From assembly GCA_000091205.1 (NCBI GenBank), contig AP006490.2: DNA of 64,000 nt; one strand, written 5' to 3'. Source of the stretch: Cyanidioschyzon merolae. Its lineage: Eukaryota. This document shows positions 1-64,000 of the stretch, one piece after another. Position 1 is the first letter of the stretch. Each line of letters begins with the position of its first letter. The notes under the pieces are model-generated. The model was given only the letters and a program-made list of their open reading frames with translations, was not told the origin of the DNA and made no database searches. The position numbers and the translations under genes are program-made.

Positions 1-1
1 C

Positions 2-2185
2 ACGCTTGCCACCGAGAGCGCTCAACCAGGAAGACAATTGCGGCTCGTGTGGGGTCCGGGAGCGCTTCTCGCGGACTCGATGACAGCGACGTGGATACTG
101 GGCGGCAAGGAGCAGCTCGAAGCGCTCCAGACGCTGGCAACGCATGTCCCCAGTGCATTAGAGCAATATCAGGAGCAGCTGCAGACGTATAGCAGGCTCT
201 GGCAAGAACTGCTGGAGACCTCTGCTCCGGCAGCAGCGAGGGCGCCTGCTCAAAGTCCGACGACTGATACCGACTTCAAACGAGGCACCAGTGCGTCTGT
301 GAGCTCCTCGCCGCTCGATGAGCGACAGCAGGCAGCGGCGAGCGACGCCTCCTCTGCGCAACAGCCGGATGCCTCCATATCCACCCGTCATGCTGCTCTG
401 GTAACGATGCTCTTTCGAATGTCCTTATCACGTCTCTGGAATGAATTCACCCGCCTCGCGTCCCTGGATACTTTCCGTTCACAGCAAATCCTGGAAGCGT
501 CTACAGCGCCAGACGGGTTCGCTCTAACCCCAGTGGCTGCGCTTGCTTCGCTCACACAGACGCTGTACCGCTCCGGTACCGAGACGCTGCGTTGTTTGTG
601 GCACACGCTGGTGGTAACTCCAACCGACACGTCAACTGTGTCGACAGTTCGCAACGCACTGCTAGAAAAGGAACTGATTCGCGTATACGATCTCTGTCTG
701 ATGCCACGCTTGGTTGTCGCTATGAGCGCAGGTCACGGTCTGCTGGCACCGCAAGTCCTCATGGAGGCGCCGCTTCATCCAGAGGGAACCGAAGATATCC
801 CCGAGGTAGCTGCACTCCAGTCGCTTGCCTCAACTGGTGATGCATTCGCTATGCACTCGCCACGAACGCTCGAAGCACTCTGTGTCGAGATGCGGGCCTT
901 ATGCGAGCAGTCTGCACAGCAGACGTGCTCGGAACGCACGCAGAACATGCGGAAAGCGACCCGTATCCTGAAGAAAATGACTGGGTTTTCAGTGAGCCTA
1001 CGTTTGGCATTTGGGCGTCGACTCGAACAGCAGTGGAAGGAGTGGCTTCCCCAGGACTGCGGTCTCAGTCTACTAGGTTCACTGCTTCCGGCAATGCAGG
1101 ATGAAGTGGTGCGTTTTCAGACATGGTTTACTGAGGCTTTCTGCAGCATGCTGCATCTAGTGCGCGTACAGCGTGCCGAGCCGTCCACCACAGTGCCTAG
1201 TCTATCACCGGGGTTGACGTCGAACGGTAGCATCGCCGAAGAGCGCTTGTCGGCGAACGATGCGAGTGACTACTCTCGAGCATTCCAGACCGTCTTCGAG
1301 GCGCTCCACGAATTGTTGAGCTGGACGCTAGATGTCGTAGCGTCCGTTGCACATCAAAAAGACGCCACACGACAGGTGCAGGAGACACAGCGGCTTGCAG
1401 AGCTTGTTCAGCTACTTGAAGACCAGCCGCTCGCTTTGCAGCGGGTTTCAGAGAGTGCCGTGTCTGCGTCAGCGTCACCGCTCGCAGTCCTCTGGGCACT
1501 AGCTCGGGATCCTGCGCTTCGGGACACCTACTTTGCAGACTGGAACGACACCGAGCACCCAGTAAGCCGTTCCGTAGAGCAGCTCGCCAGGAGTGTCGTG
1601 CCGGCGCTGGTCCAGGCTCGAACACTCATTCGGGCGCTTGGCGAAGCGCTCTTCGCGGAGACGCTGCTGCGGCTTGAAGCGACACTGCGACTTCCTGGCG
1701 TACACCCGGAACCCGACTACGATACCTCGCTGGATCTTCCGGCACTCTCCGAGCATCCCAGTGAAGCGATGATTGCCTTCGGGGAACGTCTGTTGGCCTT
1801 ACCATCGCTGCTGGAACCGGTATTGTCCAATGTGCGGAGTGTTGTGCATTTGCGTTGCCTGACACTGCCCCTGTCGCTGCCCGACGATACCGCGATGCAG
1901 AGCAACTGGGAGGCTCATATGCAGCGTATCGTTGGGCAAGTATACCGCGATTCGAGGGATATGGAACGATCGCCACGGGGATCTGGTACGAGCATCGAAC
2001 TCGCCACTGCAGCGCGATCCTGGCTGCTCTGTATGCTGACACCGCTCACCGAGAGGGCGTTTAGGGCATTGCGGGGCGCAGAGACTGAACCCTCGTTATC
2101 GCAGCGATCAAGGCAGGTTTCCGTAGATCGGACGTACCTCGAGCAAGTGCTTGGACGTCTCGGCTATTTCGGAAACACACGATGA
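2..2185 (+). CDS. hypothetical protein (715 aa ORF); 5' end uncertain, open to window edge
   Basis: Long uninterrupted ORF in frame 2 with no upstream stop before position 1. The track 'start' at 38 is TTG. First in-frame ATG is at 80 (ADSMTATW). No domain recognised; composition is protein-like (helical, Leu/Ala/Glu-rich). Confidence 0.5.
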   Translation, partial: TLATESAQPGRQLRLVWGPGALLADSMTATWILGGKEQLEALQTLATHVPSALEQYQEQLQTYSRLWQELLETSAPAAARAPAQSPTTDTDFKRGTSASVSSSPLDERQQAAASDASSAQQPDASISTRHAALVTMLFRMSLSRLWNEFTRLASLDTFRSQQILEASTAPDGFALTPVAALASLTQTLYRSGTETLRCLWHTLVVTPTDTSTVSTVRNALLEKELIRVYDLCLMPRLVVAMSAGHGLLAPQVLMEAPLHPEGTEDIPEVAALQSLASTGDAFAMHSPRTLEALCVEMRALCEQSAQQTCSERTQNMRKATRILKKMTGFSVSLRLAFGRRLEQQWKEWLPQDCGLSLLGSLLPAMQDEVVRFQTWFTEAFCSMLHLVRVQRAEPSTTVPSLSPGLTSNGSIAEERLSANDASDYSRAFQTVFEALHELLSWTLDVVASVAHQKDATRQVQETQRLAELVQLLEDQPLALQRVSESAVSASASPLAVLWALARDPALRDTYFADWNDTEHPVSRSVEQLARSVVPALVQARTLIRALGEALFAETLLRLEATLRLPGVHPEPDYDTSLDLPALSEHPSEAMIAFGERLLALPSLLEPVLSNVRSVVHLRCLTLPLSLPDDTAMQSNWEAHMQRIVGQVYRDSRDMERSPRGSGTSIELATAARSWLLCMLTPLTERAFRALRGAETEPSLSQRSRQVSVDRTYLEQVLGRLGYFGNTR

Positions 2186-3005
2186 CAAACAAAAGTACAT
2201 CGGTACTCGTGATGCGCTCAGGATCGCCTGAAGCGCCAGCTCAGACGACTTTGACAGTTGCAGAGCGCATGTTCATGCAGGTCGGTGAGCGCTTGTCGGG
2301 TACTCAGTGCGGCAGCGCGTACAACAGTGATACGCTTTGTCGGCATGGATTTCCGGAGCCTGCTCTAGAGACCGCTCGTTCTGGTACTCGGATACGTGAC
2401 ATTTCCTCTGCTAGAGAACGTGTCCAAATGGCTCGAGTCAGGTCTACATACTGGCAAGTTTACTGTAATAAGTGCAACGCTCTGGGCTCAGCGGTTGCTT
2501 CGACTACTGTTTCTGTTCTTGTTCCTACCATTCCTCCCATTGCGATTCCTGTTCCTGGTGCCTCCAGTTACTTTACACCGCAGACGCATGCATTCATCAG
2601 CACACGACACGAGCTCTATGCACGGGTACGGCGGTATGAAAATCGCTCAGGCGCTTGCTGTTGCCTCACGTCAGCAAGTCCCGTCGGTGCCCCGCCGCAT
2701 CCCTCGAAACAACCAGCGCGCGATGAAGCAGGTTTCGCGAACCAGTTCTTGTTTGTACGGGATCCGATGTTCGCAGTTGTGCCTCAAGCAATGATCGTTG
2801 CCAGATACCTGTGGAACCCGCCTGCTTTTCGATAAAATGAGTGCATCTTCGACGCTCCCACACCGACGATCAACACGGAGCGCCCATGTATTCGCTGCGG
2901 ATTGTGGTGACGCAGCCAAGCCCTTGCAGACAAACGCAGGCATCTGTTCTGGTTGCCTGCGAGCATACCGACGACGCCAAGGCGTCCGGTAACCCAGCAC
3001 AGGTC

Positions 3006-4559
3006 TCAGAGCGAATTCTGGTTTTCGTGCTTTCCCTCGACAACGGATATCTCTGTGGATGCCTCTGGAGCTAGACTTGCCTCCGAACTGGGTTCTGCCT
3101 CGGCTGCACTGGACCAGAGCCAAGCAGCTGGTTCCGGAATCATCGGCTGTGCGGTAGGTAAAGCTGGTGGCTGATCATCCCTCCCAACCAGATAGATATT
3201 CATGTTCTGGTTGGCTATGGGTTCGTATATCCTCATAAACTGCATCTCCAGCTGGGTGAGCGCGGTTAAAACGCTTTCGCGCTGGGTTCGCTCCCGACCG
3301 CACCAGGTTTTGTGCACGTGCCTGCGAGCCGCCTCCAGGGTTTCGAACCCGTCATGACAGGCGGCGAGTGCTGCCCCGCGGTTTTGCTTCTCGGTCTCAT
3401 CCTGGGACCATAGGCTCATTCCCTGAAGCATACGTGCCCACGCAGTGCTCGTCCGCAGCCGAAACCGCAGATACTCTACCCACCCCTGTAAACGCTCTCC
3501 ATCGACCTCTGTCCGCGAATGCGCATCGGTGGGTGTGATGTCCTCCAGCACAGTGAGCGCTTCCTCGAAGCGCGCCATTGCCGCGTGCGCAGACGCTGCC
3601 CAGCCGCTTAGATCTTCATGTTGCGGTAGTGTGCCGGCAGTTGCTTTGGGAAGCTTTGCTCGAAATCCCCGCACAACTGCCACCATCTCCGCGTGCCCCA
3701 GACACTGGAGCAGCAGCGCGTCAATCACGGCATCCTGGAGATCAACTGGAAGCGCGGATACTGCCTCTTCATTGGGGTAATGTTCGTTCCGAATCTCCTT
3801 CAGAGCTTGAAGCTCTTCTGCTGCTTCAACAAGCAACTGTTGAACGCGTTCGCGCCGCGTATCCCACGCTGGCGCTTTGCGGGGTGCGCTCTGCTTCCGA
3901 CTGCCGTTCCGGCGTTTCGAGTCCTGATCCGGGATGCGTTCCGGATCAAAGACGCTGTCCGTGAGCTCCCCTTCTGGATCGCTCGCTACCCGCTTGGCTC
4001 GCATCAGCGTCGATAACGCCAGTGCGTACACAACGTTCACCACTTCGAAGCCGCTATCGCCTTTATGAAAGCGATCCCCTGACGCAAGCAACCCCGTCCA
4101 GGCGTACTTGGCATTTTCCTCGGCCGAGGCGTCTTCTTTGGAAAGCGCTTGCAAATATTTCGCAACGCGAGAACGCGTCAGCCTTTTGACGTGAACCCTG
4201 GTCGCCTTCGACGCCCCCGCACTGTCTGCTGCAACGTACCGTTGGCGTAACGAGAGCGCAGTGTCCGCTGCTGTTGCCTCTAGTGCTCGGGTGTACTTGC
4301 GCCCAGGAACATAGACGAAAAGGTCCACTGGAACAATCACCTCGAACTGTCCTGTGTCATGTCTACCGTCTAAAAGTGAATAGCACCCACCCATTCCTGA
4401 GACAGTGAGCGGTGCGTGAGCTTCAGTTGAAGGAGGAATTGTTTTTTTAGAACATTGGTGCGCGTCGCACAGCTTCACGTCGAAGCGAAGCTGCGATCTC
4501 CAGCGGACGCCCGCTGGCTGCGTGCACCGCGTATCGAGCGCCGTTTTTGCGGTGCGCAT
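3006..4559 (-). CDS. BRO1-domain-like protein (PalC/Rim20/ALIX-family N-terminal domain), 517 aa
   Basis: Genuine ATG at 4559 (rc of cat). Weak collinear resemblance to the ALIX Bro1 domain (e.g. ALIX TLSLIMLAQAQEVFFLKATRDK vs IDALLLQCLGHAEMVAVVRGFRAK here; ALIX GEEIARLQHA vs DGFETLEAAR). Family call from memory of the fold only, no search run. Internal MGGCYSLL at residue 56. Confidence 0.45.
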   Translation of the reverse strand: MRTAKTALDTRCTQPAGVRWRSQLRFDVKLCDAHQCSKKTIPPSTEAHAPLTVSGMGGCYSLLDGRHDTGQFEVIVPVDLFVYVPGRKYTRALEATAADTALSLRQRYVAADSAGASKATRVHVKRLTRSRVAKYLQALSKEDASAEENAKYAWTGLLASGDRFHKGDSGFEVVNVVYALALSTLMRAKRVASDPEGELTDSVFDPERIPDQDSKRRNGSRKQSAPRKAPAWDTRRERVQQLLVEAAEELQALKEIRNEHYPNEEAVSALPVDLQDAVIDALLLQCLGHAEMVAVVRGFRAKLPKATAGTLPQHEDLSGWAASAHAAMARFEEALTVLEDITPTDAHSRTEVDGERLQGWVEYLRFRLRTSTAWARMLQGMSLWSQDETEKQNRGAALAACHDGFETLEAARRHVHKTWCGRERTQRESVLTALTQLEMQFMRIYEPIANQNMNIYLVGRDDQPPALPTAQPMIPEPAAWLWSSAAEAEPSSEASLAPEASTEISVVEGKHENQNSL

Positions 4560-5304
4560 GATGCTGGGAAGTTTTGTCGCAGATAAAGATTCAGCCTCTC
4601 GTGTCGCCTTCGACGGTGCAGGACTGAAGCACCTATGCGCTGCGCAGCATCAACGCGAACGGTTAGAGACAGACAGAAAGGGAATCGCCAACGACTCTGT
4701 GTGTTGCGTGAACTTCAGACAGAGCTTGCACACCGTGATCAAGGTTCGTTCAAGCGCTCTTGGTGGTGCAGTCAAGGGTGTTGTGCGTGGCTATCATAGT
4801 GCTTTTAGCGCTGGTATCGTTGCTGCACGGAGGCGGAGCGGCCTGACAACGTCTTGAGAGAGACGTCGGCTCCAGAAAGTGCGGCTTCCCGTTGTGTGCC
4901 CGTCTAGCGCCTGCATCTGGTTCTTATGGAGAAGCGCGTTCCGATACGGCTGGAAGCGTTGTCGGTGTGAAGGCAGCGCCATCGTCTCGCCGAGCACGGT
5001 GGCGCTAGTACGCGCGAATGCATGCCGGGCCTCCGCTGCTGACTGGCGGTGCTTCACGTGGCAGCACGTTCACGCAAGGAACAACAGCGCGTTCAGAGCG
5101 TTGCGTTGCCAGCGAGTGCCGGGGTTGCACTGCGCTACAGCCTAATGGCGTTGCTCACCTGCATGGACTAAGTGCCAGTTGGTGGATTCTGCAAAATACG
5201 GGGATTCGCTTTGATCGAATGCGAGCGCACGCCAGATGCTTCTCGGAACGCAATATGTCGTGCACGCGATCGGCATTGACGGAGACCGCACTGAGTGTTT
5301 CTTA

Positions 5305-5690
5305 TGCAAATGCACTGAACAGTAGCGCATTGCTCGAATAAGCCCATGATAGGCGTCTTCCATGGATGATGTATATCGTTCGTACGTAATTGCACGAGCG
5401 CAGATACACTGAACAGTAGCGCATTGCTCGAATAAGCCCATGATAGGCGTCTTCCATGGATGATGTATATCGTTCGTACGTAATTGCACGAGCGCAGATA
5501 CACTGAACAGTAGCGCATTGCTCGAATAAGCCCATGATAGGCATCTTCCATGGATGATGTATATCGTTCGTACGTAATTGCACGAGCGCAGATACACTGA
5601 ACAGTAGCGCATTGCTCGAATAAGCCCATGATAGGCATCTTCCATGGATGATGTATATCGTTCGTATGTAATTGCACGAGCGCAGATACA
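5305..5690. repeat. tandem minisatellite, 94-bp unit x ~4.1
   Basis: The 8-mer cactgaac recurs at 5313, 5407, 5501 and 5595, an exact 94-bp period. Overlapping minus-strand ORFs 5142-5853 with reiterated peptides are frame artefacts of the array. Confidence 0.9.
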
Positions 5691-6937
5691 TAAAAGGTTT
5701 TCGCTCGTTCATGCGGTATCCTCGGCGATGCATCCATCCCATACACACCAAGCATCGATGCTGCGTCGAGTGTAGGTCACCGTAATCCGTACGAATCCAT
5801 TCCCGCCCCCGGGCAACTAGGACTCCATGCTGACGTCTTTCATGCGACTGCAACTAGGCGACGGATTCCGGTTCCGCAGATGCTTCATAGATTGTTTGCT
5901 TGTTTGCTCATCTAGTTACACATATTCAAATGACCACCAGACTTGCATGACGAAAACGACCGCGTTGCTGCACGATCATCTCGGGCTAATGCGAGACTCG
6001 TCCTCATGCACGAAAGGCCAAGTTCGGGGTTCATTCAAGTTCTTCCTAGCGATGCCACGCTCTTGCAAGCGCTCGATCTACACCGATGATCGAGACCGTC
6101 TCCAGACCTAGTCAGGACGCAAAGTCCATTCTGAGGCCCGCTTCTCGTCCCGTGACGATAGAGCGTACGTACCTCAATTATAGCGTTTCGTCGGTGAGTG
6201 TGCGGCGCATCATAGCGATGCTGCGTAGGCCAATGGTTATAGCTTTGTACGCTGTGCTGGGCAGCCGAAGGAGTTGAATGCCGTTCGAGTGCTCTGTCCG
6301 CTCTATATTGGACGCGAAACAACTGCTGTCACAATTGACCAGAGAAATGGCTATCCGGTTGGTTAGTATTCGGGAGAGAACGCTCGAAAAGACTGCGCTC
6401 TACCAAACGTTCACTTTCTTTATGCAGTCGTTGCGCGTCGCATGGACTTTGGGATGCATTCTGAACGAAGGTTACGCTTCAGGTAGTATCGGCCTGCACA
6501 AGCAGAGAGTGAGAGAGACAAACCTTGTCTGTGCTGCTCTTTGTGGGCGAAGGCCGATACAGTCTGCGCATCTTTTTTTTCTGGCAGCGTCTGTGAACGA
6601 GTATTCCGCGCCTTCATCCCCGACAACGCCTAATCAGGACATCATGGACCTCCATATGCTACTCTGAACACACCCATGTATGCCACATCATTAATAGGCG
6701 TCAAGGACTCAATGTTGGGATCTTTTATCCTGCTTGAAGATTGATCAGTTCGTGACAGGCCTGAGATACCACCAACGCACACCTGGCACAGTTGGAACGG
6801 CGACGACCGCCTTGCCTCTCCAAACGCCCGGCGCACCGTATAGTCTTTTTGGCTACGAAGCGAGCCCGTTGTCGTGCCGAGCTCTCGAGCGGTCCGCATC
6901 ATACTTCGCGGACGGTGCTCGTTTCACTTCGTGCTCA

Positions 6938-7981
6938 ATGTTGCGACTAGGTCGAATGCGTTCTCTGGCGAGCGCAGCAGCGGCTGCAACTGCGGCTGCG
7001 GTGCTATCGCTCACCACTGTTGACTCGGGCTCGAACGGGTCTCTGGGAACGCCACCAGCGGCTTTGCGTTTCAACGCGTTACTCAGACGCGCGGCTGGTA
7101 CCTGGAGCGCAGAGGCACAGTCCCTGGATCTTCGTCTTGGTGGAGGACAGCTGGTCCTTCGGCCGGATGCTTGGACGAGCTGGAAACTGGTACGAGCCAC
7201 AGCCGAGACGCCTACCACAAAGCGACTTGTTCTGGAACCTATCGCGGATCCTGAGTCCGGTATCACCGTTGCGACAAGCACGCCACTAGAAATCCCACCG
7301 ATATCTTGCGTACTTTTCCGAGCTACCCCCGGAGAGCCGGCAGGCGAACCCGTGGTCAGACCCTACAACCCTATCAGCCCGCGGTATACCAACGGCCCGC
7401 TGACATTCCTTGTGCGGCAATACCCGGACGGACGCATGTCGAACCTGTTGCACGATATGCGTCCGGGGGACACCATACAGCTTAAGGGTCCTTTCGAACA
7501 GTATCGTTTTGTGGAGAAGGATCATGCCAACCAGCAGATTGTCTTCATTGCTGGTGGCACCGGGCTAACCCCGTGCCTGCAACTAATCCATGACCTCGTG
7601 GAGCGACAGCGGGAACCGGAGCCAGAGAAGCGACCCTCCAAGTTGACGTTGATTTTTGCCAACAACACGGAAATGGAAATTTTGCTTCGCGAGGAGCTGG
7701 ATGAAATGGCTGCATCCAGTAATGGTTTCTTAGATATTCATTATTTGGTTCGGGAAGCCCCTCTGGTGCCGGGACCGCAACTCATGCAAGGAATCGTGTC
7801 GCGGCGGTATCTGGAAGAGCGCCTGCCGCCTCCGGAACAGAACCCACTGATTTTCGTGTGTGGCCCACCGGGAATGATGGAGCTGGTAAGTGGACCTAAG
7901 ACCAAGGATAAGAAGCAGGGGCAGCTCGCTGGAATCCTCCGCGATCTCGGGTACACAGAGTCCCATGTCTGGAAGCTGTAA
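6938..7981 (+). CDS. NADH-cytochrome b5 reductase-like FAD/NAD oxidoreductase (about 348 aa from first ATG)
   Basis: RPYNPIS (RxYTPxS FAD motif), GGTGLTPCLQ (NADH-binding GxGxxP), CGPPGMME near the C-terminus. Track start 6734 is TTG; the first ATG at 6938 gives MLRLGRMRSLASAAAAATAAAVLSL, a hydrophobic N-terminal anchor or targeting segment typical of b5 reductases. Confidence 0.75.
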   Translation: MLRLGRMRSLASAAAAATAAAVLSLTTVDSGSNGSLGTPPAALRFNALLRRAAGTWSAEAQSLDLRLGGGQLVLRPDAWTSWKLVRATAETPTTKRLVLEPIADPESGITVATSTPLEIPPISCVLFRATPGEPAGEPVVRPYNPISPRYTNGPLTFLVRQYPDGRMSNLLHDMRPGDTIQLKGPFEQYRFVEKDHANQQIVFIAGGTGLTPCLQLIHDLVERQREPEPEKRPSKLTLIFANNTEMEILLREELDEMAASSNGFLDIHYLVREAPLVPGPQLMQGIVSRRYLEERLPPPEQNPLIFVCGPPGMMELVSGPKTKDKKQGQLAGILRDLGYTESHVWKL

Positions 7982-9531
7982 CGCAACGATTTATCCGAAC
8001 TTGCTGGAGTGGTACGCAGCGGCACCTCTCTAGGCATCAGGTGTGCGAGAAGCGTTGCCGTGTCCAGTAGCTGCCGCCGCCGCCGCCGCCGCCGCCGCTG
8101 TTGCTGCTCGTATGCGCACAGGAGACGTCCCTGGGTGCGGCTTCGAGCTTGTTCCTATTAGGTCTGCGTTTATCCAATTTTTGGCTGTAACATGGAATGG
8201 AAGCGCAACATCCAGCAGGAATGCTACTTGCTTGGTTGCCTGCGGTGCGCTGGACCACGGTTTACCCAGCACTGTATCAGCAAACAGGAATACCTACACG
8301 TACCCGTGCGTGGAGCACTTGCATCGCCTCCTGGTGATTCGCAAGTGCGAGCGCTGCTTACACGCTACGATGAAAGTGCATTTGCATCCAGCGCAGAGGC
8401 TTTTGCGGTTCCTCGCGACAACCATTGTGCAGGGCATGGTCTGGCAGATGGACTAGAAATAGCCTTGCTGTCCTTGAAAGCTGTTGATCAGAGCGGATGG
8501 CGGTGGAATGTACCCCGAAAGCTTCACCTACGAGCAGACTCGATGGATTGCGATGCTGAAACGTTAACCGGAGACGCCTGGACGAGGGTCCAGTACACTG
8601 CGGTTGGTGAGCGCTGCTCGCTTGGTTACGGAATGAACCCCGTTGTATGATTGCGTAAACGACTGGAAGTATCATGTAAGGAACGAAGTACGAATCCTGA
8701 ATGTAGATGTTCGGGTGGTCTGCCGAGTGCCCTGGTCCAGGGGCGCGGTGCCGCCGACGCTCCTCACGCAAAACGTGGACGAGCAGGTCCGATGAAGGGC
8801 GCTGCCTGGCAAGCGCCCTTTTCTCTCTGTTTCTCAAATAGAGGTGCGAGGTGGCTACCCCATGTGGATTGATCGCAAAGCCGAGCAGTTGATCGCATCC
8901 CCGGATGTCGCCAGCGCTGCTACTGCTGGTACTACTACTTCTTCGTTTGAACTGATGACTGCTTGCGAGGGTATTGTATCCCAAGCGAGTATTCGCAGTC
9001 TATTCCGTACGCAGAATCACATTGCAGCTCTGGATGCACCCTATTTTGAAGCGAATGCGGGTACACCCACCAAATAAATGGATGTTGGGCACTTGATATA
9101 CTAACTGGAGTTCACAGCCATCGACAGGATTTTCACTTCAATGCGCAACGGATCGAAGAGCGCGCCCACTAGCGAGCCCATCAGCACCATCTGTACTTCA
9201 ACTTCGGAATGAGATGGAACGGATCGTCTAAATCAGGCGCACACTCGAAAGCTTGGGTCTATTCTCGTTGTCATTAACAGCATGATTTATGAGCTTTATC
9301 TGTAATCACCTCCCTTTCCTCTTTCTGGCGTTCAACGCATCGGACCTGCGAGTCCCTGCAGTCACGTTGTCAGCAGTCGAAGGATGTTGATGGAAGCACT
9401 CAAGTCCCGATTTGGAAGTTTTCCAGTTCTCTCGATGCATTTGGTGCACAAACAGGAGTCGTGATCTACGTTTCGCCTGCGATGCAAGATTTCCCTACGT
9501 ATGAAACCTCAGTGCACCATTCGTAATAACG

Positions 9532-9562
9532 ACACGTGACTGTGGTCACGTGTTCCTATAAA
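9532..9562 (+). promoter_or_regulatory. perfect inverted repeat ACACGTGAC-tgtg-GTCACGTGT (two E-box/G-box CACGTG cores) immediately followed by TATAAA
   Basis: Read directly: acacgtgac (9532-9540), 4-bp spacer, gtcacgtgt (9545-9553), then cctataaatc (TATAAA at 9557-9562). Lies in the 2.9-kb ORF-poor interval between the cyt-b5-reductase and Pus genes. Confidence 0.4.
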
Positions 9563-10860
9563 TCATCTGGTAGTCCGTCTCCAAGGGTCACGCCACAGCG
9601 TGCGCAGGCCTGCTTCATCATGCGGCACATTCCGTTGACGGGTAAAGAAGGTGCCTGACGGTGGACTCCACCGAACCCGCGCCCGGTGCCATATCCTAGG
9701 ATCACGGGCTTCTTCTGGACGATCCACTCCTCGAGTACTCTGTGCTCAGCATGCGCAAGTGCACGCTGTCGCATTCGATAGAGGATACATGGAAAGCGAT
9801 GTTGTCCACGATGGATTAGGTACCTGAAAAGCAATTCATACTGGAGAAAAAATGACTTCGATTCGTCTACGCTCCCTTCCCGCAAGAACGCTGACGCGTT
9901 TTGCACTGGAGGCGATCACTACGATGATTCGTGTCCGAGTCCAAGACGCTTCTCGATGGAAACCAGACAGACAGAAGCCTCGAGGCGTACTTCCCGTGAT
10001 CGATATCATGCTGATGCGGAATGCGATTGCATCGATGGCGACGAAGAGATGAGGAGTTCGCTTTCCAACGAAAACGACGAACGGTTTACCTGAAAACTTC
10101 GTTAGAGTCTCTGGATGAACGGATGAGCAAGTCGTCAGTGGATGGCGTCGAGTGCTTTCCGTCGTCGTCCCAGGTGCGCGGCTTGCCGCGCCCACAACTT
10201 GCCCTGAAACGGAAAGATCGAAAACATGAAGCATCCGTGACATGGGCATGCTGCAGGGAAGCAACCGATACGAATGGGTCCCTGTAAGTGCAGATCGGAT
10301 AACGTTATTGGTGTTTCTACGAACCCTCGTTCGAAGGCGTCACGAAGGTGCTTGAATCCGGTGACGCAACAAAATCCATCTGCCAAGTATCGAAGGTGCC
10401 ACTCCGAAACGACGACCAGGTATCCTACTACTACGACGTTCGGATGTGTCATTTTTTATCGCCAAACGTCGAATGTCCAAGCTACAGATCTACAAAAAAG
10501 GTTGGAAGAGAACTCGTAAGACAAGAGCAGACCGCGCACATCCGTCTTTCATGTTCATTGAAGATGCGTTCAGATCACGCTGCCAGCGTACCGTGTGCTA
10601 GATCGCTCCTCTCAGCTGTTGCTCGAGCAGCTTTTCTCATAGGTGCGCCAGAAACGCCTACCTTTCCTGATGGTCTCGCTGCAACATCGCTGTCTCAAAG
10701 CGGGCGCTTCACCCATATCAAAGCGTTCCAGTCGGGGCCAGGAAACGCTGATCTTAATGATTCGACGTAGAGGAGGTTTCTCGTACGTATTTCTGTGTAT
10801 ATGAAAATGCTTCACCCGTATCGGAGCGCTCCAGCCCGAGGCAGGAAACGCTGATCTTGC

Positions 10861-12960
10861 CTATTCGACGCAAGCAACTCCTTGTATATCCACTGCTCGA
10901 TCCGTGTAAAGACGCTCACAGTACGCGAGGCATTCTACAGTGCTTGGCTGACGAGGCAGTTTCCCATTTTCAGCTGCTGCCTGTAGTTCTTGGCGCAGTC
11001 TTGCGAGCTCGGGACCTGGCAGCAGATTGAAATGGATCGCCATTGTCGTTTGGATACCACGCGGAAGTTCCACAGTGCTACCCGCCCGGTGCGCTTTCTG
11101 TGGGTCCGTAGGCATTGACTGATGTCGCCTTTCCTCTGCAGCAGCGGTAACACGCTCTCGCCACAGCCGATATTGTTCCACGAGTTGCTCTTGATGACAA
11201 TACACAACCTTAGCACCTTGTGCCGGATCGAGAAAAGCTTTCCATTCTAGCTGACCAATGGCGCATACCTGGGGAATTAAGGTTTCCTGCCGAAAGCGCT
11301 GCATTCGCGCCTTGATCCTGGGACTCGGGACCAGTCGGAAGAGACGACGACGTGGATCCCAGAACGATGGTTGATAGAGCATCAGGCAGGAGCCGGGAGC
11401 GCGCCAAAAAACTACTCGATAGGGACCTTCAAGGGCGGCCTCTAACGCTTCTAGGGATAGATGGCCCCGAGCCACAAGGATCCCAGCACCGATGAGCCGC
11501 CGAATCTGATGGAGCACGAACGACTGACCTCGAACACGCACGAGGAGAAAGTCACACCCGTGATCATCCCTGCTCAAAAAGGGCTCTACATGGAAACGGT
11601 AGAGCGTTCGAAGATAATAGGGTCGGCGGAGGCGATCCAGGTGCGCAACGGGATACGCGACCTGCACCATGCGGCGAAACGGCTCCCGCGCTTCCAGCTG
11701 AACGCAGCGTGCATCATCGTGCTCGATAGGAGCCCGCTCCTTGTCCGGATGAATCTCTTGAATGACTTGCTTTGCGATATCCAGTTCTTGTTGAAAGCGT
11801 GATGGCGGGCGTGTCGTTGTGCGGGCTTGCATCGTTCCCTCCATTTCGCCTTGTGCACTGGCGTTGTTCCCGTGTCCATTCTGTGATTCGGATTCGTGAT
11901 GAGGAACTGGTCCATGCGATGATCCATCCGCATCGCTCTGTTCTTGTTCGTTTCCCTGCAAATCTGCACGATTGCGTTTGGCAGCTGCTGCCTGTACGCT
12001 CGCCCCCGAGCCTGATCGATAATGCGCCGCTGGAGATGTTGTACCAAAAAAACCTTGCGCTCGATCATCCCGAAAGCGATGCAGTGATGCGCGCCCCTTC
12101 TCATCATCATCTCGCTCGCATTGCTCGCCAGCCGTCGCATTCATCCATGTCCGGGTAGAAGCATCGGCTTCAGCGCCATCACTGCGGGATTCATGATGAT
12201 CATCTCGATCACAATCGATAGCCTCATCCTCATCGTCATCCCCATCTTCATCGTCGACATCGTCGTCATTGTCATCATCGGCCCCGTCCATGTCGCCGTT
12301 GAGCACTTTCGCTAGCGCATCATGACTCGTCTGCTTCCCGCGTCCTTGGATTCTGCGCTCTTTCCCACTAAAATTATGAAAGCGATGTGTTCCTTCGAAG
12401 CAGCGTAATGCCTGAAGGAATAGGTCCTCGCGTCCATCCAGCACCCAACGCGGCAGCAGGTAATCGTACTCACGCAGGGTGCACGCGGAACGAGCGCGGA
12501 AACCCTTGCTCATGCGTTGGCCCCCGAAAACTCGAATATTTGGTGGCAACTGGGCGTTGAGTCTGTCCACGAAAAGATCAGTTAGTTCGTCATTGCTCGT
12601 GAGGTCGCGTCTGAGGTCCAGTAGCAGTTTTGCCGACACGACATTGGCCACTGCGTGCACGCCCTTGTCGGTACGGGACGCTCGCGACCAGCAGATCTTG
12701 CTCAGTTTCATAAAGTTCAGTTCCGTTACTGCACCAATTCGATAGAGCGCTTGCGCAAGCTCGCCCTCAACGGTGCCATCGCGCAAGTCCACGGCTCTAT
12801 CGCCCGAGCCGGCCTCGTTGGCGGCAGTTGCCACTGGTTGCCGGCGTCGCGGCTCAAGAACCTGTGAGCCACGAAACTCCGTGCCAGCGTACCCGAACCA
12901 TAGGGCAATATTCCTTTTCTTCAAATTGTCTGTGGACTCAGAAGAAGCAGACTCGCTCAT
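10861..12960 (-). CDS. tRNA pseudouridine synthase, TruA/Pus1-Pus3 family, with long acidic insertion (about 700 aa)
   Basis: NIALWFGYAGTEFRGSQ N-terminal motif, catalytic TDKGVHAVANV (Asp in RTDxGVHA), C-terminal FVLHQIRRLIG. Track start 13182 is an ATG but the upstream 74 aa are W/R-rich junk; the ATG at 12960 (MSESASSESTDNLKKRNIALWFGY) is a better start. Includes a poly-acidic DDDNDDDVDDEDGDDDEDE tract. Confidence 0.8.
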   Translation of the reverse strand: MSESASSESTDNLKKRNIALWFGYAGTEFRGSQVLEPRRRQPVATAANEAGSGDRAVDLRDGTVEGELAQALYRIGAVTELNFMKLSKICWSRASRTDKGVHAVANVVSAKLLLDLRRDLTSNDELTDLFVDRLNAQLPPNIRVFGGQRMSKGFRARSACTLREYDYLLPRWVLDGREDLFLQALRCFEGTHRFHNFSGKERRIQGRGKQTSHDALAKVLNGDMDGADDDNDDDVDDEDGDDDEDEAIDCDRDDHHESRSDGAEADASTRTWMNATAGEQCERDDDEKGRASLHRFRDDRAQGFFGTTSPAAHYRSGSGASVQAAAAKRNRADLQGNEQEQSDADGSSHGPVPHHESESQNGHGNNASAQGEMEGTMQARTTTRPPSRFQQELDIAKQVIQEIHPDKERAPIEHDDARCVQLEAREPFRRMVQVAYPVAHLDRLRRPYYLRTLYRFHVEPFLSRDDHGCDFLLVRVRGQSFVLHQIRRLIGAGILVARGHLSLEALEAALEGPYRVVFWRAPGSCLMLYQPSFWDPRRRLFRLVPSPRIKARMQRFRQETLIPQVCAIGQLEWKAFLDPAQGAKVVYCHQEQLVEQYRLWRERVTAAAEERRHQSMPTDPQKAHRAGSTVELPRGIQTTMAIHFNLLPGPELARLRQELQAAAENGKLPRQPSTVECLAYCERLYTDRAVDIQGVACVE

Positions 12961-15900
12961 CGCTGAAAGCCACCGATGAGCAGTGAGCCTGATTGGCCTC
13001 GCTAGCGGGTACCAAAGCCGCTCTGGTTTGCAGCCACTAGTCCCTAACTGCTGGTCTCTGCGTAGCGTACGTGAACCTAGTTGCGTAGCGCTTCGTGTCC
13101 AAGGAAGCGTCCGTCCTCGAGAGAGGCAGCCAATGTCGGAAACACCCCAGGAGGACCAGCAAACCGTCCACAGACGCGGCATACAACGACGACTCGCCCC
13201 GAGTCCGCCACCCTGAAAGGAAGACTATCTAGCGAAGCGCCGCGCTGCAAAGTCGCAGCCGCCGCCAGTTTGGAAGCGTTGGTGCCGTCAGACAGAGCGG
13301 CTTCGCTGCACTGCCGTACTTGGGAGCAGGTACCTTTTTGTCGGGGACTGGGGGTCGCCAGTATTTGGGGACGTGGTAGCGGGCACTGCCGGGTTGACGA
13401 GCTCAGGTTTGCACGGGTGCACTGCAGGGCGGGCGGGCGGGAGGTGCTGTTGAACTGGGGTCCTCCGGGGCACCAGCTGTCGCTCACGCGCTGACAAAGT
13501 TGCTCGGGTGCTAGGAGCTCAGATCTGAACCCAAGTGACCCCAGTGAGAGTCTTTGCTGTCACAGGCAGCCTTTCATTGGACCGGTTGTGGTAAAGAGTG
13601 CGGAATCGAGGGAGGAGTTGGTTTCTGCACCTAGCGCTGTGTGCTGGTGCGGCTGTGGCTGCTCTCTGGCCTGAAAGAGCAGCTTCCGAGCCTTGGATTC
13701 CGGTTGCGGTAGACGATCAATCTGAAGGGCCAAAGACCAGGAGCGTTGTATGTCCAGCTCTGAACAGACTAGAAAACACAGCAGTTCCGTTGCGTTTGTG
13801 CTCGTCATGCAGCTCCTGGAGAGTGCTCGTTGCCTTGGAGCGCCGCATCAGGCGAAACGGTACCCGCCTTTGTGTTTTGGTCCAGAAAACAAGCTCTCTT
13901 TAGACTGAATACGACTTCGAGAGTTCTCTACCTGCAAGCTCGTTGCGGAGAGCTGTCCTTGGTTTCCTTGCCCAGCGGCGCGGTGCGCGAAGCAGATGCT
14001 GATACGGGTCTCGGGTTGGGAGCACTGCAGGCGTGTCGTGGCGGAAACAACTCGGCCTTGCAACAGGCAAAGCCGACACCTCGGCCGGACATTTACATGT
14101 CATGGTATTTCTGAACGCCATGGCAAGCCCAGGTACCCGCGTGGACAAGCATAGATGCGAGTGTTGCGTTCGCAGCCTGGACGGATAGCGACAGGGTCAC
14201 GACGAGCCCCGTGGCGTTCCAACAGCGCTCACGAATGGGAAACACTTTGCGACTCATCTCCGGAGATACCTGTTGTGTCTATCGAAACTGGATATGCTGC
14301 GCGTCCGATTGCGGGCCTCTTCGATTCGGTCCTTGCTTTTTACGATGGACAGCATCCATCGTTCATCAGAGGAAGAAACCGCCAATGTTCACAGCAACAC
14401 ATTGTTTACCGCTTTCTGCTGGGACACCACCGAGTCTGCATCGTGAAGACAGAATCCGCTCGGGCTTGCAATTTGACGGCAAAGCGAGCTGTGGCATAGC
14501 CAGAGCGGGTACAGCGGCGGGCATCGTCTCGTGCCTCGTTTCGCCATGCAGATTCGAAGCGTACGTCCAACGATCTGCTCCATGAGAGACATGCCAAGCA
14601 ACGCCAACAATGACGATGCGCGACTCTTCCCGCTACACTGCACGCGGAGGTCCGCGATTCTGTACAGTGCATTCACCGCTGTCGAGGCGGAAGCATACTA
14701 TGCAGAGAGCCCTGCCCTCATCATCGAGCGGTAGATGCAGCAGCAGCAGCAGCAGCCCTGCTGCACACCTTTCGCAGACAGGGTGCTGTCGGTGTGCGGA
14801 CTTGATCACCACGAGTTGCATACATCCTTGCAGGGTTGGTATTCCCGCCACGAGGCGACTGCTAGAGCACGCGCTCGTTCTAACGAAACGGGAGCGCTAT
14901 CGTGAGCGCACGCGATCCAACATCATCGAGAGCGTTTGTCGGAGCGCCTTCCGTCAGCATGCGCTCCGCTACCCCCTGTAAAGTACCTAACTCATGCCGC
15001 CCCAAATCGTCCATCGTTGGCTATGAGCAGACAGCGCGTCCCATGTGGAGCTTTCTCGGAAAGATCCGGCTCTGCCCAGCTCTCGCGTTCGTGAGATCGT
15101 CCTCGGAGGCATCGAATGAATCTGCGCTTTTCGTCGTCACCGCCTGGACGGATCGCGCTCAGCACAGTCCTTGATATTGCTACATTCAGCGCACTTACGA
15201 TTCTCGTCGTGTCAAAAAAGCGCTTCCGTTTGCAAGACAAATCTTCCTTTCTGTGTGGCCGTCGATACACCGACATTCGACAGCGGCAGCACCATTCGTT
15301 ACATAGGATATGCTCCCAGAGGCTCCCATATCTTCGGTCTGCATGGAAACGCGTCTAGGACTCGGAATTCAGTCCACGTAGTGATTGCATCCAGTGGAGC
15401 GGCTGTCACTGTACAGCACGACGGATGCGTCGATGACTCTAGATTTTCGAACTTGATCTCTCTTCTGGACTTTCATTTCGATACTTTAAAATCTTCATCA
15501 TGAACGACCCCGCGTTCTGCAAAATAATATTCCATTTGGAAAAGAGCGTACGCTTGCACGTCAAGCGGACAGCGTACTCGCCGAGCGCACTCTCCAGCGG
15601 AAGCCGCCATGCTTCGGATACGGCTCCGGAAGCAGAAACGAGGAGGGTTGTCGCGGATAGCCTACTGTAACTGCCAAGAGAAGGTACCGAACGGGTCACA
15701 TCTCCCTATATGACAGCGCTCAGGAGTGGAAGCGGCCTGAAGGATAACCGCACAGATATCTAAGCGCAGTTCCGCGTCACCGCCGTGAAGTCCACGCTGA
15801 TGCTCGATACAAAGCGGAAGAAAACAGCAAGCATATCAAGGATTGCATGTATCGTCTCCACTTGAAATGAGTCGACAATAACCAGAAGCAACGAAATCAG

Positions 15901-16045
15901 GATTGGAACGTTCCCATCAACATACCTCGACTGCCTGCATCGGATGTGAACACAAGGTAGACACTGATGTCTCTTACGCTCGAGACAAAAATAAAAAAGG
16001 AAGCAGTGGCAGAAAAAACGCACCCAAGCTAGTGTTGATGACAAA

Positions 16046-17270
16046 ATTGGCAAGAGATCCAAACATGAGCGTATACGCCCACGATAAGCCCTTGCACCCG
16101 TCGCATACGATCCTCCTGCCAGTTGATCCAGAGGTAAATCCGCATCTTCGAAGGATCAAGGCACGAGAGCGTATACACCCACGATAAGCCCTTGCAACCG
16201 TCGCATACGATCCTCCTGCCAGTTGATCCAGAGGTAAATCCGCATCTTCGAAGGATCAAGGCACGAGAGCGTATACGCCCACGATAAGCCATTGCACCCG
16301 TCGCATACGATCCTCCTGCCAGTTGATCCAGAGGTAAATCCGCATCTTCGAAGGATCAAGGCACGAGAGCGTATACGCCCACGATAAGCCATTGCAACCG
16401 TCGCATACGATGCTCCTACCAGTTGATCCAGAGGTAAATCCGCATCTTCGAAGGATCAAGGCACGAGAGCGTATACGCCCACGATAAGCCATTGCACCCG
16501 TCGCATACGATCCTCCTGCCAGTTGATCCAGAGGTAAATCCGCATCTTCGAAGGATCAAGGCACGAGAGCGTATACGCCCACGATAAGCCATTGCAACCG
16601 TCGCATACGATGCTCCTACCAGTTGATCCAGAGGTAAATCCGCATCTTCGAAGGATCAAGGCACGAGAGCGTATACGCCCACGATAAGCCATTGCACCCG
16701 TCGCATACGATGCTCCTACCAGTTGATCCAGAGGTAAATCCGCATCTTCGAAGGATCAAGGCACGAGAGCGTATACGCCCACGATAAGCCATTGCACCCG
16801 TCGCATACGATGCTCCTACCAGTTGATCCAGAGGTAAATCCGCATCTTCGAAGGATCAAGGCACGAGAGCGTATACGCCCACGATAAGCCATTGCAACCG
16901 TCGCATACGATGCTCCTGCCAGTTGATCCAGAGGTAAATCCGCATCTTCGAAGGATCAAGGCACGAGAGCGTATACGCCCACGATAAGCCATTGCACCCG
17001 TCGCATACGATGCTCCTACCAGTTGATCCAGAGGTAAATCCGCATCTTCGAAGGATCAAGGCACGAGAGCGTATACGCCCACGATAAGCCATTGCAACCG
17101 TCGCATACGATGCTCCTGCCAGTTGATCCAGAGGTAAATCCGCATCTTCGAAGGATCAAGGCACGAGAGCGTATACGCCCACGATAAGCCATTGCAACCG
17201 TCGCATACGATGCTCCTACCAGTTGATCCAGAGGTAAATCCGCATCTTCGAAGGATCAAGGCACGAGAGC
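16046..17270. repeat. tandem satellite, 100-bp unit x ~12; unit contains the perfect palindrome GCGTATACGC
   Basis: Unit gcgtatacgcccacgataagccattgcacccgtcgcatacgatcctcctgccagttgatccagaggtaaatccgcatcttcgaaggatcaaggcacgagag repeats with exact 100-bp phase. The artefactual minus-strand ORFs start at 100-bp multiples (16156, 16256, 16456, 16856, 17056). Copies differ by a few SNPs (c/t, a/c). The array ends 110 bp upstream of the Rad21 ATG. Confidence 0.95.
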
Positions 17271-17316
17271 GCGAAATCGCGCGCCTCTGCCGTTGATCCA
17301 GCGCGGGATTTCGCGC
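17269..17316. promoter_or_regulatory. inverted pair of E2F-type sites (GCGCGAAA ... TTTCGCGC) forming a GC-rich stem-loop, 65-112 bp upstream of the Rad21 ATG
   Basis: gcgcgaaatcgcgcgc (17269-17284) and gcgcgggatttcgcgcgc (17301-17318) are near-perfect reverse complements (about 15-bp stem, 16-nt loop ctctgccgttgatccag). Each arm carries the E2F consensus TTTSSCGC on one strand. Confidence 0.45.
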
Positions 17317-17380
17317 GCTATCGCCCTCATCCCTCGAGGCATTTTCCGTTGTTCTTGTGCTTGTTCTGTGAACGAGAGAA

Positions 17381-19702
17381 ATGTTTTATGCGACCAGTCT
17401 CATCAAACGGCGCAGTTCATTCGCCAAAGTTTGGATTGCAGCAACACTCGGGACCGAACGTCTTCCTCGGTCCTTTCTGATTCGTGTAAGCATTGCTCGT
17501 ATCTGCAGGGAACTGCTAGAGACGATCCATATCAATGCCCTGTCATTGCGACTGGAGGCACTGCTTCTGGTCGGCATTGCGAGAATCTATGAGCGACAGG
17601 TACTACTGTTTTGCACGCTTGCGGAAGATTGGTTTAGCCGGGAGCGGTTACAAGCACGCGTCTGTATACTGTCCACCGATGGACGACAGCACGACGATTC
17701 CGCAGCGGCAGGCGCAGAGGTGGCATCAGATGCTAGTGTCGCTACAGACGCGAATGCCGCGGACGCTGACCAGTTTGCTGCGAGGAATTCGCGAGATACG
17801 CGCTACCTGTTGCACCGGATCGGGGCCAGCAGGCGGAAGCAGCTCTGCGCGCGCTACGGCAGCATCACCTGGGGCCCAGACTCGCGATCCTTGGAGCCGG
17901 TGCCCCAGCAGACGAATGCACCACATACATCTGGTGAATATTTCGCCCATGTTGATGTGCTCTGGCATCTGTACGACTCGGAGCTTTACGGGCGTCACGA
18001 AAGAGCCGCGTTGCTCGCTGCACCCCAGCATGGGTTGGTGGCGACGGCGGCGGCAGCCATGCAACCCTATGAGCTTGCGGCATCTGTTCCCGAAGCCGCC
18101 ACCGAGCCGAGCGGGAGCGTCGAGCGCGCCTGGCCGCTCTCGCCGACACCGTTTCGTGTCAACGACCAGGACACCATTACATTGAGACAGCCGCGAATTG
18201 AGTTTTCGTCTGGCAGTCTGTCGATCATTCCCCAGCTCGATGAACGGGAGAGATTCCCCGAGGACCGCGATGCAAGCGGTGACTCGAGCATCGCTCCCCG
18301 GCGACTATTAGAGGCCCTCGATGCTGCTGCTCTGGCGCTGATCCCAGATGACACAAGTGCACAGACGAATATGGCTCCATTACCCAATCATGGCAATGAA
18401 ACGACTACTGGGCATGCTCAAGACGCACCGCAACGTCTTGTCCCGAATTCGGTGCCAACGAAGGAGCAGCAGGAACGTTTGGGATCGCAACGATCGCTTC
18501 GTCGTCGCAATGCATTGTCGAGCGTAGCCTGTTTGCAGCTTGATGAGCTGGATGCGCTCGCGCTACCACCGAGGCGATTGCAAATGAATATGCATCACAC
18601 ACGGGATCTCGTGCTCGCTTGCCAGCAATCAAATCGCAGCACCAACAGTGCCACTGCAGCGCAAGGTCCCTATCACCAGTCACCGGGCACGGAGGCAGGC
18701 AGTGCTCCAACGCAGTTGCAGCGTCTCACACAGTCTCTCGATGAGAACACATACGTAAGCAACTTGCTCGCGACAAAAGACTTCGTTTATCGATGTCTTA
18801 GCCAAGGTATCTTTGCGGTTGCGGTGGCACGCACCAGCCGCCTCAGAGCTATTTTCGAGGCAGTGCTCCGCCCACATTTCGAAGCACAGCCTCAAAGGCC
18901 AGCTACGGATCCAAAGGACATGCATGGCATGCCACATGCTGGGGAAGAGCGTCATCCGCCACCAGAATCTGAGGACAACGCTCAGCTGCGAGCATCATTG
19001 CCGCAGTCTGCGTCATTTTCTGGAAGCGCTCCGGAGCGATTACGCGGTTATGCTACGGCTGATGGATTCGAGGTGCCCTCACTGGATACAGACACACCAG
19101 GCGCCTACGCGGTTGCCCTTCGTGCAGCCTCATCCGAGCACTCTGCATCGCTGCCGAGAATGACGGTGCCTGATCTGAGGCTATCGGGTGTTCCTGCTGC
19201 GCGGTCTCCATTGGATAGCGGAGACCAATGCTCCCCAGGTTTAGCGATGTCAAGAATACACACAGAACTTATGCCTGTCATGGAGAATGCAGGGCAAGGC
19301 ACATCCCATGCCTCGATAGTGTCCATCGAGGGCGACCGCAGGCCAACCGTAACGCCTCAGTCGTATCGCGAAACACTCATTCGTTGCATCGAGAGGCAGC
19401 GCGCCGGAGACGCCAGCAGTCCAGGTTCATGTCGCTGGGTCAACTTTTCCGCCCTGCTCGGTGCTTTTGTTTCCGCGTTCGACGCCAAAAACGACACACC
19501 AAGCGCACAGAGCACAGAAAATCAAACAAAGCCGTATCCCGCGGCTTGGAGCCGGCCCTGCGCGGCGCTGCTGTTCGCCACCACTTTGAAGCTCGCGACC
19601 ACAGGACAGGTTACCGCCCACCAAACAACGCCGTATGGAAGCATTGCACTGCACTGGAACGGTGACAAGGACCCGGGCACCGCGCCGATTGCGGCGTCCT
19701 AG
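17381..19702 (+). CDS. RAD21: cohesin kleisin subunit Rad21/Scc1 (or meiotic Rec8), 773 aa
   Basis: ATG at 17381. N-terminal MFYATSLIKRRSSFAKVWIAATLG...LRLEALLLVGIARIYERQ matches the Rad21/Rec8 N-terminal domain (MFYxxxxLxKxGPLAxIWLAA...LLGVVRIY). The C-terminus AALLFATTLKLATTGQVTAHQTTPYGSIAL matches the Rad21 C-terminal winged-helix domain. Confidence 0.85.
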   Translation: MFYATSLIKRRSSFAKVWIAATLGTERLPRSFLIRVSIARICRELLETIHINALSLRLEALLLVGIARIYERQVLLFCTLAEDWFSRERLQARVCILSTDGRQHDDSAAAGAEVASDASVATDANAADADQFAARNSRDTRYLLHRIGASRRKQLCARYGSITWGPDSRSLEPVPQQTNAPHTSGEYFAHVDVLWHLYDSELYGRHERAALLAAPQHGLVATAAAAMQPYELAASVPEAATEPSGSVERAWPLSPTPFRVNDQDTITLRQPRIEFSSGSLSIIPQLDERERFPEDRDASGDSSIAPRRLLEALDAAALALIPDDTSAQTNMAPLPNHGNETTTGHAQDAPQRLVPNSVPTKEQQERLGSQRSLRRRNALSSVACLQLDELDALALPPRRLQMNMHHTRDLVLACQQSNRSTNSATAAQGPYHQSPGTEAGSAPTQLQRLTQSLDENTYVSNLLATKDFVYRCLSQGIFAVAVARTSRLRAIFEAVLRPHFEAQPQRPATDPKDMHGMPHAGEERHPPPESEDNAQLRASLPQSASFSGSAPERLRGYATADGFEVPSLDTDTPGAYAVALRAASSEHSASLPRMTVPDLRLSGVPAARSPLDSGDQCSPGLAMSRIHTELMPVMENAGQGTSHASIVSIEGDRRPTVTPQSYRETLIRCIERQRAGDASSPGSCRWVNFSALLGAFVSAFDAKNDTPSAQSTENQTKPYPAAWSRPCAALLFATTLKLATTGQVTAHQTTPYGSIALHWNGDKDPGTAPIAAS

Positions 19703-21648
19703 CGCATCCGAACGAGGCGAAACTTGAGCGGGTTCTCCGTCCTCTGAACCTGCACTTCACCGTTTTCTATCAAATGGAGCAAGATACCGTTGTAGTTCAC
19801 GTCAACAAATCGCAACGTAAACGGAAATTCCTCGTCTTGCTGCGGCTTTCGCCAGAACCACCGTCGAGTTCTCGGGCGCGTCACCCAGGATACCCGCGGC
19901 AAGGGGCTTGTGTTCGCGATCAGGCCAACTGCCTGACAACAGCTACGAAGGAAGCTTTCTTTACTCTTCCCAATATCGAAGACTCGGACGAACTTGGGCG
20001 CTGGTGGTTTCGCCTCGCTATAGATCGTGTCCTCTTCCATATGCAACCTATTTGTCGGGTACGGATAGCGTCAAACGCACGCTCTTACCGTCGAGTCTGT
20101 GATACAAAAGCCTGTCCTTCGAACACTGCAAGCAGCGCAGCAGCAGCGGCGAGCGCAGGGTGCAATCGCCACCTGGGCGACGACGGCGCCGCAGCGCGCT
20201 CGTGTCGAAGCACTCTGCAGTGTAGCTGCAGTAGCAGCACTGCAGCTTAGCAGCAGAGATTTTCTGGACAAAGGCGGAAATGTGCTGCCTGATTAAGTGA
20301 TGGACGCTGCTGACCTAATCGAGCTCGTTGTCGGATCCGAATACGGGGTAAGCTTCGACGCGCACGGTGAACTGCATTCTTTTGGGGTACATGCCTCGGG
20401 CGCAAGATCGTTGCATATAACGAGGGATGAGCGAGTATTTTACTGCTGTCGGCATGAAAGGAAGCGGCTGTCATTCCGTGCCAGACCTCCAGTGCGTGCA
20501 CCAGGTGTGCGGGTGTCCGGATCCGGCACTAGAACAAAAGCTGATGAGGGTCGCACACTCGCTTCCGCCCTAGCGCAGTGATTGAATGAATCTCAGCTGT
20601 TACGCACTTGCCACCTTCTGCTTCATCACCTATGCAGGCTAACGCCCGATACAATCAGCACAATCATGATGATGCTGATGGTGTTGGCAGTCCTGGTTCA
20701 AGAATGTGGCAGCGCAAAGATAATGCGCAGCGGGCTTTCGTCTCTATAAGCTGAACTTTTACGTGTACCTGATCCTGCTCACGAGCCGAATTTGTTGCTA
20801 TTTGCGCGGGCATGCCGCATCACCGTTCCACAGCCCAGGCGTTGCTCGTCCGTAACACTCCATCGTCATCCGAGTCGTAGCACAGCATCTCAACGTCTGC
20901 CGCGGGCTCCCAGTGTCCCGGTCAAACAGCTGTGTCTCTATCCAGAACTGGCTCTATTCAAGAGCGCAAGGATCGCGCCATATCTAAAAACTGTTCCATG
21001 TTCTTTCCAGGCAAACGGCGCCCAGGAAACGCTTTCCAGCCCTTGCCTTGGTCCATAACCCGTGCCTGCGTCGGATCCACAAAAGTCGGCCCCGACGGTA
21101 GGTTCGACTGCGTGGTTGCCGGACGCACCCGCACACCCGGCGCGGCAGCGCCACGTGCCGGCGTCCGCGACCCCGTTTTAGCTGCAGCAGAGGCTGCACT
21201 TCCGCCACTCTTCGCAGCTTTGCCCGAACCAAGACTTACCTTCGGAAGCGACGGAAGAGAGGGTAGTTTACCGGGCAGCTTAGGAAAACCAAGCTTTGGC
21301 AGCTTGATAGCGAACCCCTGGGCAGGAGCGTACCGGCCGCGCAACTGCAGGTCACCGGCGAGTGCCACACCAGCACCCAGAACAAGCGCTGCAGTATTCC
21401 AGTGCGCAGCACTCAAAGCACCTTGTGTGAAGACCGCTGCACTATTCATGACGTATATGAGCAAGAGTCGACGAAACCGCACCCTGTCGATACACAATCG
21501 TCGAAGAGCGCTGCGCGAAGTTCCTTAATGTAGCGATTGAGCTCGCGCTGAGCGCAGCGCTGCCGCCGGAGGTGCACGATCGCGGCGAGCTGCACGCGCT
21601 GTCAACATTCGATGCGGGTGACTGAGGCGCGTTCGCTGCGCGCTGAAC

Positions 21649-21784
21649 CGGACACGGCAGTAGGACGTAAGAAACGACCAGAATATCCGAGAAGAAGTAT
21701 AGGTAATGTAACTTGGAGGTAGGGTGTTTGATGAATACTTCACCGTGCACTGAAAAAAACACAAAAAGAAAGGTAAAAGCGCGC
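21649..21784 (+). repeat. dispersed about 138-bp element, copy B (about 85% identical to the reverse complement of 49070-49207)
   Basis: Hand alignment: the rc of this segment (gcgcgcttttacctttctttttgtgtttttttcagtgcacggtgaagtattcatcaaacaccc...ttacattacctatacttcttctcggatattctggtcgtttcttacgtcctactgccgtgtcc) aligns end-to-end with 49070-49207. Contains TATATA-like tataggtaatg. Lies 262 bp upstream of the IMPase ATG. Confidence 0.8.
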
Positions 21785-22045
21785 AGTCGGAGAATACTAG
21801 CCAAAGTAAACGTTCTGTCAATAAAAAAACTAGCCGCAGCGGTCTGCGCTGATCACACATTTCCTATTGCCGCTGGTGCCGCTGGTGCCGCTGCTGGTGC
21901 CGCGAGAAGATTGCGCTGTTGTCTCTATATCCTTGACCACGTTCTCGTTCGTAGAATCCGCTTACGCTTCGTGCTCCGGGGGTTCTCTCATCAGGTTTCA
22001 CTTGGAAAGCGACTCTGGGCGAATCGCTTCGGGAGCAGAGCCTGA

Positions 22046-23137
22046 ATGGGTATCACGGAACAGTTGGACGAGACGGTGTCGAAGACCGAGACAAGCGGCG
22101 TGCTTCCCTCGGTGAGCGCCGTTGCCGAACTCGTAGCCGGGTGGTTTGGTTTCGATGAGGTGCAGGATCAGGATCTATACAGCGAGACGATTGCGGCTGC
22201 TGTTGCGGTGGTCGCAGGAGGCCTGATCCTCAAAGCAGCGTGGAACCAGCTGCACTGTCCACAGGCGCTGTATGCGGATAGCAGTAGCGCGCCTGCTGGA
22301 AGCAAGTCTCAGGTGCTCGTTGCTACCAAGACGAGCTCTGCTGACATTGTCACCAGTGTAGATCGTCAGATAGAAAGTGAGATTCGACGGATCCTGGTAC
22401 CAGCGTTTCCAGGCTATGCCTTTATCGGGGAAGAGTCCGCGTACGTCTCCAGCACAGTGACGATGAACGCCGCAAAAACGGGTGCACCAGCGTGGATGGT
22501 TGACCCCCTGGATGGTACGACCAATTTCGTGTCAGGTGTACCCCATATTTGCACCTCTGTGGCGTTACTCCGGGAAAGACACGTAGTTCTCGGGGCCGTC
22601 TACAATCCGCTCACAGATGATTTATGGGTAGCAGTACGCAACCGTGGTGCCTTTCTCAACGGTAGGCGCTTGTATTGTCAGCGCCATGTTCCCCTGTCGG
22701 ATGCGGTTGTTGTGACAGAGTTTGGGTATGAGCGCAGCGCCGAGGGCGCCCGGCGTATGTGCGCTGTGGTTGAGCGGCTGCTCTGTGAGCGCGTTCGAGC
22801 GATTCGCATGCTCGGTTCGGGTATCTTGGATTTGCTGTTTACAGCGCAAGGTGTCGTACATGTGGTGTACGCGGGAATTGCCGGCGAGGGCTGGCAACCC
22901 TGGGACTACGCTGCTGGTGTTCTGATTGCCAAAGAGGCCGGCTGTGTTGTCGCGTCACTCGAGTCACCACCTGGGATGACTTGTGACGGCGAGTTCCTGT
23001 CGCGCTGTGCCCATGACTTTGACATTTTCGGCCAGAGCATCCTGTGCGCATCCAGCCGTGATCTCGCCCTCGAGGTGCACCACGTCATTCGGGAAGCCTG
23101 CGATCGCGTCTCAGAAAAGCATCCGGCCGATGCATGA
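22046..23137 (+). CDS. inositol monophosphatase (IMPase/SuhB family), 363 aa with about 90-aa N-terminal extension
   Basis: ATG at 22046. TSVDRQIESEIRRILVPAFPGYAFIGEES, WMVDPLDGTTNFVSGVPHICTSVAL (the DPLDGT metal-binding motif) and the C-terminal WDYAAG motif are classic IMPase signatures. Confidence 0.85.
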   Translation: MGITEQLDETVSKTETSGVLPSVSAVAELVAGWFGFDEVQDQDLYSETIAAAVAVVAGGLILKAAWNQLHCPQALYADSSSAPAGSKSQVLVATKTSSADIVTSVDRQIESEIRRILVPAFPGYAFIGEESAYVSSTVTMNAAKTGAPAWMVDPLDGTTNFVSGVPHICTSVALLRERHVVLGAVYNPLTDDLWVAVRNRGAFLNGRRLYCQRHVPLSDAVVVTEFGYERSAEGARRMCAVVERLLCERVRAIRMLGSGILDLLFTAQGVVHVVYAGIAGEGWQPWDYAAGVLIAKEAGCVVASLESPPGMTCDGEFLSRCAHDFDIFGQSILCASSRDLALEVHHVIREACDRVSEKHPADA

Positions 23138-24290
23138 GACGCGGAGCAGAGATCGCGTTCGCTGTCTACGCTAAACTGCCTGTGAAGGTGTTGCCTATAG
23201 TGGTGCCGCTAACGCGTTCTGGGAATTTTCTCGTTGCGTGCGAGGAGCCGCACCTCTGATGCGGATGTCGCAGCGTTTGTCTACGGAACAACTCGGGGAC
23301 CTCTAACCAGCCACCAAACGGCACGCTTACGCTGGGCGATCGGTGGTACCCGTTTTGACTGAAGGCCGGTTATGCATCCGCGCGCGTTCACGCTTACGCA
23401 GTCTGCAACCAGCACAACAGTTCAGTTTCGATCATTGAAGTAGATGTATTGACATGGTGGGAGGCTTTTGGTGTGATGCCGCTCGTTCAAGCACCAGGGC
23501 GATCTTCGAATGCGCTGGGCTGGATTCGGGATACGGGATCTCTGAGTGAACGGCTGCGGCATGGGTGTCCGCTGACGGCAACGGCGTCCACGGCATCCAG
23601 GCATGGATTCCCTGCCTGCCCCAGTGAAGAGCCGTGAGCGTCTCGACGCACGTTTGATTACGATGCCGCTGTTCGCGAGCGCGGTACCAGGACCCGCCAA
23701 CAGCCTGTATGCGTCCGGCGATGATCGTGTACGCGATATGCATAAGAGCAACTTTGTGCAGGAAACGCTCGACGGAGCTGCGGAGTCGGCGACGCAAGCG
23801 CACATCGCGTCTGAATGACGGACCTTGTTGGTTCTGGGTGACAGCGTCGCGAGCAGCACCTCGTCCTGGTTTTCACATCCGAAAAAGCAAGTTGCGCCCG
23901 TCATACCTCCGGTACAGGAGGTACTGCCCATGAACTTGGGCATGTCGTCGCATGCACATAAAACGACTTGCTGGCCTTGGTCTGATGACGTTGGAACTTG
24001 ATACCCGGCGATGACGCTGCGATGTGCGGATACGCGTTCTGCTGCTCGCTGCTGCGTTCCCAGGTCATCATACAGGAAAAGCGACGGGATTCCTGCACAC
24101 AACAAAATGGATGCATTGCCTTGGACATGAGCGATTTTTCAACAACGTGGCATAGTAGCGGAGACGAGCAGCATTTCGGAATCTCCCGCTTTCAAGCTGC
24201 CTTGGCTCTCTGGGACATCTCGCGGACGCCCGCAACTATCCATGCAAGGTCTGCGATTCGCCTGGCCGACGAATAAGCTTTACGCATGCG

Positions 24291-25832
24291 TTATCGTATC
24301 CAAGTGTAGCCGATGAAGATGGCAAGCGTGACGAAAACGGTACAGATCAACCACCCGCTCCCAGCTGGGATGCGCGAAACGGGTATGTATGCTAGTGGCG
24401 TCACGCCTTCTCCATCAATCAACGGTTTCGCTATATTAAACGCTGTACAAAACAGGTCCCACGCTTTGGCGAGCCGGGCCGGTGTGGGAACAGGGAGCAG
24501 CACGCGGCCACATCCGAAAACAGCCACCGCAAAGAAGTGCGCAACGAGGAGCGATGGTGACGGCTCCAGTCCGCCCAGCATTCGAATGGGATCCGCTGCA
24601 CAACGCCCGCCTAGCTGCAGATAGTCCAAAAAAGCATGCCGCATATCCTTGCGCGCTCGCTCGGGAGATCCACACAGTATGCCGTACAGAGCATTTGCCA
24701 GAATGTTGATGGTAGCGCTAAGCGGCCTTCGGTTACGATAGAACAATTCCAGATGGAATCGCAGAGCTTCATCATCATGCAGATCGGGAATCAGACGCAA
24801 GAAGCGTCGGATAAGCGCAACATCGGAGAGCGCGACCGTCATGCCCCCTCCCGTCAAAGGGTGACGCATATTAAACGAGTCACCGAGAAGAATAGCGCCC
24901 TTTAGCGCCAGCGGACGCGCCGGCATCACGCGATTGGGCATCGAGCGAAAGTCCTCCTTGGCAACAGCCGTAAGAAACGGGTGCTGCAGCGGCTCCGGAA
25001 TCTGCGGGCCGATGACTTGTTCCATATAAGTCCGTAAATCCATTTGACGACCATTGGCATCGAGCGGCAACTTGCCACCGGGTACGTCCACAAGGCAGCG
25101 CACCTCCGAGCTCGAAATCGGATAAAACAGCACAGGGGCACGATCCGTGAGCACAACGTGACCATGACCGGGAAACGGCAGCGAGCATTCCGTCAAAATC
25201 AGGCCCACAAAGTTCGACGGGACTTGATGCTGCGCCGACGGTAACGCTTGCTTACGTAGACGAGACGCACATCCGTCACACGCAATAGTGAGCGCAGCGT
25301 ACGCGACCCGCTGCTCCGTGCTCGACGTACCAGCGCGGTACACAACGCCAACCACGCGAGGCGGCCGCTGCCCCGGCCGTGCGTCAAAAAGCAGCTCTGT
25401 CACCACGCCCTCAACGAGCTCACAATTGGGCTCGGCCTGCGCAAGCTCACGCAAGCGTCTAACGAAACGCCCGTTATGGAACGAGCGCCCCAGTAACAAC
25501 GGTTGCTCAGCGGCCTTGGCGTTCTTCGGCTCCCTGCACGCTTCATTGTACTCTATACAGGAACGCCGACCCTCAAGAAACAAACCGTAACCGAACACTT
25601 GTTGCGCATCAATTCCTTCCAGTGCTGCTTCGAGACCCAGGTCTCGGAGCTTTGCGCAGCCTCCCGGCTGCAGCAGTTCACCAACAATGCGGTCTGGTTC
25701 ACGCAAGTCGCGCTCGATAGCCAGAACTCGACGCCCATCACGCGCCAGAACTGTCGCTAGTGCTGCCCCAGCGACACCAGCTCCAACAATAATGACGTCG
25801 TGTTCATTCCGAGGTATCTGTGTGTCGGTCAT
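24291..25832 (-). CDS. ERG1: squalene monooxygenase (squalene epoxidase), 514 aa
   Basis: N-terminal FAD fold DVIIVGAGVAGAALA. ERG1/SQLE signature RIVGELLQPGG. C-terminal hydrophobic anchor LICTVFVTLAIFIGY. Track start 25862 is TTG; first ATG at 25832 (MTDTQIPRNEHDVIIVGAG). Confidence 0.9.
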   Translation of the reverse strand: MTDTQIPRNEHDVIIVGAGVAGAALATVLARDGRRVLAIERDLREPDRIVGELLQPGGCAKLRDLGLEAALEGIDAQQVFGYGLFLEGRRSCIEYNEACREPKNAKAAEQPLLLGRSFHNGRFVRRLRELAQAEPNCELVEGVVTELLFDARPGQRPPRVVGVVYRAGTSSTEQRVAYAALTIACDGCASRLRKQALPSAQHQVPSNFVGLILTECSLPFPGHGHVVLTDRAPVLFYPISSSEVRCLVDVPGGKLPLDANGRQMDLRTYMEQVIGPQIPEPLQHPFLTAVAKEDFRSMPNRVMPARPLALKGAILLGDSFNMRHPLTGGGMTVALSDVALIRRFLRLIPDLHDDEALRFHLELFYRNRRPLSATINILANALYGILCGSPERARKDMRHAFLDYLQLGGRCAADPIRMLGGLEPSPSLLVAHFFAVAVFGCGRVLLPVPTPARLAKAWDLFCTAFNIAKPLIDGEGVTPLAYIPVSRIPAGSGWLICTVFVTLAIFIGYTWIR

Positions 25833-26004
25833 GAACAGGAGCGCGTTCACTGTGGACCTCAAGGAGCGCCTCAGTAAGCAACCTCTGTCCTACGTTCATC
25901 GCCGCTCGGTAGCGCTCGTCGACGTCGTGGCGCGCTGGACACGTCGCACTTCCGCTGGCCGATCGCGGGCGACATCCGTGGCGCAGCGCACGCATTGCGT
26001 ATGG

Positions 26005-26772
26005 TGCGTGTTGATCTTCGATTTTCGTCTGATGGAACGTTTATGGATGGTGCAGGGATACCAGCTTCCTTGATGGATATTCGTGCTTGGCGTTGCGTCT
26101 AATCGTTCGTCTTCACTCTGCCTTCAAGTTCCATGATTGATACATATCCACTGGGTGTACAGAGAGACAGTCGATTTTCGTCTGATGGAACGTTTATAGA
26201 TGGTGCAGGGATACCAGCTTCCTTGACGGATATTCGTGCTTGGCGTGGCGTCTAATCGTTCGTCTTCACTCTACCTTCAAGTTGCATGATTGATACATAT
26301 CCACTCGGTGTACAGAGAGACAGTCGATTTTCGTCGGATGGAACGTTTATAGATGGTGCAGGGATACCAGCTTCCTTGATGGATATTCGTGCTTGGCGTG
26401 GCGTCTAATCGTTCGTCTTCACTCTACCTTCAAGTTCCATGATTGATACATTTCCACTGGGTGTACAGAGAGACAGTCGATTTTCGTCTGATGGAACGTT
26501 TATGGATGGTGCAGGGATACCAGCTTCCTTGATGGATATTCGTGCTTGGCGTGGCGTCTAATCGTTCGTCTTCACTCTACCTTCAAGTTCCATGATTGAT
26601 ACATATCCACTGGGTGTACAGAGAGACAGTCGATTTTCGTCTGATGGAACGTTTATGGATGGTGCAGGGATACCAGCTTCCTTGACGGATATTCGTGCTT
26701 GGTGTGGCGTCTAATCGTTCGTCTTCACTCTACCTTCAAGTTCCATGATTGATACATTTCCACTGGGTGTAT
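26005..26772. repeat. tandem minisatellite, 153-bp unit x 5, in the 5' region of the squalene epoxidase gene
   Basis: gattttcg recurs at 26020, 26173, 26326, 26479 and 26632, an exact 153-bp period. The array begins about 175 bp upstream of the ERG1-like ATG (25832, minus strand). The overlapping plus ORF 25687-26073 is an artefact. Confidence 0.9.
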
Positions 26773-28112
26773 TGCTCATTCTCCACTTCCTATCGTGCGC
26801 CAAGCCCGCACTAAGTGTCCACGATATCACCATAGCGCCGGTTCGGATGCAACACGAATACTGGACGGCTTTGGCACAGCACTAGGGGCCCGCGGCGCGA
26901 GGCGGCATTCTCAAGGTGATGTCGAGGTCGTCAGTGCGAGCCGATCGAGGCGCACGAGCCCTGCACACGTGTCCATGTTGAAGCACCGATCGTACGCAGG
27001 CGAGCGTCCGTGCGAGCATACGCTTCTTAGCGCCTCTATGACAGCACTCAGGCAGCCTGCCAATGAGTTCAACAACGCGCAGATGCTATGCGAACTGCCC
27101 GTACAACCGGTAGGAACTGGTAAAAAAGGTTCGTCTTGGTCATGCAATGCAAACGCGTGAGCGCACTGAAAGGCAGGTTTTCGTTCCGCATCGCAGCATG
27201 CTGGGCAGTCTGAAACGGAGGCTACAAATGCCAGGATTCCATACGTGCCGTCAGTAGATCTGCATTCAGAGCGCGTCATCCACGGCAGCGTGTTCTTTCT
27301 GTTGCTTCTGGAGCGCGAACGGGCGTGTCAGCGTGATCAACGCCTAGGTGTCTTGGTTTCCCGGTCTGGCGCTTGTTCCGGGGAACGAAGCACGAGGAAA
27401 CGCCCACAGTATCGAGTGCCTGCGCAGGATACATGCGCGTACCCTTTACAAACGACAATGTTTCCCATTTCGCTGTGCATAAACGCAACACCATCTTCAA
27501 CCGATGCGGATCCACACGGGTCGCAGTGCGCTTTCGGCGATGATGGATATGCAGGGGATCCTCGCACTGACCGGTTTCTTCTGGCCAGGATTGGGTACAG
27601 CATTGAACCGCATGCTCGCCGCCATGCAGGCCTATGCGCGACACGTCGATGACCACACTAGACGTTGTCCACGAGCGGCTCCGGCGTACGGAGGCGGCTA
27701 CGCAGTCACGGAGCCAGGCTATGCCGCGGATCGCAGTTTACTGTTCCGTGGCTTTCAAGCCATCCTCGCGTCCATAAGCACCATTTTGCAACAGGAAATA
27801 GGAGACTGATGCCAGGTTCCAGCGTACTGGACGCGGTATCCACGCCCTACCCAAATAGCCGCTTTTCCGAACGCCTCTGTCCCGTCGCAGTACGGGCTTT
27901 CGATGCCACCTCAGACTGCTTGTTATTTTTCTTGCACCTGGATCCTGTAGTGCACAAGCCACTGCGTCATTGCAAACGAATGCAGGCGAACGTAGTGCCG
28001 CTCAGCTGGCATCGCGTCGTCAGCGGGCACAGGCGTACCGCTGCGGCGGTTTGTCCGAACGTTGTCACCGCACGAAGGGCATCGCTGTAGGCAGGGCGCC
28101 TCTGACGTTCAT

Positions 28113-29114
28113 TCAGAAGAACGCATCCCATATGGCAAACACAACTTCAACTGCCAGCAGCAACAAAATCATTCGTTCAATACGACTGTTGATGCGGAAC
28201 TCGATTTGCGAGTTCATGAGCACTAGCCCATCGCGAAGCGTTGCAAGATCAGGCTCGAGGTACGCTAAGCGCTCGCGCGCGTGAAAAACTTGCGCATCAA
28301 GTTGCTCAAAAGTGCTGCCTCGCGAGCGCCCGCGGTCCGACATCCACCCTGAACGGTATACCGCGCTCTGCTGTTTAATGAGCTCCGTTCGGGCAAAGAG
28401 CAATGCTCCAAGACTGCGCACAACATCCGGTTCACGCGAGAGAATCGTCACATCGCCACCGCGTGCCATCTGTGACGCTACTGACCGCAGGACATCGGTG
28501 AGTGCATCCACCGTCTGGAAAAAACTCCGGCACTTCATGTAATAAATAAGTGCATCGAGGGCTTCGTCCAGATATCCATCGTGATGCTCTGATATTCGGA
28601 GTTGCACTCGCCGCACCCAGGGCTCTTCAATAGCATAACTGCTTGCGCTGCCGTACAAACCGGACTCGGTGGTTGCCAGGTGTTGTCGCAACGCCGCAAG
28701 CACCGCCTCGCTTGGGGCAAGTGCTTGCATGGTGGCAACACATGCAACGCCCTGCGGACACTTTCCGATGCGTTGCGCAGTTGCTCCTGGCAGTGCCGGT
28801 AGATTGATCCTTGACTGAGGTTCGTCACGCAGCTGCTCAGCACTCTCGTCCCCAAAAGCTATGAGAATCAGGTCAACCGTACTGGAGCCGCTCAACGACT
28901 GTGCGACTGCGTTTTCCAACTGTGCAGCACATGCCCGCACTTGACAACGTCGGCGGCAGTACGTCGCTCGAGCGAGTCCGGACTGCAGGGCTCCATCACC
29001 AGCTCTCGGACACAGAGACTCGGCGCGTTCCAGTCCCCAGGGTGAACACCACGGCGTTCGTGCAGCAGACGTGCAGCCGTGCCTCCGCTTTACCGCCCAG
29101 GTGGTGCACCACAT
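28113..29114 (-). CDS. DUF155 / RMD1-family (RMND1-like) protein, 333 aa, C-terminal transmembrane helix
   Basis: Genuine ATG at 29114. Its C-terminal hydrophobic helix (...ERMILLLLAVEVVFAIWDAFF) and coiled-coil region upstream are consistent with the Rmd1/Rmd8/YagE DUF155 family; the family assignment is from memory, not a search. Confidence 0.45.
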   Translation of the reverse strand: MWCTTWAVKRRHGCTSAARTPWCSPWGLERAESLCPRAGDGALQSGLARATYCRRRCQVRACAAQLENAVAQSLSGSSTVDLILIAFGDESAEQLRDEPQSRINLPALPGATAQRIGKCPQGVACVATMQALAPSEAVLAALRQHLATTESGLYGSASSYAIEEPWVRRVQLRISEHHDGYLDEALDALIYYMKCRSFFQTVDALTDVLRSVASQMARGGDVTILSREPDVVRSLGALLFARTELIKQQSAVYRSGWMSDRGRSRGSTFEQLDAQVFHARERLAYLEPDLATLRDGLVLMNSQIEFRINSRIERMILLLLAVEVVFAIWDAFF

Positions 29115-30310
29115 GAACGCGAAGCTCCAGACACCGAGTAACAGTTGAACGGCGGCACTCCGAGAGCGAACCTACAAGCCCACTGGCTTGTGGAAGTTGA
29201 ATGAGACGCTGCTGCGTACAGCGGGCCCTCGGTGAACAAACTGTCAGGCTTTAACGTCAGGTCAACTGGAATGCAGTTGCGCTTGATCTGCTCGGCTGGG
29301 GGGCCGTCCAGCGGGGAGCGTGTGAGAAATGTGGGTGTTTCTTCAGCAGAACTGGGCAAGCTTCGACGTTTCTTCGTCGGGAAGAGTGTCAACTCTGCTG
29401 GGTGCATGTGGTGCACGTCCGAACAAGTGGCGCTAATGCTGCGTGTCGAATGAATTCGGCTTTGAGGCCTCCAGCAGCGCTCTGTTTGTTGTTGTTGTTG
29501 TTGCTGCTCACTGTCTGGTTGGTGCCGACGTTCCCGTGCGAGCAGGACGAGTCGCTTGTCCGAAGACTTGGGTACGTGACAGAAAACGATTGATGCAAGG
29601 GCGAAAACTCGGTGTCTGTTCATTGAGAGCAGGCGCTGGTATCCTTTGGACGAATACTTGGAAGCGGAGACACGTTTTCTCCATATTTACGGTTGGACAC
29701 GGGCTTCGGTACCCACTAGGTTCGGGTGTCGACGTTGCCGGCCTTTCGTGTCTACACCTTGAACCTGCGCCCTGAGGTCAGCTGCTGGTGACACAAAGCC
29801 GCGACTACGCTCTGACATGTTTCCCGGAACTGACCATGAGTAGTACTGGTCGGATAGCGTCTCCGCTATGGATACAGCACACTTTGCAGTGACCCAGTTC
29901 GTCCGCAAGCACCTTATCAGTGCACGATGAAGCGATGTATGCTGAAAGCAGCGTCGAACGAGGATCATAGTTTGAACGACCTCTCCAGATACTTTAAAGA
30001 TGCTCCAGTTTGCTCCACAGCAAACACTGCACGGAATCTGCTGCGCTCTATCGCCGCGGAAAGGAACGCTTGCGGATCGTTCGAACTCGCAAATCTGTGC
30101 ATGTGGTGCTCTGTTCATGTCAGTACGCATGGGCTCGCTGCACTTGACGCACTGGAGCGAGACTTTGGAACCCGCACGACTCGTGAACTCGGGCTCATCT
30201 TGTCGGAAATGCGAACGAATGACCGCGCAGCTCGGAGGCGAAACGCCCTTTCACGTAACACGTAGACAACATGTCATCAACATGGGTACTGCGCACACGT
30301 ACTCCCCAAA

Positions 30311-30420
30311 CATGCTAGACACGGTATGGTAGGTCACTTCAGCGTCCATCGCATGAAACTTGCAACAAACATGCTAGACACTGTATAGTAGGTCACTTCA
30401 GCGTCCATCGCATGATACAC
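30311..30420. repeat. direct duplication, about 57 bp x 2
   Basis: catgctagacacggtatggtaggtcacttcagcgtccatcgcatgaaacttgcaacaaa followed by catgctagacactgtatagtaggtcacttcagcgtccatcgcatgatacaca. Confidence 0.8.
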
Positions 30421-30973
30421 ACGATGCCTCACAAAGCGCAGTCCAGGTACTTTGCCAGCGCAGTGCACCAAATCCGCGTCAAACCTGCAACCTCAGACGC
30501 TAGAATTCAAATGAAACTCTACGAGACGCCTTTTTTCAAATCAAACATATCCGTATTCGCGTACCACAGCGAGCACGGGGAGCGAAGCACAACCGAAGCA
30601 GACTGCACAGCACCAGGTATGGACGTGAGACATCACCGGTCCCGCAGCACCTCCACAGTCGCGAGCGTTCAAGAACAAGCTCAGGGAAACCGCAGCGTTC
30701 GTGCTTCCACGAACGTAACCTTGGATTCCTCACTCATCAACTTTAGCGATGCCCGTTGTGCCGCACGCGTAACAGCATACGCGCTCTGGTGGTCGCTCAT
30801 GCGCTCGGCTGTCGCCCGATACTTTTCATTCCATACACGCGCGCATATGTCTGCCAACGTATCCGCGTCGATACAGGCGCCTCGTGTTGCACGCCCGTCA
30901 CGATAGCTCATACACACACACACACGAGGCGTCTGCGTACCAGCACACGGGGTATCCGACGCACACAGCGCTT

Positions 30974-32074
30974 CTATAGCGTCGTTACCGAAACAGCCAG
31001 TGCAGTTACCGCGAGTTTGTGACCCTCGTACGTACGAATGACAGAGCCGCTTGACAGGTCCCAGAGGCACGCTCGGCGATCGCTTGAACAGCTGAAAAGA
31101 AACTCGCTGTTATCGGAAAACACCAGATCCCATGCCCATTTCTGGTGGCGTCCCAGCACCTGCGTCTGCTGCCAAGTGGCACCGACGCTCCGCTGTACGC
31201 CCCAGAGTCGGATGAAACCAGAGTCCAGGGCCATGGCCAACATTTTTCCATTTGGACTGAAGCTCGACTGGAGCACGTACCTGGTGTGTGCACTCCAAGT
31301 CGTTGAGGGTTGAAAGTCGACCGGTTCAGTGGCTGGTGTCCCAGGTCGCTGAACAACTCGCTGTCGGCTCGGGCTGCGGTTCCAGTGCTGCATTTCGGTG
31401 AGGTCACTATCTGAGCGGGTGAGTGGTATCGGTGAAGCGTCACGCAAGCGCTCGAGCTCGTAAAACTCCGCGTCTGCTTCGCCGGTGCCGGTACCGGCTT
31501 GGCATACACGCCATACATAGCAGGCGCCTTCATGGTTACAGACCGACAGCAGACTACCGTCAGCAGCGAGGGCCATGGTACTAATCGGGACGTCGTCCTG
31601 TGGCTTCAGTTCACGATTCAGACGATTCGCGATCAGATCCCATGTGCGTACAGTCCCCTGGCAGTCAGCGGATATCAGCTCCCTTTGCGATGGATGCAGA
31701 CACACCGCCGTGACCCCAGCGCGGTTACAGAATACGTGTGAACGCTTCCCTGACCGCGGATCCCAGGTGCAAATGGTACCATCTTCAGACCCTGAATAGA
31801 GCCAGCTTCCAAAAGCCTCGTACCCGACACTGACAACGTTGCCGCGATGTCCCTCTAAGCCAATGACTGGGCTAGCTACGTTGTTCAGGGCGTCGAAAAC
31901 CACGATCCGCGGGTTTGCAGCCACTGCAAGGAAGACCTTGTCTGGTGAAAACACCAGTCGGTTGATGTGAGACTCGGGAAACTGAATCGTGCGGAAGCAA
32001 ACACCACTGGCAGCCTCCCAGAATCGCACAGTATGATCGTAACCCCCGGTTGCGAGGATGACTTTCTTGGACAT
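30974..32074 (-). CDS. LST8: TOR-complex subunit LST8 (G-beta-like WD40 protein), 366 aa
   Basis: ATG at 32074. [31 protein letters not shown] matches the LST8 N-terminus ([22 protein letters not shown] in human). WD repeats run throughout. The C-terminus [25 protein letters not shown] parallels the human end. About 45 aa lineage-specific insertion ([19 protein letters not shown]...). Confidence 0.9.
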   Translation of the reverse strand: [366 protein letters not shown]

Positions 32075-32857
32075 CAGTTCGTAGGCTCCGTCTACGGGCC
32101 CTTTGACTCGCTTCCGGGGTAAGTCCAGCTCTCTGTAAGCGTTCCAGCGAAAAAATATACGTAGCTTGCGAGGCTCGTCCCAAACGATCGACCCCGAAGA
32201 CTACGTTGCTTCGTTCAAAAGCATACTTCGGTGGTTATCCAGCCCCTTTAGCTGTGTGTGTGTAGTATGTTTGAACGTCGCAACGCCTCGGCAGGTATGC
32301 ACCAGGAAAAGACGAGCAACGGAAACGCTTCGTTGTATGGGACCGTGCGGATGCTGCAATGTGCACATCGGCGCTCTCTTCCGAACACTCATCTCTGGAT
32401 GGAATAGAACGGTTTTGTCTGACGGACTTGATTGCGTACAGTAAAGTTTGGGTGCTTTCCCGCTATGATCAGCACGGGCCTTTTCTTGTTTTTCGTGCTG
32501 CAACTTCTTTTTCCTCCATCGTTGGTCCGGTTTTCGAGTACGCTGGTCTCTTGTTCTCCTGCAGCAACGTTGACAGCTGTCCAAGCAGGATGATAGCAGC
32601 GCGCAAGTATCGATTTCAGTATTTCCAGCTGTTGTCTACACATTTCATGCACAGGCAAACAAAAAATTCGCGGTGTACGCTTCACTTGCCATAAGCATGA
32701 TCCTACTGGTATAGAACTCGTGTGCGCCCTTCGCAGTGGTGACACCTGGTCGTTGTCCGGTGTCACTTTACATTGGTGGTACCTCGGCTTCGGACGGCTG
32801 CCTTGTGGAGCGTAAACGCTTGCTCCCGAAGGATAGAGAAGTCTCGATCCGACACAT

Positions 32858-33334
32858 TCATCGGTGACAGCGCTCGGTTGCATACCCTAGGATCAATGTG
32901 CTGCTTCTGGACGATTCCCTCGGGGATGAACCCATCGCCTGCACCCACAATCGGATGCTTTTCCATTCGATGCATGATTTAAGGGATTCAAGGTTGTCCG
33001 CGATGGAGCAAGTGCCGAAAAGCAACTGCTGGTTGGAGAACAAGTCGAGAAACCTGGGTCCGTCTACGTCCACCTCGTGCAAAGCGCGAGCACGCCCTCG
33101 ACTGCAGCCGACAGCTGCGATCACCGAACGCCGACTCCAAGACACGATTCCATGTACACAAAAGACACTTCGTTTTTCGACCGTATATTCCGTGACAGGA
33201 ATCATGGCGCTACTGTTCACTACCTTTCCGGCAATGATCAAGAAGAAGGGATCACTTGTCTTTCGAGCGGAGTCGATGATTTGACGAGAAAAGTTCACTG
33301 AACGTGCGGCATGTGCTTGTGAACAAGTCTCCAT
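32858..33334 (-). CDS. candidate small protein (158 aa), unknown function
   Basis: Genuine ATG in good context (ggtcccATGg). Protein-like composition with plausible beta-alpha segments (PFFLIIAGKVVNSSAMIPVTEYTVEK; RSVIAAVGCSRGRARALHEVDVDGPRFLDLF). No family recognised. Sits alone in a 3.1-kb ORF-poor region. Confidence 0.3.
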   Translation of the reverse strand: METCSQAHAARSVNFSRQIIDSARKTSDPFFLIIAGKVVNSSAMIPVTEYTVEKRSVFCVHGIVSWSRRSVIAAVGCSRGRARALHEVDVDGPRFLDLFSNQQLLFGTCSIADNLESLKSCIEWKSIRLWVQAMGSSPRESSRSSTLILGYATERCHR

Positions 33335-35220
33335 GGGACCAGGTCGAGAGGTTTCTTCGCTAGTTCAGCGACGCGGACAGATTCGACCACGGGTTGCCTT
33401 GCTGCTAGTCTACGGAACACTTGACGAGTGATGATTTGGGTGTGCGACACACAAGCAAAGGAGAAAAGTGGATGCTTGCGCCTATGCATTTGATTATAAT
33501 AGCGCTTATTTCAAGAGTCTTTTCTCGAGGGCACCGGGGATCATCTCGATCACTTGTCCATAACGAATTCCAGCGGTGTAGGATCCAAGGAGCCACACTG
33601 ACAACCATAAACCGGAATCCCGACACTCTCCATGAACCAGGACGCCCTGCTCGCTGTACGTCGACTGCCGAGGCAGTCCATCTGTAAAGTTCCAAGGACA
33701 AATCAAAAGCCAGGCAAAGCGTGAGCATTCCGAGCTCCGTTGCAAAGCGACACAGGTAGGGAAAAGGAGCACACGGTCTCTCGCCATCGACCTGGAGTAC
33801 TTGCACAAGACGGATAACGCGCCTCTCATGAACGTTATAGAGGCAGACAAAGCGTCAAGTCGCTGGCGCTCTGCGTACATACGGGCGGCGTCTATCATGG
33901 GCCCCGAAAGCCATTATCCATTCCGAATTCTGGGATCCGTGGTCAATCGAAACGTTTTGTCATCTGAAAATAAAATCTGTCAAGCACACGACGAGAACTG
34001 CAACCGTTGTGTTCGGGCATGTTTTCTCTAAAGTTATTTCGGTCCTGCGCCCTATGATTTAGAAACACTTTAGAAGTGTCTGCAGATCCGCTCATCTCGA
34101 GGCTCTACCAAACACAAGAATCGCTTGTGTTGAACAGACTCGGATGATCGAGTACCTCGCGATCGATACATCCATTGCCGTCTTGCACCCTTCCGTGGAC
34201 GTCCGGATGCCTCCGACGAACCATGCATGCAAGCATCGAACTTGGCCTCTCCACAGGCACCGATGTATTCAGGAACGTTGCTCACGCTCCATAAGCACCC
34301 ACGGAGGTGAACAAGAGGACCAGGTTCAGCGTAGGCGATGTTCTCGGCATTTAAGTGCGGCATTTTTCAAATAAGGATAGCGCACTCGATGCCAGCTGGT
34401 TCGGGAGTCAGCTCTCCGAATGATCTGGATATGCGGGAACCTTGGTGCTGCATAGAAAGCCTGTCCACTTCGGACAAAGGTCGCGGCGTGCAGAGAAAAA
34501 AAGTTCATATGGATTGGTCGTATTCCATGCATTCTCGAAATGCCTGGAGCGAACGCTGTCATGCCCTATCGCATGGCTTCTTGGCGTGTTCCTGCAATGC
34601 TCGCATCCTCTGACTCGATCGAATGATGCCGTTCCTGGAATCCGTGGCTGGCAAGTCTTAAAGTATCCTTTATTCCAAAGGTATCGGTTGCCATGGATAA
34701 GCCCGTTGTGTACCAGCGTTGCACGTGATTGGCACGCTGCCCTGCGTCACGTTCAAAGGTGCTGTTCGAGGCTGTTGGTGCGTTTCTTGTCCAGAGGTTT
34801 CGCGTCTGCTACGCCGACGCGCATGCGGACCGTATCCCAGTCGCGTGCCCGAGGATGTCGTGGTATTCATCGGGACGTACACAGCCATCAAGTATCGATA
34901 AAGCATGCGACGCACCAGAAACCAGGTCTGTGGATCTCAGCAGCCGAAGCTCGACGACACCAGCATATCGCTTTTACCCAGACGCCTACCGCACACAGCG
35001 CACTGGTGGAAAACGTAGCACACGACGACGTTGTGGACTTGCTCCCGACAGCTCCACCTGGGACCTGCTTTCCCAGATTGTAACTACCCAAGCGTTGCTG
35101 TCGGGACGCGGAGCTGAGCGAGTCTCGGCTCCTGACGCCTGCCTACCAGCGATCACGCGACATCGTCTCGTTTCTTCACTGTCGCCACTGAAGCGCTGAG
35201 CTCCCAATCGATCTGAAAGC

Positions 35221-36594
35221 TCACCGCATTCCCCGATCATGCAACAGGCGATGCAGCAGAATCGCTCCAGCCACACTAACATTCAGCGAGTCTACAGCGG
35301 CCAGCGCTGCATCCTCAGCCGCAACGAGTCCTCTTTCGATAAAAGCAAATGCGGTACATGCGCGTTCCACATTGGTGCGCAAGCCGTGACCCTCATTGCC
35401 CAACACCAGTATCGTCGGAGTGTGCAGCGCCAGCTCCGCACATGGCGTTACCGGGCGAGATGCTTGCGCGTGTCGAGGAGCGCCACCACCATCCGACAAG
35501 TGCTCACGAGTCTGCAAAATCATCCCAGATGTCGGTAGAGCAGTTCCCAGAACGCGCCATCCGTGGACACGATGGGCTTGTTCTAGAAATCGCGGCATGT
35601 TTGAGACAGCGTGCACTTGCATGAACTCCATGGCACCACTGCTTGCCTTGCTGACCGTCGCAGTCAGTCCAGCAGAGTTCTTCCTCGATACCATGACGCC
35701 ATCACAGCCGAAAAAATAAGCAGATCGTAGCAGGGCTCCCAGGTTTTGCGGATCCCAGACCTCGTCAAGTGCTAACCAGCACGGGTGACGCGGTTCATGG
35801 TTCTCGTTAGTCGGCGAGTACACCCGAGGCCTCGGCTCAAATGCCTCCGGAGATACCATCGGTACCGGTTCCAGAGCAGAGCACTCCAAGACAAAGCCCT
35901 GATGCGGTCGATTTCCGCACAAGGTGTTCAGCGTACCTTTATCGACGCGCTGAATCTTCACTCCCTGCTGATTCGCAGCGAGAAGAATCTGCTCTTCCAC
36001 TGCTTTTTTCGTTTCTCTTCGCGGGACCGGATATTGTTGTTCTTGATGCTCTACAGACACTGCCAACCTATCCAGCAGAAAGAGCTCGTAGAAATGCGCT
36101 CGCCGACGGGCGCTCAGCGCTGCGAATACCGGCGCCAGTCCATAGAGAAAGTCATGGCCGCTCTGCAGTTTTTCCTGCAACGGTGAAAGTACATCGCGCT
36201 GACGAGGAGGCCTTGCACCTGGTCCGCGGCGCCATTGCCGTTCCGTGAGCTCCGTTTCGGGCTTTGGAAACGAAGGCGCTCTGTCAGCAGAGCGCGGAAA
36301 CGGTGCACGTTTTCCGCTCCGCTGTTTCGGGACTTGCGGGCGCGGCTCCGACTCCGATGCAGCTGCGTACCAGCGAACGCGATAAACGCTTCGTGCGCGC
36401 AGCCTCCTACCTAAACCAGCACCAATGCCTCCAAAGCGCGAAGCAAGAACGGCTGGCGTCCAGCGATGAAGCCCCGCTATCCATGCAACCGCGGGATCCA
36501 TTCGTTGATCGAGCGAGACGCAGTGCTCGCTAGGCATCTTGCGGAATTTATCCCTCCAGTCAAACTCAGGCTGAGCGCAGAAGTTTCGCTCCAT
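35221..36594 (-). CDS. SpoU/TrmH-family RNA 2'-O-ribose methyltransferase (MRM1/Pet56-like, probably organellar rRNA Gm methyltransferase), about 457 aa
   Basis: SpoU motifs LVLGNEGHGLR and NVSVAGAILLHRL. SpoU_sub_bind-like LYGLAPVFAAL. Track start 36687 is GTG; first ATG at 36594 gives an Arg/Ala-rich presequence-like N-terminus (targeting is inference). Confidence 0.8.
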   Translation of the reverse strand: MERNFCAQPEFDWRDKFRKMPSEHCVSLDQRMDPAVAWIAGLHRWTPAVLASRFGGIGAGLGRRLRARSVYRVRWYAAASESEPRPQVPKQRSGKRAPFPRSADRAPSFPKPETELTERQWRRGPGARPPRQRDVLSPLQEKLQSGHDFLYGLAPVFAALSARRRAHFYELFLLDRLAVSVEHQEQQYPVPRRETKKAVEEQILLAANQQGVKIQRVDKGTLNTLCGNRPHQGFVLECSALEPVPMVSPEAFEPRPRVYSPTNENHEPRHPCWLALDEVWDPQNLGALLRSAYFFGCDGVMVSRKNSAGLTATVSKASSGAMEFMQVHAVSNMPRFLEQAHRVHGWRVLGTALPTSGMILQTREHLSDGGGAPRHAQASRPVTPCAELALHTPTILVLGNEGHGLRTNVERACTAFAFIERGLVAAEDAALAAVDSLNVSVAGAILLHRLLHDRGMR

Positions 36595-37031
36595 GGAAAC
36601 TGCTTTCAGTTTCGCACTAGAGCGGCCCGCTGAAGTATGCACCAGCGGGAAAGCGGGGGCGGTCTGACAACGGTGCAGCCGCTGCACGCTATACGGAGCT
36701 TCTCCAGACTCAACTTTGATGTACCGAGTGGAAACAAGGCACGCTGGAGAAACAAAGAGAAAGGTTTGCGTAACAGCGCAACTGAAGAAAAACAGCAGTC
36801 AATACGACAGCAAGCAAGCAAAGCGTTTCGAACGGTGCTGGTCGAGGAAGCCATATGTCGAGGGGGCGCTCTCAAGTCTGTACAAAGTAGTACAAAGCTT
36901 TGAGGACGTCGTTTGTCTCCTCGTTCGCATATACTCGCTGACGTTCGTGTTGGACCAGGTTGTTGACGGGGCGGAGGTGTTCACGATTCGGCAGGCATCA
37001 CCTATTCTGTAGCGTCCAACTGGACTGGAAC

Positions 37032-40000
37032 ATGTCCAGTGATAATGGAGCGGTACCTCGCGGAGACTCCAGCGAGTTCCAGGACGCAAACTGGCCGGCA
37101 GATGCCGCCCCAGCACTGAGCGGCTTTCTCTTTGGCAACGTCGACGCCGAAGGCCGTCTCGAAGCAGACTACCTCGATGCGGACGCGAAAGCCTCGCTGC
37201 ACGTCATAGCACCAATGGTGCTGCCCGACGATGCCGAGGTGTTCACTGTCGCTACAGCACGCGCGAGCAAAAACTTCAACGACGGACACGAGCTCGGAGC
37301 GGACCCGAGGGCCTCGAGTGCGCTCGGGAGAGGCGTGTCGCAGGTGCTCACCTCCGCTCCACTGAACGGGGATACTGGTCTGGTGCATGCTGCCTCCGCT
37401 GCGCCTGAGACCGAACAAGATCGAGTGAGGCCGCTGCGCTCGACCCCGTCGCTTGTCCAAGACAGGAGCGCGTCTCCCGAGAACCTCGACTTTTACGATG
37501 CGTCTGATCTCTCTGAAGACCTCGATACCAGTTTCGACTCCCCGGGATTTATGAAGCCCTCTTCGAGCGCTCCACAGCGGACGTTGGAAGTGGTCGTAGG
37601 GGCATCGGAGGGCGCGCTGCCTTCCGCTGAGAGCAGCGAGCATCAACACCGGCACGGAGACGAAAACGCGTATAGCCTTCATGAGCAAGCTGCTCGCGAG
37701 GCGCTGCTCTCCACGGACTATGACGCCCTAAGTGAAGGCGATGATGAAACGGGCGACTCGAAACTGAAGGTCGCCGAGCCCGCCAGACTCGGACCTGGAA
37801 CCTCATCTGCGGGCTCTGAACGAGCGTTGCTGTCGGCGGAGAGAGCGCCCCTGCAACCTCAACCGGCTGCGAAAGCCTCTTCGCCTCAACAGAATCTTTG
37901 CTCAGATACGGATATACCGCGTTTCACGCGCTTCCTTGTGCCAGAGGAGCTGGTGCATCCATTTCACGCCACGAAGCGGAAACGAATCCGCTGGCAGAGC
38001 AAGTCGACACAAGCAGATGATCCGTCCGAACGCCTGGTCGGTGAGGAGCTTCTCTTCCAACGACCAGAGGATCTCAGATGGATCCGTTTTCCCTATGCCT
38101 ACCTGATTTTAGACGACATGCAAGAGGTACAGGAGCTCTTGCGCAAGACGATCCACCGACGTGTCCTAGCGGGCCGCGCTGGTGAATCCAAAGCGAATAC
38201 CCGCCGCTGCACACCGCTGGTAGCTGAAGCGGTCACAGAGATAGCGTCCAGTCGTGAAGGTACTCCAGCGACACCAGCACACCAAGCCGTCGAGGCGCCT
38301 GTAGCGGATGCTCACCGCTCTAACGGGCGATTGGCTGCAGGGGAGCGCACGCGAGCCGCAGCACCTTGTGCTCGTCCACATACGACAAGCGCGGACGATA
38401 CCTGCGCTGCTTTTCTGTGGCAGCAATGGCAATGGGAGCAGGATGTCTGCTGGGAAGAAACCAACAAGTCCACAACATTGCGATATTTGCCGGCTTCAGA
38501 GCGACTCGAACATGACGCGCAGCGAAATGAAGCGCTTGTCAATGGCGCCTGGACGCAGCTGGTCGCCTGGGAAGGACCGGCACCTGTGTGGCAGCGCTGG
38601 CGTCATCAGCTGGGGAAGAAAACCACCAGCGTACTAGAACTAGATGAGCATGCGATTGCCATCAGCAGACGATTCAGCTGGCTGCATCTGGATGAGAATG
38701 ATCCTCAGCTGATTCTGTGTCGCGCTGCGAATCGGCTGTTAACACAATCAGCGCCGAATCTGTACCTGCCGCAGCAGTTAGGCCAGATAGAGTCCCTGCT
38801 CATGAATGCGTCCAACGATCGTTTTTACGGTATCGAGATGACCGGGCAAAGGCGACGGAGTGCCCGCACCGAGGCCCTCGCAAACTTGCGTCATGCACTG
38901 AAAGCGCGCCAGGGCTATACCTCGGCGTGGTGCTACGGCTACACGGAACCCCAGAGTTACTATCGACCGAATATCTTGCCGATACTCTGGCAGTTGTGCG
39001 GTCAGCGTGCGGTGCCGTTGCTCCTATTTGCGGCAAAGTCGGCGCCCTCGATGCTACCGCACGAGATGCGTGCCTGGGTCCCGAAGAGCTGGAGCGACCT
39101 CTCGGGCATTTCGCCCAAAGCAGGCGGAGATATTTACTTGTTTGAATATCCACTGGAAGCCGATCCTTTTCTGGTCCAATTGCCAGGTATGGCTAGTCGG
39201 CTGCTCACCTATAGTCGCCGTGCAGCTGACGACACGGTCTCGAATCCCAGCGAAGACCCCGATACCGTCTATCTTGCCGCAGACGACTTGCCTCCGCTGC
39301 ACACCGGAGACGTGCGCCCCGGTCAGGTGTTACGCGTCTATGAGAACAATGCGTTTGCGGCTCCGTTTGAACCCGTTTCGCCACCTCAAACGGACTTTTT
39401 GGTCGTCTGTTCCGCTCAGCGCGGATTATACGTACGTCCAATCAAGCAAGTCCTAGCGATCGGGCGTCTCGAGCCACGGAACCGGCCCAAGGTCATGATT
39501 CCCAATAGTGACCGCATGAAGCGTTTCGTGAAAAACAAGATAGAACTCGATGTAACTCGTGAGCTGATTCGGCGTGGCGATACCGGGGTCGAGCGCTCCG
39601 AGGTCATTCAGATGTTCCCGCGACGTCGGGTTTACCCCGAGACCACGATTGCGAGCGTGCTGCGCGAGACTTGCGACAATGCCCGGAACCGTTACGTTAT
39701 CAAGAAGAACTATGTAGAGACCGTATGGCCCAAACGTGAGCTCGAGTTGTTGCGTTTCGTGACGCCCGAGGAAACCTGCGCCTTCGAATCGATGGAAATC
39801 GGCTGGGAGCAGCTGTCTGCCAAAGGGATCACGATCTTTTCGAGCCCGTCTATGCAGGGAAACATCGTTGGCGGAGCCGAGAAAGCAGGTCTCGGAGCCC
39901 GAGGTATCGAGATTGCTCGCTACATTCGAGAGGAACTGGCCAAGACACGTTGGGTTCGCACTGAGGTGCTCGTGCGCGCTCAGAAGAGTCTCCAGTTCGC

Positions 40001-41228
40001 GCTGCGGAGTGTACTGAGTGCTGCATCCCTGGCGATGGATATCTTACGCGGCAATCCAGCTGCGGACGATCGACTCAAAACCATGTCGCGGGATGATGCG
40101 CTGCGGTTTTTGAAAGTGCAGTTCTCATGCAACCTGAACCCTTCCCAACGCGCAGCCATTGACGTTGCCGAGACCAGAGCTGCCACCGTCCGTCAAATTG
40201 CCCTTGAGAGAGCCCGTCAACGCCCGCTTGTACCGCTTGCTGTTCAAGTGCAACGTCTCATCGATGAACACGTCCAGACGGTACGGGCGCTCTCGCTGGA
40301 GCACCAGCTGGTGCTGCTACGTGAGGGATACCCCCGCAGCGCCACCGGTCGCCCTAGCGGCAGCGGCCTCAACAACAACATCGGCAGAAAAGCGCTGCAA
40401 CGCATGGAGAATTCTCGGGCAACGAACATGCCCAAACCTGCTGATGACTGGGAGGAGCGGCAGGAGCTGTCACGTCTGTTGGCCTCGCAGCGGCGGAGTG
40501 TGCCGGCTCCGATGGACTCGGGACTCTCCGTATCCGGTTCTGATCGGCGCTCAGAGGCGTCAAGCGCACCTGTGCAGTATGTGCGCAAGCGTCGCTTGAA
40601 GATCATCCGCCGAATCAACGGTCAGGTGCAGGTGCTGTATCTGGAAGATCCCCAGGAGATAGAGGCGTATCTTCAGCATCGGCGGATGCGTGAGGAGGCC
40701 CTCCGCACCGGCATTGGGGGCGGGATCGGATTCGCTGCTCGCAGTATGACACAGAGTCGCAAAGCAGGTAAGAAGGGAACCGCAGAAGAGCGTCTCCGGG
40801 AGCGCCTCGAAGAGTTGGCTGAAGCAGCGCGGCGCATCAACGCGTGGATGCTGGGGCCCACGACGGCGCTCGGTGCCGCCAAACCTGCAACAACAATGAC
40901 AACAACAACAGGAGCAGCAGGAGCAGCGACCAGTGCTTCTAATGGTGCAAGTACCGCTCAGAGCTCACACGCTATCGCGGAAGCGCTCTCTGGCGCCGTG
41001 CATACGATCCGAGAGTCCATTCGGATCAGCGGTGCCTCAACAAACCAGGCCGTAGGCACTCTGGGAGACACCGGGCGCCTGCAGCAGCGGCCTGCAGCGC
41101 CACCGGCAACGTCCATGAGAGCAGAGACAGGTGCTGCTTCTATGCAGCATCATCAGGCGGGTCTGTGGCTGGACGCGAGCGCCTCCAACTCGACCGATGT
41201 CTCTTGGTTGCGGGTGACACTACCAAAT

Positions 41229-41261
<33 letters not shown>

Positions 41262-42347
41262 GCAGGAACGCCTCCAGTAGCCAGTTTTCGCAGTGTAGCC
41301 GAACGCGACGGTGAGGCATCCCTACTGGAGCCTAGCCAGGCCGGGTTCCCCGCTGCGCACCGCAAGCCCGACACCATCGAGAGCGGTCAGCACGGAGACC
41401 AGATACCTTCTGTCGAGCACAGTGACCAGCAGGGAGCATTTGCGTGGCTCGCCCCGGATCGAGCGAATGCGCTCACCTCAGACCTGAGTCAGTCATCGAG
41501 CCGAAACGCTTCCCCGAAACCCTCATCACTCGTCACCAATGGCGCTGGTGCGCCCAGCCGCCTCAAGCTGCGCATTCCCGCTGCACTTGCAACCGAAGCG
41601 CCGGGGCTTTCTCAGGGAGCTCAGCTGCACGGCACTGCGGAGAGTACGAGTGGCGTGCCGGCACCGGCGCTGACTAGTGAAGCGCCCCCCTCATCCGGTG
41701 TGCCGCGCATTTTCATTTGGGCACCCAAAGATGAGCCTGAGGGCTCGCTATCCGCATCTACGCGGACGTCGAGCGGATTCGAAGCATCCACCGCCCTGGC
41801 GAAGGATACGACCCTCTGGGTGGAACAGGGCTCATCACCGCGACCTGGTCCCCGAGTTCGGGTCAGCAAACGTAGCAGCGGCAAAGTGCACCTGAACAAT
41901 ATTCTACGGGAGGTGGAAACCTGCGTTCGCGATGCCGAAGGCGTTGTTGTTGCCACCACGCCCTACATCTCTGTGGTGCGCGTACGTCCGGGTGAAGCGC
42001 TGCCCCCGGGCGGGCTCGATCGACCCGCCAAGCTTGCCGTAGCCGGGAACATCGACTTTATCAATCCGGTACGTGACGCTGCGTACCGCAAGAAAATACC
42101 GTTACCAAAGCAGATGTACTTGCAGAGAATACGGCGCAAATGTGAGGAGGTCGCCTATAATTCGGTGGACGAGTTCCTGTCGGATATGCGCCAGATTGTA
42201 GAGAATGCTCGTCAGTACCATACAGCTCCCGAAGCACACTGGGTCGTCCAACACGCCGAGTACCTGCACGAGGCAGCCGAGGAGGAGCTCAAGAAACGAC
42301 AACAGGATATCGACGAGGCGATTCAACGGGACGCGCAGGCACCCTGA
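37032..42347 (+). CDS. TAF1: TFIID subunit TAF1 (DUF3591 histone-acetyltransferase core plus C-terminal bromodomain), about 1771 aa
   Basis: PGQVLRVYENNAFAAPFEPVSPPQTDFLVV is collinear with human TAF1 [62 protein letters not shown] parallels [30 protein letters not shown]. C-terminal bromodomain (FINPVRDAAYRKKIPLPKQMYL...VENARQYHTAPEAHWV). Track start 36960 is TTG; first ATG at 37032. Contains polyQ (QQQQQQQQQQ). Confidence 0.85.
41229..41258 (+). repeat. (CAG)10 microsatellite encoding a polyQ tract inside TAF1
   Basis: cagcagcagcagcagcagcagcagcagcag read directly; translated NQQQQQQQQQQQP. Confidence 0.95.
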
Positions 42348-42904
42348 AGTTTTACACCCGTGTCAGATAAAAATGGGACACTGAACTGGTTGTTCTCTAT
42401 ATGGTTTTCCATGTCGTATCGTGGTTGTCAGATGCTCGGCCTCGACACCCATAAGATACCAGGACTGGTGTACCGTTTCGTACGCATGAGGATGCGCGGT
42501 TTTGTTTTGCGAGCGCTTTCTTCGACGCTTTGCCCCTGGCATTTTCAGAACGTCATCGGAATGGTGATGATTCGTGGCACCTTCGAGACCGGATTCGTCC
42601 AACGAATGAATTCTTAATCGATTGCATAGGTCGGGGCCTTCAGTGCTCCTCGTACCGTATGTGTAGCGTGTTCCATGCCACAGTTGCATCAAGTGTTCGA
42701 TCGTTCTGATTGCAGGCGCTTCGTGAGCGCTGGCACTCACGACGCTGCATCAACGAGACAAAGATTCTCGAACTTGTCCCTGAACGACTTTTTCACACCA
42801 AATCAGAACGAGCGTCCACCGAACTTTTCTGATAGCATTATCGATTCCATCGGAGAGGCGAGCGCTGCTCTTTAACCATTCGTAAACGAAACAAGATTCG
42901 TTAG

Positions 42905-42949
42905 CATCAGCAGCATCAGCAGCATCAGCAGCATCAGCAGCATCAGCAC
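42905..42949. repeat. (CATCAGCAG)5 nonamer microsatellite, intergenic
   Basis: catcagcag x5 in the TAF1 3' flank. The ADAADAADA minus-strand ORF (42750-43136) is an artefact. Confidence 0.9.
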
Positions 42950-43083
42950 CTGGATATCTGTCTAGGGATAAGCGCACAGGAGTTTCCGCCCCTACGGTTT
43001 CTAGGGTAAAGGTTCCTGGGCTCGGACTTGGCCTTGGGCGTGAATCAGCGCTGCGAACGATTCCAGTAGCGAGCGCTCTACCG

Positions 43084-43764
43084 CTACGGACGAATGTCGC
43101 GTAGAACGCTCGGCAAATCCCGAGGTACGCGCGCAAGCCGCGGTTTCCCTTTCGGTACCTGATTCATCATGAACTGCATCGCCTCCCATCCATCCTCTAC
43201 CGAATGCAACAGTATGCGCTTGCGTGTGTCGCGGAAAGAGCACTTGGCTGGGGAATCGCTCAGAAGAAGCCTGGGATCATAGAGAACGGCACCGGGCGCG
43301 AAAACGGAGGATGGCATCGAGGCGAACCCCGTGCACCCATCAAGTCCATGAAACGAGCGATGACCTGAGCCTTCTCGGATGCCAGGGCAGCACTTGGAGC
43401 AGTAGCTACGGTGACAACGCGGGAATAACTGACCCAGGTCAAGTGTCAGTGCTACGAGCAGCGCACCGGCGCTTGATCCATAGAAGACCACGCAAATGAC
43501 AAGCGATGCATCGATCGCAGCTTCCGCCTGTGCATGGTACTGGTCGACGACAGCCACAAGCGGCGATATCGGGACACGGAACCCTACCACGAGTATCTTT
43601 TCATTGCTGACGATGGAGCTGCTGGCACACGGGAGACCCGTCGTACCAGTAGCAGGAGATGCGAGAGACACCGAAAAAGCCCGATTATGCTGGTGCTGAA
43701 GACAACGGAACGAGGCATCAACTTGAGCTAGGACGCTGGAGTCAGCCAAGCTGACCCATTCCAT
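43084..43764 (-). CDS. hypothetical protein, about 226 aa
   Basis: Track start 43959 is GTG; first ATG at 43764 (MEWVSLADSSVLAQ). Alternating hydrophobic strand/helix pattern (KILVVGFRVPISPLVAVVD...IDASLVICVVFYGSSAGALLVALTLD) suggests an alpha/beta fold. A Cys cluster (CHRSYCSKCCPG) is present. No family recognised. Confidence 0.4.
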   Translation of the reverse strand: MEWVSLADSSVLAQVDASFRCLQHQHNRAFSVSLASPATGTTGLPCASSSIVSNEKILVVGFRVPISPLVAVVDQYHAQAEAAIDASLVICVVFYGSSAGALLVALTLDLGQLFPRCHRSYCSKCCPGIREGSGHRSFHGLDGCTGFASMPSSVFAPGAVLYDPRLLLSDSPAKCSFRDTRKRILLHSVEDGWEAMQFMMNQVPKGKPRLARVPRDLPSVLRDIRP

Positions 43765-44237
43765 TTTTTCTCTGCCAAGGACACAGAAATGAACGATGAT
43801 CAGCTGCAGGGCCGAACGCGCAGCACCATGTTCCTCGGTGATGTACCTGGGTATGCTGCAACAAATCAGCACGACTGGAGACTGCTCGCTCAAGGACGGA
43901 TCGTCGAAGCCATCCTTGTTCGACTTTTCGACGTCGTCGGATGCCTGAAACCTTTTCACAAGCGTGCGGCTCGCTTTGGAACCTCAGCTGTGCTGTGTTC
44001 AGCGGCTCGCGAACGCCTGCGCAAAAGCACGTTTCCTGAAGGCAGTCCAGAAATACAAGGACTAGGGAAACGTCGGCATCATCATCAGGAAGGTTTCGTA
44101 TTGCCATGCCATCTCCCGAGGCGCAGCGATGTTGTGCTCCATCGTCCGTCCCGTGCGCAATACCGTAGTGTTTCCGTTCAATACCCGCCAGGTTGCCGTA
44201 CTTAACTCGATGCGCTCCAGCATCATTTACCTCATGT

Positions 44238-44954
44238 TCACAGCTCTCCGTGTACATCATCGCTTTGAACTCCGTCTGGCGACAGTTCACCCGAGTCCAC
44301 GATGGTGACGAGTCGTTTCGGGGTTCCAGACGCCGATCCAACTGCCTCCAGCTGGGCAAGGACGCGTTCGCTCTCGGCACCTACGATCTTACCAAAGACA
44401 ACGTGGTGTCCATCGAGCCAAGGTGTCTCCTGGAACGTGATGAAAAACTGAGATGAACCCGTATGCGGACCCGCATTCGCCATCGAGACGTAGCCACGTC
44501 CTCGATGTCTCACGAGAAAGTTCTCGTCAGGTAACCGTGGTCGACCATCCGCACAGATACCTCCGGTACCGTCACCAGCAGTGATATCGCCCATCTGGAT
44601 CATAAACTTGGGAATAATGCGGTGACTGTGGCTTTGGCGGAAGCCAGTGCCCTTGCCCTTCCCATCCCCGACGCCTTGGTTGCGTGCGAGTCGCAGAAAG
44701 TTCTGCACAGTTCGCGGCGTCGTATCACCAAACAGACCTATTGTTACTCGACCTATACGCTCCGAATCAATCGCCATGTCCAGGTAAGCGTAGTGCGTGA
44801 TGCGTTCCCACTTGCTGCTCGGGTTACGCGGGCGTTCCGCACCTGCTCCAGCAGCGAGCACACAGCGCCCTGAAGGCAAGAAGCGCGTACAACAGACCAG
44901 TGCTACGAGCGTGCCTAGCAAGAACAGTTTGAAAAGTGAAGTGCCCGCTTTCAT
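44238..44954 (-). CDS. peptidyl-prolyl cis-trans isomerase, cyclophilin B-type with signal peptide, about 238 aa
   Basis: Cyclophilin core (GFRQSHSHRIIPKFMIQMGD, FFITFQETPWLDGHHVVFGKIV). Track start 44984 is TTG; first ATG at 44954 gives MKAGTSLFKLFLLGTLVALVCC, a signal peptide like ER cyclophilin B. Confidence 0.9.
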   Translation of the reverse strand: MKAGTSLFKLFLLGTLVALVCCTRFLPSGRCVLAAGAGAERPRNPSSKWERITHYAYLDMAIDSERIGRVTIGLFGDTTPRTVQNFLRLARNQGVGDGKGKGTGFRQSHSHRIIPKFMIQMGDITAGDGTGGICADGRPRLPDENFLVRHRGRGYVSMANAGPHTGSSQFFITFQETPWLDGHHVVFGKIVGAESERVLAQLEAVGSASGTPKRLVTIVDSGELSPDGVQSDDVHGEL

Positions 44955-45275
44955 GGTCCGCTCAGCGTTTCTCTGAGTTTGCAAGCGATGCGCTCCGAGT
45001 GATAAGTCGGCAGCTCTGCAACCTCGCGTAACCAGGGTGTGCTTGACGATTTGTTGACGCTGCGTCTGGCCAGTGCGAACGAACGTCGTTTTCTCCAGTG
45101 GACGTCGGCTGCCGACTCAGAGGGTTCCTGCGATGAACCGCTGGAGTGCACAAGGTATGGTGTGTTGTACGTGTGATCGATAAGACGCACACGAGAAGAG
45201 TGAAGGCGACGGAACCGCGGTAACCGCACTGGCGCACAACGTTACCGCTCGCAGTCGGCAACGCGAACGTTAACT

Positions 45276-45410
<135 letters not shown>

Positions 45411-45655
45411 GGGGTTTTGTCGTGCGCTTCTACTGCTGTAGGAGTCGGAGCGAGTGCTCCGGATACGACGAACCCGCACCCGCTTTTCCGGGCGGTTTCT
45501 CGTTGCGTGTACCTTTGTTGCGCTTCAAAAGCCGTCCTAATGGTGTAGGCACTAGCGTCTCGTGCTGGTGGCTAGTTGAGGTCAATGCAGGCAAGCAGTC
45601 TGCAGGACGGAATCAGGCATAGAGTCCTGAACGATACAGGACTTTACAGTACTGT

Positions 45656-48466
45656 TTAGATGCGAAAGATCAAGTTTGAGCGGTACATGATAAGGCCCAT
45701 TGCTTCCAGTGCCTGGAGGGCGCGCTCCACCTGTTCTCTTTCGATGGTTGGATCTGCGAGCTGTTCAACGAGCTGATCGAATGAGGTGGACTCGCTCCGC
45801 TCCGCTGATGTAATGGCTTCAATAGCTTGCTGGACGCGCTCGAGCAGAGCGTCATCGACGAGCGGTACGGTCATAGCGTCCGCCTGTTGGTTGGGCGGGG
45901 TCACTCGCTCCCCGGTCACGCGCAGGGCAGCTAAGTTTTCGGTAACTGGTCTTGTCTCCGGGCCGCTGGATATGCCGCCTGCCTGCGGCGACAAAGTCGA
46001 ATGTGCTGCAATGTCACTCGCCTGGGGCGTTACACTGCTGCCGAGCGCTGCACCTGATCGAACGCGTCGGCGAATGCGCTGCTGCGACGCTCTCGACGAA
46101 CGTGACGCTGCTTGCCGCCGTCCAGGGCTGTAGGATGGCTCGTCGCTCGCGGATGCATTGGATGCGGCCTCGGACTCATCGCCATCATCACCGTCGCCAT
46201 TATTGTCATCGTCGTCATCGAAAGCGAACGGATCCAAACGGCGACTCGCTGGCGCGGTTCGACGTCGCGTACCAGAGCGTTGCGGCAATGGCGCTGCAGC
46301 CGATGCCGACACCGGACTCGTATTCGCGTCAGGTGAGCGCACGGGGGCAGCTCTGGCGACGTCGTGTTCGCGGTCGATTTGAGTCTCATGGTAAAGGGCG
46401 AAATTCAGCAGATCAAAAGCAGCACGCGCATCAGTGATGTCCACTGTCAGGCTGAGACGCAACTTGGCGTGCGCAGTTGCGAGGCGAATCATTGTCTCCA
46501 GCTGCCGAGCGGTAATGGGTAGCGTGCGAGCGTCATCTTTGGCTCGCAAGTCACGGTATCGCGACGCAATGTACGCCGCTGCCTCTTCAGTAAGCTGCGG
46601 ACTCAGCTCACGTGCGTAGTGGATGTATTTCTGTAAGAACGGCACGGAGAGGATGCGATGCGCGGCAGCACCCTGGATAGCTTCGTTGGCCTGGTGCGAT
46701 ACGAACAATGGTGCCGTCATGGGATCATCGCTTGCCCTAGCAGCACCAGCGGCAGCAGCAGCATCCGATTCGAAGCCCTGATCGTCTGTTGACTCCACGG
46801 TGGTCGCTTCCGCTGGGGGCGCGTTATTTTCAGGCGTCGCTCGCTCGTCGAGTGGCGTGTCCACGTCTGCGCCGGCGTATCCCGCCAGTTCCGCGCGACC
46901 TGCCCTGTCGGGGTTCCGATACTGATGGACGCGCAGCACATGCCTTGCAATGAGCTCGTCTCTTTCGCGGGAGATAGTGTCAAGAACGATGAACACCAAA
47001 TCGAAACGCGAGAGCAACGAATCGGGCAGGGCAATGTTTTCTGCGGGTTTGCGGCGTCGATCATAGGATCCGTAGATCGGATTCGCCGCGGCAAGTACGG
47101 AACAGCGAGCATTCAAAGTAGTATGGATGCCGGCCTTGGCGATCGTTACCGTCTGCTGCTCCATAACTTCATGGATTGCAACTCGGTCCGCATCGCTCAT
47201 CTTGTCGAACTCGTCGATGCAGACGACACCCCGATCAGCGAGTACCATTGCGCCGGCCTCGAGATGGCGCTCCCCCGTGTCTGGGTCTGTGGTGACGGCA
47301 GCGGTGAGACCGACCCCCGAGGAGCCCCGGCCGGTAGTGGATATGGCGGACGGGGCCACGTGAAGTACGAAGCGCAGCATTTGTGACTTGGCTGTGGACG
47401 GGTCTCCCACGAGCAGGATATTGATGTCGCCACGGAGGTGGGTGCCATTGCTGAGGTTCTTTTCAGCGCCCCCTACGAGCTGCAGTAGTACCGCTTTCTT
47501 AATGAAATAGTGGCCACAAATGGATGGAGCAATCGATGCAGTCAGCAACTCGATACCACCCGGCGTGGAGGCTACCTCACGAATGTTCGCAAGGTCGCGT
47601 TCAGAAAACTTGAGGCGATGCTGTGTGTCGCTCAACGGAATACAATGATTGGCCACGATCTTGGTCGCAAAGTACGTCGTCGTCTTGCCTCCCAGAGCGC
47701 GATATGTGCCGATAATACGGACGCGCATGCCGGGTTTGCAAACATCGACCAAATCTGCTTCAAAAACAATGTCAACGGTGCGCGGCAACTGGCCCGGTGG
47801 TGTACGTTCGGGCATCTCTTGCAGGGTCGCCGTCTGAAAGTCGCGGTATGCCGATAACCCGAATTCCGTTTCCATGGGGTTGCCGTCTTCGTCACGGGTG
47901 GGATAGATGGCTGCCCCGAGCCCTCGGTTCTGGGCGACATCCAGCGAGATACCATCGCGGTAGACGCGGTGAACTATTTCGTTCTTCGCGGGGATGAAGT
48001 GCACAGACTCTACGACTTTGGGTCGAACAGCAGACACGCGAGTAATTATACCGTCAACGCATACCATCGAGTTCAGCATCGAGGCACGCAGTGAGCGCGG
48101 CGTCGCGTGCAGCGCCCCGAAAGCACCCTCGAACCCAACATGGAGGCGCTGACGTTCCCGCCCAGCAGCACCAGCAGCCGCGAGTGCTGTATTCCACTGC
48201 GCGATATAGTCTGTAAGGACTTCCTCAAATATTGGTAGAAATCGTAGCGGATTTTCAAACAGAAGCTTTGCTATTGTGGGTTCCTCGCGACGTAGGAGGT
48301 CCAGTGAGACGATAAGGCGTCGCTGACGTCCCCGTCGCAGCGCCTCAAGTTGTTGCTGTAGAGGTTCCCACACAGGAGCCTCTGACTCGAACAAGTCCCT
48401 GATCTTGGAACGAAAGTCTTGATCCTGATCAGGGGCAGTAAACAGTGATTGAAAAGCCGTCTCCAT
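45656..48466 (-). CDS. MCM3: DNA replication licensing factor MCM3, about 936 aa
   Basis: Collinear with human MCM3: RLIVSLDLLRREE vs RLIVNVNDLRRKN; VCVDGIITRVSAVRPKVVESVHF vs [23 protein letters not shown]; Walker A GDPSTAKSQ; arginine finger SRFDL; IDEFDKMSDADR; acidic C-terminal tail. Track start 48640 is GTG; the ATG at 48466 (ccATGg, METAFQSLF...) aligns with the MCM3 N-terminus. Upstream in-frame ATGs at 48619, 48601, 48547 cannot be excluded. Confidence 0.85.
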   Translation of the reverse strand: METAFQSLFTAPDQDQDFRSKIRDLFESEAPVWEPLQQQLEALRRGRQRRLIVSLDLLRREEPTIAKLLFENPLRFLPIFEEVLTDYIAQWNTALAAAGAAGRERQRLHVGFEGAFGALHATPRSLRASMLNSMVCVDGIITRVSAVRPKVVESVHFIPAKNEIVHRVYRDGISLDVAQNRGLGAAIYPTRDEDGNPMETEFGLSAYRDFQTATLQEMPERTPPGQLPRTVDIVFEADLVDVCKPGMRVRIIGTYRALGGKTTTYFATKIVANHCIPLSDTQHRLKFSERDLANIREVASTPGGIELLTASIAPSICGHYFIKKAVLLQLVGGAEKNLSNGTHLRGDINILLVGDPSTAKSQMLRFVLHVAPSAISTTGRGSSGVGLTAAVTTDPDTGERHLEAGAMVLADRGVVCIDEFDKMSDADRVAIHEVMEQQTVTIAKAGIHTTLNARCSVLAAANPIYGSYDRRRKPAENIALPDSLLSRFDLVFIVLDTISRERDELIARHVLRVHQYRNPDRAGRAELAGYAGADVDTPLDERATPENNAPPAEATTVESTDDQGFESDAAAAAGAARASDDPMTAPLFVSHQANEAIQGAAAHRILSVPFLQKYIHYARELSPQLTEEAAAYIASRYRDLRAKDDARTLPITARQLETMIRLATAHAKLRLSLTVDITDARAAFDLLNFALYHETQIDREHDVARAAPVRSPDANTSPVSASAAAPLPQRSGTRRRTAPASRRLDPFAFDDDDDNNGDGDDGDESEAASNASASDEPSYSPGRRQAASRSSRASQQRIRRRVRSGAALGSSVTPQASDIAAHSTLSPQAGGISSGPETRPVTENLAALRVTGERVTPPNQQADAMTVPLVDDALLERVQQAIEAITSAERSESTSFDQLVEQLADPTIEREQVERALQALEAMGLIMYRSNLIFRI

Positions 48467-48563
48467 GGTACCTAAACGCGAAGCAGCAGCGAAAAGCGCA
48501 CGCTGTTGTTCAGTGGGTCGATGCGCACGCAGCCTGCGTGCACGCATGGGTGCATCGCAGCGA

Positions 48564-48612
48564 TTTCCCGCGCTCGCGCGTCCACGGGTACCTGCTTGCA
48601 TTCCGCGCGAAA
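48564..48612. promoter_or_regulatory. two E2F-type motifs (TTTCCCGCGC and GCGCGAAA) 98-146 bp upstream of the MCM3 ATG
   Basis: gatttcccgcgc at 48563-48573 and ccgcgcgaaaat at 48603-48614, read directly. Both match TTTSSCGC on one strand or the other. They fall in the Arg-rich non-ATG N-terminal extension of the track ORF, supporting 48466 as the true start. Confidence 0.4.
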
Positions 48613-49069
48613 ATCGCATCGTGCCTTTCGATTTTGCCACAGGTGCGATTTCCCTTCGTTCGACAGAGCGTTGACACTGGATCAGGCCTCTCCGATAGCG
48701 TGCTTGCTATCAGCGATCAAGCGCGAATGGAGCGATGCGCTGCCTGTTCGGGCGCTGACGAGTCATGCGCTTGTCGCGGGCGTCTCCAAGCTTCGTTCAC
48801 GGATCCGTCACAGATGGTGTCTTAGGGCAGCGCGTAGCTGCCTCTAGAACGCTGTCCTCGACGTGTGCACTCCTGGAATGTGCGTATAACCACAACTCGA
48901 GCAGCGCGACGGGCGCATCCTGCTTGGATCTTGTTTAGACCCGCAGGGTCAGGCATCCGCACGGAACGATCGAGCATCCTGCAGATACGTTCCATCGATG
49001 CCATGCGCAGCTGCACACGACTTCTCTTCATTGACAAAACGTTTCCATAGGCCAGCGTTCTCCGATTAT

Positions 49070-49207
49070 GCGCATTTTTCTTTTCTTTCTCTTTTGTTTT
49101 TTTTTTCAGTGCGAGGTGGAGTATCCATCAAACCCCCGATTTCCATGTTACATTACCTATATATCATCTCGGATATTTTGGTCGTTTCGTACGTCCTATG
49201 GTGTGCC
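49070..49207 (+). repeat. dispersed about 138-bp element, copy A (inverted relative to copy B at 21649-21784)
   Basis: gcgcatttttcttttctttctcttttgttttttttttcagtgcgaggtggagtatccatcaaaccccc...ttacattacctatatatcatctcggatattttggtcgtttcgtacgtcctatggtgtgcc. The shared artefactual peptides in the ORF track (21442-21804 minus vs 48998-49366 plus: ...HYLYFFSDILVVSYVL vs ...HYLYIISDILVVSYVL) reflect the DNA identity. Confidence 0.8.
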
Positions 49208-50044
49208 GCACCCGCCGAAAGCGACAACAATGGCGCCTATAGCGCCGGTGCGGTCGCCGTATGGAGACAGAACGGCGTTAGCAGCACACGATGCGGGCGT
49301 GCAGGCGATGCGCTCGCGGTGACATGCACGATCATCGGGACGCCTTTACACACCGGTGTGCTTTGATTTGCTCTCCTCCAGTCGTGCACATCTGTGTACA
49401 TAGAGCGGCTGCTGCCTCGGGAAAAACGCCCATATAGGGTCTAACATGAGCGTTTGTGGTGTGGGATGCGAGCGTTCGCTCGGGGAGCGCGTGCGTCGCG
49501 TCACCCGATGTGGTAGATGCATACGCTGCGAGCACGACACCTGAACAACTCTGCCAGCGGTGCGCTTTACGCATCACAAAGTCACTTTAACCATTGCGGT
49601 CTCAGTGAATGGGCCCTAAAAGCATAACAGAGTCTTGGTTGGTGCGTCGGAAGCACGCTTTCCAGGTATTGTCACATGCGTAAAGATCAAAGAATGGGGC
49701 ACTGAACCGCTCACCCTCTTCCTGTCTCTCTCCTTTCTTCGGACTTTTCGTAGATGTACCTACTCGACATGACAAGTGTATCAGCAAGGACTTTTGGATG
49801 CATACGTTCTGTTCCGAGCTTCGGTCGTCGATTTGGATCGTCCGCTGCCACGTACGGCTCCTGGAGTTTGTCACATTATCGGGATCGAGATGATACGCGA
49901 CGCCGTCGTACAACGGTTCGTAAAATAACCGATATCATTACATAATGCAGACGTACAAGGCTTCGTGCTTCTCCTTTCGTTACGTGATGCACGCTCAAAT
50001 CATGTACGCATCAAGCTTTCGATCTTTCTCTTTGAAGGCACGCT

Positions 50045-50977
50045 GTGGGGACACAACTTCTCGCTGGTGGATTGACGAGTGGAAAGACTCAACGTGTTTC
50101 CGTGGCGACTTGTTCAGAAGCTCGTGCCGCACTTTTACTCGAACTGTCAAGCCAGATCATCGATTCCGTTCGAAAGACGAGTCCTCCACTCTGTGTGGCC
50201 ATCCGCCACACTGGACTCGACACTAGCATCATACCCCCAGGGGAAAGATTCACATATGCCCTCACCTTCTCTTTTTGGATAGAAGACCGTGTTGCGTTCG
50301 AGATTCATTCACCGCAGCGATCGCTTTCATCGGAAAGGTCGTCATCGGTTTGCACGAGTGAAACAGATATACACTGGAATTTCTCGACTTGTTCTGCAGC
50401 GAAGTCCTTGGGCGGAGAAATCTGCATGGTATCCCTGAGCCATGGCACCGCTCACCACCACCGGCACCTCAAGGCTTCGATGACGCGCAGGCGAATGTGC
50501 CACGACTCGGCCAACATCCTGGAAGGCCGGAAAGAGTTCTTCATGGGCGGCGCTTCGTCGAAGCCTATGGGCTTGGATGATAGCCTTATGGCAATTAGGC
50601 TCCATCAAATACTACGCAAAGTTCCAGATGCAGATATGAGAATGGAGCTGCTTCCGCTTCTACGTTCCCCGCTTACGAAAGCGAGGACCCTGTCGCATCT
50701 GGAATGCTGTTCCAGAGCCCCGAACGGAAGCGTGTTTCCCCATTTCCTAATGCTCTTTTCGGTCGCTCGTAACAGCACGTCTTTATGGGGATGTTCTCGC
50801 TTCCTTATGGAGCTGGACGCCCGCGCACAAGCGCCGCAGCTGCGTCCCATGGAGAATCAGGGCATCGACGAACCAGAAAGGCTGATCACAGTTATGGACT
50901 TCACGAAGTGGTCGATGCATCTTTCGCCAGAACATGCAAAATTACTCATGAACCATAGGTTGAACAAAAAAGGATAA
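50045..50977 (+). CDS. hypothetical protein; start uncertain (ATG candidates 50426 and 50543)
   Basis: A 310-codon open frame whose track start (50045) is GTG. In-frame ATGs at 50426 (MVSLSHG) and 50543 (MGGASSKPMG, N-myristoylation-like). No domain recognised. Confidence 0.3.
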   Translation: MGTQLLAGGLTSGKTQRVSVATCSEARAALLLELSSQIIDSVRKTSPPLCVAIRHTGLDTSIIPPGERFTYALTFSFWIEDRVAFEIHSPQRSLSSERSSSVCTSETDIHWNFSTCSAAKSLGGEICMVSLSHGTAHHHRHLKASMTRRRMCHDSANILEGRKEFFMGGASSKPMGLDDSLMAIRLHQILRKVPDADMRMELLPLLRSPLTKARTLSHLECCSRAPNGSVFPHFLMLFSVARNSTSLWGCSRFLMELDARAQAPQLRPMENQGIDEPERLITVMDFTKWSMHLSPEHAKLLMNHRLNKKG

Positions 50978-51407
50978 AGCGGTCCAAGGAAGATGCCGAG
51001 CTGAAGAAAACATGCAGGAAAGTGTGGCTCTCTTGACGACGAGGATACGCATTGCTCTCCCAGAGAACGAGACACCAGAGGTAGAGGAAACGGAATCAAA
51101 CTGAGCAAAAGGCCGCAAAAGCTGTTGTTCATAACAGCGGCAAGGAACCCAAACGTTACACTGCACGATCAAGTTAGAGGATCCGTCCCATGTACCTGTA
51201 ACCAGTGTCCAGAATATACATCTACGATATCCACGCGTACTGACAAGAACGCAGTGCATACCGGGCCCCGGTTCCGATCAAGCCAAGTGGCCAGCGCTTC
51301 CCCCGGCATCGCGTTCATCATCGACCGGAATCTTTCGTTTTCTTCGCCAAGGTTCAGCGCTGGGCTTCGTCTCTCTTTCGAGAACGTCGACACTGGTCTG
51401 CCGAGTC

Positions 51408-52160
51408 ATGGAAGCACAAGTCAGACTCTTACAGCTGAAAGAGCAGCGCTTGCGTCTGTATCGAGTTTTCGCGACGGAGCCTTATGCAGAGAGCGTTCGA
51501 AAACGCTCGGCTGCCCGTGTGTGGCAAGATCCCGGTTTGCAACTTCGGCTCGCTCGGAGCGTCGCCCAAGGGTGGCTCGCCGCTCCAGACTGCAGTTGTG
51601 AGCGTTGTATGGCTATTTTTGAAAACGAACAAGATGCAAAGCAGCGACTTGCCCGTCAAGGTAGCACGGCCCTGGACAGACTAGACGTCCGACGCGTACG
51701 CAAGGCACTTGTTCACGAGCTCGCCTATTGCCCGTTGCTTGCGAACTCGTGGCGTCGTGAAGGAGCGCCTACCTGGAGCCTCGAGCAGCGCGAAACGCTT
51801 TGTCGAGGACCTGACAAGCGCGCGCGCGAGTCCGCCAGTACGAGGCGGAACGAGAGCACGAGCGCGGGGGACACGAGATCACCCAGTTTGTCTGGAAGCG
51901 AAAGCACGACGTCGATGGCCGTGGATGCAGAGATCGAGGACGGAGGCCAAGAGCAATTTCCTGGGAGAGAACCTCCATGGGCAGTGCAGCTCATGGAGCT
52001 CCAGCAGGTATGGGAGGTGGCGACGACGCCGGTGCCGCTGCACGAAGCTTTCGCCGCGGCTACTCCATCCCGCGACACCCTCCACGTGCCTGATTCCGAT
52101 GCCGATGACTCTGAGGATCACCAAAATCCTGTCAACCAGGATGAATCTCCGAGCCGATAG
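51408..52160 (+). CDS. hypothetical protein, 250 aa, Ser/Glu-rich acidic C-terminus
   Basis: Genuine ATG at 51408. Uninterrupted ORF with protein-like N-terminal half (coiled-coil-like) and an acidic low-complexity tail. No family recognised. Confidence 0.35.
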   Translation: MEAQVRLLQLKEQRLRLYRVFATEPYAESVRKRSAARVWQDPGLQLRLARSVAQGWLAAPDCSCERCMAIFENEQDAKQRLARQGSTALDRLDVRRVRKALVHELAYCPLLANSWRREGAPTWSLEQRETLCRGPDKRARESASTRRNESTSAGDTRSPSLSGSESTTSMAVDAEIEDGGQEQFPGREPPWAVQLMELQQVWEVATTPVPLHEAFAAATPSRDTLHVPDSDADDSEDHQNPVNQDESPSR

Positions 52161-52721
52161 CCCTCACGCGGGCGCGTAATCGCGAAAGACACAACGTCGG
52201 CGACTAGATAAAGATGTGCACGACGATGTTCTGCGTACAGTGTTGCTCAGGTGACGTTCTGCGTTGCACGAGCACCACCTCGAAAGCGGCAGCTTCCATT
52301 CGCGAGAATATCGATGAAGCCGATGCGGGATGCATTTCTGCGGCTCCCTCTGACGAGTCCCAGGATCTGTTGGACTCTTTGCACAGCCCGTAACTCATTG
52401 CGTAAAACATCCTTGAGTGCCGAAGACGTTCTTCACGATGTGTTTGCGCTCCTCGCACAAGGACGCTACAACTGGTTCCTCTCTGCCAGATGATCTGCAT
52501 GAGGCATGCCGAGCGATGTTCATAGCGTCTGTGTCAGACTGCTCAGATCCAGACCGGGCGTTTCTTGCCATCGCTGCATCCTTCTCGTTGACGAATGGGA
52601 TACGTTATCTGAGCAGCGCGATCTTCCATGGTAATCGGGACACCTCCGTGAACGGTGCTTTCTCTGCAAGCGTTGATTACGGTCAAACTTTATTTTTATG
52701 CATAACGAATCTGTTGCTCAC

Positions 52722-52973
52722 CTAGTCTGGAGAAAAATTATCTATGGGATCCGCGTACGCATTCCAGCAGGCAGCATCTGGGGTCCCCGCTCCCGAAGCA
52801 GGCACCAGTTCGGTCACAAAACTTGGTATAGCGGCGTCGTGCTTTCTGACGGCTTCGCGCCTCTCAGAAACCTGTCCCGACGATGCCTTCGCCCAAGCGG
52901 TTTCCGCAGCGCGTCCATGCCGAAGAAGCGCTCCAGCGTTCTCAGCGTTCATGTCGCTGGTTGGGGTCCTGAT

Positions 52974-53007
<34 letters not shown>

Positions 53008-54914
53008 CGAGCATCCCAGCTATGGCCCAAGCGATCGCAGCTGCCACTGCCACTGCTGGTGTTGTTGCTGTTGTTCCGGAATAGCTGCTGGTGCCCTGTT
53101 GCCGATGACGTACCATGCTCGAGGCACACAAGCCGTCTTTGACGATTCAGATTGAACCTGTTGCGATTCCTGTCATCACTGGACAAGGATACGCTTTCAT
53201 GAAGATCCGGCAATCGGGCTCCCGCGCCGAGCTCACCATCAGCATCAGAATCAGAGTCGCTGCACAGGCTGGATGCATTCGTCTCAGACCAGCTGGTATC
53301 GGATTCGAAAGAAGCGCTGTCGAAGGTACTCGAGCAAGCGCCTTCTGCGCTCGAGTCTGTCATCTGTGCAAATGCGGCATCAAACAGCTCATCTTCGTTG
53401 TATGTAGGACGCTGTCGCCTTCCTGTCCGGGCGCTACGATGCGGCATCTCTGTCGCCGACGTCGTTATCGCTGCCTCCTGGTCCAAGCACGACTCCCGGG
53501 CAGCCTGTTTCGAGATGCGCACTTCTCGTCGCACCGCAGCCAAATAGCCATGCTCGAGCTCAGCAATGACCGAATCCTGGATGCAACTCCACAACCGGCG
53601 ATTGCGAGAGGACATGGCATCGCCACCGAGCTCCTGGAAGAGACGCTCCATGGCCTGCACTCTGTCTGCATAATCCCGAACAACGACCTCTATCTGAGGA
53701 GGTACGCTGCATTGTGCTGCGGCGCCGCCGTCCAGACGCTCCCCGGTCAGAGAAGCGCTACCATTCGAATGTGCCTCAGAGACACCGCCGCCATAACGGA
53801 GGCGATATATTCGGAAGCAGCCGCACGCCGCAGCCGCTCTCAGGCCTCCGGGAACCCAGTAGCGCCAACCGTAATCGTCTTCACCAAAAGCATCAATCCG
53901 AGTGGCACCATCCCCACGTCGATACACCTGGTCACAGGAAGGCGCTTTCACTGACTTGGAATCGTCCATCGCTGCTTCCCAATCGCTCACAGAGGGTTTT
54001 CTGGTGGAATCGAACCCAGTTCGTAATGCTTTCGCTTTCGAGATGCAGCCATCCGTTCGTGAGCGGCCTGCCGCTGCGGTAGTTGATCGACGAGTGTGAA
54101 ACGGCGCTTGTCGCTGCTCCTGTTGTTTTCGGGCTCGTCGATGTCGCCTTGTGGGCTGTCCAAGGCGCTGGCTGCATTCCTGCTCCTGTTTCGCCATTTC
54201 CCAGATCACGCGGCGCAGACTCTCGTTCGTTTCCGAGACAACCTCACATAGCGCTAAGAGAATGACCACACGCATCCGCGGGTGGAGCATTTCATACCGA
54301 CATCGATCGAGGATGGACGCTCCGTCCTGATCATAAAGGCTGCAACCCGGGTCGCTGCCAGCAGCTGGCCCGCTCAGGTCGTAGAGTTCAGGCCGCGTAC
54401 GTAGTTCCGCTGCGAGCAATTCTATCCACCCGTCTTTCCCGTAGGCATGTATTGCGTCGACCTTGCGCACATGCAGGCAGTTGAGCAACCCGGCATGTAC
54501 GCGCGAGAGCAGTAGCTCTTGGCTTGTTCCTTCCTGGTGCGAGGTCGCAGTCGACGACTGAGCAGTTGTGCTTGCGTGAGCGTCATCAGCTGGGGGTCGT
54601 TCGCGCAAGCCGTGAACGATGTCCGCTTCCAAGCGCCCCGGATCGATCTGGGGCACAAGCGCATCTGTGGGCTTTTTCGGTCGTCCTGCTCGAAAGTACG
54701 TCCGGATTTCCTCATTGATGAAGCCTTGAAGAGCAACGAGAAACTGCAGCACGCTCACGAACTCCGGCATACAGCGTACCTGCGCCACAGCCTTTTCCTT
54801 ATCCTCGTGATCGGCGAGAATTCTATTATCCGAGGTGTAGTCATATACGACACCGTTCACACAGTCCACAGAGGAACACGCGACAGCTTCTGGTGCAGCA
54901 CAGTGCCCGTTCAT
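52722..54914 (-). CDS. hypothetical protein, about 730 aa, with a poly-Asp tract
   Basis: Track start 54965 is GTG; first ATG at 54914 (MNGHCAAPEAV...). Conserved-looking helical N-terminal region (VSVLQFLVALQGFINEEIRTYF...LLNCLHVRKVDAIHAY...RVVILLALCEVVSETNESLRRVIW). (ATC)n at 52974-53007 encodes DDDDDDDDDDDD. No confident family. Confidence 0.5.
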
Positions 54915-55449
54915 GAGATCGCACCGGCCGTCTGTGGCTGTGGAGCCGGTACCGCACCACCACACTGCAGTCGGTTCAACGTCCAGCTCTTTCGGAAAGC
55001 TAGGCCCCGCTAAAGCAAGCCTGAAGCGTCACCGGAGGCACTGCGTCCTTGCGCACACCCTCTACCTCTGTTTTCAAGCTGCCTGTGCAGGCACAACTCG
55101 GAACGAGTCTCCGTTCGCGCCAAAGCGTCCTCCTGTAGCCACCTGCAATGATTGTGAGGCGCGCGTGTGTGCCAACCGGAGCGCTGGGCAGAAGCATATG
55201 CGCTCGACGTCACTGGCGCTATCCTCGATGATGCATTGCCTGGTTCAGTAGCCGTCCTAGTCTGATGCTGTCGCAGTCCCAACTGGACCAATTGAGCACC
55301 ATGCAAGGCGGGGAGGCTGGTCCGTTTGCCAGCGTAACTCGGCGCTGGTCGTTGGCACTCGTTTATCTGGACGCCTAGCTGGCAGGCACGGGTAGGGTAC
55401 TCGAGTGCCGAGTATCCATGCGATGCATTTCCACGGGGCAGTGCAACTC

Positions 55450-55788
55450 GCATATATATGTTTGGCAATGCCGAATGACAGAATCTGATTATTGTATACG
55501 AGGTGTGCATGAGCATCGTTTTCATATTTGGCAATGCCGAATGACAGAATCTGATTATTGTTCACGAGGTGTCCATGAGCATCGTTTTCATATTTGGCAA
55601 TGCCGAATGACAGAATCTGATTATTGTTCACCAGGTGTGCATGAGCATCGTTTTCATATTTGGCAATGCCGAATGACAGAATCTGATTATTGTTCACGAG
55701 GTGTGCATGAGCATCGTTTTCATATTTGGCAATGCCGAATGACAGAATCTGATTATTGTTCACCAGTTATCCTTGAGAATCGTTTTCG
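55450..55788. repeat. tandem minisatellite, 66-bp unit x ~5
   Basis: ggcaatgcc recurs at 55464, 55530, 55596, 55662 and 55728, an exact 66-bp period. ORFs 55257-55763 and 55418-55798 with reiterated peptides are artefacts. Confidence 0.9.
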
Positions 55789-57772
55789 GTGCACATAAAC
55801 GGCGCTCCGGCCTTGATGGGATGTTCATTGCACCATACCGATGTCTTGTACCAGGCGGGATTCCAGTGCCATCTGTCCTGGCTGATGCGCTTTGCGCACC
55901 AAAAGTTTTCCGCGTTCCAGCAAAGTGCTCAGACTGAACACGAAACGATTCTTTCGAACTTTCTCTCGACAGAAAGCCGTTGGATACTCAGGAAGCATGA
56001 GAAATTTCCGGATGTTGATCTAAGCGTTCAAGTCTCGGTACAGGATGTTCTTGCACGTTATGTTGCCGGTGGAATCACACCATAGCACGCCCAACGGATT
56101 CGATGGCCTTGCCGTTCGACGTACGAGCATCTTACCGAACGCCTCTGCTTCAGACGCTTCTTCTCGACCTGTTTCAGCGTGCACCCGGGTTCGGGATGCG
56201 CTGATGTCGTTCTCTACGCATCGATAGGAATCGTACAGAATCGATACCTGCACACATTGGACGCTCTCTTCGACGGAGCATGACCTGGGAATTCGCGCAC
56301 TTCAACATGACAAGTGCCACAGGCTGCGAGCTTACCGTGCGACTGATCAGTTATATCCCTGGCCAACCCAATGAGAAGAGGTTTGCGATTCCTTGCTCCT
56401 TTCCTGCGTACAATCGAGTCCTTTTGCGACTCGATCGCGGTCTCATGGATGATTGCCGCGGATCGTCCACAGAGGCCATTTGAACGTTGATGCACGGTAC
56501 GAGCAAGGAGTACAAAATTAAATTCTGCGTGATATGGATCCTGCCAACGCCATTCCATCGGGTCGTATGATCCATTATATCCCTGATGCCGGACGCATGA
56601 TAATGTCGAGACCTGAAAGAATCAGGCTGCAATTCATGAGGTGTTCCTAGCATTAGCACTGGTACAAAGGTATGATCGAATCGCTCGGCTGGAATTGGAC
56701 GCATTGAAGACCTTCCATGGAATCCTCTACGGAAACTTTCGTGAAGAAATGCTTCAAGGCGAGATAAGCTAGGTATTCCATCATGACGTCCAAATTAATA
56801 TTTTGAAAGATTTTCCCCGTTGGTGACTTTTAGAACGGAGGTACCGACAACGGGTCCACACTGATCTTCCTCCTCCGACAGATTTCCATGCTGTTTCTCT
56901 GCGTCCTCTTTCCGGGAGGGTCTTTCACGTTTTTGTCCGTTTTCCCGATTTCTCGTTTACCTCGCTTGGTAGCATAGACGTGGTCGCTGTATCCCATCTC
57001 CGTGCTTTCCATTGAATTCAGACGCACCGGATGGGCGACGGAACTGAAACTTGCCTCTCATGTTCATGTACCTGGTGTTGCTCAGGTGCCTTTTCGTCAC
57101 CCTTACCATGGCGTACACGCGCTTGGACCGAATCGGGCATGGCCTCCCTGTCCCGCATCCGAGCACAGTACCAACAGAGCAGCTCAGTGCTGGTGAAGCT
57201 ACAAAATGGATTGTCGAAGTCTTTTTGGGCCGCGGATGCGAACGACTCGTCCATGCATGCGTGAGCGTGAAAGTTGCGTTTTACGATACAGAAGACGCAT
57301 TCGACGCATTGTGCTGATACCGATGAGCGTTGCCACGAGCGACCGACTCGGCAGCTTGCCGCCGCCCTAGCTCCCAATGTCTCGTTTCCGAGGTACTCTT
57401 TCGAACGCTGACGCGAGCCTACGCCAGCAAGATGCGCACATTTCAGGTCGATCTGGATGGAACCTGGGTTGCCACGCTCGCGCTTCCTCCATCCCGACAT
57501 TCCCCATGTATCAACAAGACAAAAAAGGTTGCGCTGTACACCGCTCATCGATCATGTACTGGACGCCGTCGAGCTGGTGCGCACCAGACTAGCCATCATA
57601 CGCACTACACAGAAACGTCATACGCGTGCACAAGCTTTGAGCATGATCTGCTCCGCTGCTGCCGGGACCTGCCCCGGATCCAGCGCTAGTCTAGTAGCAG
57701 CTGCATTTGCGCCACGCTGTGTGCCAATGATGTGCTAGGTGCACCGCTCGAGATCACGCAAACACTCTAAAA

Positions 57773-58591
57773 ATGAAGTACAGAGGCCTCCAAGGCTTGT
57801 CAGTTGCGCGCCTGGCAACATCCTTGAGGATCCAGTACCAGCGCCGAGATCTGCAGCGAATCTCCCGGCAGCGCGCGGCGTCAAGACAGATTCCTCGTCT
57901 GAAGTACGGACTCGCTGTGGGCCTTTCTGAGAATATGTTCGTTTTTGGAGCTTACTGGTTCGACTGTGGTGAAAGAGCGGTCTTACCTGCAAATAGCAGG
58001 GGCGCACTGCGCCCACAGTGCACCAGGCTGCGTTTCTGGCGTGGTCGATACTGGCACCGCGGTGCTGTGTCCGCGTTGAGGCGCGTGCGGCCGCTCAGCG
58101 CTTCGACACCGTCGCCGCGGGTGCTCGACGGATCGCAGTCGTTGGCGGATACCCCCGACAACGTTCAGCAGTTGTTGCAGCACATGAGTCAGGAGCTCGA
58201 CAGCGTTGTTCAGAGTATGGTGCATCTCGAGGAGTACGCACTCGAGCAGGTCGAGAAGTTGAAAGGCGCCATGGAAGCGGACCTACGAAAGCTAGCACTT
58301 TACGAGGAGGAGCAGGCCTTTGCACAGAAACTAACTGAGCAGCTCCAGAAAAAGGAAGGTGCTGTTTTTGAGGCGATGCGTCATTTTCTCTTCCATGTCG
58401 TGGGCCTGCAGGAGCAGACGGTAGCGATTACCAATGAGCTGCAGGTGCTGCACGAATTCGTGAGCGAGAATCATGAACGAGTCGAGCTCGTTCTCGAGTC
58501 TCTGCGGGAAAGGGGCCTATTTGGATCGCGCCAGGACGTTTTCGAGGGCGAGGTCAAGAAGAAACTCGACCGATTCGACCCAGAAATATGA
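57773..58591 (+). CDS. hypothetical coiled-coil protein (272 aa from first ATG; possibly shorter)
   Basis: ATG at 57773 (aaaATGa). The C-terminal about 140 aa are strongly heptad-like (MSQELDSVVQSMVHLEEYALEQVEKLKGAMEADLRKLALYEEEQAFAQKLTEQLQKK...). The N-terminal half is R/W-rich and may be 5' UTR if translation starts at an internal ATG. Confidence 0.4.
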   Translation: MKYRGLQGLSVARLATSLRIQYQRRDLQRISRQRAASRQIPRLKYGLAVGLSENMFVFGAYWFDCGERAVLPANSRGALRPQCTRLRFWRGRYWHRGAVSALRRVRPLSASTPSPRVLDGSQSLADTPDNVQQLLQHMSQELDSVVQSMVHLEEYALEQVEKLKGAMEADLRKLALYEEEQAFAQKLTEQLQKKEGAVFEAMRHFLFHVVGLQEQTVAITNELQVLHEFVSENHERVELVLESLRERGLFGSRQDVFEGEVKKKLDRFDPEI

Positions 58592-60080
58592 CGATCTGGC
58601 ACTGAACGCCGCAGTTGCGCTGCGAATCGATGACGCTGCCAGCACCGGTACCGACATCCATCGAGGAGCCGTCCTGGAGCGCACGCTTACGACGGGAATG
58701 CACTGATCGCACTATTGGATAAGCGCTCGCTTCGAGCATCCGAGAGCATCTAACGGTACGATGTGCGCTGGTGTACTGTGCAGCAAGCCACGCTGGAGCC
58801 CAGTAGTGGGCACAAGGCAGCCAGCGGCTTGTCCGGACTACAGGGGCAGCGCGAGCGCCTGCGCAAGGCGATTCGTCGCTGTGTGCCGCCGGGCAATGCA
58901 GCCTATCGCCTGTGAAAGCAGCGAGTCGCAGGGCTGCCGCTTATATGCAATATTTGCGCTGCGTTCGCTGGTAATGACCATGATAGCCTACTGAGGAGTA
59001 AGTGTCAGGTGGATTACCTGGTAACAGGTGCTGGGATCCATTGGGCGACCATTAGGCTCAAATTTGACGTTTATGTGTCTCCAATGCGAACCTGATTCAC
59101 AAACAACTGGAAAAGATGACTGCTCGCAGATATCCTTGCATCAGAGTGCTACTCTTGATTTACAATGCATGTAACATATGGGAAAGATGCTCCGCGGCAA
59201 TCGTGGCTGCGGCGATCGATCGTGCAGTACCGCAGGTACGGGCGATACGTTCGCTCCGAGTGGCGGCTGCACAAAACTGCCCGGAGCATGTGCTTGCTCC
59301 AGTGCCCAACCTGGTGCTTTATTTGCGACTCTTTGGGCGCATTTTTAATGTACGCCAGATGCCAGCTACGCAGGATGGACGCGACGCCGTCCATTCTTCG
59401 ACTTCGGACTCGTACCAGTGCACGCTCTCTACCATGACGTATGTGTCGTGGCAACGCTGGATGCGCTGCGCAATCGCCATAGCGAGCTGCTCTTCGGAAG
59501 CCGACCAGCGTGCATCGTCCATGAGCTCGGGTACGGTTTCATCGATCCATTCAGACGTAACCTCTTCGAACACGTAAACGGAACGCATGGGGTATCGTGT
59601 GTCGGTTGCACTGTTCGAGTCCTCCAGGCGAAACGCTGTATACTGCATGATCTCGTGGTGTCTGTAGAGACGCTTCGTGCTGCGAACAACACCAACGCCT
59701 TATGGGGTGAGTCGGTACCCGTTGAGCAGCAACGCAAACCAGTCGAGCGATCATCTCGAAGAAAGCGTCAGTCAAACGTTCTGAACACACACTGACGACT
59801 CTTGTCAAAGACACTGCACTTTAGGAATCAGGCACGACCCGCGTGCCCTGTCAATCCAACAGTGCGCCGTTGATTCGGATGACTAGTCCAGCGGGTCAAG
59901 GGCGCTGCGATCGGAATCAACGCTTGACTGACAGTCGCTGCACGATGTAGTGCTTTTGCAGTTTCGCTCTATGAGTGACACAGGTGCGCTATGCAGTCCA
60001 GCGTCTTGAGCGCTTTCTGGAAATAGCGTGGTACAGTTCAAGGAGCGAACAGACACGCTTGCGGCTAAGCTTGATCGTTC

Positions 60081-62144
60081 ATGGCGGAAGAGCCGGCGAC
60101 TCCAGCAGACACCGAGCTGCGGGACTCGCAAGGCGCTGACACTAGCCAGGAAGGGTCCTGGAGCCCCCACGAGTACCTCATTGAGCAGCCGCTGCACGTA
60201 AAGCAGCACCAAGGCGACGAGGCATCAGTTGCGGCCGACAGCGCACTGCCAACTGCCGAGACGGCTATGTGCACTGCACCAGCGCTGATGGAATACGAGG
60301 GTGATCGTCAGAGCAAAAGGGCTCGCGCCTCGGAGCTGGACTGGCCACCAGCGCTACCTCAAGGCAAAGACGAAGCATCAGCAACTGCTCACAAGACAAA
60401 TAGTGAACATCGCGGGTCAGAGAGCCCCGACGATGTTGAGAAATCGAGTACGCCAGGTCGTACCGACACAGAACTGGACAGGAATAGCACGTTAGTGTCG
60501 AACGCGGATCACGCACGAGAACCCCTGGAGCGACGCCCTGGTGGTGACTATGACGAGCGCGACGCTTGTGCGACTACAGCTATGACAACGGGCGCTGCAC
60601 CCCAAGACCCCGGGGACGAATGCAACGGCGACAGCGACGCTGCATCCACTGTCGACACAGAGCTCCTATTCGAGACACCGCTCGCCATCCTGAAAAAGTT
60701 TCTGGATGGCCACTGGGTAGATGCCGGTCGCGGTCCAGTGCGCATTCTACGCCTACGCAGGTGCAGCGAGTCATCGGGCAACACAGAGACGTTTCTGCGC
60801 ATGGACAGCGGCCTGCGCCCAGTGCTTTACCTCAGACTGGAGCACGAAACGGCACGTACTGCGCGATGGGAAAAAGTTCGCGAACGAAGTATCCGGTTTC
60901 TATGTCCAGTCAGCGGGCAGGGCCCAGTGATGTGTGTGTTGCAGTTGCGCAATGCAGCGACTGCAGACAAGCTGCTGGCCCTGATCGAGCAGGTGGCGTT
61001 TGCTGCGGCCGAAAAGGCGCCAGTGGCATCGTATACTGAGCGTTCAACTGGCGTTCAGTACTCGAGTAGCTTTACTGAGCTGTGGACTAGATTCCAGGCA
61101 GACACAGTACCTGTTTTGGAGCAGTATCGAGCAAAAGCGCTCGACGATGACGAGACGGCTACTGCTCCTCGGGTTGTGCGCTTGGAGCAGCTCATCGATG
61201 CCTCACGCAAGACGCTCGAGCTGCAGGACGCAGCGCAAGAGCGTCTCCTTCAGCTCCTAGAGGAAGCACGCGAGACTTGCACCCGGACAGAGCGCGAGCT
61301 CCAGACTGTGCACCAGCGTCTGTGCCGGCGCATCGCGGCCGTGGAGCCGCAGCTCTCCAAGCTGAGGTCTAGTCTGGGACCCGTCGACTCGCCCGCACCG
61401 CTGACATCGGATCCTGCGAAAGCGCTCTCCAACAATGACCTGATGATCACGTCGGTAGAGACGCGTGCAGCGGAGGCATCCGCGTATGCAGATCCTGCCG
61501 ACTTTCTTGGTTTCTGCGCGCGCTTATGCTCGTTTCGACCAAGCTGCTTCAAGCAGATGCGCTTAGAAGAGAAAGGGGCACAGGGCACGGGATATCCGCT
61601 TGTTATTGAGCTCGCACTTGGCGGATGGACGTATCTCTTGTCTGGGGCGTTGCACTGTGGGCGCTGCGGGGCCACATCAGCTGTCAGTGAACTCGTGAAC
61701 GAGTCGGAATCCAGTACACAGGGATGCAGACACCAGCCTGGGTGTCGCTGGCTCAGCGAGCGCTCTCCGACGACTTTTGCGTCGTTTCGTGCGGACTCGT
61801 CCACAAGTCGGACGGAAGCATGCTGGGCACTGCACCTCGCTGACGCAGTCCGCTACTTGCGCGACGCACTGGAACGCTCCGCGTCTCCAAATGCCTCTGT
61901 TACTGAGCGTGTTGCATTTCGCAAGCTAGCCAGTCATGGTTGGGTATGCCAAACGCGGCAGGAGCGACTGCTTTTTTCCTGTATGTTCTGCGGGACACCG
62001 CGTTTCATGGCTCAGGGCGAGATCGAGCGTAGCCTCGACTCGACCGCAGCCGCAGGTCACCATCGCAGGTACTGTGCGTTCGCGGATACCACTGTTGCTG
62101 TCGATATCGAGCAGCAGCTACGGAATGGAACATCTGCAGCCTGA
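60081..62144 (+). CDS. protein with Ran-binding-domain-like (PH-fold) region and Cys-rich C-terminal part, 687 aa
   Basis: ATG at 60081. Acidic Ser/Thr-rich N-terminus, then ELLFETPLAILKKFLDGHWVDAGRGPVRILRLRR...TFLRMDSGLRPVLYLRL...RSIRFLCPVSGQGPVMCVLQLRNAATADKLLALIEQV. This follows the RanBD1 pattern (KLFRF..W.ERGTG.VKLL...IRLLMRRD..LKI...RF). Family call from pattern memory only. Confidence 0.5.
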   Translation: MAEEPATPADTELRDSQGADTSQEGSWSPHEYLIEQPLHVKQHQGDEASVAADSALPTAETAMCTAPALMEYEGDRQSKRARASELDWPPALPQGKDEASATAHKTNSEHRGSESPDDVEKSSTPGRTDTELDRNSTLVSNADHAREPLERRPGGDYDERDACATTAMTTGAAPQDPGDECNGDSDAASTVDTELLFETPLAILKKFLDGHWVDAGRGPVRILRLRRCSESSGNTETFLRMDSGLRPVLYLRLEHETARTARWEKVRERSIRFLCPVSGQGPVMCVLQLRNAATADKLLALIEQVAFAAAEKAPVASYTERSTGVQYSSSFTELWTRFQADTVPVLEQYRAKALDDDETATAPRVVRLEQLIDASRKTLELQDAAQERLLQLLEEARETCTRTERELQTVHQRLCRRIAAVEPQLSKLRSSLGPVDSPAPLTSDPAKALSNNDLMITSVETRAAEASAYADPADFLGFCARLCSFRPSCFKQMRLEEKGAQGTGYPLVIELALGGWTYLLSGALHCGRCGATSAVSELVNESESSTQGCRHQPGCRWLSERSPTTFASFRADSSTSRTEACWALHLADAVRYLRDALERSASPNASVTERVAFRKLASHGWVCQTRQERLLFSCMFCGTPRFMAQGEIERSLDSTAAAGHHRRYCAFADTTVAVDIEQQLRNGTSAA

Positions 62145-63369
62145 CGCGTATCGGATGGATTGCGTAGAGCTCATTCGAACATGCATGGATACTTCGCAGG
62201 CAGTGCTCAGTGCTCTCTGGGATGGAGAGCAGGTCCCGAACGAGCGCACGTACCTGCCAGCGACGTCTAGACTGGAGCACCCGACAAGCAGCCGCACCAG
62301 ATCACTTTTTGACATCAAGGCAGCTGGCTGCGTACCATTCGCTGGCCTGTAAACAAGCATGGATGTAGCGTTGCAGAAACATCGACGATACGCAGCACCT
62401 CTCTGAAGTTTTATGGATACCGACGCAAGCTGCTTCCTGGCGATGGCGAATGCAGGTGCCTCATGGACAAGCGTTTGATGCAGCGACAGACGCCACGGCA
62501 AGCGCGTCTACGCGGTATGCTAGGCCTCTGCTTGCATCGTTGAATGAGGGCAATGACGCTGAAACTGCAAGAGACTGGCACTTTCCATGGTCCAGTGTTC
62601 GCCTGTCGAGCGCGTGTCTTACAAGGCCGGGAGCAACCCCAGTTGAATTCGTGAGCAGAGTCACTGCCGCGCAAGACTAGTAGACTCGATCGACTGGGTA
62701 CGTGACGGGAAGCTGGACGGCATATTGCGCAGGTGCGATCGCGTGGAAGTGGAATCATACCATGGTGGTGCTCTGATAACCTGGTGTACCAAGATGGACA
62801 AGGGCACTGGGTTTGCGCTCTGGCAGAACAGTTGCACCTGATGTCGACACTGCGCTATGGGTACGCTGCAGTCGACTCTGGATTCAGTACGTTATTCACC
62901 AAGTTTCGTTAACATGTTGACCAGAGGAAGCAACATAGCGTCGCCTATCCGGATCAATCGACGATTGGTACCTCATTGCGCTTCAAGCGGCATACAAGCA
63001 CGCAGGCGCTTTCTTAAACGTCGCCGCCGTCACCAGCGCAACCTGTTCCACGTCACGATACTTTGACAGACTCTGAGCACCCTTCCAGTCCAAGCGCTTC
63101 CCCGTAGACAGTGAAGTAGCAGTAGCGGCACTGGTATCGTCGCTGCCTGTCCTAAGCACTGGATACCGCTGCTCCTGCTTCTAGAATACCCAGGCAACGC
63201 TGCCTTCGCCGCTGACAACCCTCACCAATCGATAAGCAACTCGACGCAGCGGGCGCCTTGCAAGCCGTTCTGCGTACGGCTCCCGTCAAGGTTCCGTAGA
63301 CGTTCGTGATAGGAGCTACAACGCTGACGTTACTTGTCTGCTGCACCAATGTCTGTCTGACGGTCACCA

Positions 63370-64000
63370 ATGTTCATAACAGCACACTGTTTTCGTCATT
63401 GTATACAGGGCGTCGGCTCAACGAGCTGGCACACCAGGGACTGCCCTCGGGGACGATCGAAAAGGTGCCGCCCGGTGTGCGCTTCCCGAGCACTCCCAGC
63501 GCTACGTGCGACGCAGGATCGTACAGAGACTGCTGCGAAACTGACAGTGGCGAGTAATGGTGATGCTCCAGTTTACTGCTACATCGCCAGTTCACCGTTC
63601 AAGAACGATTACCTGGAGCGCGTCCTTAACGCCCGCGTTTACGAAGCGGCCGTTGAGACACCGCTTGACAACGCTCCGCTGCTGTCGCGTCGCCTTGGTC
63701 GACGAGTCCTGCTCAAACGCGAGGATCTCCAGCCAGTTTTCAGTTTCAAGATCCGTGGCGCCTACAATATGATCGCACTCACAGACATGAGCCAGTACGA
63801 AGGCGGAGTCGTTGCAGCCTCCGCTGGTAACCACGCGCAGGGCGTTGCACTGAGTGCGCAGCTGCTCGGGTTGCGTGCCACCATCGTGATGCCTTGCACC
63901 ACACCGTCGATCAAAGTGAATGCGGTTCATCAACGAGGCGCTGAAGCCGTGCTCCACGGCGACACGTTCGATGACGCACAGGCACATGCACTGGCGCTGG
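63370..64000 (+). CDS. threonine dehydratase (threonine ammonia-lyase, IlvA-type), N-terminal part; continues past window end
   Basis: This ORF has no stop inside the window, so it is absent from the track. Hand translation of frame 1 gives YLERVLNARVYEAAVETPLDNAPLLSRRLGRRVLLKREDLQPVFSFKIRGAYNMIALTDMSQYEGGVVAASAGNHAQGVALSAQLLGLRATIVMPCTTPSIKVNAV..., the canonical PLP-binding N-terminus (SFKIRGA lysine, ASAGNHAQG). The first ATG at 63370 gives a 70-aa Arg/Ser/Ala-rich presequence. Confidence 0.8.
   Translation, partial: MFITAHCFRHCIQGVGSTSWHTRDCPRGRSKRCRPVCASRALPALRATQDRTETAAKLTVASNGDAPVYCYIASSPFKNDYLERVLNARVYEAAVETPLDNAPLLSRRLGRRVLLKREDLQPVFSFKIRGAYNMIALTDMSQYEGGVVAASAGNHAQGVALSAQLLGLRATIVMPCTTPSIKVNAVHQRGAEAVLHGDTFDDAQAHALAL

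Follow-up and report, generated by a model that had tools for sequence, protein, structure and literature searches.

The 64-kb stretch of DNA analysed here, called the window in the following, carries the gene order CMH250C to CMH264C of chromosome 8 of Cyanidioschyzon merolae 10D. One of its genes, CMH252C, codes for an alpha-kleisin that is 100% identical to XP_005536185.1 of strain 10D, annotated as hypothetical protein CYME_CMH252C; this match rules against a kinetoplastid or oomycete source of the DNA, which had also been considered. A minisatellite and an inverted repeat with two E2F-type sites are found upstream of this gene, and a second pair of such sites is found at the gene of the replication protein MCM3. 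The features used in this work are the following.

16067..17271, unstranded, 100-bp minisatellite, 12.1 copies with 98% matches (Tandem Repeats Finder)
17248..17337, unstranded, imperfect extended palindrome, its left arm entering the last satellite unit
17269..17284, minus strand, arm 1, GCGCGAAATCGCGCGC, with E2F-type site A inside
17269-17276, minus strand, site A, TTTCGCGC; extended form GATTTCGCGC at 17269-17278
17285..17300, unstranded, spacer of 16 nt, CTCTGCCGTTGATCCA
17301..17318, plus strand, arm 2, GCGCGGGATTTCGCGCGC, with E2F-type site B inside
17309-17316, plus strand, site B, TTTCGCGC; extended form GATTTCGCGC at 17307-17316
17381..19702, plus strand, CMH252C, 773-aa alpha-kleisin with Rad21_Rec8_N and Rad21_Rec8 domains
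45656..48466, minus strand, CMH264C, MCM3, with Pfam domains MCM, MCM_OB, MCM_lid and MCM_N
48562..48614, minus strand, inverted E2F pair of the MCM3 promoter, reading GATTTTCGCGCG...GCGCGGGAAATC on the gene strand
48605-48612 (minus strand) and 48564-48571 (plus strand), cores of the MCM3 pair, 41 bp apart

The initial annotation of this DNA described two near-perfect reverse-complementary arms separated by 16 nt, each with a match to the E2F consensus TTTSSCGC. Both statements hold: the arms of the kleisin-promoter element are reverse-complementary across the spacer with one mismatch (15 of 16 positions), and the TTTCGCGC found in each of them, in opposite orientation, matches the consensus. 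With the kleisin ATG at 17381 the element covers positions -112 to -63, a proximal promoter position; the distance to the ATG had been given as 65-112 bp, of which the far end is correct and the near end is 63. When extended, the arms become 37 nt long (17248-17284 and 17301-17337) with a complementarity of 78% in the repeat search.

No other inverted repeat in the window has 16-nt arms with at most one mismatch and a loop of 3-50 nt, and using the same definition a comparable repeat was found in none of 60 Markov-simulated windows. Folded as single-stranded DNA the element reaches -23.3 kcal/mol (z = -3.35), and 0 of 200 shuffled sequences folded as well. Given its uniqueness in the window, the simulated windows and this fold, the observation of an inverted E2F-type repeat upstream of the kleisin gene is confirmed. 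The window was also scanned for tRNA genes and Rfam families, and neither was found.

TTTSSCGC was found 15 times in the window against an expectation of 13.8, and is therefore not enriched window-wide; the chance expectation of about 8 per 64 kb used in the initial annotation was too low. Pairs behave differently from single sites. Two copies within 60 bp of each other were found at two places only, the kleisin gene and MCM3, and both pairs are inverted, where 0.08 inverted pairs would be expected (P(>=2) = 0.004, 1000 simulations). Three copies of the 10-mer GATTTCSCGC were counted in 64 kb, compared to 0.59 expected, two of them in the kleisin promoter and one in the MCM3 promoter, and the fourth site of these two promoters, at MCM3, departs from it by one additional T. 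A comparison of 18 promoters in the window gave a close inverted pair only at the kleisin gene and MCM3 and none at the other 16, and the same two promoters are the only ones having at least two SGCGCS cores in the region -200 to -50. The enrichment at S-phase genes that had been predicted is therefore seen at window scale for the inverted pairs. The extended motifs were also searched for in the transformation-construct sequences of PMC11376382, where none was found.

The MCM3 pair lies 31 kb from the kleisin pair and precedes its own ATG, at 48466, by 98-146 bp. This start is backed by the N-terminus ME(T/P)AFQSLF common to the orthologues, which makes 48466 the true start rather than the upstream ATG at which the metagenome gene call P0051 (987 aa) begins; that call reads through the E2F sites (window 48467-48640). 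The core spacing is 40 bp at the kleisin gene versus 41 bp at MCM3, and the sites are placed at -112/-72 and -146/-105 relative to the respective ATG. The two pairs differ in orientation, the A/T ends pointing towards each other at the kleisin gene and away from each other at MCM3. There is no satellite at the MCM3 pair. MCM3 belongs to the published list of S-phase genes (PMC2646357) and shows the strongest periodicity in the region: an array value of 168 at 4 h becomes 56,809 at 16 h (PMC6606799), the rise at 12-16 h being more than 300-fold.

MCM3 orthologues were taken from Cyanidiococcus and from a third lineage known from hot-spring metagenomes, here called lineage B (L091 and L092). In the alignment of the three Cyanidiales lineages, the invariant blocks of the MCM3 promoter are TTCGCGC and GCGGGAAAT, separated by 36-40 bp start to start, and this invariance constitutes a phylogenetic footprint of the E2F pair at MCM3. 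A metagenome scan using MCM3 returned only distant MCM3 loci of 40-60% identity and no Cyanidiales relatives. Two further details of this promoter were noted, a third E2F-like half site, GGGAAATCGC, at window 48645-48654 (minus strand), and the pattern AATCG.AA at about 48630-48640, upstream of the conserved pair, which is invariant in the three lineages.

MCM3 was also used as the comparator for the GC-rich hairpin that the initial annotation had seen in the kleisin promoter. A hairpin does fold above chance at the kleisin gene, as given above, but the MCM3 pair shows no excess over shuffled sequence (z = 0.03) and the MCM3 orthologues keep the motifs only, without complementarity of the arms. 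Structure is thus not common to the module and the hairpin is probably incidental. An asymmetric site present in both orientations is automatically complementary to itself, and the kleisin hairpin is probably a side effect of two opposed copies of one site.

The same data bear on the alternative that the element acts without E2F, through another factor recognising CGCG, a Myb-type factor, a cruciform in the DNA, or a hairpin formed by the 5' UTR of the RNA and dampening translation. The DNA fold is in favour of a structural role, as are the fold of RNA 17240-17400 (z = -2.75) and the fact that the arms could fall within the transcript; in a longer RNA context, however, the predicted partners of arm 1 are the spacer and the final part of the last satellite unit instead of arm 2. 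A loop of 16 nt with arms of 16 bp is an unfavourable geometry for cruciform extrusion, which would disfavour a cruciform here. The reverse complement of the spacer carries CAACGG, a Myb/MSA-like core, which taken alone is not significant, and Myb-like cores and TGATCCAG occur at chance frequency. Together with the lack of excess structure at MCM3, this makes an action independent of E2F very improbable. TGATCCAG and TTGATCC had also been considered as a second shared motif and were dropped, their counts outside the satellite being those expected by chance.

In the same-species metagenome contigs L001-L007 the kleisin promoter is identical to the window, so these contigs have no footprinting power and no compensatory changes can be read from them; only the repeat copy number is informative. 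An exhaustive profile search gave a syntenic kleisin orthologue in Cyanidiococcus yangmingshanensis (L088), in which the order pseudouridine synthase, kleisin, inositol monophosphatase is kept. Lineage B also has an orthologue (L089, true ATG at 3452). The identity to Cyanidiococcus is 33% for the kleisin versus 70% for MCM3, which characterises the kleisin as fast-evolving.

Neither TTTSSCGC nor WTTSSCSS is found in the 400-500 bp upstream of the kleisin gene in L088 and L089, where there are only CGCG-rich, core-like pieces. With no canonical site in either sister lineage, the kleisin pair is specific to the C. merolae lineage and seems to have arisen there as a new module; conservation of the paired sites fails at the kleisin promoter, while it holds at the invariant MCM3 control. 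For SGCGCS density in the region -200 to -50, the kleisin promoters of the three lineages rank within the top 0.6%, 2.8% and 1.7% of 150-bp windows of their loci.

The two sister promoters share other elements. ACACGTGTCC, an E-box-like palindrome, is common to L088 (3825-3834) and L089 (3293-3302) at -176 and -159, and GCGCACGGA is common to L088 (3893-3901) and L089 (3345-3353) at -108 and -107. Both were sought in the entire 4.2-kb intergenic region of C. merolae and are missing there. This absence points to promoter turnover. The Cyanidiococcus kleisin promoter also holds a (CACG)n microsatellite (L088 3895-3930), at roughly the position of the E2F pair in C. merolae.

The pair had been placed at the edge of a 12-copy, 100-bp satellite, and this is correct: the array ends at 17271, inside arm 1, overlapping it by 3 bases, so that the satellite abuts site A. 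The array has 12 copies in the window versus 3, 5 and 2 in the same-species contigs that span it (L002, L003 and L004), a difference reflecting either true copy-number variation or collapse of short reads. Several other same-species contigs terminate within the satellite. In the sister lineages (L088 and L089) the satellite is absent. The spacer with one nucleotide of arm 2, CTGCC-GTTGATCCAG, aligns with CTGCCAGTTGATCCAG of the satellite unit, the alignment score being 25, where shuffled sequences gave 13.8 +/- 2.1 with a maximum of 24. Judged from the 37-nt extent of the palindrome arms and the kinship of spacer and satellite unit, the pair was possibly born by a local inverted duplication beside the array. 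Intergenic tandem repeats were also found at 5306-5690 (94 bp x 4.1), 26018-26771 (153 bp x 4.9), 55461-55787 (66 bp x 5.0) and 45276-45411, the last being (TCTG)34; since intergenic minisatellites are this common in the region, adjacency to one of them is not special by itself.

These observations are the basis of the main rival explanation, in which the palindrome is a structural by-product of inverted duplication or slippage tied to the emergence or growth of the minisatellite, has no regulatory role, and resembles E2F sites partly by coincidence. The overlap of arm 1 with the array end, the reach of the palindrome arms into the last repeat unit, and the likeness of the spacer to an internal stretch of the satellite unit all fit such an origin, as does the absence of both element and satellite from the sister lineages. 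A single chance site followed by a local inverted duplication could yield the pair, and the expression of CMH252C, described below, shows no convincing response. Three facts speak against a pure by-product. The extended 10-mer, the spacing and the distance to the ATG recur at MCM3, where the pair is conserved and free of satellite; the 16-nt core is complementary at 15 of 16 positions compared to about 67% in the palindrome flanks; and the pair is limited to two chromosome-cycle genes among 18 promoters. We therefore consider this explanation unlikely, though it is the rival to be taken most seriously.

The initial annotation identified the downstream gene as Rad21. Domains of the Rad21/Rec8 family are indeed present at both ends of the protein (Pfam Rad21_Rec8_N PF04825, E 2.9e-16; Rad21_Rec8 PF04824, E 2.1e-5), but the scores favour the REC8/SYN1 type. 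Compared with a biased reference set, the N-terminal domain reaches 38-44 bits for the SYN1/Rec8-like references and 21-28 bits for the RAD21 references. Human RAD21 in PDB gives 16-20 bits, and PDB contains weak matches to the N-termini of human RAD21 and yeast Scc1. The named matches of the exhaustive profile search are the plant 'sister chromatid cohesion 1 protein 1' (SYN1) and fungal Rec8-like proteins. The kleisin homologues of Cyanidiococcus and Galdieria have similar scores against both types. A homologue search with the full-length kleisin recovered its own cluster alone, and one with the N-terminal 98 aa recovered nothing.

By these scores CMH252C is nearer to REC8/SYN1 than to RAD21, and the assignment is not decisive. 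According to one published inventory, which gives no gene identifiers, C. merolae has both Rad21 and Rec8, if the columns of the flattened table are correctly read. CMH252C may be the meiotic paralogue in an alga without a described sexual cycle. With scores leaning towards REC8/SYN1, the argument that Rad21 is a textbook G1/S target may not apply to this gene, nor is an S-phase induction seen in its expression. The N-terminal domain that leans towards REC8/SYN1 carries the motif VWIAATLG (window 17381-17700; also P0016, P0027, P0036, P0037 and P0050).

The array signals of CMH252C over 0-24 h are 60, 103, 54, 38, 27, 26 and 34 (PMC6606799). They stay in the range 26-103 without an increase at 12-16 h, and both level and shape are like those of background-type probes. 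Wild-type RNA-seq gave about 100 TPM in one study (PMC11376382) and about 2 TPM in another (PMC12770821), which is a 50-fold difference at a gene whose neighbours agree between the two sets. This conflict possibly arises from antisense read-through of CMH254C, a convergent and very highly expressed gene, in an unstranded library. The G1/S periodicity that had been anticipated is not seen in any available data, the array being near background and flat through S/M. The conflicting TPM values, the flat array, the absence of the pair from the sister promoters and the Rec8-leaning score together leave G1/S activation unproven, and the data suggest that the output of CMH252C is low or conditional in vegetative cells. 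No discussion of cohesin expression in C. merolae was found in the literature searched.

With a low or conditional vegetative output, the module may act in repression or only in premeiotic S phase. This leads to a reading in which E2F/DP is bound and RB-E2F keeps a Rec8-type kleisin near silent, or poised, in vegetative haploids, the gene being expressed only in premeiotic S phase or some other special state. The figure near 2 TPM and an array signal close to background over the light/dark cycle would be explained, and the difference in bit scores between the two kleisin types, the SYN1 and Rec8-like matches, the fast evolution of the protein relative to MCM3 and the inventory with both kleisins (if its columns are correctly read) are in agreement with a Rec8-type gene. 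The other wild-type set, at about 100 TPM, speaks against this reading. The type assignment itself is not decisive, with ambiguous homologues in Cyanidiococcus and Galdieria and a biased reference set, and no sexual cycle of C. merolae was found documented in the literature searched. Repression or poising is considered unlikely.

The pathway needed for E2F sites to operate is present in the organism. The RB-E2F-DP pathway of this red alga has been studied, with E2F (CMT067C) acting as an E2F-DP heterodimer and RB being CMT038C; knock-down of E2F lowered 201 genes, among them 67 S-phase genes, and an E2F-FLAG strain exists. These genes, known from published work, lie outside the window. The initial annotation had named a lack of E2F/DP genes as grounds for rejecting its proposal, and since E2F, DP and RB are all present, the proposal does not fail on that account.

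On balance we favour, with some reserve, a true E2F/DP-binding function for the kleisin pair, as a module of the MCM3 type acquired in the C. merolae lineage, the binding being predicted from sequence. The basis is the identity of the motif, an architecture matching the conserved pair at the strongly periodic MCM3, and the presence of the pathway in the organism. The regulatory output at CMH252C could be S-phase activation, repression or poising of a Rec8-type gene, or weak. In the proposed mechanism one E2F-DP heterodimer would bind at each CGCG core of the pair. RB would keep the bound E2F-DP inactive during G1, as in the pathway described for this alga, and phosphorylation of RB by CDK would release transcription on entry into S phase, with a sign and size of effect that are conjectural at this gene. 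Alternatively, the module may repress, or may act only at premeiotic S phase if the gene is of the Rec8 type.

A more far-reaching version of the favoured reading is that a Rec8-type kleisin has recently been rewired to the RB-E2F switch. A two-site module, created when sequence beside the growing 100-bp minisatellite was duplicated in inverted form, would have replaced ACACGTGTCC and GCGCACGGA, and inverted pairs about 36-41 bp apart would be the standard E2F architecture of Cyanidiales. Taken as a whole this scenario is doubtful.

The element is of a well-known type. E2F/DP sites are found in promoters of animal and plant G1/S replication genes such as MCM and PCNA, and the kleisin gene resembles these in having exact matches to the consensus TTTSSCGC at a similar proximal position. 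The C. merolae RB-E2F-DP system itself has E2F-dependent S-phase genes, and MCM3 carries the same module in conserved form. The kleisin sites are candidate sites and are not conserved in the sister lineages. The adenovirus E2 early promoter has paired inverted E2F sites, and the human E2F1 and DHFR promoters have overlapping inverted sites. In the same manner two opposed copies of TTTCGCGC are found near the start of the kleisin gene, but at 40 bp centre to centre (about 4 helical turns) the pair is wider than in those three promoters.

Two further systems concern cohesin genes. Fission yeast rec8+ is under MCB/MBF control at premeiotic S phase, MBF being the fungal functional counterpart of E2F; the likeness, if CMH252C is of the Rec8 type, is that of a Rec8-type kleisin gene with CGCG-core G1/S elements. 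The transcription factor family differs. In mammalian somatic cells the meiotic cohesin genes STAG3 and SMC1beta are silenced in an E2F6-dependent manner. Their promoters have E2F sites and their expression is held down outside meiosis, which fits the lower of the two TPM values and the near-background array of CMH252C. The likeness ends at the factor: in the literature searched one E2F (CMT067C) is described for C. merolae and no E2F6-like repressor, and repression by RB-E2F at this gene is purely conjectural.

In the literature search no E2F cis-motif analysis was found for C. merolae or red algae, nor a report of an E2F element at CMH252C, so that as far as this search shows the pair is unreported. 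If the sites are real E2F targets, the RB-E2F regulon of this minimal model alga would gain a cohesin kleisin, and inverted GATTTCSCGC pairs about 40 bp apart could be used for sorting direct from indirect targets among the 201 knock-down genes. If CMH252C is of the Rec8 type and low in vegetative cells, the finding would bear on the question whether a cryptic meiotic programme persists in C. merolae. Otherwise it is a promoter element of textbook kind.

One further arrangement of E2F-like half sites was noted in the window. Upstream of a 747-aa open reading frame that has no Pfam match (52722-54965, minus strand), about 210 bp 5' of its first ATG, TTTGGCGCGAA consists of two overlapping E2F-like half sites at about 55117-55127.

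Follow-up and report, generated by a model that had tools for sequence, protein, structure and literature searches.

Two related intergenic stretches in the segment of Cyanidioschyzon merolae DNA analysed here (64 kb in all, referred to below as the window) are very likely independent dead insertions of the 3′ UTR ends of a non-LTR retrotransposon (LINE) of Cyanidioschyzon-like red algae. The family to which they belong is, with comparably high confidence, the same as that of the “retroelement, alive” of C. merolae 10D. This assignment is directly supported by the dispersal of many copies that have one A-tailed 3′ end in common and differ in their 5′ ends, by the duplications bordering them, and by their contiguity with a reverse transcriptase (RT). 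In particular, the contiguity with an RT open reading frame (ORF), taken together with the A-tailed 3′ end, the 5′ truncation and duplications of variable length, leads us to read the copies as LINE 3′ ends.

Two homologous copies in the window

An initial annotation had described here a non-coding, TATA-containing element of about 138 bp, present in two copies of about 85% identity with the same orientation relative to the downstream genes, and had proposed a shared promoter module, a small non-coding RNA gene with its own TATA promoter, or a solo-LTR/MITE-like relic. The size proved too small, as homology reaches about 21617-21829 and 49022-49280, and we read the two stretches and their borders as follows:

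About 21617-21829, plus strand: copy A, a 5′-truncated LINE 3′ end of about 175-213 nt
49022-49280, minus strand: copy B, a 5′-truncated LINE 3′ end of 259 nt, of the lineage with a “short-type head”
49281-49292, minus strand: target-site duplication of copy B, 5′-side, ATCGTGTGCTGC in sense orientation, read from the sequence
49007-49021, minus strand: target-site duplication of copy B, 3′-side, GTCGTGTGCAGCTGC in sense orientation, directly after the tail, read from the sequence

The element as first delimited (21649-21784) lies inside copy A, in which homology is robust from position 21653 onwards and the preceding stretch, 21617-21652, is far more diverged. Copy A terminates in GTCAAT followed by seven A residues (the A-run occupies 21823-21829), matches the family profile in nhmmer at hmm 79-307 (E = 3e-56) as well as a 1.4-kb LINE-tail profile (E = 1e-42), and was recovered in seven metagenome contigs of the same locus at 99% identity. 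Copy B matches the LINE-tail profile at hmm 1141-1408 (E = 1e-61); its terminus reads GTCAATGAAGAGAA, and its tail, GAAGAGAA, is a decayed A-run. The same insertion is also present in a metagenome contig (L128) that is 98.7% identical over 7 kb.

BLAST aligns the two copies over 172 nt (E = 8e-37) in inverted genomic orientation, and they constitute the only inverted repeat of at least 40 nt in the 64 kb, with 119 nt ungapped at 82%. Homology and inverted orientation had thus been correctly recognized, but identity over exactly the coordinates first given (21649-21784 and 49070-49207) amounts to 79% (112 of 141 columns, 8 gap positions). Compared with a consensus built without the window, copy A is 81% and copy B 85% identical, while A and B share 75% with each other. 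Since both are nearer to the consensus than to one another, their relationship is star-like, as expected for independent insertions and not for a local duplication.

Each copy precedes the next gene and is oriented in its sense, as had been noted, although the gene labels had been swapped: it is the 21.6-kb copy that adjoins the ORF of inositol monophosphatase (IMPase; 22046-23137, plus strand), with position 21784 lying 262 bp before the ATG at 22046, and the 49-kb copy that is situated 450-600 bp upstream of the MCM3 ORF (45656-48640, minus strand). The description as non-coding agrees with stops in all three frames of the sense strand; on the antisense strand, which is rich in T, two frames are open in either copy. 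No reverse-transcriptase sequence was found within the 64-kb window.

Dispersal and copy number

Gene callers often report spurious ORFs on T-rich strands, and the antisense of copies A and B was translated in three frames and the resulting alignment searched against a protein database. This translated search retrieved 36 different spurious ORFs (“hypothetical proteins”) containing the element, each in an unrelated context, which identifies a dispersed multi-copy family, and it also revealed a family consensus longer than the part common to copies A and B. The contigs encoding three such proteins carried one to three copies of the element each per 20 kb. Metagenome DNA was furthermore scanned by exact match to a conserved 22-mer, GAAACGACCARAATATCCGAGA, which occurred in at least 120 metagenome stretches. 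Within 1.2 Mb of fetched sequence, the family profile gave 184 matches, and clustering by 3′ flank resolved at least 57 distinct insertion loci, so that the notion of a two-copy element no longer holds. Three single assemblies contained at least 30, at least 28 and at least 15 distinct loci, two of them carrying the window's own loci at 98.7-99.3% identity; all of these copy numbers derive from metagenome assemblies of mixed strains and from the exact-match scan through one 22-mer.

Syntenic loci were compared within the same species (L001-L010) and in two relatives (L011-L015). Copy A is present in the same-species syntenic contigs at about 99% identity, and neither BLAST nor the profile detected anything similar upstream of IMPase in Cyanidiococcus and a second related lineage.

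Seen from the window alone, which contains only two clearly similar copies, and these in inverted orientation, a local segmental micro-duplication, a solo LTR or a MITE might have been suspected. To this group of explanations we assign a negligible probability, as dozens of copies reside in unrelated contexts and each window copy is nearer to the consensus than to the other copy. Moreover, the two ends of the element, GCCTCGAGCC... and ...GTCAATGAAAAAA, do not repeat one another in either direct or inverted form, and the duplications flanking the copies vary in length instead of being fixed as for a MITE or, at 4-6 bp and next to TG...CA termini, for a solo LTR. A solo LTR is also at odds with the A-tailed 3′ end, with the non-LTR body of the element and with the reported lack of LTR elements in C. 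merolae. The earlier suggestion of a solo-LTR/MITE-like relic was therefore right in recognizing a transposon relic and wrong as to its class, as neither LTRs nor terminal inverted repeats are present. A MITE had also been considered by us on the basis of a weak GGACGT/ACGTTC pairing of the ends in the predicted fold, and was dropped once the true ends were known.

Structure of the element

The 3′ end is the same in all copies, reading ...AACGTTTTGTCAATG and then 5-11 A residues (44 loci among the matches listed). A preliminary delimitation of the element as a SINE of about 290 nt with its 5′ end at GCCTCGAGCC had to be rejected, as the supposed flanks formed a single cluster of 70 members and hence were still part of the element; it was the conservation of these “flanks” that led to the upstream extension, which revealed the LINE body. 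In this first extension, homology per locus covered 117, 174, 262, 332, 561, 790, 1320, 1408, at least 1843 and at least 2500 nt. When chained to a long reference copy, lengths ranged from 84 to at least 2883 nt (57 loci among the matches listed), with 5′ extents of 84, 141, about 230, about 295, 333, 420, 473 and 555-571 nt, longer ones of 869, 1075-1091 and 1341 nt, and contig-limited copies of at least 1408 to at least 2883 nt. This distribution departs from what simple random truncation would give, the 5′ ends of 20 loci falling near one position and those of 13 near another.

Long copies contain an ORF for a reverse transcriptase. That of locus L079 (11477-12256, minus strand) matches Pfam RVT_1 with E = 2.6e-23 and a score of 83 bits against a cut-off of 29.6, carries the motifs FIDFQKAFDT, RGLRQGDP and LLFADDVVLL, and has the R2 and LINE-1 ORF2 reverse transcriptases as its nearest solved structures. 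It is 85-89% identical to two “retroelement, alive” proteins encoded on chromosomes 10 and 11 of C. merolae 10D, an identity that spans 61% of the query, as covered by the 348-aa 10D proteins. In six distinct loci, RT-coding sequence precedes the 3′ end by a constant 1.49-1.55 kb and lies on the same strand. In long copies, the last ORF stops roughly 270-400 nt before the 3′ end, so that copies A and B would essentially represent 3′ UTR, and this would also account for the conservation irrespective of reading frame seen in the initial annotation. Pfam detected no significant C-terminal domain and no endonuclease in the 5′ region of L141; by eye, only a WNICGI...IGKETQ motif is seen. None of the loci fetched contains a full-length element with both an intact ORF and an endonuclease domain.

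Insertion signatures

Target-primed reverse transcription by non-LTR elements has well-established hallmarks, namely a 3′ end that is fixed and A-tailed, 5′ truncation to varying degrees, and duplications of variable length. Duplications were sought as the longest exact string shared between a 70-nt window at the 5′ junction and a 62-nt window at the 3′ junction. Exact duplications of at least 10 bp (10-23 bp) were detected in 16 of the 49 loci among the matches listed, compared with 0.6% of mismatched locus pairs (Mann-Whitney p = 8e-10), and those of 23, 18, 15, 15 and 14 bp are located exactly at the junctions; overall, the target-site duplications vary in length from 7 to 23 bp. The A-run is followed by T in 36 of 44 loci, the next base being C in 27 and the one thereafter G in 24 (among the matches listed), and this preference implies that duplications typically start with ATCG. 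The complete triplet TCG follows the tail in 16 of the 44 loci among the matches listed, against a background of 3%.

With respect to the window copies, borders with a target-site duplication are recognizable for copy B, but not for copy A. The duplication of copy B comprises 8-9 exact bases, then a 3-nt indel and then TGC, and has the ATCG start typical of the family: the 3′-side sequence GTCGTGTGCAGCTGC corresponds to ATCGTGTGCAGCTGC in L128, whose allele starts ATCG.... No target-site duplication was found at the junctions of copy A, which is consistent with an older insertion.

Based on these signatures, we propose that the endonuclease of the element would nick chromosomal DNA, preferring an A-run followed by ATCG, and that the freed 3′-OH would prime reverse transcription of the element RNA from its short A tail. 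Reverse transcription would usually abort early, which may explain why most copies retain only the last 85-300 nt, and a staggered break of the second strand would then give rise to the target-site duplication of 7-23 bp. Under target-primed reverse transcription, the empty site should consist of the flanks with a single ATCGTGTGC... copy. The copies in the window are presumably functionally inert. No copy was found inside a long ORF (57 loci among the matches listed, ORFs of at least 200 aa), and the copies may sit between genes because selection would remove genic insertions in such a compact genome.

Promoter and RNA-gene readings

As both window copies precede their neighbouring gene by 220-600 bp and have its orientation, a shared TATA promoter or cis-regulatory module driving IMPase and MCM3 might be considered, all the more as family copies are found by gene 5′ ends more often than by 3′ ends (39 vs 20 among the matches listed, with ORFs of at least 200 aa over 57 loci as a crude gene proxy). 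Nevertheless, we consider this very improbable. Next to gene 5′ ends, 23 copies are in sense and 16 in antisense (among the matches listed), at distances from about 0 to 2 kb; together with the unconserved hexamer, these proportions indicate that the orientation shared by the two window copies is not a property of the family, and their common direction towards the next gene is probably a coincidence of two. Of the outcomes that the initial annotation itself had named as refuting, random orientation of the copies relative to genes tells against the promoter, and a restriction to just these two copies does not apply. As for the TATA motifs that both copies were said to contain, tataggtaatgtaac is indeed shared, but tatataggtaatgtaac is confined to the 49-kb copy, with aaGTATAGGTAATGTAAC in its place both in the 21.6-kb copy and in the family consensus. 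Likewise, TATATAGG is restricted to the 49-kb copy, where the 21.6-kb copy reads GTATAGG, so that TATATA occurs in just one copy and the consensus has GTATAGG. Further arguments against a promoter module are its absence upstream of IMPase in the two related lineages mentioned above, the lack of any evident reason for co-regulation of IMPase and MCM3, and the fact that a retrotransposon 3′ UTR bordered by target-site duplications fully accounts for the sequence.

A small non-coding RNA gene, for instance a C/D-box snoRNA, could be suspected from TTGATGA on the sense strand with CTGA 14 nt later (TGATGA and CTGA being the presumptive boxes), where Rfam also reports a sub-threshold C/D snoRNA match (ceN54, 12.8 bits against a gathering score of 60, E = 8.9). 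The spacing between TGATGA and CTGA is, however, too short for a C/D snoRNA, and the candidate was dropped for this reason and for want of support from model searches. No Rfam family reached its gathering score in the 64-kb window, and copy B and a full-length copy had no Rfam match at E up to 10. Folding of both strands of both copies against shuffled sequences yielded z-scores of -0.69, +0.97, -0.65 and -0.40, none of them significant. The target-site duplications, the variable 5′ truncation and the RT upstream also speak against a snoRNA, and an RNA gene of this kind is in our view extremely improbable; a gene with its own TATA promoter fares no better, given the missing Rfam and tRNA matches, the lack of a significant fold and the unconserved TATA.

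A possible short lineage

The preferred explanation, dead LINE 3′ ends, leaves room for a variant in which copy B, and perhaps also copy A, represents a SINE-like non-autonomous retroposon of about 295 nt that derived from the LINE 3′ UTR and forms a lineage of its own, borrowing the LINE machinery via the shared last ~190 nt. We regard this variant as a real possibility, albeit one that we do not favour. It is suggested by the distribution of 5′ ends: 20 of 56 loci among the matches listed start within about 15 nt of GCCTCGAGCCGACGCCC, approximately 295 nt from the 3′ end, and 11 of these 20 have exact duplications of 9-23 bp at the GCCTCGAGCCGACGCCC junction. A second cluster comprises 13 loci starting about 235 nt from the 3′ end (among the matches listed). 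In addition, the head of the short copies and the corresponding part of 17 of 20 long copies can be told apart at about 45 sites, and the last ~190 nt are identical between the short and long consensus sequences. Similarity among short copies is 83.5%, compared with 78.7% between short and long ones, and the nearest neighbour of a short copy is another short copy in 16 of 20 cases. The ~235-nt class also carries the short-type head (29 sites vs 0), as does copy B (32 vs 3, out of its 35 informative diagnostic sites).

Several points argue against a separate lineage. A short-type or mixed head also occurs in three long copies, namely L021 (at least 1464 nt), L016b (869 nt) and L066 (420 nt), and the same data could equally well reflect a LINE subfamily in which truncation has a hot spot; these data moreover come from loci sampled through one 22-mer in mixed strains. 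The head has no tRNA, 5S or 7SL similarity and no evident polymerase III promoter: ARAGORN found nothing in eight loci or in the 64-kb window, and Rfam, searched at E up to 10, gave no match on the full ~295-nt copy or on copy B. The fuller proposal, in which the short copies including B form a promoter-less, SINE-like retroposon that measures about 295 nt and goes back to the LINE 3′ UTR, present in dozens of copies mostly by gene starts and inserted at A-run/ATCG sites, is accordingly put forward as tentative and rather doubtful.

Short non-autonomous retroposons sharing the 3′ end of a partner LINE are known from several systems, such as RIME/ingi in trypanosomes, EhSINE/EhLINE in Entamoeba, and SINEs with LINE-matching tails. 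The ~295-nt class would resemble them in sharing the LINE tail over ~190 nt while forming its own lineage. Unlike classical SINEs, however, its head is not tRNA-, 5S- or 7SL-like and lacks an evident internal promoter, and a few long copies share this head. If confirmed as such, it would constitute the first report of a non-autonomous retroposon from Cyanidiophyceae, a host lineage cited as almost transposon-free; in the literature, we found no description of SINEs or of the LINE tail in Cyanidioschyzon.

Relation to known retroelements

The genome of C. merolae 10D was reported to contain 26 non-LTR (class I) retrotransposons and no LTR elements, with retroelements, counted by reverse-transcriptase similarity, making up about 0.7% of the genome (Nozaki et al. 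2007, PMC1955436). The element described here agrees with the 10D “retroelement, alive” in being non-LTR, in having a host devoid of LTR elements and in the 85-89% identity of the RT upstream, and the LINE tails in the window are ordinary transposon debris of this known Cyanidioschyzon retroelement family. Short 3′ UTR fragments like copies A and B would, however, escape a count that relies on RT similarity.

In their fixed A-tailed 3′ end, varied 5′ ends, variable duplications and intergenic dispersal, the copies resemble truncated mammalian L1 and other endonuclease-bearing non-LTR copies. They differ from the common “dead on arrival” LINE copies in their very short tail (5-11 A), in the A-run/ATCG preference, and in 5′ ends that cluster at two positions.

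Further fragments in the window

Apart from copies A and B, profile searches identified additional candidate pieces of the family in the window:

26634-26906, minus strand: a third, older LINE fragment, 3′-end variant without the internal A-rich stretch
25979-26633, minus strand: a tandem array with a 153-bp unit, 4.9 copies, 97% alike
33889-33975, plus strand: a short 3′-terminal variant-2 LINE tail of about 87 nt, ...GGTCAATCGAAACGTTTTGTCATCTGAAAATAAAA
4794-4876, minus strand: a weak, uncertain match to the head of the LINE tail (nhmmer E = 0.0025 and E = 9e-5)

The third fragment matches the first family profile at hmm 14-194 (E = 2.5e-16) and the variant-2 profile at hmm 6-271 (E = 2.4e-25) in nhmmer; by BLAST against other loci it gave a single weak match, its support thus coming from the profiles only. 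The unit of the adjoining array, which Tandem Repeats Finder places at 26018-26771, equals the last ~150 nt of this fragment including the tail and the junction ...AAACGTTCCATCAGACGAAAATCGA, and the array accounts for four more nhmmer matches to the variant-2 profile (hmm 146-307, E = 4e-9 to 3e-7). The short tail at 33889-33975 matches the same profile at hmm 190-310 (E = 2.8e-18) and is possibly flanked by a 7-bp duplication, TCTRTCA.

As judged from these sequence matches, the 64-kb window alone carries four or five tail fragments, which, along with the at least 30 loci in one population assembly, suggests that past activity of the family has been under-counted. Mildly new are the number of tail fragments in a transposon-poor genome, the preference for ATCG targets and the short lineage, which is possibly SINE-like. 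For annotation, it follows that a feature resembling a promoter or a small RNA is retrotransposon debris and should be masked, not annotated. Furthermore, dated, polymorphic insertions, the ATCG preference and the ~295-nt lineage could serve as strain markers, and they could offer a small-scale model for how LINEs and SINEs behave over time where an algal genome is very compact.

As to its general traits, the window is intron-poor, with long ORFs uninterrupted by introns on either strand, and has a GC content of about 56%. Exact-protein searches with its IMPase and Rad21 gave no match. In a homology search, the squalene epoxidase encoded here matched a protein at 100% identity in JGI metagenomes and none at that level in NCBI; its counterparts in Cyanidiococcus yangmingshanensis and a sister lineage reach 76-77%. 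We read these traits as those of a Cyanidioschyzon-like red alga belonging to a lineage different from 10D. Two ORFs of 773 aa each, located on opposite strands, are unrelated to each other.

Insertion-site preference and gene context

The LINE (non-LTR retrotransposon) family has an insertion-site preference, namely for an A-run followed by TCG. At the 3' junctions of metagenome loci L021-L140 (among the matches listed) and at window 49007-49021, the A5-11 tail was succeeded by T in 36 of 44 loci, then by C in 27 and then by G in 24, and TCG stood directly after the LINE tail at 36 % of loci as opposed to 3 % after other A-runs. Since T, C and G commonly succeed the tail, target-site duplications usually begin with ATCG. 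Furthermore, an ORF-based proxy applied to the 57 distinct insertion loci among the matches listed counted 39 adjacencies of LINE copies to gene 5' ends and 20 to gene 3' ends, a roughly twofold excess, and none of the copies at these loci lay inside an ORF of at least 200 aa. This pattern is consistent with copies either inserting into the intergenic DNA on the promoter side of genes or surviving there.

The surroundings of copy A, the LINE tail near the IMPase start codon, comprise the following features:

19703-22045, 2.3-kb stretch between Rad21 and IMPase that contains copy A
20958-21497 (-), ORF of 179 aa without Pfam match
19699-20046 (-), ORF of 115 aa without Pfam match

No ORF within 19703-22045 had a Pfam match, and the corresponding place in Cyanidiococcus holds a gene call of 199 aa. 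Two further ORFs, 10861-13182 (-) and 17381-19702 (+), are both exactly 773 aa long, are encoded on opposite strands and are separated by about 4 kb; as they proved unrelated by BLASTP, their equal length is a coincidence.

Long and short LINE copies

The copies at L077 (3187-5320) and L079 (9960-11800) are 97.8 % identical over 1.84 kb and occupy different insertion sites, as their 3' flanks differ. This would indicate that the LINE was retrotransposing in these populations until fairly recently. The 5' part of the copy in L141 (3383-3811) encodes IGFASWNICGI and IGKETQ, separated by 24 aa, and then a segment rich in lysine; these motifs resemble the first ones of an apurinic-endonuclease-type domain, with a putative deletion thereafter, and a Pfam search of this 5' part returned no significant match.

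Short copies (L016, L017, L031, L041, L057, L074, L089, L092, L099, L108, L139, L140 and others) form a sequence lineage separate from most RT-linked long copies, and their 5' ends fall into two clusters, about 295 and about 235 nt ahead of the 3' end. Possibly they represent a SINE-like derivative, or else a truncation hot spot.

Three spurious ORFs on short JGI contigs, P0121, P0124 and P0138, have one half in common, and the other half matches different loci; in P0121, what flanks copy A on the left is joined to foreign sequence on the right. These mosaics are likely chimeras that arose at the repeat during metagenome assembly.

Tandem repeats

Tandem arrays in the window include the following:

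25979-26771, 153-bp repeat, 4.9 units, 97 % alike
16067-17271, 100-bp repeat, 12.1 units, 98 % identity

The 153-bp unit is made up of the final ~150 nt of a variant LINE tail, with the tail plus the junction (...AAACGTTCCATCAGACGAAAATCGA) repeated in every unit, and the array is directly contiguous with a degenerate LINE fragment at 26634-26906. The sequence amplified in tandem upstream of the squalene epoxidase gene is a LINE 3' end.

The 100-bp unit had no match to the LINE profiles; its array, also present in metagenome contig L023, ends about 110 bp ahead of the ATG of the Rad21/Rec8-like ORF (17381-19702). In addition, about 35 units of TCTG form a long (TCTG)n microsatellite at 45276-45415, shortly after the stop codon of MCM3.

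Follow-up and report, generated by a model that had tools for sequence, protein, structure and literature searches.

The analyzed window, i.e., the whole stretch of 64,000 nucleotides, belongs to chromosome 8 of Cyanidioschyzon merolae 10D; it is gene-dense, has a G+C content of about 55%, and contains no visible introns. The MCM3 gene (CMH264C, chromosome 8; PMC2646357) is located on the minus strand, and its identity was established from the Pfam domains MCM_N, MCM_OB, MCM, and MCM_lid, while the ORF 17381..19702 on the plus strand was identified as Rad21 by the domains Rad21_Rec8_N and Rad21_Rec8. The neighboring genes encoding cytochrome-b5 reductase, pseudouridine synthase, inositol monophosphatase, squalene epoxidase, a WD-repeat protein, a ribose methyltransferase, TAF1, and cyclophilin agreed with the published order, and many of the genes in the window are annotated as encoding a hypothetical protein. 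One gene with this annotation, CMH254C, is expected by gene order between the genes for Rad21 and inositol monophosphatase (19702-22046) and had a very high mRNA level (about 6,000 TPM) in a published control data set. Rfam and tRNA scans of positions 48300-50200 revealed no RNA gene in the intergenic region upstream of MCM3, the sole Rfam match there being a sub-threshold one to ftsZ-DE (E = 0.19). The following features were considered:

45656..48466, minus strand: MCM3 coding sequence (CMH264C), 936 aa and stop; ATG at 48466-48464 in the context ACCATGG
48467..48640, minus strand: open frame upstream of the MCM3 start, a mechanical ORF extension with in-frame ATGs at 48619, 48601, and 48547
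48472..48555, minus strand: out-of-frame upstream ORF with its ATG at -89, 27 codons, its TAG stopping 6 nt short of the MCM3 ATG
48563..48573, plus strand: proximal E2F-type site, ATTTCCCGCGC on the plus strand, GCGCGGGAAAT in gene orientation, antisense to MCM3
48605..48613, minus strand: distal E2F-type site, TTTTCGCGC, sense to MCM3, with a match to TTTCGCGC at 48612-48605 starting at -146
48626..48635, minus strand: third promoter block, conserved in part: AAAATCGAAA in C. merolae, AGAATCGGAA in two sister species (L002 and L003, see below); alignment columns A132-A141 invariant
17269..17316, plus strand: Rad21 E2F-type pair, GCGCGAAA at 17269-17276 (antisense) and TTTCGCGC at 17309-17316 (sense)

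Both motifs upstream of MCM3 match the E2F consensus TTTSSCGC (GCGSSAAA), as cited in PMC4862756. The distal match reads GCGCGAAA on the plus strand (48605-48612), and the proximal one reads TTTCCCGC at 48564-48571 on the plus strand, i.e., GCGGGAAA at 48571-48564 in gene orientation, starting at -105; in a longer reading, the proximal site is TTTCCCGCGC (48564-48573) on the plus strand and GCGCGGGAAA in gene orientation. The gene-strand (minus) sequence spanning both motifs is ...CACGATGCGATTTTCGCGCGGAATGCAAGCAGGTACCCGTGGACGCGCGAGCGCGGGAAATCGCTGCG.... The sites are located 105 and 146 bp 5' of the MCM3 start codon; the divergent neighboring ORF at 50045 is over 1.4 kb away. Re-scanning of the window returned exactly the motif coordinates given in an earlier note on this DNA (48564-48573 and 48605-48612), and the span of 98-146 bp before the ATG at 48466 that it had reported was also correct. 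The mechanical ORF 45656..48640 begins with a GTG at 48640 and contains both motifs; thus, the earlier placement of the sites inside the ORF extension was accurate, whereas the description of this extension as non-ATG-initiated applies only to the frame as drawn by the ORF finder, since three in-frame ATGs lie within it. The third promoter block lies just upstream of the distal site and was assigned to no known motif.

In the window as a whole, the TTTSSCGC consensus was not enriched (15 matches versus 13.8 expected), and 11 of the 15 matches were scattered singletons located mostly within ORFs. Meanwhile, pairs of matches at most 60 bp apart were found only twice in the 64 kb, namely, at 17269/17309 upstream of Rad21 and at 48564/48605 upstream of MCM3, so that the exhaustive scan agreed with the suggestion of the earlier note that such pairs precede these two genes alone. 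In 1000 dinucleotide-preserving shuffles of the window, 0.18 close pairs were expected versus the two observed, and 1.7% of the shuffles gave at least two (P(>=2) = 0.017); it should be noted that this statistic, as well as the choice of "canonical targets", is partly post hoc, and conservation of the sites was therefore given more weight. The longer form GATTT(T)CSCGC was common to all four paired sites and was found in none of the 11 singletons, and GATTTCSCGC had three matches in the window versus 0.59 expected, counts that are likewise partly post hoc. One single site, TTTGGCGC at 55117-55124, is located in the sense orientation about 152 bp upstream of a 747-aa ORF (52722..54965, minus strand), which has no Pfam match and is among the hypothetical-protein genes; the E2F-type site there may mark a possible target or be a chance match.

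The Rad21 sites are 40 bp apart and lie 112 and 72 bp ahead of the Rad21 ATG. Relative to the gene, their order is antisense then sense, whereas that at MCM3 is sense then antisense. Two related strains, L005 and L006, carry the Rad21 pair unchanged. The search with the full-length Rad21 protein returned the C. merolae cluster alone, the search with its N-terminal domain gave zero matches, and the metagenome scan revealed two near-identical strains and nothing more distant. A tandem repeat with a 100-bp unit (12.1 copies, 98% matches) occupies positions 16067-17271, its end falling exactly on the distal E2F-type site of Rad21. The final unit of this array contains GAGAGCGCGAAATCGCGCGCC, and the other units contain GAGAGCGTATACGCCC, while in strain L005 (positions 2287-2296) the penultimate unit likewise has the GCGCGAAATCGCGC form. 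According to these differences between units in 10D and L005, the array looks like a repeated duplication of a promoter-distal segment, in which the E2F-type site was gained or lost between units.

Conservation of the MCM3 sites was assessed in the orthologous loci of a related C. merolae-like strain (L001), Cyanidiococcus yangmingshanensis (L002, 70% protein identity), a third cyanidiophyte, taken from a JGI metagenome (L003, 69%), a more distant cyanidiophyte (L004, 56%), an additional relative (L011), and Porphyridium purpureum (L012). In the alignment of the promoter, taken as the 300 bp before the start codon, columns were on average 62% identical, with the near-identical strain L001 included. 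Within this diverged promoter, TTCGCGC and GCGGGAAAT were invariant and collinear across C. merolae, L002, and L003 and formed the main conserved islands. The distal core TTCGCGC (48611-48605 in C. merolae) was located at -145, -130, and -127 in C. merolae, L002, and L003, respectively, and GCGGGAAAT, located at -105, -94, and -90, was the only 9-mer that the three species shared within the 400 bp upstream of MCM3; no further 8-mer or 9-mer was common to all three of these regions (null expectation for shared 8-mers, 0.02). The distal site of both sister species was the one-mismatch variant GTTCGCGC, and the GA 5' flank of GATTTCSCGC was not kept in them. The distance between the sites was 41, 36, and 37 bp in the three species, which ruled out helical phasing of the two MCM3 sites as a conserved feature.

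More distant red algae had similar motifs upstream of their MCM3 genes. The L004 locus contained GCGCGAAA, GGCGGGAA, and GCGGGAAA, all within 80 bp; the L011 locus contained GCGGGAAA and TTGGCGC; and the P. purpureum locus contained two palindromic double E2F sites, TTTGGCGCGAAA and TTTGGCGCGAA(A), 30 bp apart, as well as GCGGGAA. Between the P. purpureum palindromes, which lie about 360 and 330 bp ahead of MCM3, and the start codon there are long GA and GT microsatellites. In the five pooled loci other than those of C. merolae, 8 of the 18 TTTSSCGC matches fell within the 400 bp upstream of MCM3, which account for 5.3% of the sequence (binomial P = 1.8e-6, for loci that are not all independent lineages). 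Among C. merolae strains, the distal site was unchanged (L001 and L007) and the proximal site was invariant in all strains, with variable flanking bases. Strain L009 carries a variant (F3C) that turns the distal site into GTTCGCGC; it lies 8 nt from the contig end and was not relied on. In the environmental strain L007, six substitutions were concentrated within 14 nt, from -50 to -37 (48516-48503), in a region otherwise identical between strains. The near-site ATTCGCGC around 48727 (-261 from the MCM3 ATG) in C. merolae 10D was present as ATTTGCGC in L001 and L007 and was absent from the sister species; consequently, it is probably not functional.

Taken from the sequence, these data support the presence of E2F-type promoter elements at MCM3. 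The most probable explanation, to which we assign a probability of about 0.8, is that the two motifs are E2F-DP sites, probably also serving an E2F7/8-like relative, in a TATA-less, non-coding proximal promoter of an MCM3 gene that starts at 48466. Chance matches in CpG-rich promoter DNA, devoid of regulatory function, would be in keeping with the G+C-rich nature of the short motif in a genome of about 55% G+C, with its chance-level frequency, and with the scatter of the 11 singletons, but this reading is very unlikely, given that the two close pairs each accompany a replication or cohesion gene, that exactly the motif bases were kept in three species while the surrounding DNA diverged, and that more distant red algae likewise have the motif upstream of MCM3. 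Functional sites may also be read mainly by another factor, i.e., by the E2F7/8-like repressor CMT433C alone or by an unrelated protein of the CGCG-box type. Atypical E2Fs recognize the same consensus as typical ones, which counts in favor of such a factor, as do the CGCG cores of both sites. The E2F7/8-clade gene of C. merolae, moreover, peaks at the day-night transition (PMC11231608). Nevertheless, the proximal block of L003, AAGCGGGAAAT, retains the E2F core while lacking a CGCG core, and in C. merolae it is the typical E2F that has been demonstrated to activate S-phase genes at G1/S (PMC11376382); moreover, the main explanation already includes joint use of the sites by both classes of E2F, which is not a true alternative to it. 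Reading chiefly by another factor was considered improbable. It is likewise unlikely, though somewhat less so, that the pair itself is the functional unit, with two oppositely oriented GATTT(T)CSCGC elements about 40 bp apart being the signature of a direct E2F regulon. In the window, the paired GATTT(T)CSCGC form marks MCM3 and Rad21 alone, and if it were such a signature, the entire G1/S regulon of a minimal eukaryote with 4,775 genes would be readable from sequence; however, neither the spacing (41, 36, and 37 bp) nor the orientation is fixed, so the pairing may have no special role and is not claimed here as a unit.

The remaining alternative is that the motifs are coding, in which case MCM3 would start at ATG 48619, 48601, or 48547, the product, extended by an Arg-rich N-terminal segment, would be 963-987 aa long, and protein constraint would account for the conservation. 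The frame is indeed open, with three in-frame ATGs and with no stop or frameshift in the extension of any strain, and a 987-aa version is present in MetaClust and among the predictions of metagenome gene callers. These prokaryote-style callers pick the longest ORF, and the 987-aa models are artefacts. The reference annotation starts at 48466; the ATG at this position opens METAFQSLF, and the 936-aa product is identical to BAM79908.1 / XP_005536194.1 of C. merolae 10D. The earlier note had proposed an alignment with orthologues to confirm METAFQSLF as the start, and in this alignment the Cyanidiococcus and L003 proteins begin with MEPAFQSLF, placed against METAFQSLF. The extension peptide had no counterpart in the orthologues, as upstream frames, when translated, showed no similarity from one species to the next, and in L002 and L003 there was no in-frame ATG within 260 nt upstream, every ATG there being out of frame. 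Among environmental strains, 6 of the 51 residues of the extension were variable versus 6 of the 936 residues of the protein (Fisher P = 1e-5), and 9-12 of its 153 nucleotides were variable versus 15 of 2811 in the coding sequence (P = 1.4e-6 for 9/153). Thus, polymorphism in the extension was about 10-20 times denser than in the coding sequence and also exceeded that in the upstream intergenic DNA (24 of 1047 nucleotides). The ACCATGG context was found at ATG 48466 alone. Translation of the motifs is the least probable of the alternatives.

According to the orthologues, the polymorphism, and the annotation, ATG 48466, which is already the reference start, is supported as the MCM3 start codon, and positions 48467..48640 are, as judged by the sequence comparison, non-coding 5' flank or 5' UTR rather than protein. 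The downstream ATG favored by the earlier note thus stands, but the reasoning from the motifs to this ATG carries less weight than the note gave it. E2F sites can occur in 5' UTRs, and for this reason the motifs alone are no argument for a start codon. No usable data on transcription starts in C. merolae were found in a literature search, and a look for transcript-derived contigs did not find the exact 936-aa reference protein on record as a called gene. The 936-aa call on the 3.9-kb contig L010 was rejected as a transcript: the contig is genomic and breaks 2 nt before the ATG. Since in-frame ATGs lie upstream of METAFQSLF, scanning initiation at this sequence implies that transcription should start downstream of 48547, tens of bases past the proximal site. 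The transcription start is, therefore, most likely located between the proximal site and the ATG (approximately 48546-48467), giving a leader without upstream ATGs; the 27-codon upstream ORF is relevant only to a transcript that begins upstream of 48555. An alternative upstream start that would yield, under some conditions, the 987-aa MCM3 with an Arg-rich, presequence-like extension is less likely than the pair acting as a functional unit.

The preferred reading of the motifs as E2F-DP sites agrees with the cell-cycle machinery described for this alga. C. merolae has a typical E2F (CMT067C), an E2F7/8-like protein (CMT433C), RB (CMT038C), and the DP genes CML181C, CMT601C, and CML315C (PMC11231608, PMC11376382), and its RB-E2F-DP pathway is functional (PMC11376382, PMC8504449): RB restrains E2F-DP in G1, and RB phosphorylation frees S-phase genes for transcription (PMC8504449, PMC6606799). 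Inducible degradation, or knockdown, of E2F delayed G1/S and lowered the expression of 201 genes, including those of PCNA and RNR (PMC11376382), and mcm3/CMH264C is among the S-phase-induced genes (PMC2646357). In the rapamycin control of the E2F-knockdown study, CMH264C was unchanged, as a control should be (PMC11376382). We infer E2F binding at the two MCM3 motifs and E2F dependence of CMH264C. Under this scheme, RB (CMT038C) on E2F (CMT067C)-DP at the MCM3 sites would keep the gene low in G1, CDKA-cyclin would phosphorylate RB at the evening G1/S transition, and E2F-DP would then drive an S-phase burst of MCM3 mRNA. Since both the pathway and the S-phase induction of mcm3 have already been published, the MCM3 sites would be one more ordinary case of a known element.

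Paired or inverted E2F sites are known from the adenovirus E2 early promoter, DHFR (TTTCGCGCCAAA), and the mammalian MCM5 and MCM6 promoters, and the classic animal and viral targets are TATA-less S-phase genes subject to RB-dependent repression and E2F activation. The C. merolae MCM3 promoter resembles these targets in having TTTSSCGC-type sites in opposite orientations, but differs from them in spacing, which is 36-41 bp in C. merolae and its sister species, whereas the classic sites overlap or are about 25 bp apart; nor are the sites held on one helix face between cyanidiophyte species. The palindromic TTTGGCGCGAAA sites of Porphyridium MCM3 are DHFR-like. The closest parallel is the MCM3 promoter of Arabidopsis thaliana, which contains two functional E2F sites according to Stevens et al. 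2002, as cited in PMC5464667. By this account, the two promoters belong to orthologous licensing genes, each with a pair of E2F consensus sites in its proximal 5' region, the Arabidopsis gene being activated at G1/S; unlike the C. merolae sites, which are known from sequence alone, the Arabidopsis sites were assigned distinct roles by experiment. The plant E2F consensus variants are TTTCCCGCC, TCCCGCC, and TSSCGSS, and the cyanidiophyte cores TTCGCGC and TTTCCCGC fall within these definitions (PMC5464667). In L002 and L003, the distal site, with its single mismatch, is still accommodated by the shorter plant cores, while the extra 5' GA of the four paired C. merolae sites (GATTTCSCGC) is outside the published consensus.

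Thus, the reference start codon of CMH264C was confirmed, and a concrete, conserved candidate pair of E2F sites is now available in a genetically tractable alga, in which promoter editing by homologous recombination is routine. The practical value of this result is modest, as the arrangement is an expected, textbook-like one and would not surprise specialists in the cell cycle. With sites conserved from Cyanidiophyceae to Porphyridium, red algae join animals and plants as lineages in which MCM3 is found under E2F-type sites, and the red-algal MCM3 sites fit an ancient link between E2F and replication licensing.
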